Shown: positions 1 to 35,700 of the stretch, piece after piece
Layout of the letters: the number at the start of each line of letters is the position of its first letter
Numbering within the stretch: position 1 is the stretch's first letter
Source of the DNA: Candidatus Azambacteria bacterium RIFCSPHIGHO2_02_FULL_52_12
GTDB taxonomy: Bacteria; Patescibacteriota; Minisyncoccia; GWC2-36-17; WO2-46-25
Assembly: GCA_001775835.1 (NCBI GenBank)
Contig: MEYP01000001.1
Span: 7,732-43,431, forward strand
DNA length: 35,700 nt
Direction: 5' to 3'
Program-made: the position numbers and the translations under genes
Notes under the pieces: generated by a model
Seen by the model: only the letters and a program-made list of their open reading frames with translations
The model's database searches: none
Told to the model about the DNA's origin: nothing

Positions 1-423
1 GTGGAGTCGTATCTCGTGCCGCCGGCCGTCCTTTTGGCCGCCGCCCAGCGCCTCGTGCGCAAGCTCTGCAACGAGTGCAAAGAAAAAAAACCGGCGGAAG
101 GGAGGGCTTTGGAGATCATTAGAGAGACCGTCGCCCAAATGCCGGAAAAGACCCGCGCAAATGTGCAAAGCAAAGAATACTTCATTTGGGAAGCTCCCGG
201 CTGCGGCAAATGCATGCACAAAGGCACGAAGGGCCGCATGGTCATCTTTGAAGCGATGAAGATGACACAAGAACTCAAAAAGATAGTCATTGAAGGGTTC
301 ACGGAAGAAAAGATCGTCAACGAAGCGACGCGCCAAGGCATGGTTACCATGAAGCAGGACGGCGTCATAAAAGTATTAGAGGGACTGGTGTCTTTGGAAG
401 AAGTTTTACAATCGACCATTTAA
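1..423 (+). CDS. pilB: Type IV pilus/T2SS assembly ATPase (PilB/GspE family), C-terminal part; the 5' end lies upstream of the window
   Basis: ORF open at the left edge. C-terminal tetracysteine pattern CNEC...CGKC as in GspE/PilB ATPases. Heads a locus with pilT, pilC, pilD and pilins. Confidence 0.8.
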   Translation: MESYLVPPAVLLAAAQRLVRKLCNECKEKKPAEGRALEIIRETVAQMPEKTRANVQSKEYFIWEAPGCGKCMHKGTKGRMVIFEAMKMTQELKKIVIEGFTEEKIVNEATRQGMVTMKQDGVIKVLEGLVSLEEVLQSTI

Positions 424-429
424 CATATA

Positions 430-510
430 TAATAATAAATAAGTTCATAAAGTTAAAAGTTTATAAAGTGGGGAATTCCACTTTTGACTTTATGAACTTT
501 ATAAACTGTA
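430..510. repeat. Imperfect palindrome of 7-nt words, family A (ATAAAGT/TAAAAGT)
   Basis: Left arm carries ATAAAGT-type words (443-469), centre is GGGGAATTCC (470-479), right arm carries the complementary ACTTT-type words (480-507). Fills the pilB-REC spacer. Confidence 0.7.
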
Positions 511-517
511 TAACTCT

Positions 518-895
518 ATGAAAAGCATTCTCATTGTGGAAGACGATTCTTTTTTGTCCGACATGTATCAGACAAAGTTTTTGTCGGCGGGCTACGATGT
601 GCGCGTCGCAGACGACGGCGAACAGTGCCTCCAAGCGCTGAAAGACGGCTTCAGGCCCGATGTCATGCTGCTTGACGTCGTGATGCCGCGCATGGACGGC
701 ATCGAATTGCTCGCCGCCGTCAAAAAAGACGATAATTTCAAAAATATCCCGGTGATCCTCCTGACCAATCTGGGACAGGAGAGCGACATCAAGCGCGGCA
801 TGGAGATGGGCGCCGTGGATTATCTGGTGAAGGCGCACTTCACGCCTTCGGAAGTCGCGCGGAAAGTGGAAGAAATAATGAAGACGAGGGGTTAG
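518..895 (+). CDS. Receiver-only response regulator (CheY/PilH-like)
   Basis: 125 aa with N-terminal acidic pair VEDD, phospho-acceptor context MLLDVVMP, LLTN and LVKAH (conserved T and K). No output domain. Confidence 0.85.
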   Translation: MKSILIVEDDSFLSDMYQTKFLSAGYDVRVADDGEQCLQALKDGFRPDVMLLDVVMPRMDGIELLAAVKKDDNFKNIPVILLTNLGQESDIKRGMEMGAVDYLVKAHFTPSEVARKVEEIMKTRG

Positions 896-956
896 CTTCA
901 TTAGCTTTCAGCTTTTAGAGCGACCCCCTAAAAGCTAACGAAGCTGAAAGCTAAAA
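891..956. repeat. Imperfect palindrome of 7-nt words, family B (AGCTTCA/AGCTTTC/AGCTTTT)
   Basis: AGCTTTTAG (910-918) pairs with CTAAAAGCT (928-936). Flanking AGCTTnn words face their complements GAAGCT/GAAAGCT. Starts at the REC stop codon. Confidence 0.7.
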
Positions 957-965
957 CCTGATTTT

Positions 966-2033
966 ATGGATATCAAACAAGAATTGGAAGAATTGCTGGG
1001 CATGGTGCTTGCGCGGGGAGCGTCCGACCTTCATATTTCCGTCGGCCGCAGACCGACCCTGCGCATCGATGGCGTGCTCGTTCAGGTCGAATCGAAAGAC
1101 ATCATCGACGAAAACTACGCGAAACAGTTCACGATGGAGATCTTGCGGGATGAGCAGCGCGAGCGTTTTCTACAGGACAAGGAGCTCGATTTTTCATATG
1201 GTTTCGCCGACATCGCCCGGTTCCGCGTGAACGTGTTCATGCAGAAAGGGAATTTCGCCGCGGCGATGCGCCTGATCCCCACGGAAATCCGCACGCTGGA
1301 TGACCTGAACCATCCGCAGGTGATCCACGCCATGATCCGGGGCTCGCAGGGATTTTTTCTCGTGGTCGGCCCTTCAGGGCAGGGCAAATCAACGACGCTT
1401 GCCGCCATGGTCGACGAGATCAACCACAACCGCGCGTGCCACATCATCACCATCGAAGACCCCATCGAATACCTGTTCAAGAACGACAAGGCGATCGTGG
1501 ACCAGCGGGAAGTGGGCCAGGATACCAAGAATTTCAACGTCGCTCTGCGCTCGGTCTTGCGCCAGGACCCCGACGTCATCATGGTGGGCGAAATGCGCGA
1601 TCCGGAAACGATATCGGCGGCCATCACGGCGGCTGAAACGGGGCACTTGGTGTTCTCCACGCTCCACACCAACAACGCGTCGCAGACCATAGACCGCATC
1701 ATCGACTCGTTCCCTCCCTCCCAGCAGAATCAGATCCGCACCCAGCTGGCGAGCACCCTGCTTGGCGTGCTGTCCAAGCGCCTCATTCCCCGCGTGAACG
1801 GCGGGCGCGTCGCCGCGTTCGAATTGCTCATCGCCAACGCGGCGGTGAAAAATCTCATCCGGGAGAATAAAACGCACCAGATAGACCTGGTCATCGAGAC
1901 GTCCGCCGAAGAAGGCATGATATCGCTCAATCGTTCGCTCGCGCATCTGGTCAAAAGCGGCGACATCACCTACGAAGACGCGATCATCCATTCGCTCAAC
2001 CCGTCCGAATTGAAGATATTGGCGTCACGATAA
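966..2033 (+). CDS. pilT: Twitching-motility (retraction) ATPase PilT
   Basis: 355 aa. Walker A GPSGQGKST, Walker B/Asp box DPDVIMVGEMRD, His box TGHLVFSTLHTN. Size is typical of PilT rather than PilB. Confidence 0.9.
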   Translation: MDIKQELEELLGMVLARGASDLHISVGRRPTLRIDGVLVQVESKDIIDENYAKQFTMEILRDEQRERFLQDKELDFSYGFADIARFRVNVFMQKGNFAAAMRLIPTEIRTLDDLNHPQVIHAMIRGSQGFFLVVGPSGQGKSTTLAAMVDEINHNRACHIITIEDPIEYLFKNDKAIVDQREVGQDTKNFNVALRSVLRQDPDVIMVGEMRDPETISAAITAAETGHLVFSTLHTNNASQTIDRIIDSFPPSQQNQIRTQLASTLLGVLSKRLIPRVNGGRVAAFELLIANAAVKNLIRENKTHQIDLVIETSAEEGMISLNRSLAHLVKSGDITYEDAIIHSLNPSELKILASR

Positions 2034-2113
2034 GAAGCTAGAATCTAGAAAATAGAATCTAGAATCAAGAACTGCATGAAACCCATACGCGCGCATTCTA
2101 CTTTCTAGCTTCT
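2034..2113. repeat. Imperfect palindrome of 7-nt words, family C (TAGAATC)
   Basis: Tandem TAGAATC/TAGAAAA words at 2039-2066. GAAGCTAGAA (2034-2043) is perfectly complementary to TTCTAGCTTC (2103-2112). Confidence 0.7.
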
Positions 2114-2118
2114 ACCCC

Positions 2119-3324
2119 ATGAAATTCACCTATCACGTTCGCACCAAGCAAGGCGAGACCAAAAGCGGAGTTTTGGAGGCTCCCAGCAAAGAAATCGCTA
2201 TCGAAGCGCTTTTGCGGAACAATTTTTTTATCATAGCCGTCGAAGAGTCCAAAGATCTTCCCACGCTTTCAGCGACCATCGCGCGGTTTCGCGGGGTTCC
2301 CGGCAAAGAAGTCGTCATCTTCTCCCGCCAGATATCGACCCTGTTTCAGGCGAAAGTGCCTCTTATCGGAGCGCTCAAGACCATGATGGAGCAGACCGAG
2401 AACCAGATGTTCAAGGACGCGCTGTTCGATATCATGAAAAATGTCGATTCGGGCATGGTGCTTTCCAAGGCGCTGGGTTTGCATCGGAGGATATTTTCCG
2501 AGTTTTACGTTAACATGGTGCATTCAGGAGAGGTCTCGGGGAAGCTTGAAGAAGTATTCACGTATCTTGCAGACGGGCTTGAACGGGAATATTATCTGGC
2601 AAGCAAAATAAAGGGGGCGATGACCTATCCGGCATTCATTATCGCGGCATTCGGCATCGTCGCGTTTCTGATGATGGTTTTTGTCGTGCCCAATCTGACG
2701 TCCATTCTGAAAGAGACCGGCGCCGAGCTCCCGCTCCTTACCAGAGTGGTCGTCGCCATCTCGGACGTGTTCGTCACGTACTGGTGGCTGATCCTTATCG
2801 CGGTGTTTTCTTCCCTTGGCGGTGCGTGGTATTATATCCATACCACGAGCGGCAGTGAAGTGTGGGACAGAGTACAGCTCCGCATTCCCATTTTCGGCAA
2901 ACTGCTTCGGAAATATTATATCGCGCGCTTTGCCGACAGCTTGAGCGTGCTCATTCAGGGAGGGCTTCCCATCGTGCAAGCGCTTGAAGTCACTGCGCAA
3001 GTGGTGAGCAACACGGTGTATAAAGAAATTTTGATGGACACCATCGAGCAGGTCAAAAAGGGCAATACGATAAGCTCGGTGCTCAAGACGAAAAAAGAGA
3101 TTCCCGTCATGGTGTCCCAGATGGTGTATGTGGGAGAGGAATCGGGCAAATTGGACGGCACGCTCAAAACAGCGGCCGGTTTCTACCAGAAAGAAGTCGA
3201 TACCGCCATGGACAGCATCGTCACGATCATCGAGCCCGTGCTCATTCTCCTGCTTGGCGCGGGGGTCGGAGTTCTTGTGGTCGCCATTTTGATGCCCATG
3301 TATGATTTGGCGCAGAACTTCTAA
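2119..3324 (+). CDS. pilC: Type IV pilus platform protein PilC/GspF
   Basis: 401 aa polytopic membrane protein with two GspF-type repeats. Lies between pilT and the pilins. Confidence 0.9.
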   Translation: MKFTYHVRTKQGETKSGVLEAPSKEIAIEALLRNNFFIIAVEESKDLPTLSATIARFRGVPGKEVVIFSRQISTLFQAKVPLIGALKTMMEQTENQMFKDALFDIMKNVDSGMVLSKALGLHRRIFSEFYVNMVHSGEVSGKLEEVFTYLADGLEREYYLASKIKGAMTYPAFIIAAFGIVAFLMMVFVVPNLTSILKETGAELPLLTRVVVAISDVFVTYWWLILIAVFSSLGGAWYYIHTTSGSEVWDRVQLRIPIFGKLLRKYYIARFADSLSVLIQGGLPIVQALEVTAQVVSNTVYKEILMDTIEQVKKGNTISSVLKTKKEIPVMVSQMVYVGEESGKLDGTLKTAAGFYQKEVDTAMDSIVTIIEPVLILLLGAGVGVLVVAILMPMYDLAQNF

Positions 3325-3325
3325 T

Positions 3326-3390
3326 AGTCTATAAAGTCAAAAGTCCATAAAGTCTATAAAGCGGGGAGAATTCTACTTTCGACTCATTTT
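3326..3390. repeat. Imperfect palindrome of 7-nt words, family A (second copy)
   Basis: CTATAAAGT CAAAAGT CCATAAAGT CTATAAAG, then GGGGAGAATTCTA, then a degenerate right arm ACTTTCGACTCATTTTAT. Same words and same GAATTC centre as 430-510. Confidence 0.65.
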
Positions 3391-3912
3391 ATGAAATTCA
3401 CTAATCTCATTCTTGTCATCCTTATCATCCTTGCGCTTGCCGCATTCGGATTTTTTGGGTGGCAAGCGCGGCAATCGCAAACAGCACCAGCCGGACCGGG
3501 CGCGGGCGTGAAAACGGAAAAATTCACCCCCATTCCCGTCGTGAACAGGGGCAAGGCGTCAGAAGAACAGGACGCCGCTTTGGAGGCGGATGTGCGCACA
3601 GTCAATGACGCGGTGCGTGCCTACGCCAAAGACCACGCGGGGAAGTATCCTGAATCCGACGTCAGAAACCCGTGTTCGGGCGTGCATGCGTGCTTGAAAA
3701 GCGTCAACATAAACACCGTTAAAAAGGTCTATCTTGATCCTATCCCGCAGATGGCGCCGGGGAACGCTGATTATCACTACCAAGCGGACAATGTGAAAAA
3801 GACGTACTGCGTCGCGGCTCCTGTGGCGCTTGAGACGGCAAGCACCATGCTTTTTGAGTGCACGCAAACGGCGTGCGGGAGAGTGCCGTTTGCCGAAAGA
3901 TGTTCGCAGTAG
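3391..3912 (+). CDS. Membrane-anchored pilin-like protein with a degenerate class III signal
   Basis: N-terminus MKFTNLILVILIIL resembles G|FTLIELLVV but lacks the -1 Gly and Glu5. The C-terminal part has a pilin-globular-domain flavour (AVRAYAKDHAGKYP...C...C...YHYQ) with paired cysteines. Confidence 0.45.
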   Translation: MKFTNLILVILIILALAAFGFFGWQARQSQTAPAGPGAGVKTEKFTPIPVVNRGKASEEQDAALEADVRTVNDAVRAYAKDHAGKYPESDVRNPCSGVHACLKSVNINTVKKVYLDPIPQMAPGNADYHYQADNVKKTYCVAAPVALETASTMLFECTQTACGRVPFAERCSQ

Positions 3913-3919
3913 CTCGAAT

Positions 3920-3953
3920 CTTAGGTTTCATGTTACAAGTTTCACGTTTCAGG
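3920..3953. repeat. Solo right arm of palindrome family D (GTTTCAT words)
   Basis: CTTAGGTTTCATGTTACAAGTTTCACGTTTCAGG. Its complement shares TGTAACATGAAAC with the left arm at 5612-5648. Confidence 0.55.
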
Positions 3954-4102
3954 ACACTGTGGATAATGTTTTGCTTGTTTGTTGTTTGTCTATAGCGTAT
4001 AATGGTGCTAGGTAAGAAAAGGTCGAGGGTATGTTTCATAAACCTTACAAGCTTGGGGCTTATGAGACCTCTACGATTAACAGCTTGTTATCTCATGAAA
4101 TT

Positions 4103-4654
4103 ATGAATACACAATTAAAAAAAGGTTTTACGCTTATTGAGCTTCTGGTGGTCATCGCCATCATCGGCATCTTGTCTTCGGTGGTCATCGTTTCGTTGAA
4201 CAACGCCCGTTCAAAGGCGAGAGACTCATCCCGCAAATCGAACGCGCAGGCAATGGCGACGGGGATTGCGTTATATGCATCCGAACAGATCGGTGAAATA
4301 GCGGCAAATGAAGTCGCTGCAGCAGGTCCCTCGGGTTGGAGTCAGGATGCCACGGGAGGCACTGCCGTCTTAAATAATGGTCTTGGGGCGCCAGACATTA
4401 CCTATGGAACTCCCGCGCTCAGCACATTCTTGAGGGCGCTCCCCGTCGACTCGGCAAATACCTACAATTATGGCAATGCGGGTCTCAACGCGACATATTG
4501 TTTGGGAGCGGCGCTTGAAAACGCCGACGCGGTTACGACCGGCACGAGTTTCCTCTGCAAGAGCGGCGGATGCGGTCCGAATGTCCCCGCGACCGACTCG
4601 AACAAAGCGACGCAAGCAACTGCGTGGGCTGTGGCTGATTGCACGGAAGCATAA
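4103..4654 (+). CDS. Type IV prepilin, candidate major pilin (ORF is open from ATG 4031; the canonical leader starts at 4103)
   Basis: MNTQLKKG|FTLIELLVVIAIIGILSSVV is a textbook class III signal. Has its own TATAAT (3997-4002) upstream and a hairpin terminator downstream. C-terminal Cys pair. Confidence 0.85.
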   Translation: MNTQLKKGFTLIELLVVIAIIGILSSVVIVSLNNARSKARDSSRKSNAQAMATGIALYASEQIGEIAANEVAAAGPSGWSQDATGGTAVLNNGLGAPDITYGTPALSTFLRALPVDSANTYNYGNAGLNATYCLGAALENADAVTTGTSFLCKSGGCGPNVPATDSNKATQATAWAVADCTEA

Positions 4655-4682
4655 TATTTTTCCTGTCTGACTGTACTCGAAT

Positions 4683-4717
4683 ATCGGACTTCCAGAAATG
4701 GAAGTCCGATGCGTTTT
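4683..4717 (+). terminator. Hairpin terminator/attenuator after the pilin gene
   Basis: ATCGGACTTCCA GAAA TGGAAGTCCGAT (12-bp perfect stem) followed by GCGTTTT. Confidence 0.6.
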
Positions 4718-4817
4718 AGGGCATTATTTCAAATTGTACGTCTAGCGAGCTATAGCAATGCTGATGTACAATGTTCAGAGAGGTGATTTGTTTGTACGCG
4801 TTGTTATACACGGGGTG

Positions 4818-4826
4818 TGATATACT
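4818..4826 (+). promoter_or_regulatory. Extended -10 box (TGaTATACT) 6 nt upstream of the pilD ATG
   Basis: TGATATACT, then gtatgt, then ATG (4833). No Shine-Dalgarno sequence in between. Confidence 0.4.
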
Positions 4827-4832
4827 GTATGT

Positions 4833-5603
4833 ATGACAGTTTTTTTTATTTTCATCTTCGGGCTTCTCATCGGCAGTTTTCTGAACGCGGTCGTCTATCG
4901 TCTGGAGGTCGGCGGATCTATCGTCACCCAGCGCTCGCGGTGCCCCCGGTGTTTGCATGTGTTGTCGTGGTGCGAGCTTATTCCGGTTGTCAGTTTTGCC
5001 GTCCAGCGGCGTAAGTGTCGCGCGTGCAAACAGCCCATATCTTGGCAGTACCCGGTCGTGGAGCTTGCCGCGGGTACGCTGTTTTCCTGGCTCTTTTTTT
5101 TGTTTCCCGACGCGCACCCGGCTTATTTTCTCTATTTATTTTTTACCGCGAGCGGACTTTTGGTCATCTTCATTTTTGACCTGAAACATTATATAATACC
5201 CAACAGGGTCCTGTATCCGCTGACCGCCGCCGCGTTGGCGTACGCTCTTTTTACCAACGGGTTTTCACGGGAATTCGGCTATCACGCGCTCGCGGCATTT
5301 CTGGCTTCAGGGTTTTTCCTGCTGTTGTATCTGGTATCTGAAGGAACATGGATCGGCTTCGGGGACGTGAAGTTCGCTGTTTTCATGGGATTTTTCCTGG
5401 AACCATGGCTGACGCTGGTCGCCCTTTTCATCGCTTATTTTGTCGGGGCGCTCGTCAGCAGTGTCGTTCTGCTTTTAAAGAGAAGGGGACTCCAGAGCGA
5501 AATCCCATTCGGGCCGTTTCTCGTGCTAGGGACGCTCGCCAGCTTCGCGTATGGTAGCGAGCTCATCAACTGGTATCTGCATATTAATATTTTGTTGCTG
5601 TAA
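4833..5603 (+). CDS. pilD: Prepilin peptidase (A24 family) PilD
   Basis: N-terminal CPRC...CRAC zinc motif. Polytopic. Catalytic Asp contexts FDLKHYIIPN and GFGDVKF. Confidence 0.9.
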   Translation: MTVFFIFIFGLLIGSFLNAVVYRLEVGGSIVTQRSRCPRCLHVLSWCELIPVVSFAVQRRKCRACKQPISWQYPVVELAAGTLFSWLFFLFPDAHPAYFLYLFFTASGLLVIFIFDLKHYIIPNRVLYPLTAAALAYALFTNGFSREFGYHALAAFLASGFFLLLYLVSEGTWIGFGDVKFAVFMGFFLEPWLTLVALFIAYFVGALVSSVVLLLKRRGLQSEIPFGPFLVLGTLASFAYGSELINWYLHINILLL

Positions 5604-5611
5604 ATCGTACA

Positions 5612-5699
5612 CGTTATGAAACATGAAACCTGTAACATGAAACATAAGATTCGGGCTTTGAGACGCTTGTTTTATGCTTCATGTTTCACGTTTCATGAG
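5612..5699. repeat. Imperfect palindrome of 7-nt words, family D (CATGAAA/GTTTCAT)
   Basis: Left arm ATGAAAC ATGAAAC CTGTAAC ATGAAAC, 17-nt loop, right arm ...GCTTCAT GTTTCAC GTTTCAT. Overlaps the first 28 codons of the next ORF. Confidence 0.75.
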
Positions 5700-6200
5700 A
5701 AAGGTTTTACGCTGATTGAGATTCTCATATCCATCGCCATCATCGGCACCCTGTCTTCTGTGGTTATGGTCAATATAGGGTTCGGGAACCGCCAGCAAAA
5801 TCTTCTCCGCGCCGCCCAACTGCTCGCGCTTGACATCCGCCGGGCGCAGAACCTTTCGCTGGCGCCCACCGATTCCCCAACGTGTGTTTACGGGTTGAAC
5901 ATAAACTCCGCAACCGGCTATTTTGTATATTTTGACAGAGATCAAACTTGCGCCAATGGACATCGATATGTCGCGGGCAGTCCCTCGATTGCCATCATTG
6001 ACAATCCCGGCATCACCCTTAAAAACAGCATTACCATAGATGCTCCCTTCAATCAGGACATCGCGTTTGAAGCGCCCGAGCCGATCACCTATATCAATGG
6101 AGCAAAAGACAGCGCGGGATTTACCATAACTCTGCGCTCTCCCGATAACACAACCAAGACGGTGACGGTTAACCGATTCGGGCAAGTGGAAATAAACTAG
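5616..6200 (+). CDS. Minor pilin/pseudopilin (GspH/FimT-like) with a long leader
   Basis: ...FHEKG|FTLIEILISIAIIGTLSSVV, followed by AAQLLALDIRRAQ as in GspH/FimT. Leader is 30 aa from ATG 5616, 23 aa from ATG 5637, 13 aa from TTG 5667. Confidence 0.75.
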   Translation: MKHETCNMKHKIRALRRLFYASCFTFHEKGFTLIEILISIAIIGTLSSVVMVNIGFGNRQQNLLRAAQLLALDIRRAQNLSLAPTDSPTCVYGLNINSATGYFVYFDRDQTCANGHRYVAGSPSIAIIDNPGITLKNSITIDAPFNQDIAFEAPEPITYINGAKDSAGFTITLRSPDNTTKTVTVNRFGQVEIN

Positions 6201-6299
6201 CTTTCAGCTTCATTAGCTTTTAGCTTATAGGAATGCAAAACAAAATACAAAAATCAAGAATTTCTCTAAAAGCTAATGAAGCTAACAAGCTGAAAGCTA
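6198..6299. repeat. Imperfect palindrome of 7-nt words, family B (second copy)
   Basis: TAGCTTTCAGCTTCATTAGCTTTTAG (6198-6223) versus the complement of 6266-6299, which is identical except for one extra 8-nt word AGCTTGTT. ATG 6233 lies in the loop. Confidence 0.8.
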
Positions 6300-6757
6300 G
6301 TAAGGGTTTCACCCTCTTGGAGAGCCTGATCGCCATCGCCGTCTTCACCGTCGGCATTTCAACGGCCATGACGGTCATCTCCACGTCGCTCTCCGTCGGC
6401 ACGCGCACCAGAGACAAGATCGTCGCGTCGTATCTTGCGCAGGAAGGCATCGAAGTGGTGCGGAGCATCCGCGACAACAACTGGATTGACGGAGATGCCT
6501 GGGACGCGGGCATTGCAAGCGGATGCGTCCAATGGGACAGTGCGGACGTTGATACAGGATGCTCCGCCGGTTCCGGTTTGATTTTTTATCCGTTAGCCAC
6601 GCCGCCTGCGTATAGGGCAATCGCGGGCACAACCAAATTTTCGCGCAGCATTACCGTGCAATCCATATCGGCGGATCAGATACAGGTTACCTCGGCTGTC
6701 AATTGCGGGCTCAACTGCAGCGTGTCGCTATCGGAATACTTATATAATTGGAAGTAA
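6233..6757 (+). CDS. Minor pilin (PilV/GspI-like)
   Basis: ...KASKG|FTLLESLIAIAVFTVGIS, then YLAQEGIEVVRS as in PilV/GspI. 25-aa leader. Confidence 0.75.
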   Translation: MQNKIQKSRISLKANEANKLKASKGFTLLESLIAIAVFTVGISTAMTVISTSLSVGTRTRDKIVASYLAQEGIEVVRSIRDNNWIDGDAWDAGIASGCVQWDSADVDTGCSAGSGLIFYPLATPPAYRAIAGTTKFSRSITVQSISADQIQVTSAVNCGLNCSVSLSEYLYNWK

Positions 6758-6759
6758 GA

Positions 6760-6862
6760 ATCATGAAACACGCAACATGAAACCTGAAACATATCATCAA
6801 AAACCTGAAGCAAAAAAGAAGCAACCCTTGTTTCATGTTTCATGTTTCATGTTTCATGAAAG
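6760..6862. repeat. Imperfect palindrome, family D
   Basis: ATCATGAAACACGCAACATGAAACCTGAAAC ... four tandem TGTTTCA words (6829-6856). About 90 percent identical by eye to 7357-7462. Confidence 0.8.
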
Positions 6863-7355
6863 AGGCTATTCCCTCATCGAGCTCTTGGTCGCCATCGGCA
6901 TCTTTGCCACGGTGGTCGCCATCATGTCGGGCATGTTCATGACGTCCCTGCGGGGTCAGAAGAAGGCGGTTACCGTGCAGAACGTCGCGGATAACATACG
7001 GTACGCTATGGAAATCATGAGCAAGGAGATACGCATGGGAAGCAATTTTAATCCGATCGGCGCGACCGATCTGCAATTTAAATCCAACATGCCTAATCGC
7101 AATGGCGCGAACGTTGAATTCAGCTTGCAGGGCGGACGGATCATGTTCGATGATGACACTGGCGCTCTGCCCGCCGCGGACTCCATCACTTCGGCAAACG
7201 TGGCGGTCACCGCCTTGAATTTTTCCTTGTATCCGACGACCGGCACGCAAAAGAGAGTTCTGATAAGCATACAGGCGGCGTCCGCGGGAACGGCAAGCGA
7301 CGCGGCAACATCGATTAACGTGCAGACCACCGTTGCGCCGCGTATCATCCAATGA
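6777..7355 (+). CDS. Minor pilin (PilW/GspJ-like); alternative start ATG 6849
   Basis: ...FHERG|YSLIELLVAIGIFATVV, then NIRYAMEIMSKEIR. ATG 6849 would give a canonical 6-aa leader MFHERG. Confidence 0.75.
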   Translation: MKPETYHQKPEAKKKQPLFHVSCFMFHERGYSLIELLVAIGIFATVVAIMSGMFMTSLRGQKKAVTVQNVADNIRYAMEIMSKEIRMGSNFNPIGATDLQFKSNMPNRNGANVEFSLQGGRIMFDDDTGALPAADSITSANVAVTALNFSLYPTTGTQKRVLISIQAASAGTASDAATSINVQTTVAPRIIQ

Positions 7356-7373
7356 AATCATGAAACACGCAAC

Positions 7374-10023
<2,650 letters not shown>

Positions 10024-10029
10024 GACGTT

Positions 10030-10317
10030 ATGGACATCAAAACCGTACAACATATCGCGAAATTGTCGTATCTCTCCGTGCCGGATGCGGAACTTGAACG
10101 TTTCGCAAAAGACCTTTCTGCTATCATCAGCTATGTGTCGGAGCTTGACGGGGCGGACACGAAAGGAACCCAGATCACCGCGCGCGAGGTTCAAACGCGC
10201 AACGTGATGCGCGAGGACGAATCGAAGGAAAAGGAAAGCGCGGAGGCTGCCGCAGAGCTGGTTGCCGCCGCGCCCGACAGCGAAGACGGCTATGTAAAGG
10301 TAAAGGCGATATTGTAA
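10030..10317 (+). CDS. gatC: Glu/Asp-tRNA amidotransferase subunit C
   Basis: 95 aa with GatC-like pattern (IAKLSYL...ELERF...L..I..YV..L). Stop overlaps the gatA start. Confidence 0.85.
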   Translation: MDIKTVQHIAKLSYLSVPDAELERFAKDLSAIISYVSELDGADTKGTQITAREVQTRNVMREDESKEKESAEAAAELVAAAPDSEDGYVKVKAIL

Positions 10318-11747
10318 TGGACATACTCAATCTCTCTATCAAAGAAATACACGATCAGCTTGTCTTGAAAAAGACATCGGCTGTCGAGGTCGCGGCATCT
10401 TTTATCGCACAGAGCAAAAAAACCGATGCGGACATCAAAGCGTACATCAGCTATGACTTTGACGCCATGCTCAAGCAGGCGCAGACCGTGGACGAAAAAA
10501 TCGCGCGGGGCGATGAGACATCCCTGCTCGCCGGCATCCCGTGCGCCATCAAAGATAATATCCTCATTAAGGGTTTGAAGGCGACGGCGGGGTCAAAAAT
10601 ATTGGAGAACTATGTCGCTTCATACGACGCGCATGTCATCGAAAAGCTCAAAGCGCACGATGTGCTGTTCACCGGCAAAACGAACATGGACGAATTCGCG
10701 ATGGGTTCGTCCACCGAGAATTCCGCGTTCTTTAAAACGAAAAACCCCGCGGACACGTCGCGCGTGCCCGGCGGGTCTTCGGGCGGTTCGGCGGCGGCGG
10801 TGGCGTCGCGATCTGCCGTGTTCGCGCTCGGGTCCGACACGGGCGGTTCCATCCGCCAACCCGCGTCTTTTTGCGGCGTGGTCGGTCTGAAGCCGACCTA
10901 CGGCGCGGTATCGCGTTCCGGCGTCATGGCGATGGCGTCTTCGCTTGACCAGATCGGGCCGTTCGCCAAAACGGTGGAAGATGCCAAAATCGTCTTTGAC
11001 GCCATCCGCGGCAAAGACCCGAAAGACGCGACAAGCATGGAAACAAAAATTCGAAATTCGAAATTCGAAATTCGAAATTTAAGAATTGGCGTGCCGAAAG
11101 AATATTTCGGCGGGGGCATCGACAAGGGCGTGAAGGCGTCCGTTGAAGCGGCGATCGCGGACATGCAAAAGGCGGGCGCGAAGATCATCGACATCAGTTT
11201 GCCGCACACTAAATATGCCATTGCCGCGTACTACATCATCATGCCCGCCGAAGTGTCTTCTAATCTGGCGCGGTATGACGGCATCAAGTATGGGCATTCG
11301 GCGTATCATGACAACGCGCATGACACGCTGGAGACGGTGTATCGCAACTCCCGCTCGGCCGGGTTCGGCAAGGAAGTTCAGCGCCGCATCATGCTGGGGA
11401 CGTATGTGCTGTCGGCGGGCTATTACGACGCGTATTACAAGAAAGCCCAGCAGGTGCGCACGCAGATCCGGGCCGATTTTGAAAAAGCGTTCAAACAGGT
11501 AGACGTGATAGCGACGCCCACGTGTCCCACCACCGCGTTTCGGTTCGGCGAGAAAACGACCGACCCGCTCGCGATGTATCTGGAAGACGTCTTCACCGTG
11601 CCAGTGAATCTTGCCGGATTGCCGGCGTTGTCCATGCCGTGCGCGCCGTCCAAAGGCTTGCCCGTCGGCCTCCAACTCATCGCGCCGTGGTTTGGCGAAG
11701 AAATATTATTTAGCGTTGGCGCGCAACTTGAACATGCCTCCGAGTAA
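10317..11747 (+). CDS. gatA: Glu/Asp-tRNA amidotransferase subunit A
   Basis: Amidase signature GGSSGGSAAAVA...GSDTGGSIRQPA. 476 aa. Confidence 0.95.
   Translation: MDILNLSIKEIHDQLVLKKTSAVEVAASFIAQSKKTDADIKAYISYDFDAMLKQAQTVDEKIARGDETSLLAGIPCAIKDNILIKGLKATAGSKILENYVASYDAHVIEKLKAHDVLFTGKTNMDEFAMGSSTENSAFFKTKNPADTSRVPGGSSGGSAAAVASRSAVFALGSDTGGSIRQPASFCGVVGLKPTYGAVSRSGVMAMASSLDQIGPFAKTVEDAKIVFDAIRGKDPKDATSMETKIRNSKFEIRNLRIGVPKEYFGGGIDKGVKASVEAAIADMQKAGAKIIDISLPHTKYAIAAYYIIMPAEVSSNLARYDGIKYGHSAYHDNAHDTLETVYRNSRSAGFGKEVQRRIMLGTYVLSAGYYDAYYKKAQQVRTQIRADFEKAFKQVDVIATPTCPTTAFRFGEKTTDPLAMYLEDVFTVPVNLAGLPALSMPCAPSKGLPVGLQLIAPWFGEEILFSVGAQLEHASE
11047..11081 (+). repeat. In-frame heptamer array (AAATTCG x4 plus AAATTTA) inside gatA
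   Basis: Perfect 7-nt tandem copies at 11047-11074. Encodes IRNSKFEIRNL in a linker before the conserved IGVPKEYF. Confidence 0.85.
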
Positions 11748-12300
11748 TCCTCTTGCTGGGTTTAACCCCCAATTCCAAGAAGCGCTTGACGCGAGTTCGG
11801 CGTACACGCAATCCGAAAGCATCATGGCCGCCGTGCTCATCATCAAGTTCATTTTCTTCGCTGTTTCTTTCTTTTTTCTTCTGCACGGCATCTACCTTGT
11901 TTACAAAATGGGCCTGGTGAACGAAAAGATGAGTTTTTACTCCGGCATGTTTTCAAGCAAAAAAGAATCAATGCGCAAAGACATGATCCTGCTTGAATGG
12001 GAGAAGATAAAAAACCGCATGGCAACGATGCGTGAATCGGAATACAAGTTTGCCATCATCGAAGCGGACAAGCTTTTCGACATTCTCCTGCAGAAGATGG
12101 ATTACAAGGGGAAAGACATGAACGCGCGGCTTTCGCAGATAGATTCGGCGCAGCTTTCGAGCGTCCAAGGCGTGTGGGAATCGCACAAGGTGCGCAACAT
12201 GCTCGCGCACGACCCGAACTATCAGATCAGCTTCACGGACGCCCAGCGCATCATTGTAAACTACGAACGCGCGTTCGCCGAACTCGGGATACTTGATTAA
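11734..12300 (+). CDS. Membrane-anchored protein with a HEPN-like Rx4H motif (ORF is open from 11611, but that part overlaps gatA)
   Basis: ATG 11734 overlaps the gatA end by 14 nt. One TM helix (AAVLIIKFIFFAVSFFFLLHGIYLV). Helical C-terminal domain with HKVRNMLAH (R154-H159, nt 12193-12210). Confidence 0.55.
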   Translation: MPPSNPLAGFNPQFQEALDASSAYTQSESIMAAVLIIKFIFFAVSFFFLLHGIYLVYKMGLVNEKMSFYSGMFSSKKESMRKDMILLEWEKIKNRMATMRESEYKFAIIEADKLFDILLQKMDYKGKDMNARLSQIDSAQLSSVQGVWESHKVRNMLAHDPNYQISFTDAQRIIVNYERAFAELGILD

Positions 12301-12343
12301 TCTTCTTTTTTGTAGTAAAGTTATATTTGTTTTTAACTTTTAT

Positions 12344-12417
12344 CGCGGGGTGGAGAAGTCTGGTATCTCGTTGGTCTCATAAGCCAAAGATCGCAGGTTC
12401 AAATCCTGCCCCCGCAA
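12344..12417 (+). tRNA. Initiator tRNA-fMet (CAU)
   Basis: CGCGGGG acceptor with a C1-A72 mismatch, D stem GAGA/TCTC, anticodon loop CTCATAA, T arm GCAGG TTCAAAT CCTGC. Close to the E. coli initiator sequence. CCA is not encoded. Confidence 0.85.
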
Positions 12418-12454
12418 CATGCAGAAAGGAGATGCCGCCGCTTGGCGGATTGCC

Positions 12455-12526
12455 GCCAGCATAGCTCAGTGGTAGAGCGAGCGTTTCATAAGCGCTAGGT
12501 CGCAGGTCCGATCCCTGCTGCTGGTA
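12455..12526 (+). tRNA. tRNA with CAU anticodon (elongator Met or lysidine-dependent Ile2)
   Basis: Cloverleaf GCCAGCA / GCTC..GAGC / AGCGT TTCATAA GCGCT / GCAGG TCCGATC CCTGC / TGCTGGT, discriminator A. Confidence 0.8.
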
Positions 12527-12546
12527 CTTGAAAACGTGTCACCCGC

Positions 12547-12622
12547 GGGCCCGTGGTCTAGCCTGGTCTATGGCGCCTCCCTGTCACGGAGGAAATCGCC
12601 GGTTCAAATCCGGTCGGGCCCG
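12547..12622 (+). tRNA. tRNA-Asp (GUC)
   Basis: Acceptor GGGCCCG/CGGGCCC, anticodon arm CCTCC CTGTCAC GGAGG, T arm GCCGG TTCAAAT CCGGT, discriminator G. Confidence 0.85.
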
Positions 12623-12693
12623 CAGGCGACATGTTTGAAAGAATGCGAAGCGAGATTTGCCGACATTGTTCATTTCAAAAAAGGAGGTGGGGC

Positions 12694-12996
12694 ATGGGCA
12701 GATTGCTTCCGTTTATTCTCATCGTTGTTTTCTGTGCGGTAGCGCATAAGTTTTTTCGCGTTGCGTTGCGCGTGAAGGACGGTCGACGGGCAACGAAAGA
12801 AGGCGGCGATGCTTGGCGGGCATTGTGGGAGTTCTTGAGTGAAAATCCTGACGTAAGAATCGATCATCCCCAAGCGCAGAGAATCCTTGAACGAAAGATC
12901 GCTGCCGAGGAGAAATGGCAGGAGACCCATCCGTACTGCGCAAGCGCTAATCACAAGAGCCACCTTGAGTTTTTGAAAAGTTTGCGCGCCGCATGA
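12694..12996 (+). CDS. Small membrane-anchored hypothetical protein
   Basis: Strong SD AAGGAGG (12681-12687) 6 nt before ATG 12694. N-terminal TM helix LLPFILIVVFCAV. The longer ORF from 12631 would abut the tRNA. Confidence 0.55.
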   Translation: MGRLLPFILIVVFCAVAHKFFRVALRVKDGRRATKEGGDAWRALWEFLSENPDVRIDHPQAQRILERKIAAEEKWQETHPYCASANHKSHLEFLKSLRAA

Positions 12997-13007
12997 TGTG
13001 GCGCGGG

Positions 13008-13044
13008 GCGGCCCAGAAATATCTGCGGGCCGCTTTTTGTTTTT
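13008..13044 (+). terminator. Rho-independent terminator
   Basis: GCGGCCC (13008-13014), 12-nt loop, GGGCCGC (13027-13033), then TTTTTGTTTTT. Confidence 0.7.
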
Positions 13045-13046
13045 GG

Positions 13047-13075
13047 TTGATTCAGTGTGAAAAATACGCTACTAT
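13047..13075 (+). promoter_or_regulatory. Candidate promoter giving a leaderless mRNA
   Basis: TTGATT, 17 nt, TACTAT, 6 nt, ATG 13082. Confidence 0.5.
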
Positions 13076-13081
13076 TGACGC

Positions 13082-13435
13082 ATGGGATCGCGCGTTGCTC
13101 TTATTCTGTCATTTCTGGCGTTTATCGTTTCAACCGCTTTTCTTTCGTTCTTTGTTTTTTCCGTTGACCCGCGGTATCTGAATTTCAGCGGATTCCTCGT
13201 GTTTTATCTGGCGCTTTTTATCGCGGCGTGGAGCGCGGCGTATATACTTGTGCGCTGGAGCATGCGCAACAGGCGCGGGAACGTCGCAGGGCTCGCGCGG
13301 CGGACGGCATTGGTCGCGCTGTGCGTCACAGGAGGGGTGCTGTTGAGCCAGTTGCGATGGCTTTCGGTATACGCGCTCTTTGTTTTAGTTGCCCTTGCAG
13401 GAGGCATAGAATATTATTATAGTAAAAAAAGGTAA
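13082..13435 (+). CDS. Hypothetical polytopic membrane protein
   Basis: 117 aa with three to four hydrophobic helices. No recognisable motif. Confidence 0.55.
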   Translation: MGSRVALILSFLAFIVSTAFLSFFVFSVDPRYLNFSGFLVFYLALFIAAWSAAYILVRWSMRNRRGNVAGLARRTALVALCVTGGVLLSQLRWLSVYALFVLVALAGGIEYYYSKKR

Positions 13436-13449
13436 GAAATAACCAGAAT

Positions 13450-14601
13450 ATGTCCGAAAAAAATCATTACATAGAAGTGCAATCTTCGGAAGAACAGAAG
13501 CTTCGAGAGATGCTTGCGCACAAAAATGATGCCGATTCAAAACGGCTTGTCCGTTTTCTTTCACTTCCCGATCTTTCGCGCGATCCTTCGAGCCCCCTGT
13601 CGGAGCTTGTTTCACGCATCAAAAAAATCGAGCGGTTTTCGCATTTCGACGAGATAAAGGCGCCGGAAATCGTCCGGGCTGATATCAGTTTTGATCTGTT
13701 CAATTTTTCCCCCGATCACCCCGCTCGAAAATCAACAGACACTTATTTTATCGATGAAGAGTATATCTTAAGAACGCATACCACGGTCATGTGGTATTAC
13801 TATCTGCATGATGAGGCGATTAAAGAAAAGATCAGGAACAAAGAGTCTGTGGGGTCGCTTTCTTACGGCAAGGTATACCGTAAGGACGAGATAGACCGCA
13901 ATCACATGAATGTTTTCCATCAGATAGACGGATGGTATCTCACGCCAAAATCAGAGAAGGTCATTACCGCTGATGATCTGAAAGAAGTATTGATTGAAAT
14001 AGCTCATGCAGTTTTCGGGAACAATGTCGTCTATAGAATCAATCCCGACACTTTCCCTTATACCAACCCAAGTCTCGAAATGGAAGTGCAGATTGACGGG
14101 AGATGGGTCGAGGTTTTGGGGTCGGGCGTCGTGCAGGGAAACGTTCTTGAACGCCTTGGTGTTGACCCGGCCGTGTACAACGGATGGGCGTTCGGCTTCG
14201 GCCTTGAACGGCTTGCGATCATCAGCATGACGCTTCCCGATATCCGCCTGCTCTGGTCCGACGACCCGCGGATCAAAAAACAGCTGCGCCTGGGGAATGT
14301 TTATGTTCCCGTGAGCAAATATCCGCCGATTACGAGAGACATTTCGTTCGTGGTGTCGGACGATTTCATTCCCAATAATTATTTCGACCTGATACGGGAT
14401 TTGGGCGGCGAACTGGTTGAGGAAGTGAAGCTTGTCGACAAGTATGAAAACCCCGAAAAATTCGGCGCCCGCAAAACAAGCTATACCTACCGCATCATCT
14501 ATCGCAGCAACGACAGGACACTGCTTTCGGGCGAGGTGGATAGTATCCAGAAAAAAATATACGAGGAAACCGCGAAGCAATTTCACGCGGAGTTGAGATA
14601 A
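13450..14601 (+). CDS. pheS: Phenylalanine--tRNA ligase, single-chain type (class II catalytic core + C-terminal FDX-ACB domain)
   Basis: PheS motifs SPDHPARK, LRTHTT, GKVYRKDEID..H...FHQIDG, GWAFGFGLERLAI. The last ~100 aa (nt ~14299-14598: SKYPPITRDISFVV...KTSYTYRIIYRS.DRTL) fit the ferredoxin-fold anticodon-binding domain. Confidence 0.9.
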   Translation: MSEKNHYIEVQSSEEQKLREMLAHKNDADSKRLVRFLSLPDLSRDPSSPLSELVSRIKKIERFSHFDEIKAPEIVRADISFDLFNFSPDHPARKSTDTYFIDEEYILRTHTTVMWYYYLHDEAIKEKIRNKESVGSLSYGKVYRKDEIDRNHMNVFHQIDGWYLTPKSEKVITADDLKEVLIEIAHAVFGNNVVYRINPDTFPYTNPSLEMEVQIDGRWVEVLGSGVVQGNVLERLGVDPAVYNGWAFGFGLERLAIISMTLPDIRLLWSDDPRIKKQLRLGNVYVPVSKYPPITRDISFVVSDDFIPNNYFDLIRDLGGELVEEVKLVDKYENPEKFGARKTSYTYRIIYRSNDRTLLSGEVDSIQKKIYEETAKQFHAELR

Positions 14602-15089
14602 TGAAAGGGTTAATCGCCTACTCTTTTGCGCTCGGGGAACATGAACCAAATCCATGTAATATGAGGCTTGCTTGCGCCGTTGATCGGATTGTCAAAGAAG
14701 AGAGAGAAAGGGGAGAGGAAGTAGTCGTTGTTGCCCAGTGGGAGATTGCCTTGGCGCTTTCCGTAGAACCGGATTTCGTTGTACACGAACATCGGCAAGG
14801 GGATATGTATCTTGACAGCGAGGAGATTACCTCGCAGGCAACTCCTTTGTTTTTACGCCATGGCATCACCAAGGTTATCCCGGTTGCGAATCCGTTTTTA
14901 CATCTTTTCAAATGCAAGAAGCTTATTCGCCGGGCTGGGTTTGTATCTCTTTCCAGGCGCGTTGGATGGGTTGGATTTTATAAAAACTCCCTTCAGTGGT
15001 ATACGCGCGGCCCCATTCGTCTTCTCGCGTATGCCGCGCTGCAGTTTTTATTCGGATATCACGGGAAGGTTATCAGAAAGCAGTCTTGA
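14601..15089 (+). CDS. DUF218/YdcF-like protein, paralogue 1
   Basis: ATG overlaps the pheS stop (TAATG). The pattern YLDSEEITSQA...VIPVANPFLHLFKCKKLIRRAGF resembles the DUF218 core (weak call, by eye). Confidence 0.5.
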   Translation: MKGLIAYSFALGEHEPNPCNMRLACAVDRIVKEERERGEEVVVVAQWEIALALSVEPDFVVHEHRQGDMYLDSEEITSQATPLFLRHGITKVIPVANPFLHLFKCKKLIRRAGFVSLSRRVGWVGFYKNSLQWYTRGPIRLLAYAALQFLFGYHGKVIRKQS

Positions 15090-15113
15090 CTTTCTCGTTT
15101 AATGTTGTAGTAT
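15086..15113 (+). promoter_or_regulatory. Candidate promoter of paralogue 2
   Basis: TTGACT (15086-15091), 16 nt, TAGTAT (15108-15113). Downstream SD GAGGTGA sits before ATG 15175. Confidence 0.4.
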
Positions 15114-15174
15114 GACTGCGCACTACTTTGAGTGCGATTTCCTGAACATTCACAATCAAACAGCGAGGTGAAAA

Positions 15175-15684
15175 ATGCGGATAGGATTGATTGCCTATTC
15201 TTTTGCGCTTAGGGAAACAGAACCGAATCCATGTGATGTGAGACTTGCTCAAGCAGTCGAACGAATCGTGAAGGAAGAGGTGGAGAAGGGAAACGAGGTG
15301 ATCGTTATTGCTCAGTGGGAAGTGGCGCTCGCACTTTCAATAGAGCCCGCCCTTGTGGTACGCGAGCATCGCCAGAAGGGCGCATATCTTGACAGCGAAG
15401 AGGTGACATCGCAAGCGATTCCTATTTTTGAGGGGTATAGGATTACCGAGGTCATTCCCGTCGCGAATCCATTTCTGCATCTTTTCAAATGCAGGAAACT
15501 GGTTCGCAGTGCGGGACTTACCCCTCTCCGAAGGCGCATAGGCTGGATCGGGTTCGATAAGGACTCCCTTCAGTGGTACACGCGCGGACCCGCTCATCTT
15601 CTCGTCTACACCGCGCTTCAAGTTTCAGTCGGGTATCGCGGAAAGCACATTGATGTTGACCGCAACAACAAACTAGCGAGGTGA
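15175..15684 (+). CDS. DUF218/YdcF-like protein, paralogue 2
   Basis: Roughly two-thirds identical to the 14601 ORF by eye (LIAYSFAL..EPNPC..RLA.AV.RIVKEE...VIPVANPFLHLFKC.KL...SLQWYTRGP). Confidence 0.5.
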   Translation: MRIGLIAYSFALRETEPNPCDVRLAQAVERIVKEEVEKGNEVIVIAQWEVALALSIEPALVVREHRQKGAYLDSEEVTSQAIPIFEGYRITEVIPVANPFLHLFKCRKLVRSAGLTPLRRRIGWIGFDKDSLQWYTRGPAHLLVYTALQVSVGYRGKHIDVDRNNKLAR

Positions 15685-15687
15685 GCG

Positions 15688-16089
15688 ATGGATAATTCGG
15701 TTGCGGTTCCCCCTGATTGCATTGTCGGTGTCGAGCACGAAGCGAAGAGCGGTCCTTTTTGGGCCGGAAACGACCGATTGGGATTGGCGCTTCTAACGTG
15801 CTTGGACAAAAAGCCGCCGATCCCGCTTATTTTACAGCAAGGAATCGCCCGATACATAAACACGCCGATGGTCGAAAAAGCAAAGGTCATCGAGAAGCAC
15901 CGGCAGGAAGGCGTTCCGCTTGACCTTGAAGAAGTCTGTTTTCAGGCGGCAAGGATCATAAAAGAAAAAAACTGGAAGACGTGTTTCGTGCTTGCGCACA
16001 AGAGCGATGTTGCGGCGTGCAAGCGGATTCTGCACGGGTATGGAGTTCTCGTGACAGGAGAGATTGTTGTCAATCCAAATGTTTGGTAG
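15688..16089 (+). CDS. Divergent third member of the same family
   Basis: SD GAGGTGA before ATG. Retains the core layout (LDLEEVCFQAARII...CFVLAHKSDVAACKRILHGYGV) but not the C-terminal SLQWYTRGP segment. Confidence 0.4.
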   Translation: MDNSVAVPPDCIVGVEHEAKSGPFWAGNDRLGLALLTCLDKKPPIPLILQQGIARYINTPMVEKAKVIEKHRQEGVPLDLEEVCFQAARIIKEKNWKTCFVLAHKSDVAACKRILHGYGVLVTGEIVVNPNVW

Positions 16090-16090
16090 C

Positions 16091-16138
16091 AAGGGTCCCG
16101 TTGTGCTCGAAAATGAGCCGCGGGACCCTTCTTTTTTG
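16091..16138 (+). terminator. Rho-independent terminator
   Basis: AAGGGTCCCG (16091-16100), loop, CGGGACCCTT (16121-16130), then TCTTTTTTG. Confidence 0.75.
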
Positions 16139-16140
16139 TA

Positions 16141-16169
16141 TGGACAAGCAGCTTATTTTTTGCTAAAAT
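16141..16169 (+). promoter_or_regulatory. Candidate gyrB promoter (extended -10)
   Basis: TGGACA, 17-nt spacer whose last 3 nt are the TGc of an extended -10, then TAAAAT (16164-16169), 8 nt, ATG 16178. Confidence 0.45.
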
Positions 16170-16177
16170 TGAGCTAT

Positions 16178-18286
16178 ATGGCAAAAGGTGAAAAGGAGCA
16201 GAAAACACAGAAAAATCCTCGCTATTCGGCGGAGGATATTTATGTATTGGAGGGGCTTGAACCGGTCAGAAAACGTCCCGGCATGTACATCGGCTCCACG
16301 GGCGTCGACGGCCTGCACCACCTGGTGTGGGAAATTTTTGACAACTCGCGCGACGAAGCGCTTGGCGGGTATGCGACCGAAATAGAAGTGGCGCTTCTGC
16401 CCGATAATGTGGTGCGTATTGCGGACGATGGGAGAGGCATTCCCGTGGACATACATCAAAAGACAAAAGTGTCCGCGCTTGAAACGGCGATGACGACGCT
16501 TCATGCCGGCGGGAAATTCGGCGGAGAGTCGTACAAGGTTTCCGGCGGCCTGCACGGTGTGGGCGCTTCGGTGGTGAACGCGCTGTCGTCGTGGCTCAAA
16601 GTGGAAGTGCATAAAGACGGCGGCAAATGGGTGCAGGAATACAAGCGGGGCGAACCGAAAGCGAAAGTGAAGAAAGTGGAAAGCTCGAAGCTTCATGGGA
16701 CAATCACCACGTTCACGCCGGATCCGACTATTTTCTCCGACATCACGTTTGACTTTCAAAAGATCAAAGACCACCACCGCCAACAGGCGTATCTGGTGAA
16801 AAAATTACACATCAGAATCATTGATGCGCGGGAATATGCCGGGAAGATAGACGATTCCGTGTATTATCTCCGGGAGCTCGGCCTGCCGGTGCCGTCATAT
16901 TCGTTTTATTTTGAAGGCGGCATCGCGTCGCTGGTGAAATATCTGAACAAGGATCAGGAAGCTCTGCACGATACGGTGTTTTACACGGAAAAAGAACGTG
17001 ACAAGGTCGGGGTGGAGGTTGCTCTGCAATATGTGGCCGACATCACCACGAAAGAAATGAGTTTTGCCAATACCATCCCCACGGCAGAAGGCGGAACGCA
17101 TCTGACCGGTTTTCGCGCGGCGCTGACCAGAGTGTTGAACGACTACGCGCGCAAGAACGGGCTTTTGAAAGACGCGGACGACAACCTGTCGGGAGAAGAC
17201 GTGAGAGAGGGCATGACCGCCGTCATTTCCGTGAAAATCGTCGAGCCGCAATTTGAAGGGCAGACCAAGGGCAAGCTCGGCTCGCAGGAGGGGCGCACCG
17301 CGACGGAAGCGGTGGTGGGGGATTCGTTCTCCGATTTTCTGGAAGAGCACCCGCAGGACGCGCGCAAGATTCTGGAACGGTGCATCTTGTCGCAGAAAGC
17401 CCGCAAGGCGGCGAAAGCGGCCCGCGAAACGGTCCTGCGCAAAGGAATCCTTGACGGCCTGACCCTGCCCGGCAAGCTGGCCGACTGTTCTTCGCGCAAG
17501 GCGGAAGAATCGGAGCTGTATATTGTGGAAGGAGATTCCGCGGGCGGTAGTGCCAAGCAGGGCCGCGACCGCAGGTTTCAGGCGATCCTGCCGCTCAAAG
17601 GCAAGATATTGAATATCGAGCGGGCGCGTTTGGATCGTATCTTGTCCTCTTCGGAAATCCGCGCGCTCATCATCGCTCTTGGCACCGCCATCGCCGACGA
17701 ATTCGATATCGCAAAACTGCGCTATCACCGCATCATCATCATGACCGATGCCGACGTGGACGGCTCGCATATCCGTACGCTTTTGCTGACCCTGTTTTAC
17801 CGCTATTTCCCCGCGCTCATCGCCAAAGGCCATATCTACATCGCCCAGCCGCCCCTGTATAGAATTCAAATGGGAAAAAAGGTAGAATACGCGTATACGG
17901 ACAAGACAAAAGAAGCTGTTCTTGCCCGCTGGAAGGCGGGCAAACAGGAAGTCGAAAGTCAAAAGTCAATCCGCCAGTCGGCGGACAAAAGTGCGAGTGA
18001 AGAGCCGGAAGAACCGGCAGAGGAGGACTTGTCCCCCGAAGCTTTAGCGAAGGGGGAGAAAGTCAAAGGAGTTTCCATCCAGCGCTACAAGGGTCTTGGC
18101 GAGATGAACGCCGAACAGTTGTGGGATACGACGATGAACCCGGAAAAGCGGATGATGATGCAAGTGACCATCGCGGACGCGCAGGAAGCGGACAAGATAT
18201 TCGATATTTTGATGGGCGCCGAGGTGGGTCCCCGCAAGCGCTTCATCCAGACCCACGCCAAAGACGTTAAGAATTTGGATGTATAA
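16178..18286 (+). CDS. gyrB: DNA gyrase subunit B (start chosen at ATG 16178; the ORF from 16064 would run through the terminator)
   Basis: YSAEDIYVLEGLEPVRKRPGMYIG, GHKL ATPase motifs, Toprim EGDSAGG, QRYKGLGEMN. Confidence 0.95.
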   Translation: MAKGEKEQKTQKNPRYSAEDIYVLEGLEPVRKRPGMYIGSTGVDGLHHLVWEIFDNSRDEALGGYATEIEVALLPDNVVRIADDGRGIPVDIHQKTKVSALETAMTTLHAGGKFGGESYKVSGGLHGVGASVVNALSSWLKVEVHKDGGKWVQEYKRGEPKAKVKKVESSKLHGTITTFTPDPTIFSDITFDFQKIKDHHRQQAYLVKKLHIRIIDAREYAGKIDDSVYYLRELGLPVPSYSFYFEGGIASLVKYLNKDQEALHDTVFYTEKERDKVGVEVALQYVADITTKEMSFANTIPTAEGGTHLTGFRAALTRVLNDYARKNGLLKDADDNLSGEDVREGMTAVISVKIVEPQFEGQTKGKLGSQEGRTATEAVVGDSFSDFLEEHPQDARKILERCILSQKARKAAKAARETVLRKGILDGLTLPGKLADCSSRKAEESELYIVEGDSAGGSAKQGRDRRFQAILPLKGKILNIERARLDRILSSSEIRALIIALGTAIADEFDIAKLRYHRIIIMTDADVDGSHIRTLLLTLFYRYFPALIAKGHIYIAQPPLYRIQMGKKVEYAYTDKTKEAVLARWKAGKQEVESQKSIRQSADKSASEEPEEPAEEDLSPEALAKGEKVKGVSIQRYKGLGEMNAEQLWDTTMNPEKRMMMQVTIADAQEADKIFDILMGAEVGPRKRFIQTHAKDVKNLDV
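17950..17970 (+). repeat. In-frame heptamer words (AGTCGAA AGTCAAA AGTCAAT) inside gyrB
   Basis: Same word as the ligA array. Lies in an acidic insertion (QEVESQKSIRQSADKSASEEPEEPAEED) before QRYKGLGEM. Confidence 0.6.
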
Positions 18287-18287
18287 C

Positions 18288-18938
18288 ATGCGAAAACTGT
18301 TTTCATTATTCGTCCTTGGATTTATGCTTACCGGCGTTTTTTCGTTTGCTTTTGGTTCGTATGCTCAAGGGTGCAACGGTGCGCCGGATTGTTTTGATTT
18401 GAGTACGGTCAATCCGCTTGGAACCAGTGAAGTTACCGTTATTGTTTGTAATGTCGCCCTGTTCCTCCAGGTAAAACTCATGCCGCCTATCGCGGTGCTC
18501 ATGGTTTTGTGGGCGAGCTTTTTGTATCTGACGTCGGCGGGGAGTCCCGGCAACGTAACGTCGGCAAAACAGATACTGGTATACACCATCATCGGCGCGG
18601 GCATTCTCATCATCGCTCCCGCGCTGATAGCGCTGGTGATAGACATATTTGGCAAAAGCACGACAGTCACCACCGCCACGTCGACCTGTAGTACATTAGC
18701 GTCCGCTACGACACTCACCGCGGTATTCGCCAATCTCATCAATTGGTTCTCGTGGTTCCTGGCTCTCGCGTCGGTTGCGGCGGGGCTGTATTCCGGATTT
18801 TTGTACATGACATCAAGCGGCGACCCGCGCAAAGCTGTCATGGCAGGAAGCATATTGTTCTATGCGGTAATCGGGATAGCTGTTGCTATCTTGGCGTTCA
18901 GCATCCTCGCCCTTATCAAGGGGTTTATTGTGCCTTGA
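18288..18938 (+). CDS. Secreted/membrane protein with two tandem VirB2/TrbC-like (T4SS pilin-like) modules
   Basis: Signal peptide MRKLFSLFVLGFMLTGVFSFAFGSYA. Two homologous two-helix units: ASFLYLTSAGSPGNVTSAKQILVYTIIGAGILII and SGFLYMTSSGDPRKAVMAGSILFYAVIGIAVAIL. Confidence 0.6.
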   Translation: MRKLFSLFVLGFMLTGVFSFAFGSYAQGCNGAPDCFDLSTVNPLGTSEVTVIVCNVALFLQVKLMPPIAVLMVLWASFLYLTSAGSPGNVTSAKQILVYTIIGAGILIIAPALIALVIDIFGKSTTVTTATSTCSTLASATTLTAVFANLINWFSWFLALASVAAGLYSGFLYMTSSGDPRKAVMAGSILFYAVIGIAVAILAFSILALIKGFIVP

Positions 18939-18968
18939 CCCCACAGATAGCGTGCGCTATGTGTGGGG
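18939..18968 (+). terminator. Strong hairpin immediately after the stop codon (no U-tract)
   Basis: CCCCACAGATAGCG tg CGCTATGTGTGGGG, 14 bp with one mismatch. Confidence 0.35.
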
Positions 18969-18997
18969 TTGACTTATCGTCCTTGGCGTAGTAATAT
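18969..18997 (+). promoter_or_regulatory. Candidate promoter of the secE-nusG unit
   Basis: TTGACT (18969-18974), 17 nt, TAATAT (18992-18997). Confidence 0.55.
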
Positions 18998-19032
18998 GTT
19001 GGAAGTTGCCCATGCGGGGCTTTTTTAATATG

Positions 19033-19164
19033 AAGGGCTTTGTTCCTGCGAAGCGGGATAACAAAACCTTTACCGAAGCACATAAACGGCATTTATGTGC
19101 TCGGTGCTCAATGTGATGGTAAAATTTCCATCGCTATGAGCTCGTAGATTTTAATCACATTGGC
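19033..19164 (+). promoter_or_regulatory. Structured 5' leader of secE (copy A of a duplicated leader architecture)
   Basis: Hairpin 19072-19105 (14 bp, one bulge), GTGCTCA, then hairpin ATGTGAT...ATCACAT (19111-19160) ending 4 nt before the ATG. Shares blocks with 19925-20144. Confidence 0.45.
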
Positions 19165-19368
19165 ATGAACACGCTTTCCCGATTCATGAACACGGCTATT
19201 ACGTTCCTGCGCGAAGTGCGCACGGAGCTGAAAAAGACGAGCTTTCCTTCGCGGCAAGTTACGGTGCGCAACACGCTCATCGTCATCGCTTTTTCCATCG
19301 CGGTGGCGCTGTTTCTGGGGGGCCTGGACATGGCGTTTTCTTACGCATTAACCAAATTCGCGCTCTAA
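19165..19368 (+). CDS. secE: Preprotein translocase subunit SecE
   Basis: 67 aa with FLREVRTELKKTSFPSRQ followed by a single TM helix. Immediately upstream of nusG. Confidence 0.85.
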   Translation: MNTLSRFMNTAITFLREVRTELKKTSFPSRQVTVRNTLIVIAFSIAVALFLGGLDMAFSYALTKFAL

Positions 19369-19380
19369 CGCTCTCATCCT

Positions 19381-19926
19381 ATGTCACGACAAGTCATGGA
19401 ACAGGGGAGGAACTGGTACGCCATCCATACCTACGCGGGGTATGAGGATGCCGTGGCGCGCAATCTGGTTCAGCGCATCGAATCCATGGGCATGGAAGAC
19501 AAGATATTCAGCGTGCTGGTTCCCAAAGAAAAGAAGATCAAGATAAAAAACGGCAAACGCCAGACGGTGGAAGAAAAGATCTACCCGGGCTATGTGCTGG
19601 TTGACATGACGGTGACGGACGACTCGTGGTACGTGGTGCGCAATACGCCGCGCGTGACGGGTTTTGTCGGTTCGGGCGTGACGCCGACGCCGCTTTCCCC
19701 CGAAGAAGTGAAGATGCTGCAGAAGCGCATGGGCGCGGACGAACCGAAATACAAGATCGACGTCGCCGAGGGCGATGCGGTGAAAGTGGTGGACGGCCCG
19801 TTCAAGGATTACGAAGGCAAGGTTGCCGAGGTGGACGAAGAGAAGGGCAAGGTGAAGGTTCTCGTGTCCTTGTTTGGCAGGGAAACGCCCGTGGAACTGG
19901 ACTTTTTGCAGATGAAAAGAATTTAA
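19381..19926 (+). CDS. nusG: Transcription termination/antitermination factor NusG
   Basis: NGN start WYAIHTYAGYE, KOW motif GDAVKVVDGPFKDYEGKV. Confidence 0.95.
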   Translation: MSRQVMEQGRNWYAIHTYAGYEDAVARNLVQRIESMGMEDKIFSVLVPKEKKIKIKNGKRQTVEEKIYPGYVLVDMTVTDDSWYVVRNTPRVTGFVGSGVTPTPLSPEEVKMLQKRMGADEPKYKIDVAEGDAVKVVDGPFKDYEGKVAEVDEEKGKVKVLVSLFGRETPVELDFLQMKRI

Positions 19927-20144
19927 GGGCTTTATCCCAAAATATGAGCTTTGTAGAAGCGAACTATTTTGGTGATAAAACCTTACCCGCCTAAATTTTT
20001 AGACAGGGAGAGGGGGGTGAAAAGATACATTATGAAAGAGCGAGCCACAAGACTTAGTTATTACAATTAAAAAATTTTGGCGGGTGCTCATACTTGTAGT
20101 GAAATGTACTTCGCTACGAGATGAGCTTGTAAATTTCAACAAGT
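19925..20144 (+). promoter_or_regulatory. Structured 5' leader of rplK (copy B of the duplicated leader architecture)
   Basis: Long hairpin 19986-20000 / 20070-20084, GTGCTCA (20084-20090), then hairpin TACTTGT...ACAAGTA (20091-20145) whose last base is the A of the rplK ATG. Confidence 0.45.
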
Positions 20145-20567
20145 ATGGCAAAACCAATCAAAGCAGTCGTTAAATTGAATCTGAAAGCCGGTCTGGCAAA
20201 TCCCGCGCCGCCGGTGGGCACCGCGCTGGGTCCGCACGGGCTGAACATCCAGCAGTTCTGTCTGCAGTACAACGAAAAGACGAAAGACCGCATGGGCGAG
20301 GTCATCCCGGCGGAAGTGACCGTTTTTGAAGACCGGACGTTCGAGTTCAAGCTCAAAACGCCGCCCGCATCCGAACTGATCAAGCAAGCGGCGAAAGTGG
20401 AAAAGGGCTCGGGCATTCCCCATAAAAACAAAGTCGGCAGCATCACCAAAGCGCAAACGCGCGAAATCGCCCAAAAGAAGATGGCGGATCTGAACGCGTA
20501 CGACGTCGAGCAGGCCTCAAAGATCATCGAAGGAACTGCACGCTCCATGGGCGTAACCGTAAAATAA
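20145..20567 (+). CDS. rplK: Ribosomal protein uL11
   Basis: [30 protein letters not shown] is the uL11 N-terminal signature. 140 aa. Confidence 0.95.
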
Positions 20568-20570
20568 CAT

Positions 20571-20692
20571 ATAACTTACGCAATGGGCGCATTTCATTGT
20601 TGCGCCGCACAAAATATCGCTCACCATACCGCATGTATGGCTCACACTATTTTGCTTGCGCGCCTCGAACTGCATCCCATTGCGTGAGTTAT
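20571..20692. other. Structured intergenic element closed by a 17-bp stem
   Basis: ATAACTTACGCAATGGG (20571-20587) pairs with CCCATTGCGTGAGTTAT (20676-20692) with one G-U. Internal hairpins GGCGCA/TGCGCC (20586-20606) and 20607-20656. Confidence 0.5.
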
Positions 20693-20699
20693 AAACTTT

Positions 20700-21365
20700 A
20701 TGCGAGCTAACCCCTATCCCGGCGCATTTATCGTCATTGAAGGGATAGATGGCAGCGGAAAATCTCTCCAGGCCGATTTTATCGAGCAATGGCTTGTCGA
20801 CATGCAAGGGAAAAAGGCGCGTGATGTTTTAAAGACGCATCAGCCTTCAAAGGGCGCGTTCGGCGCGCATATCAGGGATATTCTCGAAGGAAAGGAGCCG
20901 GCTCCGGAAGACCCGTTCGCATTCCAGGAGCTTTACATGAAAGACCGAAAAGAGCATATGCGGGATTTCATCGTTCCGCATCTTAAAAAAGGAGGCGTCG
21001 TCATCGCCGACCGTTTCTTTTTGAGCACCTTTGCGTACGGCATGGCTCACGGGGCTTCGTTTGAGGCGCTCAGGGATGCGCATGAACGCATCGTGGGAGA
21101 CGATTGGATCATTCCCGACGTCACCTTTCTCATTGACATCAACCCCGCCGTAGCGTTGGTGCGGCTGAAGGCGAGAGCGGGAGGCAAGAGCCTTGAATAT
21201 TTTGAAAAAAAAGAGCATTTTTTGGAGCGTGTCGCGGTGGCTTACCGTGACCTGTCAAAAAAGTTTCCTGTACGCACGGTTTCGGGCGACCGGCCCATCG
21301 CGGAGGTTTCCGAAGCCATCCACAGGATTCTTGCGGGCGAGAAAAAGATAACGTATACTCCCTAG
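20700..21365 (+). CDS. tmk: Thymidylate kinase
   Basis: P-loop FIVIEGIDGSGKS and a DRF motif (ADRFFLSTFAY). Confidence 0.9.
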   Translation: MRANPYPGAFIVIEGIDGSGKSLQADFIEQWLVDMQGKKARDVLKTHQPSKGAFGAHIRDILEGKEPAPEDPFAFQELYMKDRKEHMRDFIVPHLKKGGVVIADRFFLSTFAYGMAHGASFEALRDAHERIVGDDWIIPDVTFLIDINPAVALVRLKARAGGKSLEYFEKKEHFLERVAVAYRDLSKKFPVRTVSGDRPIAEVSEAIHRILAGEKKITYTP

Positions 21366-21366
21366 T

Positions 21367-22830
21367 ATGACATACGAACCGGTCATCGGGCTTGAAATCC
21401 ACGCCCAACTCAAAACAAAAACGAAGATGTTTTGCGGGAGTCTCAACGACCCGGACGAGACGCACCCCAACGTGCACGTGTGTCCGGTGTGCATGGGGCA
21501 CCCGGGAACGCTCCCCGTTCCCAACAAAAAGGCAATAGAATCGGTCGTGAAAGTCGGGCTCGCGCTTTCGTGCGAGATAGCAAAGCGCTCGAAATTCGAC
21601 CGCAAAAACTATTTTTACCCCGACCTGCCCAAAGGATACCAGATATCGCAATACGACATGCCGTTATGCGAGCGCGGCACGCTCGACGTGCTGGGCAAAA
21701 AAGTGCGCATCACCCGCATTCACCTGGAAGAAGACACGGGGCGGCTGGTCCACAACAAGCTGGGGTCCAGTTTTGTCGATTTCAACCGCGCCGGCGTGCC
21801 GCTCATGGAGCTCGTGACGGAGCCCGATATCCGAAACGCCGAGGAAGCCGTCGCGTTCGCCAAAAAACTGCAGACGATCCTGCAGTATCTCGACGTGTCG
21901 GAGGCGAACCTCGAAAAAGGCCAGATGCGCTGCGAGGTGAACATCAGCATGCGCAAGCCGGAGGGGGAATTCGGCACAAAAGTGGAGATAAAAAACATCA
22001 ATTCGTTTTCTGCCGTGCGGGACGCCATCGCGTATGAGATAAAACGGCAGTCCGCCGCGCTCGCCAAAGGGGAGAAGATAGTGCAGGAAACCAGAGGGTG
22101 GGATGAGAACAAAAAAGCCACCGTTTCACAGCGCCTGAAAGAATCAGCGCACGATTACCGCTATTTTCCCGAGCCGGATCTAAGCGAATTGGTCCTTGGC
22201 GGCGAGGAAGGCGCTCCCGAAGAAACCGTCATAGACGTTGAAAAGATCAGAGCGTCCCTGCCTGAATTGCCCGACCAGAAGAAAGCGCGGTTTCAAAAGG
22301 AATTCTCATTATCCGAAAAAGAAACGGAAGTTCTGGCGTCCGACAAATACACCGCATCGTTTTTTGAACACGTGGTATCAGAGTTAGACGCGGAGAGGGA
22401 AATAGACAAGGCGCTCGTAAAGCTCGCGGTAAATTACCTCAATACCGACCTGCGTAAATTGATAAACGAAACAGGAACGCCGATCTCTGAAATGCTGGTG
22501 AGCGCGGAAAACTTCGCCGAGCTGGTAGGCTTGCTCCATGAAGGAAAAATCACGTCATCAGCCGGAAAGATGGTGCTTGAAGAGATGTTCCGCACGGGTA
22601 AAGACCCGAGTAACATCATCGAAGAAAAAGGGCTCGCACAGGTGTCTGACATCGCCGAACTTGAAAAAACCGTTCTCGAGATCATCGCCGCTCATCCCAA
22701 AGTCGTTACCGATTACAAAGCCGGCAAGCAAAACGCACTCCAGTTTTTGTTGGGACAGCTCATGGCGAAAACAAAGGGGAAGGCGAACCCGGAAACGAGC
22801 GCGGAAATCCTCAAAAAACTCCTCTCATAA
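21367..22830 (+). CDS. gatB: Glu/Asp-tRNA amidotransferase subunit B
   Basis: YEPVIGLEIHAQL..., CPVCMGHPGTLP, 487 aa with a GatB/YqeY tail. Confidence 0.95.
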   Translation: MTYEPVIGLEIHAQLKTKTKMFCGSLNDPDETHPNVHVCPVCMGHPGTLPVPNKKAIESVVKVGLALSCEIAKRSKFDRKNYFYPDLPKGYQISQYDMPLCERGTLDVLGKKVRITRIHLEEDTGRLVHNKLGSSFVDFNRAGVPLMELVTEPDIRNAEEAVAFAKKLQTILQYLDVSEANLEKGQMRCEVNISMRKPEGEFGTKVEIKNINSFSAVRDAIAYEIKRQSAALAKGEKIVQETRGWDENKKATVSQRLKESAHDYRYFPEPDLSELVLGGEEGAPEETVIDVEKIRASLPELPDQKKARFQKEFSLSEKETEVLASDKYTASFFEHVVSELDAEREIDKALVKLAVNYLNTDLRKLINETGTPISEMLVSAENFAELVGLLHEGKITSSAGKMVLEEMFRTGKDPSNIIEEKGLAQVSDIAELEKTVLEIIAAHPKVVTDYKAGKQNALQFLLGQLMAKTKGKANPETSAEILKKLLS

Positions 22831-23743
22831 AGTTTTGCGCGAGTTTTTCTGCTTGCTTGGGCGTCGCTATCCATGCGATGCCTTTTGTTTTGCGAAACCA
22901 CGTCATCTGGCGGCGGGCGTATTGCCAGATTTTGGTATTGAGCGTTTCCACCAGCTCCTTTTTTGTCAGTTTGCCTTGCAGGTACAGCGCGACGTATTTA
23001 TATTCAAGCCCAATCTCCGCCATGCGTTTCCACGAGACTCCCTGTGCGTGGAGTTTTTTTACTTCCGCGATCATGCCTTTTTTGATGCGCTCACGAAGGC
23101 GTTTGAAAATAGTCCTTTTGAGCTCTTCCGGCGATTTTTCAACGCCGATAAGAAGCGTATCGTACAGTGGATCCATCACTTGGGAGTTCGACTCCCAAGT
23201 GGATGTTACGCGGTGTTTTATGATCTCGATGGCGCGCACGAGCCGCCGCGGATTGTGCCGATCGATCATTTTCGCCCGCGCAGGGTCGAGTTTTTTAAGC
23301 ATCGCAAAAAGCTCACTTGTCCCGCCAAGGCGGGACAAGTGAGCGCGCAGTTTCCAGTCAGGTTTTATTTCTGGATAAGCGGGATTTTCAACGATCGCTT
23401 TGATATACAGCCCCGTGCCGCCGCAGACGATGGGGAGCTTGCCGCGCTTGAGAATATCCTTGATGGCTTTGTGTGCCATGCGCTGGTAGCGCGCGACGTC
23501 GAAAACGGTTTTAGGAGAAACGACGTCAAGCATGTGGTGGGGGACGCCAGTCATTTCTTGTTTGGTGATTTTCCCCGTTCCCAAGTCCATGCCGCGATAC
23601 ACCTGCCGTGAATCGGCAGAGATAATCTCGCCGTTGAATTGTTTGCCGAGGCACACCGCCAACGCAGACTTTCCCGACGCCGTCGGGCCTAAAATGGCTA
23701 TGATCCTAGATTTTATGTGGTTTTTTGTGAGAGGTCTTGACAA
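22811..23743 (-). CDS. miaA: tRNA dimethylallyltransferase MiaA (TTG start as called in the ORF track)
   Basis: P-loop ILGPTASGKSALAV, DSRQVYRGMDLGTGK, PHHMLD. Confidence 0.9.
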   Translation of the reverse strand: MSRPLTKNHIKSRIIAILGPTASGKSALAVCLGKQFNGEIISADSRQVYRGMDLGTGKITKQEMTGVPHHMLDVVSPKTVFDVARYQRMAHKAIKDILKRGKLPIVCGGTGLYIKAIVENPAYPEIKPDWKLRAHLSRLGGTSELFAMLKKLDPARAKMIDRHNPRRLVRAIEIIKHRVTSTWESNSQVMDPLYDTLLIGVEKSPEELKRTIFKRLRERIKKGMIAEVKKLHAQGVSWKRMAEIGLEYKYVALYLQGKLTKKELVETLNTKIWQYARRQMTWFRKTKGIAWIATPKQAEKLAQNFMRGVF

Positions 23744-23766
23744 AATATATTTATGTATGCTATAAT
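23737..23766 (+). promoter_or_regulatory. Near-consensus sigma70-type promoter facing a region without a long ORF
   Basis: TTGACA (23737-23742), 18-nt spacer ending in TGc (extended -10), then TATAAT (23761-23766). Confidence 0.6.
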
Positions 23767-23772
23767 TTAATT

Positions 23773-23992
23773 GTTAAATCAGTATAGCACTTTGTAAATT
23801 TACTTGCGAACGGCCGCAGAACGCGGCACCCCATGCCTCGGGCAGAGGCAATTATGTCCAGCAGATAGCTGGAGAAAGGAAACGTCATGGGACAGATAAA
23901 CGAGCTGAAGGATTTTACACGAGGGCAGTTGGAAGCATAGATCTAAATACAGGCATACTCTATGATAGCCGCGTCCGACGCGGCTTTTTTTT
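23773..23992 (+). ncRNA. Candidate small RNA or micro-ORF transcript (class not recognised)
   Basis: Bracketed by the promoter above and a terminator. Three consecutive hairpins (GCCGC/GCGGC, TGCCTC/GAGGCA, CCAGC/GCTGG). The only SD-preceded ORF is 17 codons (ATG 23887). Confidence 0.3.
23967..23992 (+). terminator. Rho-independent terminator (plus-strand polarity), overlapping the thrS stop
   Basis: AGCCGCG tccga CGCGGCT followed by eight T. Confidence 0.75.
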
Positions 23993-25775
23993 ATTTCTTC
24001 TTCTCGATTTCTGCTTGCATCTGCGCGAGCAGTTTTTTTGTTTTGAGGGGGCCTTTGTCTTTTCCTTTGGTGCGCACGGCGACCGATTGTGATTTCACCT
24101 CTTTGTCGCCGATGATGAGCATGTAGGGGATTTTCTGCTTCTCGCCTTCGCGGATTTTCTTGCCGATCGTTTCATTATCGTCTTTGAGTTCAACACGAAT
24201 GCTCGCTTCCGCGAGAAGTTTATAAACTTCCTTCGCGTATTTTTTATGTTTTTTCCCAATCGGCATCACCCACGCCTGCACGGGCGCAAGCCACAGCGGA
24301 AACGCGCCCGCGAAGTGCTCGATGAGGATGCCCATAAAGCGCTCAAGCGACCCGGAAATGGCCCGATGAATGACGACGGGGCGCTCTTTTTCTCCTTTAT
24401 TGTTGGTGAAAGAAAGGTTAAAACGTTCAGGCAGATTGAAGTCACACTGAATAGTGGCAAGCTGCCAAGGGCGTCCGATGGCGTCTTTGAACATAAAATC
24501 AAGCTTTGGGCCGTAAAAGACCGCTTCACCTTCAACGCGTTTGTAGTTAAGCTTGTTGTATTTTGCGGCCGTTTCCAGCGCGTGTTCTGCCGCCGTCCAT
24601 GCTTGCTCCGTGCCGAGATACCCGCTCTTGTCTTCTCCACGGACGGAAAGAGAGACCCAGTAGCCGTCCATCATACCGAAAGTCTTGTAGAATTTCTTGA
24701 TGATTCCGACAATGGTCGATACTTCTTTTTGGATTTGGTCGACACTGCAGAATAGATGCCCGTCATCCTGCGTAATAGACCGGACGCGGGTGAGCCCTCC
24801 CAGTTGTCCCGATTTTTCGTCCCGGTAGACGGTTGCGGGTTCGAAATAACGCACCGGCATATCGCGGTATGAAAACTGGTTGTCCGCGAAAATCTGCATG
24901 TGATGAGGACAGTTCATCGGTTTCATGATGAATTTTTCTTCTTTGCCTTGCACCCGGAAAAGCTCATCGCCGAATTTTTCAGCATGCCCCGACGTGATGT
25001 AGAGGTCTTCCTTGGCGATGTGCGGCGTCCAAACATGCTGGTGGCCCTTTTCTTTGTGCAGTTCCCAGAGGAATTGTTCGATGCCTCGGCGAACGATGGC
25101 GCCTTTGGGCTGGATAAGCGGCAGGCCGGCTCCGACAAGAGGGGAAATGGTGAATAGTCCGAGCTCCTTGCCTAGTTTCCGATGATCTCGTCTCTGCGCT
25201 TCAGCTTCGAACGTCAGATGACCATCCAATTCTTTTTTGGTCGCAAACGCGACACCGTAGACGCGCGTGAGCATGGCGTTTTTTTCGCTTCCCCGCCAGT
25301 ACGCGCCCGCGAGTTTTGTCAGCTTGAACGCGTCGGGTTTTATTTCCCCAGAATGTTTCACGTGGGGCCCCTGGCACAGGTCGGTGAAGCGTCCTGTTTT
25401 ATAAATGGAAACGACGTTTTTCCCTTCCTGCTTGAGGCTTTCATCCACGGAGGTGGCGCCTTTCGTTTCGATGTCTGAAATAAGCTCCAGTTTGAAGGGT
25501 TGGGACGCGAACAGTTCACGCGCTTGTGCAATGGAAATATTTTCTTGCATAAACGGCAGATTTTTCTTGATGAGCGCGCGGATCTTGTTCTCAAGCGCGG
25601 GGAGCTGGTTTTCAGAGATCGGCTTGGTCGTGAGGATGTCGTAGTAAAACCCGTTTTCAACGACCGGTCCGACGCCGAGCTTCGCTCCCGGGTCCTGTTC
25701 GAGCACGACCGACGCTAGAAGATGGGCGAGGGAGTGCCTGATTTTGTGTAAATCGTCATTGTGCATATACAGCAT
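23991..25775 (-). CDS. thrS: Threonine--tRNA ligase (second ATG at 25766 is the more likely start)
   Basis: Editing-domain HSLAHLL, class II motifs HRKLGKELGLF and MNCPHH, C-terminal anticodon-binding domain. Confidence 0.95.
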   Translation of the reverse strand: MLYMHNDDLHKIRHSLAHLLASVVLEQDPGAKLGVGPVVENGFYYDILTTKPISENQLPALENKIRALIKKNLPFMQENISIAQARELFASQPFKLELISDIETKGATSVDESLKQEGKNVVSIYKTGRFTDLCQGPHVKHSGEIKPDAFKLTKLAGAYWRGSEKNAMLTRVYGVAFATKKELDGHLTFEAEAQRRDHRKLGKELGLFTISPLVGAGLPLIQPKGAIVRRGIEQFLWELHKEKGHQHVWTPHIAKEDLYITSGHAEKFGDELFRVQGKEEKFIMKPMNCPHHMQIFADNQFSYRDMPVRYFEPATVYRDEKSGQLGGLTRVRSITQDDGHLFCSVDQIQKEVSTIVGIIKKFYKTFGMMDGYWVSLSVRGEDKSGYLGTEQAWTAAEHALETAAKYNKLNYKRVEGEAVFYGPKLDFMFKDAIGRPWQLATIQCDFNLPERFNLSFTNNKGEKERPVVIHRAISGSLERFMGILIEHFAGAFPLWLAPVQAWVMPIGKKHKKYAKEVYKLLAEASIRVELKDDNETIGKKIREGEKQKIPYMLIIGDKEVKSQSVAVRTKGKDKGPLKTKKLLAQMQAEIEKKK

Positions 25776-25804
25776 ATACTAGCAAAAAAGCGCTTGCTTT
25801 TCAA
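25776..25804 (-). promoter_or_regulatory. Candidate thrS promoter
   Basis: Minus strand: TTGAAA (25804-25799), 17 nt, TAGTAT (25781-25776), 9 nt to ATG 25766. Confidence 0.45.
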
Positions 25805-25888
25805 TAAGTGGCAAAGAAACTCTTTGAGTTTTTTTGAAACAATAACGGAACGATTGAATAAGTTAATGCCTGTGCCTAACGAGGGGGG

Positions 25889-25916
25889 TTGACTTTCTTT
25901 TTTGATGTGGTATGCT
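25889..25916 (+). promoter_or_regulatory. Candidate promoter of the 25998 ORF
   Basis: TTGACT, 16-nt spacer ending in TGg (extended -10), then TATGCT (25911-25916). Confidence 0.4.
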
Positions 25917-25997
25917 TAAAAAGTAATTAAAGAAGCTCCTTTTATCAATAAATAAGGGGTCAGGAACTTTCACTTTCTTTCATGGGGAGGATGGAAG

Positions 25998-26414
25998 ATG
26001 ACGCATGTTGCGGGGCAGGTGGCAGAACAGGTACAGGAAGTTTTGATGCCGTTGTGGAAGATTTTTGCCATAACGGTTCCAATCGGGCTGGCGTTGGCGA
26101 TTACCCTCGTGTTGCTGATTTTGAAAGTCATCATCCCGCTTCACGCCGGGGAAGCGCGGGTGGTGCGGTACGGAGACGGGTTGTTCCATCTCAAGTGGGT
26201 GTGGCGGGATGCGACAACGCTCTGCCATCATTGCCGGAAGCCGATGTATTGCTTCCAGCAACAGAAGGAGAAGGAGCACAACGTTGTGAAGAATTTCCTG
26301 TGCATCGCGACCGACTGTGAAGCGTCCGGGCGCGGGGTGGTGTTGATGGAGACGTATCTTGACTCCGATCCCCATGCTCAGATTGTCCCTGCCATGGTTA
26401 GGCGGAAGACCTGA
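25998..26414 (+). CDS. Hypothetical membrane-anchored Cys-rich protein
   Basis: SD GGAGG 7 nt upstream. One TM helix. CHHC...C and C...DC suggest a small Zn-ribbon-like domain. Confidence 0.5.
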   Translation: MTHVAGQVAEQVQEVLMPLWKIFAITVPIGLALAITLVLLILKVIIPLHAGEARVVRYGDGLFHLKWVWRDATTLCHHCRKPMYCFQQQKEKEHNVVKNFLCIATDCEASGRGVVLMETYLDSDPHAQIVPAMVRRKT

Positions 26415-26432
26415 ATGCCCTTTATTCTGTGA

Positions 26433-26474
26433 CGCCTCGCTTCGAGAATCTTCGAAGCGAGGCGGTTTTTTTTT
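26433..26474 (+). terminator. Rho-independent terminator, overlapping the dnaE stop
   Basis: CGCCTCGCTTCGA gaatct TCGAAGCGAGGCG (13 bp), G, then nine T. Confidence 0.8.
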
Positions 26475-29400
26475 AAGAGAGTACCTTAACAGTGCTCACG
26501 ATAAGCTTGTAGGCGTCGTTGCGAAAATCAACCTTGCCCGACACGAGCACCACGGCGTCTTCCTGCCAGACGTCTTTCGTCTTTTCAAGCGTGTCGGGGA
26601 ATATCACCACTTCGATCTTGTCTTTAAAATCTTGCAGGTTGGCGAACGCCATGACCTGCCCTTTTTTGGTCATGATCTTTTTCACGCCCGAAAGCATGCC
26701 GCCCACCTTCACCGTTTTGCCGATGATGTTGCTTGAGATATGGCTGATGGGGGTTGCCTGCTTTTCCAGAACCGCCCTGTACTCGGAAAGGGGGTTTCCC
26801 GAAACGTACAGCCCGAGCAATTCTTTCTCCCATTGCAGTTTTTGTTTTTGCGTTGCCGGCTCTGTCGGGCTCAAGCGCAGAGCATCGAGCTTGACCGCCC
26901 CTCCGTCAAAAAGCCCTTGCTGGTTGCTTGCGATGTTTTTTATGTTTTCCCGCGCGAAAGAGAGGAGCGTTTCAAGGTTGGCGAGGATCCGGTTGCGCTC
27001 GCCCAGTTCGTCGAGCGCGCCGCATTTGATAAGCGCTTCCATGGATTTTTTGTTGAGGTCTTTGTGCTTGGTTCTTTTGATGAAATCTTCGATAGAAGCA
27101 AAGGGTGCGTCACCCCGTGCGCCGATGATCGCCTCCACGATCGCTTCGCCGACGTTTTTGACGGCGGTGAGCCCGAAGCGTATTTCTTTATCGGATACGA
27201 CGGTGAACGTCGCGAAGCTTTTGTTGATGCTCGGCGCGTCCGTGTTGATGCCCAGGCTTTTCGCTTCCTCGACCAGAAACGCGACGCGCTCCACGTCGGC
27301 GAAGTCGGACGTCATGAGCGACGCGATGAACTCGGCGGGGAAGTGCGCTTTCAAAAACGCCGTCTGGTACCCGATGAGCGCGTAGGCGACCGCGTGCGAT
27401 TTGTTGAAGCCGTAGCGGTCGAACGGTTCGATGAGCTTCCAGATCTCGTTCGCGGTTTTTTCGGCGACGCCGTTTTTCACCATGCCCGCGATGAGCTTGT
27501 TCTTCTGCTCTTCCAAAAGCGACTTGATCTTTTTGCCGATCGCTTTGCGGAGCGTGTCGGCTTCCGGCAGGGTGAAGCCGCCCAGTTCCTTTGCGATTTC
27601 CATGACCTGTTCCTGATAGATCATGATGCCGTAGGTGTTTTTGAGGATGCCCTCCATGCGGGGATGGACGTACGTGATGGGATTCCTGCCGTGCTTGCGC
27701 GCGATGAATTCGGGAATAAGCTCCATGGGGCCGGGACGGAACAGCGCGACCATGGCGACGACATCATCGAACGCGGTCGGCTTGAGCTCTTTGAGGTAGC
27801 GCTTCATGCCCGCGGATTCGAACTGGAACACGCCGGTGGTGCGCGCGTCCTGGAAAAGCTTGAGCGTTTTCTTGTCGTCGAGCGGGATCTTGTCCATGTT
27901 GACTTCCTTGCCGTGCTTGATCTTCACCAGTTTCAGCGTCTGCTCGATGATGGACAGGTTCTTCAGGCCGAGGAAATCCATTTTCAAAAGGCCGAGGTCT
28001 TCGATGGCGTGCATTTCATACTGCGTGACGATCTGTTTCGCGCCGTTTTGCGCGGAGTCGCTCGAGGCTCCCATGTCGTCCTGCGAGCGGGTCGCGTATT
28101 GCAGGGGAACGGTTTCGTCCAGCCGGTCGCGCGAAAAGACGACCCCGCAGGCGTGCGTGGAAGCGTGGCGCGCGACGCCCTCGAGCTTCCGTGCCGTGTC
28201 GATGATCGTTTTAGCGTCCCGGTTCGCGTCATACAGCATTTTGAGCTCCTGGACGTCTATCATCGCCTGGTCGAGCGTCGAGCCGAACGGGATGAGCTTA
28301 GCTATTTTGTCGCAAAAGTCGTATGCCATACCCAGCGCCCGTCCGGTGTCGCGCACCGCCGCGCGGGCGGCCATCGTGCCGAAGGTGATTATCTGCGCGA
28401 CATGGTCCTTGCCGTATTTGTTGGTGACGTATTCAAGCACCTTGTCCCTGCCGGTGTCCGCGAAATCAAGGTCGATATCGGGCATGCTGATGCGCTCGGG
28501 GTTCAAAAAACGCTCGAAAAGAAGGTCGTATTTGATGGGGTCGACGTTGGTGATGCCCAGAATATAGGAAACGATGGAGCCGGCGGCCGAACCGCGTCCC
28601 GGTCCTACCACGATCTTGTGTTCTTTCGCCCAGTTCACGAAATCCTGCACGATGAGAAAGTACGAAGCAAAACCCATTTTTTCAATGACGGAAAGCTCGT
28701 AGTCAAGGCGTCGGCTTACATCCTGGGTTATGGGATCGTAGCGCTTGCCGGTCCGTTCGTCGCAAAGCGTGTGCAGATATGAATTCGCCGTTTCGCCTTC
28801 GGGGACGTCAAAATGAGGGAGCTTGATCTTGCCAAGCTCGATCTCGAGATTGCAGCGTTCGGCGATCTTCACCGTGTTTTCGAGCGCCTCTTTGGGGTAA
28901 GGGAACGTTTCCCACATCTCTTCCGGGCTTTTGAGCGAAAAGTCGTCCTGCCGCATCGAGACGCGGTCGCTTTCCCCCAGCCGCGCGCCCGTCTGCACCG
29001 CCATCAGGGTATCCTGCGCTCCCGCGTCTTCTTTTTCGATGTAGTGCGCGTCGCAGGTCGCGACCAGCGGCACGTCGAATTTTTTCCCGTATTCGATGAG
29101 CTTCGCGTTCACGTCGTCGAGTATCTTCATGGCGGGATGATGCGCTATTTCAAGATAGAAATTCGACGGCCCGAAGATATCTTTATATTCTTGCACTAGT
29201 TGTTCCGCGAGCTCGAAATTGTGCCCGGCGATGGCGCGGGGGATCTCTCCCGACAGGCATCCCGACAGCGCGATGAGCCCTTCGCCGTACTGGCGCAACG
29301 CTGCTTTGTCCACGCGCGGCTTGTAGTAGAATCCCTCGAGGTTGGCCTGCGTGATGAGCTTGACGAGGTTCTTGTATCCTTTGTTGTCCTTGGCGAGTAG

Positions 29401-29667
29401 CACGAGGTGGAACCGCTTGTCGTCGATGCCCTGCTGTTTGTCCCGCATGCCCCGCGCGGCGACGTACACCTCCGAGCCGATGATGGGCTTCACACCCTGT
29501 TTTTTCGCCGTCTTGTAGAACTCGATGGCGCCGTAGAGCGACCCGTGGTCGGTGAGCGCGAGCGCGTCCATGCCGAGCGCTTTCGTTTTCTCCACCAGCT
29601 GGCCGATTTTCGAGAGCCCGTCTAAAAGGGAATAATGGCTATGTGTATGGAGGTGAACAAATTTCAT
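26473..29667 (-). CDS. dnaE: DNA polymerase III alpha subunit
   Basis: PHP start MKFVHLHTHSHYSLLDG. 1064 aa with polymerase core and C-terminal OB-fold region. Confidence 0.95.
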   Translation of the reverse strand: MKFVHLHTHSHYSLLDGLSKIGQLVEKTKALGMDALALTDHGSLYGAIEFYKTAKKQGVKPIIGSEVYVAARGMRDKQQGIDDKRFHLVLLAKDNKGYKNLVKLITQANLEGFYYKPRVDKAALRQYGEGLIALSGCLSGEIPRAIAGHNFELAEQLVQEYKDIFGPSNFYLEIAHHPAMKILDDVNAKLIEYGKKFDVPLVATCDAHYIEKEDAGAQDTLMAVQTGARLGESDRVSMRQDDFSLKSPEEMWETFPYPKEALENTVKIAERCNLEIELGKIKLPHFDVPEGETANSYLHTLCDERTGKRYDPITQDVSRRLDYELSVIEKMGFASYFLIVQDFVNWAKEHKIVVGPGRGSAAGSIVSYILGITNVDPIKYDLLFERFLNPERISMPDIDLDFADTGRDKVLEYVTNKYGKDHVAQIITFGTMAARAAVRDTGRALGMAYDFCDKIAKLIPFGSTLDQAMIDVQELKMLYDANRDAKTIIDTARKLEGVARHASTHACGVVFSRDRLDETVPLQYATRSQDDMGASSDSAQNGAKQIVTQYEMHAIEDLGLLKMDFLGLKNLSIIEQTLKLVKIKHGKEVNMDKIPLDDKKTLKLFQDARTTGVFQFESAGMKRYLKELKPTAFDDVVAMVALFRPGPMELIPEFIARKHGRNPITYVHPRMEGILKNTYGIMIYQEQVMEIAKELGGFTLPEADTLRKAIGKKIKSLLEEQKNKLIAGMVKNGVAEKTANEIWKLIEPFDRYGFNKSHAVAYALIGYQTAFLKAHFPAEFIASLMTSDFADVERVAFLVEEAKSLGINTDAPSINKSFATFTVVSDKEIRFGLTAVKNVGEAIVEAIIGARGDAPFASIEDFIKRTKHKDLNKKSMEALIKCGALDELGERNRILANLETLLSFARENIKNIASNQQGLFDGGAVKLDALRLSPTEPATQKQKLQWEKELLGLYVSGNPLSEYRAVLEKQATPISHISSNIIGKTVKVGGMLSGVKKIMTKKGQVMAFANLQDFKDKIEVVIFPDTLEKTKDVWQEDAVVLVSGKVDFRNDAYKLIVSTVKVLS

Positions 29668-29911
29668 AGTGGAGGCCTGCCCAGCACCTTTCGCTTCAGC
29701 AAAATGGTGCGGGGTGGACGAATTTCATTCCGGTAGAGCAACTTCCAGAGCCCAACGCCTTCCGGCGACGACTCGCGAAGCGCACGCTAATGATCTGCGA
29801 CCGCGTTGTGTACTCATAGAGGCATCTTAGGCGTTGGGCAAGCACGTGTTCTTCTCCGCCTGCCTCCATAAGCGGCACAAACGGACACAGGAAGTTGTAT
29901 TACCGGATCAT
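29668..29911 (-). promoter_or_regulatory. Structured ~240-nt leader (or independent RNA) upstream of dnaE
   Basis: Closing helix 29729-29745 / 29890-29906 (14 of 17 positions pair). 10-bp perfect pair 29750-59 / 29830-39 crosses the 9-bp helix 29816-24 / 29861-69. No SD before the dnaE ATG. Confidence 0.4.
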
Positions 29912-29917
29912 GCTACA

Positions 29918-29945
29918 ATCCTAACACACAAAAGCGTTGTTTCAA
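29918..29945 (-). promoter_or_regulatory. Candidate promoter directly after the upstream stop codon
   Basis: Minus strand: TTGAAA (29945-29940), 16 nt, TAGGAT (29923-29918), tgtagc, ATG 29911 (opens only ATG ATC CGG TAA). Confidence 0.45.
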
Positions 29946-29954
29946 GCGATGGGT

Positions 29955-31403
29955 TTAACGCACCGCTTCTCCCTCCGCATACGCATTGAGTTCGGTTTGA
30001 TTTACCGTTGCAACCTCCGCATAGACTAAGCCCAGTTTCGTAAACGCCGCTTCGGTGCTGACCCATCGTTTCTGATTGTTTTCGATAAGATACACCTTTT
30101 GGCTGGTCGAAAGCTTGATAGCTCGGACGGTGGGATACGAATCTAAAATGCTCGTGCCAATTGTTTTCACGTTCTCCCATTTGTTGTTGTAAGAGTTAAA
30201 CACCGCAAGAGAGGGGATTGGTTTTTTCAGTCCCGCCGGGGTGATGTAGTAAATCACAGAACTGCCCGCTGTTTTAACCAGTGAACCGGATCCCGGACGC
30301 ACCAACGGCGCGGCGCCGGAGAGTTCCGCATCTTCCAGCGGCGATCCTTCCTGGTAATAGTCCCGTTCTTTGGCGTTGATAATGAATACTTGGTTCCATG
30401 AGTAGCCAAACTGGGTGAATCGTTCTCCCGCAATATTCATCCATCGCTTCTCTGCAAGTCCCTGCCGCTCATCAAGCTCTTTGAGGGAGAATACGCGGGT
30501 ATCGCCGTCAGCGCGATAGAAGTCTGATGTTTTCAAGCTGTCCATGGTTTGCTGGTCGAGCGTCTTGATCTGATCCCATTTGAAATGACCATACATGGAA
30601 AAGACGGCGGGATTGAAGATATGCCTTCGGTAGCCATGCTGATTAACGATGTAGACTTTGATACCATCAGGGCCTCTCACGAGGTCGCCTTCACGAACTC
30701 CTGAAGGAAGATTCGTGGATTGGACGAAGGAAGAAGCTGAAGGCGTCGGAGCGGGAACAGGAGCAGCTGTAGGAGTCGGGGTTGGCGCGACAGAACCGCC
30801 TCCGCCACCACCGGAAGAAGGCGCAGGGGAGGGGGCCGAAGGCGCGGGAGAAGAAACAGACGACGTGAGCGTATAATTTCCGTTTGTCACGGCCGTAAGC
30901 GCATCGGCGCCCGCGCTTGCCACATTGGCATCGGTAGTCCCGCCCGCAGCGAACGTAAACGTGACCGCGGCAACACCCGGAGCGCGCGCTTTGAAACGCG
31001 CCGTCGCAAGCGTACCGCTCCCGCTGAATCCCGGTCCGCCAATGTTGGCGATCTGCGAAAACGATATGCGGCCATTTGTCGCGTCCGCCACATTCACAAT
31101 GGTCTGCGGCATAAGCGAGCCCGGCGCGATTTGCACTCCCGCAACTGTAGCATCATCATCCTGCACCTCCAAAAGCGAAGGGTTGTAGTTCAGGTACAAA
31201 ATATCAACGCCCGCCACGCCGAGTGACTGCGTATTCAAAAGCAACGCGACGGGAAAAATATCGCCCACCGTTCGGGAACCGGAGCTCGGCGACAATGAAA
31301 GAGTCGCGGCGGATGCTGGAACCGCGCGTCCCGCAAAAAGCAGGACCATTCCCGCCGCAACAAAAGAGAATATGATTTTACTTGATAATGACATGGGTGC
31401 CAT
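29955..31403 (-). CDS. Secreted cohesin-domain protein with P/S/G linker and four C-terminal ~55-aa repeats
   Basis: Signal peptide ...AVPASA|A. Cohesin-like pattern VGDIFPVALLL..VAGVDILYLNYNPSLLEV..GRISFSQI..GSGTLATARFKARAPGVAAVTFTF (nt ~30864-31307). Linker contains GGGGGG. Confidence 0.7.
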   Translation of the reverse strand: MAPMSLSSKIIFSFVAAGMVLLFAGRAVPASAATLSLSPSSGSRTVGDIFPVALLLNTQSLGVAGVDILYLNYNPSLLEVQDDDATVAGVQIAPGSLMPQTIVNVADATNGRISFSQIANIGGPGFSGSGTLATARFKARAPGVAAVTFTFAAGGTTDANVASAGADALTAVTNGNYTLTSSVSSPAPSAPSPAPSSGGGGGGSVAPTPTPTAAPVPAPTPSASSFVQSTNLPSGVREGDLVRGPDGIKVYIVNQHGYRRHIFNPAVFSMYGHFKWDQIKTLDQQTMDSLKTSDFYRADGDTRVFSLKELDERQGLAEKRWMNIAGERFTQFGYSWNQVFIINAKERDYYQEGSPLEDAELSGAAPLVRPGSGSLVKTAGSSVIYYITPAGLKKPIPSLAVFNSYNNKWENVKTIGTSILDSYPTVRAIKLSTSQKVYLIENNQKRWVSTEAAFTKLGLVYAEVATVNQTELNAYAEGEAVR

Positions 31404-32007
31404 GCGCCTTTTTCAGGAGATCTTTCCCGAAATAGGCGACATTTGAATCAATGATCGACCCTTCTTCAAACACGAACGTCATCTTTGCGGTTCCCGGCGC
31501 GCGCGCCGTAAACAGAAGCGCCGCGACAGGCCCCTTTTCCCGCATCTCCTTCAGCGGTTTCGCGAGAGCGGTGAAAAAAACATCTCCGCTTTCCTCGTTC
31601 ACCTTTACATAGGGGAAAATATCAAAAATGGAATCATCTGTTTTCAGGTACGCATCCGCGCCGTCGCCTTTTCCCGTGCGTTGTATCGCAAGCAAAAGGG
31701 GATCATAGCGCAGTACTACGTCAACTCCGGCGGCCTCTTTTCTTCCGCTGTCAAGCATAATGCGCACTATCACCGGATCTCCCGCCGCATATTCCTCCTT
31801 GTCCGCAACCAACGAGAGCGTCACCGGCTTTCCCTGTAAGGACAAGCCTCTCAACGCGCTTGTTTCACTGATATCCACCACCGCAAACGCCAACGTTACC
31901 GCAATGAGCCCTGCGGCCCCAAACCCCGCGAGAAACACAAGGGACATAAAGAACCAATTTGTCCTGCCAAACATCATCTTTTCAATTTTGCTTTTTTGTT
32001 CACTCAT
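31378..32007 (-). CDS. Membrane-anchored cohesin-domain protein
   Basis: N-terminal TM helix WFFMSLVFLAGFGAAGLIAVTLAFAV. Cohesin-like GDPVIVRIML..AAGVDVVLRYDPLLL..GDVFFTAL..VAALLFTARAPGTAKMTFVF. Overlaps the start of the next gene. Confidence 0.65.
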   Translation of the reverse strand: MSEQKSKIEKMMFGRTNWFFMSLVFLAGFGAAGLIAVTLAFAVVDISETSALRGLSLQGKPVTLSLVADKEEYAAGDPVIVRIMLDSGRKEAAGVDVVLRYDPLLLAIQRTGKGDGADAYLKTDDSIFDIFPYVKVNEESGDVFFTALAKPLKEMREKGPVAALLFTARAPGTAKMTFVFEEGSIIDSNVAYFGKDLLKKAHGTHVIIK

Positions 32008-32032
32008 AATTTCATGCTAGAGCGCTTCTTAA

Positions 32033-35000
32033 TTAATCACCAACCGACGCCCAATTCCTCGACAGCAGGCTGAAATCGAGCGCATTGACGAATCCATCCC
32101 TATTGGCATCCGCGGCGGTATCGGCAGTAAACCACTTCGGAATCATCAGCGACCAGTCGAGAGAATTGACCGTGTTGTCGCTGTTGAGATCCCCCGCGGG
32201 AAGCAGAGGGAGCACGATCGTCGCGTTGGAAGAGATAGTCGCATTTGCCGCTCTTCTCCGCAGATATGTCTGAGAGAATACCAGAATGTCATACCTCCCA
32301 CTTAGAAGCGTGATGCCGGAGGGAAGGGCAATATTTCCCGAGGTATCGGTGCGCGCGGTGAATTGGGCAACCTGTGTGGTGTCGCCGGCATTGAGAACGG
32401 TAAGCGTTACGTCTCTGTTGGACGCATTCGCCGTCCCTTCCAGCCGCACGGTGAAACGGACATTCGTCACGGTTGTCGGGACCGATGCCTGCGTAGTGGC
32501 GCTCACGCCTGAAGTCTGACTGCTCACATTTCCTGCGGCATCATAAGCGGTAATAGTGTAGGTGTAGCTCATGCCTGCAGAGAGGCCTGTGTCTTGGTAG
32601 GAGGTTTGGGCAGTCGAGGCAATCTGGCTTCCTCCGCGATAGATGCGATAGCCTGTTACCCCTACATTATCCGTGCTTGCAGTCCATGAAAGGTTGATCT
32701 GAGATGAGGATTGCGCGGTGGCGGCGAGGTTTGCGGGAGTGGTGGGAGCTTGGGTGTCGGATGAGGGCGGTGGGGCGGAGCCGAGAAGACCGACATATCC
32801 CGCGGTAGAGATGGCGAAGTCGTCGTAGTCTACGTACCTATCAGTGCCATTCAATGAGAAGGCATGATTCGAACCAATAATGACATTATCCCAACCTGGC
32901 TGCGCGTTGTAATTCACATTCGCGTATGAAAAACGCTTCACGCCATCAACCCACATTTCAGCAACTCCATCGCTTCCATTTGTATCCATTTTCATATGAA
33001 TTTCATACGCATGCCACTGACCATCGGAGCGCCTATTACTATTCGCATCAAGCGCGCCGTTCGCCATAATAGTATTCCAGCCATTACCGGACGGAGAAGA
33101 ATAATTAGGAGCTCCGCTAAAAACGACCCAAAAGTTCAATAAATCAAAACTTTTGAATTGAATCGTTGTAGCATCTTGCTGACCCAGGTCAAAATATAAA
33201 GTCTTATAATTTGACAATGAACTCCATTCAAAATCTTTTTCAAATCTCATATACCATCTCATCCAAAACTCTTTTGGAGAAGCGAGACTCAGGCTTGTGC
33301 CGCCACTATTACTAGCTGATCCATCCCCCAGCCAATGCCTCTGCCCTTTACCTCCGCCTCCCGCGGGATTATTCGCGGCGGCGGTAATTTGTTCTTTTGA
33401 ACCGCTCGCGGTGGTCCAGTTCCCGTATCCTACAAGATTGTCACAATTCACATTACTCTTGAGTAACCCCATACCCTGATCCCAATCATTACAATTATAC
33501 GTCGTAGACCAGAGAAGGCCTGAACTCGGAGGCGGTGTCGCGCTCTGCGTCGTCGCGCTTACTCCGCTTGTCTGACTGCTCACATTCCCTGCCGTGTCAT
33601 AGGCGGCAATGGTATAGGTGTAGGAGGTACCTGCGGAAAGGCCCGTGTCTTGGTAGGAAGTTTGAGTGGTAGTAGTAATCTGGCTTCCTCCGCGATAGAT
33701 GCGATAGCCTGTTACCCCTACATTATCCGTGCTTGCAGTCCAAGAGAGGTTGATTTGAGATGAGGATATTGTGGTAGCGGTGAGACCTGTGGGGATAGTT
33801 GGAGCTTGGGTGTCGGAGGGAGGGGGGGAAACGGAACCGAGAGGTCCGATATAGCCCGTGGTGGAGATGGCGATGTCGTCGTAGTCGATTGCCATGTCAT
33901 TCGGCTGGGTAACGTTTTTTGTAAGGCAACCCTTGTTACTGCCAAAAACTAAAGTCGTCCATCCAGGAGCAGTCTTGTAATCGATAGTATTAGAAGAAAA
34001 TCGTTTCACACCATTTATCCATATTTCTCCTACACCATTCGCTCCATTCGTATCCATTTTCATATGCACCTCAAACGGGTGCCACTGGCCGTCAGATATT
34101 CTATTTCCTTGCGGATCAAGCGGCCCATTAGCCATCACAGCGTTCCATCCATTCCCATCAGCAGAACTGTGGTTGCCGCTTCCATTAACCCACATATTGA
34201 CACGATCCGATGAGTACCATTCTGGAACAACAGCATGCGGAAGACCGGGATCAAAGTAAAGCCATTTGTCGGCAATAAGAGGAGTCCACATGATACCAGC
34301 CTCATATTTCATGTAGAAACGTATCCATAACTCGGGGGTAGTTGAAGGAAAAACATAACGAGTTCCGCCACTCGTATTACTCGCGTAATTTCTGTCGGTA
34401 CACAAATTAGTAGATGAAGAACTGGGAGTATAGAAATAAGTAGCCCAATGCCTCTGCCCTTTTCCTCCGCCTCCCGCGGGGTTATTTGCGGCGGCAGTAA
34501 TTTCCTCATTCTTTCCCGTATTAGTAGTCCATCCACCCCACGCAGAAAGGCTGTCACACTGGGTATTGGGATTAAGTCCCTTATTCGCATTCCAATCCGC
34601 ACAATTATACGTCGTAGACCAAAGAAGGCCTGAACTCGGAGGAGGTGTCGCGCTCTGCGTAGTGGCGCTCACGCCTGAAGTCTGACTGCTCACATTCCCC
34701 GCCGTGTCATAGGCGGAGATGGTGTAGGTGTACGCGGTGCTTGCGGTAAGGGCGGTATCTGAATAGGCAGTCTGGGCGGTGGTTGTAATCTGGCTTCCTC
34801 CGCGATAGATGCGGTAGCCGGTTACCCCTACATTATCCGTGCTTGCAGTCCATGAGAGGTTGATTTGAGATGAGGAGATGGGAGTAGCGGTGAGATTCGC
34901 GGGAGTGGCGGGAGCTTGGGTGTCGGATGAGGATGGCGGGGCGGTATAGATAATTTCAAGATAGGGGTCTTCAGAGACGCCCGCGCGTTCAAGAGAATAA

Positions 35001-35632
35001 TACTTGATGCGGCTGCTGCTTCCTTGAGGAGGGTCGTTCAAGACGTCATGGCCTTCGCGAAGAGCGAGTTTGGTAAAGCCGGTTTTGTTGATAGCGGTAA
35101 TACCGGTTGCGTTCAAGGTCCAGAATTGGTATTGAGCGGCAGAGATGCCCGTAATATCAATGCGGTTTGAGAGTTCGGCGGGGTTTGTAAGAGCGCCTGC
35201 TTGGTCAAAATCGTCTAAAATAACATCTCCATTCCCTGCTTGCGTAGAAGGGGTCACGACAATAAAGTCATTCCCGTCATTGTCGCCATTCAAAGTGTTG
35301 AAAACGCGAAGGTAAAGGCGGACGCTTGAAATCACGGCATCATCGGGAAGCGCAGAAGTATCAAAGACAAAAAAACCGCGGGCAATAAAATCGGTTGCTA
35401 TCACTTCCGCACGGGAATCCTCGAGGACAGTGGCAAGTGAAGTGCCCTGAGAGGCATTGTGGGCGCTATCCCATGAGGACGAAGACGCGCCAAGATACAT
35501 CACGTACCCATCGCTTATAGGATAGGTAATAAAGGGGGAGGTTTGGGATTCGCTTGAAAAAACCCCGCCCAGAGCTAAAACGCCAGTGATAAAGAAAAAA
35601 AGAAACAGATGTTTCAGGTAACTGAATTTCAT
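32033..35632 (-). CDS. Large secreted repeat protein: N-terminal beta-rich domain, [FN3 + ~270-aa beta-sandwich-like module] x2, FN3, Ig-like domain, C-terminal dockerin
   Basis: Signal peptide. Three FN3 units (INLSWTASTDNVGVTGYRIYRGG). Two paralogous modules (LLWSTTYNC.DW...AAANNPAGGGGKGQRHW...SDGQWH..E.HMKMDTNG). Dockerin loops DLNSDNTVNSLD and DANRDGFVNALD (nt ~32048-32194). Confidence 0.8.
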   Translation of the reverse strand: MKFSYLKHLFLFFFITGVLALGGVFSSESQTSPFITYPISDGYVMYLGASSSSWDSAHNASQGTSLATVLEDSRAEVIATDFIARGFFVFDTSALPDDAVISSVRLYLRVFNTLNGDNDGNDFIVVTPSTQAGNGDVILDDFDQAGALTNPAELSNRIDITGISAAQYQFWTLNATGITAINKTGFTKLALREGHDVLNDPPQGSSSRIKYYSLERAGVSEDPYLEIIYTAPPSSSDTQAPATPANLTATPISSSQINLSWTASTDNVGVTGYRIYRGGSQITTTAQTAYSDTALTASTAYTYTISAYDTAGNVSSQTSGVSATTQSATPPPSSGLLWSTTYNCADWNANKGLNPNTQCDSLSAWGGWTTNTGKNEEITAAANNPAGGGGKGQRHWATYFYTPSSSSTNLCTDRNYASNTSGGTRYVFPSTTPELWIRFYMKYEAGIMWTPLIADKWLYFDPGLPHAVVPEWYSSDRVNMWVNGSGNHSSADGNGWNAVMANGPLDPQGNRISDGQWHPFEVHMKMDTNGANGVGEIWINGVKRFSSNTIDYKTAPGWTTLVFGSNKGCLTKNVTQPNDMAIDYDDIAISTTGYIGPLGSVSPPPSDTQAPTIPTGLTATTISSSQINLSWTASTDNVGVTGYRIYRGGSQITTTTQTSYQDTGLSAGTSYTYTIAAYDTAGNVSSQTSGVSATTQSATPPPSSGLLWSTTYNCNDWDQGMGLLKSNVNCDNLVGYGNWTTASGSKEQITAAANNPAGGGGKGQRHWLGDGSASNSGGTSLSLASPKEFWMRWYMRFEKDFEWSSLSNYKTLYFDLGQQDATTIQFKSFDLLNFWVVFSGAPNYSSPSGNGWNTIMANGALDANSNRRSDGQWHAYEIHMKMDTNGSDGVAEMWVDGVKRFSYANVNYNAQPGWDNVIIGSNHAFSLNGTDRYVDYDDFAISTAGYVGLLGSAPPPSSDTQAPTTPANLAATAQSSSQINLSWTASTDNVGVTGYRIYRGGSQIASTAQTSYQDTGLSAGMSYTYTITAYDAAGNVSSQTSGVSATTQASVPTTVTNVRFTVRLEGTANASNRDVTLTVLNAGDTTQVAQFTARTDTSGNIALPSGITLLSGRYDILVFSQTYLRRRAANATISSNATIVLPLLPAGDLNSDNTVNSLDWSLMIPKWFTADTAADANRDGFVNALDFSLLSRNWASVGD
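32492..34927 (-). repeat. Intragenic tandem repeat, period ~1.06-1.11 kb (FN3 plus module)
   Basis: The 66-nt core AATCTGGCTTCCTCCGCGATAGATGCGATAGCCTGTTACCCCTACATTATCCGTGCTTGCAGTCCA is identical at 32621-32686 and 33677-33742, and has 2 mismatches at 34787-34852. Confidence 0.9.
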
Positions 35633-35638
35633 GCTACA

Positions 35639-35667
35639 ATCTTAGCATATGCAGGCGCAATTTCCAA
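35639..35667 (-). promoter_or_regulatory. Candidate promoter giving a leaderless mRNA for the 1199-aa gene
   Basis: Minus strand: TTGGAA (35667-35662), 17 nt, TAAGAT (35644-35639), tgtagc, ATG 35632. Confidence 0.5.
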
Positions 35668-35700
35668 CATTAAAAGAAGAAGAGAAAATAGGGCGTCAGG

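What the first reader, a model, noticed from the sequence alone, without database searches (positions are those of the whole stretch)
13450..14601. Single-chain, mitochondrial-type phenylalanyl-tRNA synthetase
Seen: one 383-aa ORF carries the PheS catalytic motifs (SPDHPARK, GKVYRKDEIDRNH..FHQIDG, GWAFGFGLERLAI). It continues for ~100 aa (nt ~14299-14598) with YVPVSKYPPITRDISFVV...LIRDLGGELVEEVKLVDKYENPEKFGARKTSYTYRIIYRSNDRTLLSGEV. That is the pattern of the ferredoxin-fold anticodon-binding (FDX-ACB) domain. No long N-terminal coiled-coil arm is present and no pheT follows; the next gene overlaps the stop and is unrelated. Established: canonical bacterial PheRS is an (alpha-beta)2 enzyme in which FDX-ACB is the last domain of the beta subunit. 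The catalytic-core-plus-FDX-ACB fusion is the architecture of the monomeric mitochondrial enzyme, and the C-terminal third here resembles my recollection of human FARS2 closely. Inference: this lineage may run on a minimal monomeric PheRS without the beta-subunit editing site. That matters both for translational fidelity and for the debate on the origin of the organellar enzyme.
Basis: partly seen in the sequence, partly recalled or inferred. Interest (0 to 1): 0.65.

Follow-up and report, generated by a model that had tools for sequence, protein, structure and literature searches.

The report
Single-chain PheRS replacing pheS-pheT in CPR
This gene encodes a one-piece, mitochondrial-style phenylalanyl-tRNA synthetase that sits exactly where related ultra-small (CPR) bacteria keep the usual two-gene enzyme, so a large bacterial group very probably charges tRNA-Phe with a minimal enzyme that has no proofreading domain.

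Summary
Window 13450-14601 (+) is a 383-aa ORF with a class II PheRS catalytic core (PF01409, E 1.6e-56) fused to a C-terminal FDX-ACB anticodon-binding domain (PF03147, E 2.2e-23). It has no long N-terminal arm, and no pheT follows. Human mitochondrial PheRS is the best sequence match and the only full-length structural match. At least 571 GTDB species of Patescibacteria carry the gene at 62-83% identity among the best 80, more conserved than GyrB. The key new result is positional. Sister Paceibacteria (Nealsonbacteria type) have gatA-pheS-pheT-gyrB-secE-nusG-rplK-tmk-gatB, and the window has the same order with the fused gene in the pheS-pheT slot. Flanking genes are 54-70% identical, but the synthetase is only about 30% identical to their PheS. 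Core-only trees put all fused proteins (CPR, other bacterial, mitochondrial, giant-virus) in one clade apart from canonical PheS (200/200). It is therefore a bacterial member of the mitochondrial-type "PheRS-M" family, most likely the sole, editing-free PheRS of this lineage. Not shown: absence of pheT from this whole genome, the monomeric state and enzyme activity. I found no published description. NCBI mostly labels these proteins "hypothetical".

The parts
13450..14601 (+). Fused single-chain phenylalanyl-tRNA synthetase gene (383 aa, stop included)
   Evidence: ORF; Pfam PF01409+PF03147; best PDB match is human mitochondrial PheRS, E 4e-57; full-length fold match TM 0.59-0.66
13450..13587 (+). 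Short N-terminal region (residues 1-46, two short predicted helices); takes the place of the ~100-aa coiled-coil arm of canonical PheS
   Evidence: The Pfam core starts at residue 47 and no PF02912 was reported; predicted helices 13-24 and 28-38; E. coli PheS aligns only from about residue 100
13588..14283 (+). Class IIc catalytic core (residues 47-278) with motif 2 (GKVYRKDEIDRNHMNVFHQIDG), the Phe-pocket loop (FPYTNPS) and motif 3 (GWAFGFGLERLA)
   Evidence: PF01409 E 1.6e-56; 13 catalytic and specificity positions mapped to E. coli PheS are all invariant in the CPR family
14284..14313 (+). Linker or hinge between core and anticodon-binding domain (residues 279-288)
   Evidence: Lies between the two Pfam domains; lower model confidence, block means of 69-76 over residues 261-290; the preceding PDIRLLWSxDxRxxxQ segment (Pfam assigns it to the end of the core) is shared by all fused and mitochondrial-type proteins and by the C-terminus of E. 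coli PheS
14314..14598 (+). FDX-ACB (ferredoxin-fold anticodon-binding) domain, residues 289-383; homolog of domain B8 of PheT
   Evidence: PF03147 E 2.2e-23, full profile coverage; TIGR00472 pheT_bact matches only positions 698-798; matches the C-terminus of E. coli and Nealsonbacteria PheT
10317..11747 (+). gatA, upstream anchor of the conserved block
   Evidence: Pfam Amidase E 3.5e-154; 64% identical to the gatA upstream of pheS-pheT in L210
14601..16089 (+). Three tandem small ORFs (162, 169, 133 aa) inserted between the fused gene and gyrB; specific to this lineage and not part of the synthetase
   Evidence: no Pfam match; the first two are 70% identical; in related genomes the fused gene and gyrB are usually adjacent
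16064..18286 (+). gyrB, downstream anchor. In sister lineages pheT ends directly upstream of gyrB
19381..22830 (+). nusG (19381-19926), rplK (20145-20567), tmk (20700-21365), gatB (21367-22830): the rest of the collinear block shared with pheS-pheT-bearing relatives
   Evidence: Pfam; same order in L210 and L212

Best explanation
The gene encodes the housekeeping phenylalanyl-tRNA synthetase of a Paceibacteria (Parcubacteria, CPR/Patescibacteria) bacterium, in the single-chain 'PheRS-M' form so far associated with mitochondria. By homology, the class IIc core binds ATP and phenylalanine, makes Phe-AMP and transfers Phe to tRNA-Phe. The C-terminal FDX-ACB domain, joined by a flexible hinge, reads the GAA anticodon. 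In ordinary bacteria the last domain of the beta subunit does that job. There is no B3/B4 editing domain, so Tyr or meta-Tyr mischarged onto tRNA-Phe cannot be cleared by this enzyme, and accuracy rests on the active-site pocket. Evolutionarily, the gene displaced the ancestral pheS-pheT pair at the same chromosomal position. It belongs to one fused-PheRS clade together with the mitochondrial enzyme and is not a recent local fusion. Shown here: architecture, motif conservation, predicted fold, clade membership, wide vertical distribution and positional replacement. Inferred: Phe specificity, monomeric state, lack of any other PheRS in this genome, and lack of editing in trans.
For: Domains: PF01409 47-278 and PF03147 289-383. 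Best sequence matches in the PDB are human mitochondrial PheRS chains, E 4e-57, ahead of bacterial alpha subunits at E 4e-35. The AlphaFold model (pLDDT 86.5) matches human mitochondrial PheRS over its full length (E 1e-31, TM 0.59-0.66), while bacterial alpha chains match only the core. Thirteen catalytic and Phe-pocket positions are invariant in the family, including the equivalents of the E. coli specificity residues T251 and A294; the only differences from E. coli are Q169H, S171T, E210D and F250Y, and each of these residues also occurs in other members of the fused or mitochondrial-type group. Distribution: more than 6,700 database hits and at least 571 GTDB species, all Patescibacteria among the best 80. 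Conservation against other species: fused PheRS 62-83%, GyrB 58-78%, GatA 52-70%, GatB 51-73%, ThrRS 40-50%. Synteny: gyrB lies directly downstream in 57 of 69 loci with room for it, median gap 198 nt, and no second PheS-like gene occurs in 81 loci. Positional replacement: L097 has pheT-gyrB-nusG-rplK; L210-L213 have gatA-hyp-pheS-pheT-gyrB-secE-nusG-rplK-...-tmk-...-gatB, collinear with the window. Flanking genes are 54-70% identical to L210, as similar as to fused-type loci, but the synthetase is only 30% identical. One complete Paceibacteria annotation (PMX_810) with pheS+pheT has no fused gene (PMC9600506 Table S3). Named PheTs closest to the slot-occupying PheT come only from Nealsonbacteria and Parcubacteria DG_74_1, never from lineages that hold the fused gene. 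Core-only NJ tree: fused versus canonical split 200/200; CPR plus other bacterial fused 196/200; CPR fused with CPR canonical 0/200.
Against: The rest of this genome was not available, so a pheS-pheT pair elsewhere is not excluded. The window protein falls just below the curated cutoffs of TIGR00469 pheS_mito (233.9 against 258.35) and scores nominally highest against NF051887 'PheS-related mystery ligase SrmL' (244.5 against 300), so curated models do not name it; NCBI mostly calls these proteins 'hypothetical'. The score advantage of the mitochondrial model over bacterial PheS (234 against 162 bits) is about what the added FDX-ACB domain contributes (72.5 bits), so HMM scores alone do not prove a special mitochondrial affinity. 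The trees are neighbour-joining on 209 columns, unrooted, and could be affected by long branches or by shared release from beta-subunit constraints. The FDX-ACB tree supports a single fused clade only weakly (96/200). No biochemical or expression data exist for any bacterial member that I could find.
Confidence: 0.8

Rival explanations
1. It is an accessory PheS-like ligase of unknown function, comparable to NCBI's 'PheS-related mystery ligase SrmL', which coexists with a normal pheS-pheT elsewhere in the genome and does something other than bulk tRNA-Phe charging.
For: The nominally best NCBIfam score is to NF051887 SrmL (244.5 bits), whose 349-position profile aligns across both domains. NCBI mostly annotates the family as 'hypothetical protein'. 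The whole genome was not inspected. A related fused protein also occurs in a non-CPR Oligoflexia MAG, whose canonical pheS/pheT status I could not check.
Against: The score is below the curated SrmL cutoff of 300, and none of the relatives tested reached it. The gene sits in the exact slot of pheS-pheT in a collinear housekeeping block, which is what replacement predicts and an accessory paralog does not. It is present in at least 571 species and is more conserved than GyrB. The Phe-pocket and catalytic residues are intact and invariant. No canonical pheS or pheT lies within 10 kb in 81 loci.
Confidence: 0.08
2. It is the cell's PheRS but does not work as a stand-alone monomer: it dimerises or needs a separate tRNA-binding or editing partner supplied in trans.
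For: In 8 related loci, including both Doudnabacteria-labelled ones, a ~141-aa standalone tRNA_bind OB-fold gene lies directly upstream (homolog of PheT domain B2; PF01588 E 1.7e-16). Most class II synthetases are dimers. Oligomeric state cannot be read from sequence.
Against: The window and most of the 81 loci lack that upstream gene. The closest characterised relatives, the mitochondrial PheRS, are described as monomers (PMC3275996 and PMC11580382 as retrieved; otherwise established knowledge). No B3_4 domain was found in the window or in any of the 81 flanks.
Confidence: 0.08
3. The gene is a recent in-place fusion: a deletion inside the local pheS-pheT operon joined the pheS core to the last domain of pheT, independently of the mitochondrial enzyme (convergence).
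For: It sits in the same chromosomal slot as pheS-pheT. The domain junction is exactly the end of PheS followed by the start of PheT domain B8. The HMM score arithmetic is additive.
Against: The core is only about 31% identical to the sister lineage's PheS, lower than to unrelated canonical PheS (35%), mitochondrial-type (39%) and other bacterial fused proteins (49.5%). CPR fused never groups with CPR canonical in 200 bootstraps for either half. No pheS or pheT remnants flank the gene. An ancient fusion followed by fast divergence is not excluded.
Confidence: 0.04

Closest known systems
Mitochondrial phenylalanyl-tRNA synthetase (human FARS2, yeast MSF1; TIGR00469 pheS_mito; 'PheRS-M' in AARS Online, PMC11580382)
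   Same: Same two-domain architecture in one chain (class IIc core plus FDX-ACB), no coiled-coil arm and no editing domain. Best sequence and only full-length structural match. Same clade on the catalytic core alone (200/200). The shared segment PDIRLLWSxDxRxxxQ precedes the FDX-ACB domain.
   Different: Encoded in a bacterial chromosome inside a housekeeping block, with no presequence. It lacks the insertion between motifs 2 and 3 that splits the alignment to the human enzyme into two stretches. It carries a ~10-residue insertion (MWYYYL...KEKIRN) shared only with other bacterial fused proteins. About 30-32% identical overall, and just under the curated TIGR00469 cutoff. It forms a bacterial sister clade and is not nested among eukaryotic sequences.
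Canonical bacterial (alpha-beta)2 PheRS (pheS TIGR00468 plus pheT TIGR00472), including the reduced CPR form whose PheT lacks domains B1/B2
   Same: Homologous catalytic core (32-37% identity to E. coli PheS across) and homologous FDX-ACB domain. Same chromosomal position as pheS-pheT in Nealsonbacteria-type Paceibacteria. Presumably the same reaction.
   Different: One 383-aa chain instead of about 340 plus 680-800 aa. No N-terminal arm, no B3/B4 editing domain, no B5 and no catalytic-like module. Below the TIGR00468 cutoff (162 against 237). Separated from all canonical PheS with 200/200 support.
NCBIfam NF051887 'PheS-related mystery ligase SrmL'
   Same: The profile aligns over both domains (positions 17-345 of 349), so SrmL appears to share the core-plus-C-terminal-domain layout. 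It gives the nominally highest NCBIfam score.
   Different: The score of 244.5 is below the curated 300-bit cutoff, and none of the relatives tested reached it. I could not retrieve any true SrmL member or any literature on it, so its organisms, context and active site could not be compared.
Giant-virus PheRS (e.g. Tupanvirus soda lake), compact ~345-aa PheRS-M proteins
   Same: Single chain with the same two domains and a similar length. Part of the same fused clade.
   Different: They group with the mitochondrial type (182/200) and not with the bacterial fused clade, and the four tested pass the TIGR00469 cutoff. Mean identity to the window core is about 36%.

Membership tests
PheRS-M (mitochondrial-type single-chain PheRS; TIGR00469) | Class IIc PheRS catalytic core with motifs 2 and 3 and the Phe-binding loop | tested here: met
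   PF01409 E 1.6e-56; 13 key positions conserved and invariant in the family
PheRS-M (mitochondrial-type single-chain PheRS; TIGR00469) | FDX-ACB anticodon-binding domain fused to the C-terminus of the same polypeptide | tested here: met
   PF03147 residues 289-383, profile 1-94 of 94, E 2.2e-23
PheRS-M (mitochondrial-type single-chain PheRS; TIGR00469) | No N-terminal coiled-coil arm, no beta-subunit domains (B1-B7), no editing domain | tested here: met
   The Pfam scan reported only PF01409 and PF03147; only 46 residues precede the core; pheT_bact matches only its last 100 positions
PheRS-M (mitochondrial-type single-chain PheRS; TIGR00469) | Score at or above the curated equivalog cutoff of TIGR00469 (258.35 bits) | tested here: not met
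   Window protein 233.9 bits. A 59%-identical CPR relative (P0121) passes with 264.3. The model was built from eukaryotic sequences (my knowledge), so a near miss is expected for a bacterial sister clade
PheRS-M (mitochondrial-type single-chain PheRS; TIGR00469) | Catalytic domain monophyletic with mitochondrial PheRS (the AARS Online family criterion, PMC11580382) | tested here: met
   Core-only NJ tree, fused versus canonical bipartition 200/200; the method is simple and should be repeated with maximum likelihood
PheRS-M (mitochondrial-type single-chain PheRS; TIGR00469) | Full-length fold like human mitochondrial PheRS | tested here: met
   Foldseek E 1e-31, TM 0.59-0.66 over about 405 columns to 3CMQ, 3TUP and 5MGx; the model has pLDDT 86.5
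PheRS-M (mitochondrial-type single-chain PheRS; TIGR00469) | Active as a monomer; aminoacylates tRNA-Phe with Phe | not testable with these tools
   Needs recombinant protein
Canonical bacterial PheRS alpha subunit (TIGR00468 pheS) | Curated cutoff of 237.45 bits; N-terminal PF02912 domain; partner pheT gene | tested here: not met
   162.2 bits; no PF02912 reported; no pheT in the window or within 10 kb in 81 related loci
SrmL, PheS-related mystery ligase (NF051887) | Curated equivalog cutoff of 300 bits | tested here: not met
   244.5 bits; ten relatives tested scored 195-274 bits
Sole housekeeping PheRS of the genome | No other pheS or pheT anywhere in the same genome | tested here: inconclusive
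   Whole genomes could not be read with these tools. Indirect support: positional replacement, one complete canonical-type genome without the fused gene, and the lineage names of PheT hits

The most novel reading that the evidence does not exclude
A major radiation of bacteria (at least 571 species-level lineages of Patescibacteria) has replaced the universal heterotetrameric PheRS with a single-chain enzyme and translates with no PheRS editing at all. In addition, this bacterial fused clade, and not an in-eukaryote fusion, represents the stock from which the mitochondrial (and giant-virus) PheRS was drawn. That would mean the 'mitochondrial' architecture is originally bacterial.
Probability: 0.3. 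Interest if true: 0.75.

Novelty: new member of a known kind. Interest (0 to 1): 0.6.

Why it matters
Reviews and databases describe three PheRS forms: bacterial (alpha-beta)2, archaeal/eukaryotic (alpha-beta)2, and a monomer described for organelles (PMC3275996, PMC11580382, PMC4494062). A widespread, vertically inherited bacterial clade that uses the single-chain form as its cytoplasmic enzyme breaks that picture.

It gives a natural bacterial case of complete loss of PheRS proofreading. That bears on how much mistranslation reduced-genome symbionts tolerate and on their sensitivity to meta-tyrosine.

It also explains why marker-gene sets that rely on pheS and pheT models would undercount these genomes, since the protein falls below both curated cutoffs.

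It offers a compact 383-aa bacterial PheRS for structural and engineering work.

Finally, it makes the origin of the mitochondrial enzyme testable, because a bacterial sister clade is now available to root and date the fusion.

Tried and rejected
**Flank sampling.** I searched about 1.15 Mb of flanks from 80 species for pheT. This is uninformative, because the flanks all cover the same syntenic region.

**Literature.** Nine searches found no description of a bacterial monomeric PheRS or of SrmL. Mukai 2017 only notes that many CPR PheRS-beta lack domain B2.

**Supplementary gene tables.** Tables for a cultured relative gave only the canonical-type genome PMX_810. The table for the Yanofskybacteria-type strain was truncated or absent.

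**Core-only representative hits.** I considered using them as canonical CPR PheS seeds. They are truncated fused or mitochondrial-type proteins.

**Long fusion proteins (577-872 aa).** These are merged with AlaRS, YebC or a methyltransferase and have no editing domain.

**Changed substrate.** I considered whether Glu-to-Asp (FHQxDG) and Phe-to-Tyr (FPYT) signal a different substrate. Rejected, because both vary within the fused and mitochondrial-type group.

**Prokaryotic 'compact' proteins.** I considered whether the ~345-aa proteins are prokaryotes nested with mitochondria. At least one is from a giant virus and the contig sizes fit giant viruses.

**Recent in-place fusion.** Rejected on identity, trees and the absence of remnants.

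**RNA leaders.** Rfam found no T-box or other leader upstream, only three tRNAs at 12344-12623.
Full report
**1. The observation**

Window 13450-14601 (+) is an uninterrupted 383-aa ORF with an ATG start. Pfam places a class II PheRS core (PF01409) at residues 47-278 (E 1.6e-56). [quoted passage not shown] The Pfam scan reported no other domain, so the N-terminal PheS domain is absent and only 46 residues precede the core. The stop codon overlaps the ATG of the next ORF by one base (TAATG), and that ORF has no recognisable family. The window has no B3_4 or B5 sequence.

**2. The surroundings**

The window is ordinary chromosomal DNA of a Patescibacteria (CPR) bacterium. It carries:
- type IV pilus genes, ligA and gatA
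- a tRNA-Met/Met/Asp cluster
- the fused gene, then three small paralogous ORFs
- gyrB, a T4SS-pilin-like gene, nusG, rplK, tmk and gatB
- miaA(-), thrS(-) and dnaE(-)
- large cohesin/dockerin surface proteins

The closest named GTDB species is a Candidatus Azambacteria MAG (L003): PheRS 80%, GyrB 78%. L002 is slightly closer at 83% but carries an uninformative automatic label.

**3. What the protein is**

- By sequence, the best solved relatives are human mitochondrial PheRS chains (E 4e-57). Bacterial alpha subunits follow at E 4e-35, and beta subunits match only through their last domain.
- An AlphaFold2 model (mean pLDDT 86.5) matches human mitochondrial PheRS over its whole length (Foldseek E 1e-31, TM 0.59-0.66). 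Bacterial alpha chains cover only the core.
- The model is closer to the closed crystal forms (rmsd about 5.5 Å) than to the tRNA-bound open form 3TUP (rmsd 16.9 Å). Confidence dips at the inter-domain linker, as expected for a hinge.
- I mapped 13 catalytic and Phe-pocket positions to E. coli PheS. They include the motif 2 and 3 arginines, the FHQ glutamine, the FPxT loop, and the specificity residues equivalent to T251 and A294. All are invariant in 18 family members.
- The differences from E. coli are Q169H, S171T, E210D and F250Y. Each of these residues also occurs in other members of the fused or mitochondrial-type group. They therefore give no reason to expect a different substrate.
- From memory, the T. 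thermophilus beta-subunit residues that contact G34 (Asp729, Tyr731, Ser742, Arg780) correspond by motif to D330, Y332, S344 and R383. These are invariant here. I did not verify that mapping structurally.

**4. Curated models do not name it**

| NCBIfam model | Score (bits) | Cutoff (bits) |
|---|---|---|
| NF051887 'PheS-related mystery ligase SrmL' | 244.5 | 300 |
| TIGR00469 pheS_mito | 233.9 | 258.35 |
| TIGR00468 pheS | 162.2 | 237.45 |

This explains why NCBI mostly labels the family 'hypothetical protein' while JGI calls it 'PheS alpha chain'. A 59%-identical CPR relative does pass the pheS_mito cutoff, and none of the ten relatives tested reaches the SrmL cutoff. The 72-bit gap between the pheS_mito and pheS scores roughly equals the FDX-ACB contribution (72.5 bits to pheT_bact). 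HMM scores alone therefore do not establish a special tie to mitochondria.

**5. Distribution and constraint**

The protein has more than 6,700 database relatives. The top 120 are all about 380 aa, have the same two domains and are 67-100% identical. The best 80 are all Patescibacteria (Azam-, Wolfe-, Giovannoni-, Yanofsky-, Niyogi-, Wildermuth-, Colwell-, Specht-, Nomura- and Doudnabacteria).

Identity of window proteins to their counterparts in those species:

| Protein | Identity range |
|---|---|
| Fused PheRS | 62-83% |
| GyrB | 58-78% |
| NusG | 66-85% |
| GatA | 52-70% |
| GatB | 51-73% |
| LigA | 47-65% |
| ThrRS | 40-50% |

Few proteins in this region are under stronger purifying selection.

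**6. The key result: positional replacement**

In 57 of 69 related loci with enough downstream sequence, gyrB follows the fused gene on the same strand, with a median gap of 198 nt. No locus holds a second PheS-like gene.

To find CPR PheT genes I scanned metagenomes with a degenerate DNA pattern for the PheT B5 motif. The pattern proved specific: 7 of 7 trial hits were true PheT.
- L097 reads pheT-gyrB-nusG-rplK, with GyrB 57.5% and NusG 70% identical to the window's.
- Using its PheT as a seed, the 120 closest PheTs are B1/B2-less proteins of about 675-720 aa. The only named sources are Nealsonbacteria, 'Parcubacteria DG_74_1' and one labelled only 'bacterium'.
- Their contigs read gatC-gatA-hyp-pheS-pheT-gyrB-secE-nusG-rplK-...-tmk-deoC-gatB-...-miaA(-).
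- The window reads gatA-...-[fused PheRS]-gyrB-...-nusG-rplK-tmk-gatB-miaA(-).

The blocks are collinear, and one gene stands where two stood. Flanking proteins are as similar between the window and the canonical-type locus L210 (GyrB 58%, NusG 70%, GatA 64%, GatB 54.5%, L11 56%) as between the window and a typical fused-type locus. The synthetase itself drops to 30%.

A complete annotation of another canonical-type Paceibacteria genome (PMX_810; PMC9600506 Table S3) has exactly one pheS and one pheT and no fused gene.

Together this makes it very likely that the fused gene is the replacement for pheS-pheT and not an extra paralog. I could not read whole genomes, so the absence of pheT from this genome remains an inference.

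**7. Origin**

A simple idea is an in-place deletion that joined pheS to the last domain of pheT. The data do not favour a recent event of that kind.

| Group compared | Identity to window core | Identity to window FDX-ACB |
|---|---|---|
| Sister lineage's canonical PheS / PheT | about 31% | 31-37% |
| Unrelated canonical PheS | 35% | not compared |
| Mitochondrial-type proteins | 39% | 36-46% |
| Other bacterial fused proteins (one from an Oligoflexia MAG) | 49.5% | not compared |

Bootstrapped neighbour-joining on 209 core columns (FDX-ACB excluded) gave:
- fused versus canonical split: 200/200
- CPR plus other bacterial fused: 196/200
- mitochondrial-type plus 'compact': 182/200
- CPR fused with CPR canonical: 0/200

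The 96-column FDX-ACB tree agrees weakly (96/200 for one fused clade; 0/200 with the sister PheT). No pheS or pheT remnants flank the gene. The 'compact' ~345-aa proteins include Tupanvirus soda lake and sit on contigs typical of giant viruses.

The family therefore has two arms: a bacterial one and a mitochondrial plus giant-virus one. The tree is unrooted within the family, so the direction of transfer (bacteria to the proto-eukaryote, or the reverse) is open. Long-branch effects or shared release from beta-subunit constraints could also inflate support.

**8. How it most likely works**

By homology with the mitochondrial enzyme (established knowledge; structures 3CMQ and 3TUP):
1. The core forms Phe-AMP.
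2. The FDX-ACB domain swings on its hinge to bind the GAA anticodon.
3. Phe is transferred to A76.

There is no B3/B4 site, so there is no post-transfer editing of Tyr- or meta-Tyr-tRNA-Phe. Fidelity depends on the pocket, where the A294 and T251 equivalents are retained. In 8 related loci, including both Doudnabacteria-labelled ones, a standalone tRNA_bind OB-fold gene lies just upstream and may assist tRNA binding in trans. The window lacks it.

**9. Comparison with what is known, and novelty**

The protein meets the architectural, structural and phylogenetic criteria of the PheRS-M family. It narrowly misses the eukaryote-trained TIGR00469 cutoff. It fails the criteria for canonical PheS and for SrmL. 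The papers I could search treat the monomeric form as organellar (PMC3275996, PMC11580382, PMC10810186, PMC4494062), and I found none describing bacterial members. That is absence of evidence in an open-access library only. I rate it a new (bacterial, cytoplasmic) member of a known kind, of moderate-to-high interest to aaRS and CPR specialists.

**10. Verdict**

Confidence that this is the lineage's housekeeping single-chain PheRS is about 0.8. The main open items are a whole-genome pheT census, rooted maximum-likelihood phylogeny and biochemistry.

Noticed in passing
window 14601-15089, 15175-15684, 15688-16089 (+): Three tandem small ORFs (162, 169, 133 aa) lie between the fused PheRS and gyrB. 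The first two are 70% identical and none has a Pfam match. The first overlaps the PheRS stop (TAATG). Most related genomes have the fused gene and gyrB directly adjacent, so this is a lineage-specific insertion of an uncharacterised, duplicated gene.
   Followed up: partly
L043 9526-9951 (+); also L030, L032, L041, L064, L070, L078, L079: A ~141-aa standalone tRNA_bind OB-fold gene (PF01588; 37-41% identical to E. coli PheT residues 36-151) sits immediately upstream of the fused PheRS in 8 related loci, including both Doudnabacteria-labelled ones. It may be a trans-acting tRNA-binding helper. The window has no such gene.
   Followed up: partly
L109 3958-6253 (+): A CPR-like metagenome contig has gatB-pheS-pheT in which PheS is only 254 aa (no N-terminal arm) and PheT starts at the B3_4 domain. 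It is a strongly reduced but still two-gene PheRS, a possible intermediate state of reduction.
   Followed up: no
Proteins P0144, P0413-P0531; P0470 is from Tupanvirus soda lake: Compact ~345-aa single-chain PheRS proteins on contigs of 0.2-1.5 Mb appear to be giant-virus genes. They cluster with mitochondrial PheRS, and the four tested pass the TIGR00469 cutoff.
   Followed up: partly
Protein P0124 (NCBI MBX7144632.1, Oligoflexia MAG); also P0125-P0127: Fused PheS-core plus FDX-ACB proteins also occur outside CPR (44% identical; labelled 'hypothetical'). They share a ~10-residue insertion with the CPR family. I could not check whether these genomes also keep pheS and pheT.
   Followed up: no
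window 18279-18938 (+): A T4SS-pilin/TrbC-like gene (PF18895, PF04956) lies between gyrB and nusG, overlapping the end of gyrB. In the canonical-type relatives secE lies just upstream of nusG.
   Followed up: no
window 29955-35632 (-): Large predicted surface proteins with cohesin, dockerin, fn3 and Ig-like domains (481 and 1198 aa) suggest a cellulosome-like or attachment scaffold in a CPR bacterium.
   Followed up: no
window 12344-12623 (+): A tRNA cluster (Met-CAT, Met-CAT, Asp-GTC) lies about 800 nt upstream of the PheRS gene. The window has no tRNA-Phe.
   Followed up: no
L097-L213 and PMC5370408: The PheT proteins of the Patescibacteria-type loci (about 660-720 aa) start near E. coli residue 155, so they lack domains B1/B2. 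This agrees with the remark in Mukai et al. 2017 that B2 is missing in many CPR PheRS-beta.
   Followed up: partly

Follow-up and report, generated by a model that had tools for sequence, protein, structure and literature searches.

How might a bacterium with a tiny genome keep an exported protein attached to its own surface? The question is raised by three adjacent genes of an Azambacteria-like Patescibacterium, located in a 35,700-nt stretch of DNA that was analysed as a whole (hereafter the window) and read in an earlier note as encoding one dockerin-tagged protein and two cohesin anchors. In our reading, the three genes probably form one transcription unit for a non-cellulosomal cohesin-dockerin surface-anchoring system. 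All three ORFs were found where the earlier note had placed them, co-oriented on the minus strand and encoding proteins of 1199, 209, and 482 aa (genes 1, 2, and 3, respectively; Table 1), each with exactly one hydrophobic segment, which is N-terminal. Its term "giant" is overstated for a gene 1 product of 1199 aa, and "self-contained" likewise goes too far for an operon compared with ~46 kb of its genome.

Genes 1 and 2 are separated by 25 nt, and genes 2 and 3 overlap by 26 nt (17 nt with the alternative ATG used by other gene callers). Upstream of gene 1 lies a promoter-like element in the order TTGGAA, 17 nt, TAAGAT, 6 nt, and the gene 1 ATG, a spacing that suggests a possible leaderless start. 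A 16-nt motif of this element, TARGATTGTAGCATGA, has a second copy upstream of dnaE (29908-29923, minus strand), and an equal number of matches was obtained in 0 of 100 shuffled sequences. Because of the short gap, the overlap, and the separate promoter-like motif in front of dnaE, the three genes are best read as a single transcription unit.

Table 1. Features of the three-gene locus, in coordinates of the window
Feature	Position	Strand	Basis
Gene 1, secreted cargo protein, 1199 aa	32033..35632	-	ORF, Pfam, custom HMMs
Signal peptide, aa 1-28	35549..35632	-	Sole hydrophobic segment, aa 3-28
N-terminal domain, aa 29-232	34937..35548	-	Family unassigned
FN3 copy 1, about aa 237-330	34643..34924	-	Pfam fn3; DNA repeat family D1
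Polysaccharide-lyase-like β-jelly-roll module A, aa 334-600	33833..34633	-	AF2, Foldseek, HMM
FN3 copy 2, about aa 606-700	33533..33817	-	Pfam fn3, best stretch aa 614-684; D1 reference copy
Polysaccharide-lyase-like module B, aa 704-953	32774..33523	-	Alignment to module A; HMM match
FN3 copy 3, about aa 958-1049	32486..32761	-	PDB match; DNA repeat D1
X module, Ig-like β-domain directly before dockerin, aa 1050-1143	32204..32485	-	Profile alignment
Dockerin, two F-hand Ca2+ loops, aa 1146-1192	32057..32197	-	Pfam Dockerin_1
Gene 2, single-pass membrane protein with extracytoplasmic cohesin (TM-cohesin), 209 aa	31378..32007	-	ORF, homologues
Transmembrane helix, aa 18-44	31876..31956	-	Single hydrophobic segment
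Gene 2 cohesin domain, aa 63-200	31408..31821	-	hhalign, cohesin HMM
Gene 3, secreted anchor, 482 aa	29955..31403	-	ORF, homologues, AF2 model
Gene 3 cohesin domain, aa 33-180	30864..31307	-	Pfam, family profile, Foldseek
P/S/G/T/A-rich linker, aa 181-236	30696..30863	-	Composition, pLDDT
Four C-terminal repeats of ~55 aa each	29958..30695	-	Alignment, repeat HMM, AF2
Promoter-like element upstream of gene 1	35629..35667	-	Sequence; putative function

The gene 1 protein, of which an identical copy occurs on 15 public contigs, consists of a signal peptide (MKFSYLKHLFLFFFITGVLALGGVFSSE, presumably cleaved), an N-terminal domain, FN3, module A, FN3, module B, FN3, the X module, and the dockerin. 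The N-terminal domain matched no Pfam or NCBIfam family, gave no informative match in a PDB sequence search, and is absent from every other protein retrieved with a C-terminal X module and dockerin (XDoc). Pfam fn3 covers three stretches of the protein (E 1e-28), and the third copy (aa 962-1045) matches the chitinase A1 FN3 domain 1k85 in the PDB search (E 9e-20). At the DNA level the FN3 copies are 70-85% identical, with start-to-start spacings of 1056 and 1110 nt, and the two modules of ~267 aa share 54% identity, which bears out the twice-repeated FN3-plus-module unit described earlier.

The same description had called these modules lectin- or lyase-like, and the predicted structure agrees: the AF2 model of module A (pLDDT 88.6, pTM 0.89) has as its top Foldseek match the PL36 alginate lyase Aly36B (E 1.6e-8), followed among the best matches by the PL20 glucuronan lyase, PL14 vAL-1, and Cip1. 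PF14099 falls below its cutoff on the modules (E 5e-4 for module A) and is matched by 22 of 53 members of the family. Module A has 111 homologues, mostly free-standing proteins of ~280 aa. A custom HMM of the family matched gene 1 twice, and its 11 invariant residues (G59, R61, R105, Y107, K123, E188, N233, D250, D252, D253, and G263 in module A numbering) are all kept in both modules. By predicted fold, the modules are polysaccharide-lyase-like β-jelly rolls, which may act as lyases on a polysaccharide target.

The C-terminus of gene 1 carries the putative docking unit. Pfam Dockerin_1 scores 39.9 bits here (cutoff 22.9), and the two Ca-loop repeats, DLNSDNTVNSLD and DANRDGFVNALD, lie exactly where they had been placed before (aa 1148-1186, nt 32075-32191), with D or N at loop positions 1, 3, 5, 9, and 12 of both. 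The preceding domain, noted earlier as Ig-like, is indeed Ig-like and can be refined to an X module. A custom XDoc HMM matches gene 1. A profile built from eight X+dockerin units matched the XDoc of C. thermocellum CipA (2b59_B, E 5.3e-9, profile positions 37-145) and that of A. cellulolyticus ScaA (4wi0_B, E 4.3e-7), the alignments spanning both X module and dockerin. Judged from these alignments, the gene 1 unit is a homologue of the type II XDoc dyad of clostridial scaffoldins, which in clostridia fixes the scaffoldins to the cell surface.

The candidate sockets are encoded by the other two genes. Gene 3 specifies a signal peptide, a cohesin, a disordered linker (pLDDT <50 over aa 194-228), and four C-terminal repeats, and some of its 82 homologues, from Patescibacteria or Ca. 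Azambacteria, are annotated as "cohesin domain-containing protein". Its Pfam Cohesin match (aa 43-159) scores 28.1 bits (cutoff 24.1), so that in the profile searches suggested by the earlier note as a check both the dockerin and this cohesin stand above their cutoffs. The family profile matches solved cohesins (best ScaB 3l8q, E 2.9e-5), the AF2 model is confident over the domain (pLDDT >90 over aa 33-180), and all 50 of the 50 best PDB matches by Foldseek are cohesins (TM up to 0.78, rmsd 2.4 Å). Compact type I and archaeal cohesins fit the model more closely (TM 0.75-0.78) than type II cohesins do (TM 0.55-0.65), and no helix is seen over aa 33-180, so that the pair does not amount to a clean type II system. 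Gene 2 is, by sequence comparison, a divergent cohesin homologous to the gene 3 family: its Pfam score falls below the cutoff (17.5 bits, E 0.0048), and homology is supported by BLASTP against gene 3 (E 1.8e-12), hhalign against the gene 3 cohesin family (probability 98.5%, E 3e-15), and a cohesin HMM (E 3.8e-22).

The four repeats of ~55 aa, confirmed by alignment of the copies and by a repeat HMM that found 181 copies in 53 proteins, have a β-β-β-α-β-α-β pattern per copy and a mostly confident predicted fold (10-residue block means of 62-96). They match no Pfam family, including the known wall-binding families, and no solved relative by sequence search. Repeats of this type also terminate other secreted proteins, for example, the LamG/alginate_lyase2 protein P0038. 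Because PG_binding_1 takes their place beside the cohesin in several relatives (P0047, P0059, P0066, P0048, P0054, and P0044), we propose that they are a previously undescribed, putative cell-wall-binding module.

The arrangement is conserved. In all eight related Patescibacteria loci examined (L013, L017, L015, L018, L001, L020, L021, and L022) the anchor-cohesin gene is immediately preceded by a dockerin gene in the same orientation, and the full order of XDoc gene, TM-cohesin, and cohesin with repeats is seen in four lineages (this window, L013/L017, L015, and L018); L001 is devoid of the TM-cohesin gene at its locus. Together with the PG_binding_1 replacement, this gene order supports the earlier reading of one cargo and two anchors. 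It might be objected that the modules are real and have other partners, the XDoc binding a cohesin from another locus or the two cohesins accepting other dockerins, with adjacency reflecting shared regulation or gene-cassette ancestry rather than a closed three-part complex. XDoc units are indeed numerous (337 cluster representatives at E ≤ 1e-10, nearly always at the extreme C-terminus) and varied in cargo (fn3, Big_7, Laminin_G_3, β-helix, M23 peptidase, and cohesin), and in relatives the cluster often opens with an adaptor that has cohesins of its own (L001, L013, L015, and L020), which implies further dockerin proteins elsewhere. The window with its 10-kb extension holds exactly one dockerin and two cohesins, a scan that covered ~46 kb of the ~941-kb scaffold (genome size roughly 0.94 Mb), on which other partners may exist. 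On the other hand, this inventory and the persistence of the dockerin-anchor coupling among cohesins that are only 49-63% identical across the compared lineages argue for partnership within the locus, and we regard the objection as unlikely to hold.

Quite unlikely, in our view, is that gene 2 is not tethered at all and that its hydrophobic segment is a cleaved signal peptide releasing a free cohesin of ~165 aa that would cap the dockerin, act as its chaperone, or compete for it. At the end of the segment sits an AxA-like AFA|VV site (A39-F-A41), leaving cleavage possible, and nothing else in the protein would anchor it. However, the segment follows a K/R-rich tail and with 27 residues is long for a signal-peptide h-region, and the homologues that occupy its place in the gene order of L013 (E 7e-21) and L015 (E 2e-25) have helices of ~20 residues without AxA sites; further homologues occur in L017 and L018. 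For these reasons, an uncleaved signal-anchor is favoured; the transmembrane helix of the earlier note thus probably stands, as does its cohesin by homology, if not by the Pfam cutoff.

It appears very improbable that the modules do not bind each other, with the dockerin serving as a terminal domain stabilised by Ca2+ or as an adhesin for glycans or the host, and the cohesin-like β-sandwiches as spacers or carbohydrate-binding domains. There are precedents: according to Peer et al. 2009, cited in PMC10066038, non-cellulosomal cohesin- and dockerin-like modules often have no identified partner, dockerins of Omnitrophota giant proteins have been proposed as adhesins, and no cohesin is encoded next to the essential Southlakia dockerin protein SEML1_0315. 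Against this stand the conserved coupling of dockerin and cohesin genes and the invariance across lineages of dockerin helix residues and of the loop residues D103, N107, and D110 in repeat 1 and D126, N128, D130, N134, and D137 in repeat 2. Moreover, the homology covers X module and dockerin together, a pair dedicated to cohesin binding, and 27 of the 150 top XDoc proteins combine it with cohesins in one adaptor, a design sensible only for chain assembly.

Least probable is a mainly architectural role, in which cohesin-XDoc links would connect membrane proteins with the wall layer, either to brace the envelope or to build an S-layer-like lattice, and the lyase-like protein would be a lineage-specific passenger. 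In its favour, the XDoc proteins of L013, L017, and L018 are themselves membrane-anchored (TM + Coh + XDoc, 366-369 aa) and could bridge the membrane to a wall-bound cohesin, and many XDoc proteins have FN3 or Ig domains only, but gene 1 has no anchor; it starts with a signal peptide and carries enzyme-like modules whose polar residues are conserved, and the M23 peptidase, β-helix, and LamG cargoes elsewhere are typical of displayed enzymes or binders.

In the surface-anchoring system that we prefer, the gene 1 cargo would be exported by the Sec route with its two lyase-like modules spaced by FN3 domains and the XDoc at its end, while the gene 2 product, held by its one transmembrane helix, would present a cohesin close to the outer face of the membrane. 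The product of gene 3 would be a secreted cohesin joined by a flexible linker of ~50 residues to four repeats that most likely bind the peptidoglycan layer. After export, the Ca2+-loaded dockerin, braced by the X module, would insert into one of the cohesins. Depending on which it prefers, the cargo would sit on the wall or the outer surface (gene 3) or near the membrane (gene 2), so that it is retained on the cell and not lost to the medium.

"Cellulosome-related" clusters have already been noted in these phyla (Kantor et al. 2013). As gene content indicates, the XDoc system extends beyond this operon: it is a platform found widely in Patescibacteria, its cargo varies, and elsewhere it includes adaptor scaffoldins. 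The operon would borrow the plug-and-socket logic of the cellulosome for a non-cellulosomal purpose and may give this tiny-genome bacterium a putative kit for the surface display of proteins.

The three minus-strand open reading frames on which the earlier note had built a cohesin-dockerin operon are present exactly as it had placed them (see table). Because genes 1 and 2 lie only 25 nt apart, genes 2 and 3 share 26 nt, nothing terminator-like rises above background between the three genes, and gene 3 is followed by a 288-nt gap with a promoter-like motif before dnaE begins, the three genes likely constitute a single transcription unit. Fifteen public contigs encode a protein identical to that of gene 1, among them a 941-kb scaffold and GCA_001774035.1. 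A "short cargo" of 886 aa in the related locus L002 was rejected as a real variant: it equals gene 1 from approximately residue 314 onward, begins with a GTG start near the contig end, and probably arose because the assembly broke within the FN3 repeats.

Coordinates of the three genes and of other features in the window and in two related loci
Locus	Feature	Position (nt)	Strand	Content
Window	Gene 1	32033-35632	minus	ORF, 1199 aa
Window	Gene 2	31378-32007	minus	ORF, 209 aa
Window	Gene 3	29955-31403	minus	ORF, 482 aa
Window	TARGATTGTAGCATGA motif	35629-35644	minus	includes gene 1 start codon
Window	TARGATTGTAGCATGA motif	29908-29923	minus	upstream of dnaE
Window	Type IV pilus cluster	1-7400	plus	two T2SSE ATPases, T2SSF platform protein, prepilin peptidase, four N-methyl (pre)pilin genes
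Window	tRNA cluster	12344-12623	plus	two tRNA-Met (CAT), one tRNA-Asp
Window	Phenylalanyl-tRNA synthetase gene	13450-14601	plus	383 aa; class II core and C-terminal FDX-ACB domain
Window	gyrB	16064-18286		740 aa, without intein
Window	T4SS_pilin/TrbC-VirB2-like gene	18279-18938	plus	
L001 (Azambacteria relative)	gyrB	1-1320		1132 aa, with intein PF14890
L001	T4SS_pilin/TrbC-VirB2-like gene	1298-1981		
L001	FN3 protein gene	5896-6918	minus	
L015 (Saccharibacteria-labelled MAG)	Two small membrane-anchored genes	4361-5547		292 aa (TM, cohesin, and dockerin) and 92 aa (TM and dockerin)

The dockerin signature with two calcium-loop repeats that had been noticed at the C terminus of gene 1 was borne out. 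Residues 1146-1192 match Dockerin (PF00404) with 39.9 bits against a gathering cutoff of 22.9 (profile positions 1-54 of 57) and contain, as read from the sequence, two duplicated F-hand Ca2+ loops, DLNSDNTVNSLD and DANRDGFVNALD, with D/N at positions 1, 3, 5, 9, and 12 and a helix after each. A profile made from the last ~150 residues of gene 1 and the equivalent ends of seven relatives aligned with the X module-dockerin dyads (XDoc) of Clostridium thermocellum CipA (2b59_B, E 5.3e-9) and A. cellulolyticus ScaA (4wi0_B, E 4.3e-7) and also with 5k39_B (E 0.014), in each case spanning X and dockerin. Since these alignments are not confined to the dockerin but include the X module, the Ig-like domain that the earlier note saw before the dockerin, and which is indeed there, can be refined: judged from the profiles, it is the X module of an XDoc dyad. 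Loop residues that are invariant among the eight aligned XDoc ends include D103, N107, and D110 in the first dockerin repeat and D126, N128, D130, N134, and D137 in the second. In clostridia, XDoc fixes scaffoldins to cell-surface anchoring proteins (PMC12484212).

Two cohesins had been claimed alongside this dockerin, and the claim stood for gene 3, which matches Cohesin (PF00963) with 28.1 bits (gathering cutoff 24.1). A profile of 24 related cohesin domains matches solved cohesins, with type II ScaB (3l8q) as the best hit (E 2.9e-5). Residues 33-180 of gene 3 were modeled by AF2 with a pLDDT above 90, consistent with the nine-stranded β-sandwich (jelly-roll) fold of cohesins, and all of the 50 best Foldseek matches in the PDB are cohesins (TM-score up to 0.78, rmsd 2.4 Å), including the non-cellulosomal cohesin of A. 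fulgidus. Type II cohesins are typically distinguished by β-flaps and by an α-helix that connects strands 6 and 7. The gene 3 model is compact, has no helix in residues 33-180, and superposes better on type I and archaeal cohesins (TM-score 0.74-0.78) than on type II cohesins (0.55-0.65). Although the best PDB sequence matches are to type II ScaB, the XDoc/cohesin pair is therefore XDoc-like and not clean type II. For gene 2 the claim stood by homology and not by Pfam: against PF00963 it reaches 17.5 bits, below the cutoff of 24.1 (E 0.0048, profile positions 4-118 of 139), but hhalign relates it to the gene 3 cohesin family with a probability of 98.5% (E 3e-15, 136 columns) and BLASTP aligns it with gene 3 at E 1.8e-12. 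On these comparisons, its domain is homologous to a bona fide cohesin family. A word-indexed search with gene 2 retrieved near-identical copies only, and its homologues came from gene neighbourhoods instead.

The remainder of gene 3 also follows the architecture that had been proposed, a P/S/G linker and four repeats of ~55 aa, in both the AF2 model and the alignment. The linker after the cohesin is rich in P, S, G, T, and A and disordered (pLDDT <50), while the four repeats adopt a β-β-β-α-β-α-β arrangement that is mostly predicted with confidence (means of 10-residue blocks 62-96). A repeat HMM found 181 copies in 53 retrieved proteins, mainly as C-terminal arrays. The C-terminal region of gene 3 has no Pfam match at E ≤ 1, including PG_binding_1, SLH, LysM, SH3b, and CWB2; a profile search gave no relative among PDB sequences, and a fold search of BFVD returned uncharacterised phage proteins only. 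Pfam scans of 34 separate repeats delivered scattered single matches and no family. EccB repeats resemble the wall-binding PlyCB, and one repeat matched PF05108 (EccB) with E 0.0038; as this is close to the chance expectation over 34 scans, the match is kept as a lead only. In close relatives of the cohesin protein (P0047, P0059, P0066, and others), PG_binding_1 repeats occupy the place where gene 3 has its own repeats, and the same ~55-aa repeats also form the C terminus of secreted proteins that are otherwise unrelated, a LamG/alginate-lyase-2 protein among them. Both observations point to an envelope-anchoring role, presumably through binding of the cell wall.

The cargo of the dockerin comprises modules A and B of gene 1, which are ~267 aa long, contain Cys residues, and are 54% identical. 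Of the earlier description of these modules as lectin/lyase-like, the lyase-like side found support. The AF2 model (pLDDT 88.6, pTM 0.89) is a β-jelly-roll, for which Foldseek returned the PL36 enzyme Aly36B as best match (6kcv, E 1.6e-8, TM-score 0.53/0.58), alongside PL20 glucuronan lyase (2zzj), PL14 vAL-1 (3gne), and Cip1 (3zyp). Module A itself scores below the cutoff of PF14099 (20.4 bits vs 29.9, E 5e-4), and 22 of 53 family members match PF14099 at E ≤ 0.01 (best 3.3e-9), with five of 53 matching PF21294 (PL14). By fold model and family, modules A and B are thus best described as lyase-like. The 111 homologues are mostly free-standing proteins of ~280 aa from many phyla. The family has eleven invariant residues, of which nine are polar (R, R, Y, K, E, N, D, D, D), and modules A and B each retain the full set; R61, R105, Y107, K123, and E188 (module A numbering) belong to it, and H185 and H190 come close to invariance, again in both modules. 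β-Jelly-roll lyases are expected to have a Tyr/His/Lys base and an Arg/Lys/Gln neutraliser in their cleft and to act by β-elimination. Two database matches are no evidence of enzyme identity because they fall on FN3 domains, namely Pfam RGI_lyase (residues 616-678) and NCBIfam "exoglucanase CbhB" (residues 599-701, 278 bits vs a cutoff of 1950). The N-terminal domain of gene 1 has no Pfam, NCBIfam, or PDB match and is absent from the other XDoc proteins retrieved, among which the combination of lyase-like modules and XDoc is likewise confined to gene 1.

A custom HMM search showed that the gene order XDoc gene, TM-cohesin gene (~195-209 aa), and gene for a cohesin with repeats is shared by the window and the related loci L013/L017, L015, and L018. 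In L001, L020, L021, and L022 a dockerin gene directly precedes the anchor cohesin gene, so that this adjacency holds in 8/8 loci. In the relatives, the upstream gene frequently encodes an adaptor that joins one or two cohesins to an XDoc. When genome contigs were searched with a TM-cohesin alignment, four loci were recovered, the window's own genome not being among them. The XDoc unit itself is far more widespread, with 337 cluster representatives at E ≤ 1e-10 in an exhaustive search. It sits nearly always at the extreme C terminus of proteins of 150-2268 aa, whose cargo domains comprise fn3, Big_7, Laminin_G_3, β-helix, cohesin, and M23 peptidase. Examples from other metagenomes are P0203 (366 aa) and P0225 (1127 aa). 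Names given to some XDoc cargoes from Patescibacteria include murein DD-endopeptidase (M23) and LamG-like jelly-roll protein, and peptidoglycan hydrolases appear to be displayed via the same XDoc plug.

Two side observations concern the relatives. Upstream of its trio, L015 has two further small genes for membrane-anchored proteins whose dockerin is of another, EF-hand-like kind, which hints at a second cohesin-dockerin specificity inside that cluster. Adjoining the cohesin-dockerin cluster of L001 is an FN3 protein with GGGGGCFIATAAYGS and then a hydrophobic tail at its end, an ending that resembles a C-terminal sorting signal.

We consider it reasonably probable that gene 1 is secreted and that its XDoc, once loaded with Ca2+, docks in the gene 3 cohesin in the wall layer and/or the gene 2 cohesin close to the membrane. 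After export, this docking would keep the lyase-like protein on the cell surface. Across four lineages, dockerin identity (43-62%) follows that of the wall cohesin (49-63%) more closely than that of the TM-cohesin (30-37%), a comparison too small to assign a dockerin partner, as it covers only four lineages of which two are close. Alternatively, and less probably, the XDoc and the cohesins may have their partners encoded elsewhere. It could also be that there is no binding between the cohesin and dockerin modules, against which speak the dockerin loop residues that are invariant across lineages and the conserved gene order. According to a third alternative, the system would be mainly architectural with a bracing role. 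Finally, gene 2 might be a cleaved, free cohesin. Each of the three proteins has one hydrophobic segment, located N-terminally, which is signal-peptide-like in genes 1 and 3, and the one in gene 2, a stretch of 27 residues preceded by a K/R-rich tail, looks more like an uncleaved signal-anchor.

The proposed surface attachment of gene 1 by XDoc and cohesin has several counterparts. Like clostridial type II anchoring (CipA XDoc with SdbA/OlpB/Orf2p and ScaA XDoc with ScaB; 2b59, 4wi0, 5k39), the window has an Ig-like X module directly before a C-terminal dockerin, with homology across both modules, and its cohesins sit on proteins that are predicted to be anchored in the cell envelope. Adaptor scaffoldins that combine cohesins with XDoc occur in its relatives as they do in clostridial systems, and the gene 3 cohesin family is closest by sequence to the type II cohesins of ScaB. 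In contrast to the clostridial systems with their SLH modules or sortase signals, the window anchors would use a TM helix or the ~55-aa repeat (PG_binding_1 in relatives), each anchor carries a single cohesin, the XDoc is attached to an enzyme-like protein rather than to a multi-cohesin scaffoldin, and the compact, helix-free cohesin model superposes best on type I and archaeal structures. Moreover, the three proteins and the rest of the window contain no glycoside hydrolase (GH) or carbohydrate-binding module (CBM), and a multi-cohesin scaffoldin, dockerin-bearing plant-cell-wall GHs, and usually CBM3, which characterize cellulosomes, are all missing in the window of this small-genome Patescibacterium. 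Small sets of secreted enzymes with dockerins, together with surface proteins that bear cohesins, are also known from other non-classical organisms, namely from the inferred cellulosome-like system of Ca. Stygibacter (Cloacimonadota; PMC8542988) and from the minimal cellulosomes of C. saccharoperbutylacetonicum (PMC7157769) and Cellulosilyticum lentocellum (PMC13487519). Those systems rely on a multi-cohesin scaffoldin with CBMs and on GH or peptidase cargo, whereas the window has single-cohesin anchors and lyase-like cargo.

Cohesin- and dockerin-like modules outside cellulosomes are known from Peer et al. 2009, as cited in PMC10066038 and PMC8542988. Like the modules described there, those in the window lie outside a plant-cell-wall-degrading context, and the gene 3 cohesin model matches the Archaeoglobus fulgidus cohesin 2xdh (TM-score 0.75) as well as the Clostridium perfringens cohesin-like 2jh2. 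Unlike the modules of Peer et al., those of the window belong to a conserved operon that combines dedicated anchors with an XDoc dyad and recurs across a phylum with swappable cargo. Within the same superphylum, Kantor et al. [quoted passage not shown] By its description, the RAAC4 cluster is apparently of the same kind as that in the window. The account of Kantor et al. devotes one sentence to it, as evidence for complex-carbon degradation, and gives no anatomy, XDoc/anchor analysis, or cargo identification. Wang et al. 2023 reported an essential dockerin-domain protein without cohesin partner in a cultured Saccharibacterium. A link to this Southlakia protein (SEML1_0315) was rejected: it lies next to a hydrolase gene and a tRNA gene, with no cohesin beside it, and no direct connection to the window could be drawn.

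The fold of the cargo modules is shared by known β-jelly-roll lyases (6kcv, 2zzj, 3gne; PF14099, PF21294), with Foldseek E-values of 1.6e-8 to 1e-6 and TM-scores of 0.42-0.58, and the homologues of the modules are mostly free-standing secreted proteins, as enzymes usually are. The sequence identity to solved lyases is 10-14%, and, unlike the known jelly-roll lyases, the modules carry an N-terminal Cys-containing extension and score below the Pfam cutoff. Some relatives bear the NCBI name "cohesin domain-containing protein"; in the literature searched, no description was found of this anatomy with its XDoc dyad, TM-cohesin, new repeat anchor, conserved gene order, and variable cargo.

The rest of the window encodes a type IV pilus and housekeeping functions and is syntenic with a Candidatus Azambacteria MAG (identities of 83% for NusG, 81% for L11, and 70% for GatB). 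Type IV pilus machinery is of the kind implicated in episymbiont attachment. The T4SS_pilin/TrbC-VirB2-like gene directly follows gyrB and overlaps its end, an arrangement that is kept in L001, where GyrB contains an intein that the window protein lacks. The tRNA genes form a tight cluster. The phenylalanyl-tRNA synthetase (PheRS) matches the human mitochondrial monomeric enzyme (3cmq/5mgu) at E 4e-57 vs 4e-35 for bacterial alpha subunits, and no PheT-like ORF adjoins it, pointing to a single-chain PheRS of the mitochondrial type in this Patescibacterium. At both of its sites, the 16-nt motif TARGATTGTAGCATGA shows a -10-box-like TAAGAT/TAGGAT 6 nt before an ATG, with TTGGAA or TTGAAA 16-17 nt further up; 0/100 shuffles reached as many matches, and leaderless transcripts may be driven from this promoter-like element.

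Much of bacterial diversity belongs to the Patescibacteria, and an attached life on other cells is assumed for most of them; to our knowledge, little is on record about how their surface proteins are organised. A far wider reading, which we regard as rather unlikely, is that they own a phylum-wide "plug-and-display" envelope system that mounts glycan- and wall-active proteins against hosts, of which the window operon would be a minimal instance, as part of a core symbiosis machine. The plug would be the conserved XDoc on hundreds of secreted proteins (lyase-like, LamG, β-helix, M23 murein peptidase, and adaptor scaffoldins), the sockets would be cohesins on a TM helix and on a new peptidoglycan-binding repeat, and episymbionts would direct the mounted proteins at host surfaces. 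If so, the operon would also be an experimentally tractable instance. As it stands, it provides a concrete, testable hypothesis, in which an XDoc plug and two cohesin sockets would hold a polysaccharide-lyase-like protein on the envelope; hundreds of further secreted proteins terminate in this plug. If the binding holds true, synthetic biology would gain small orthogonal cohesin-dockerin pairs, the XDoc-cohesin anchoring principle would reach far beyond cellulolytic Firmicutes, a new wall-binding repeat would be defined, and the XDoc unit would become a genome-searchable marker of the surface proteins that uncultivated episymbionts display, with candidate enzymes directed at the host among them.
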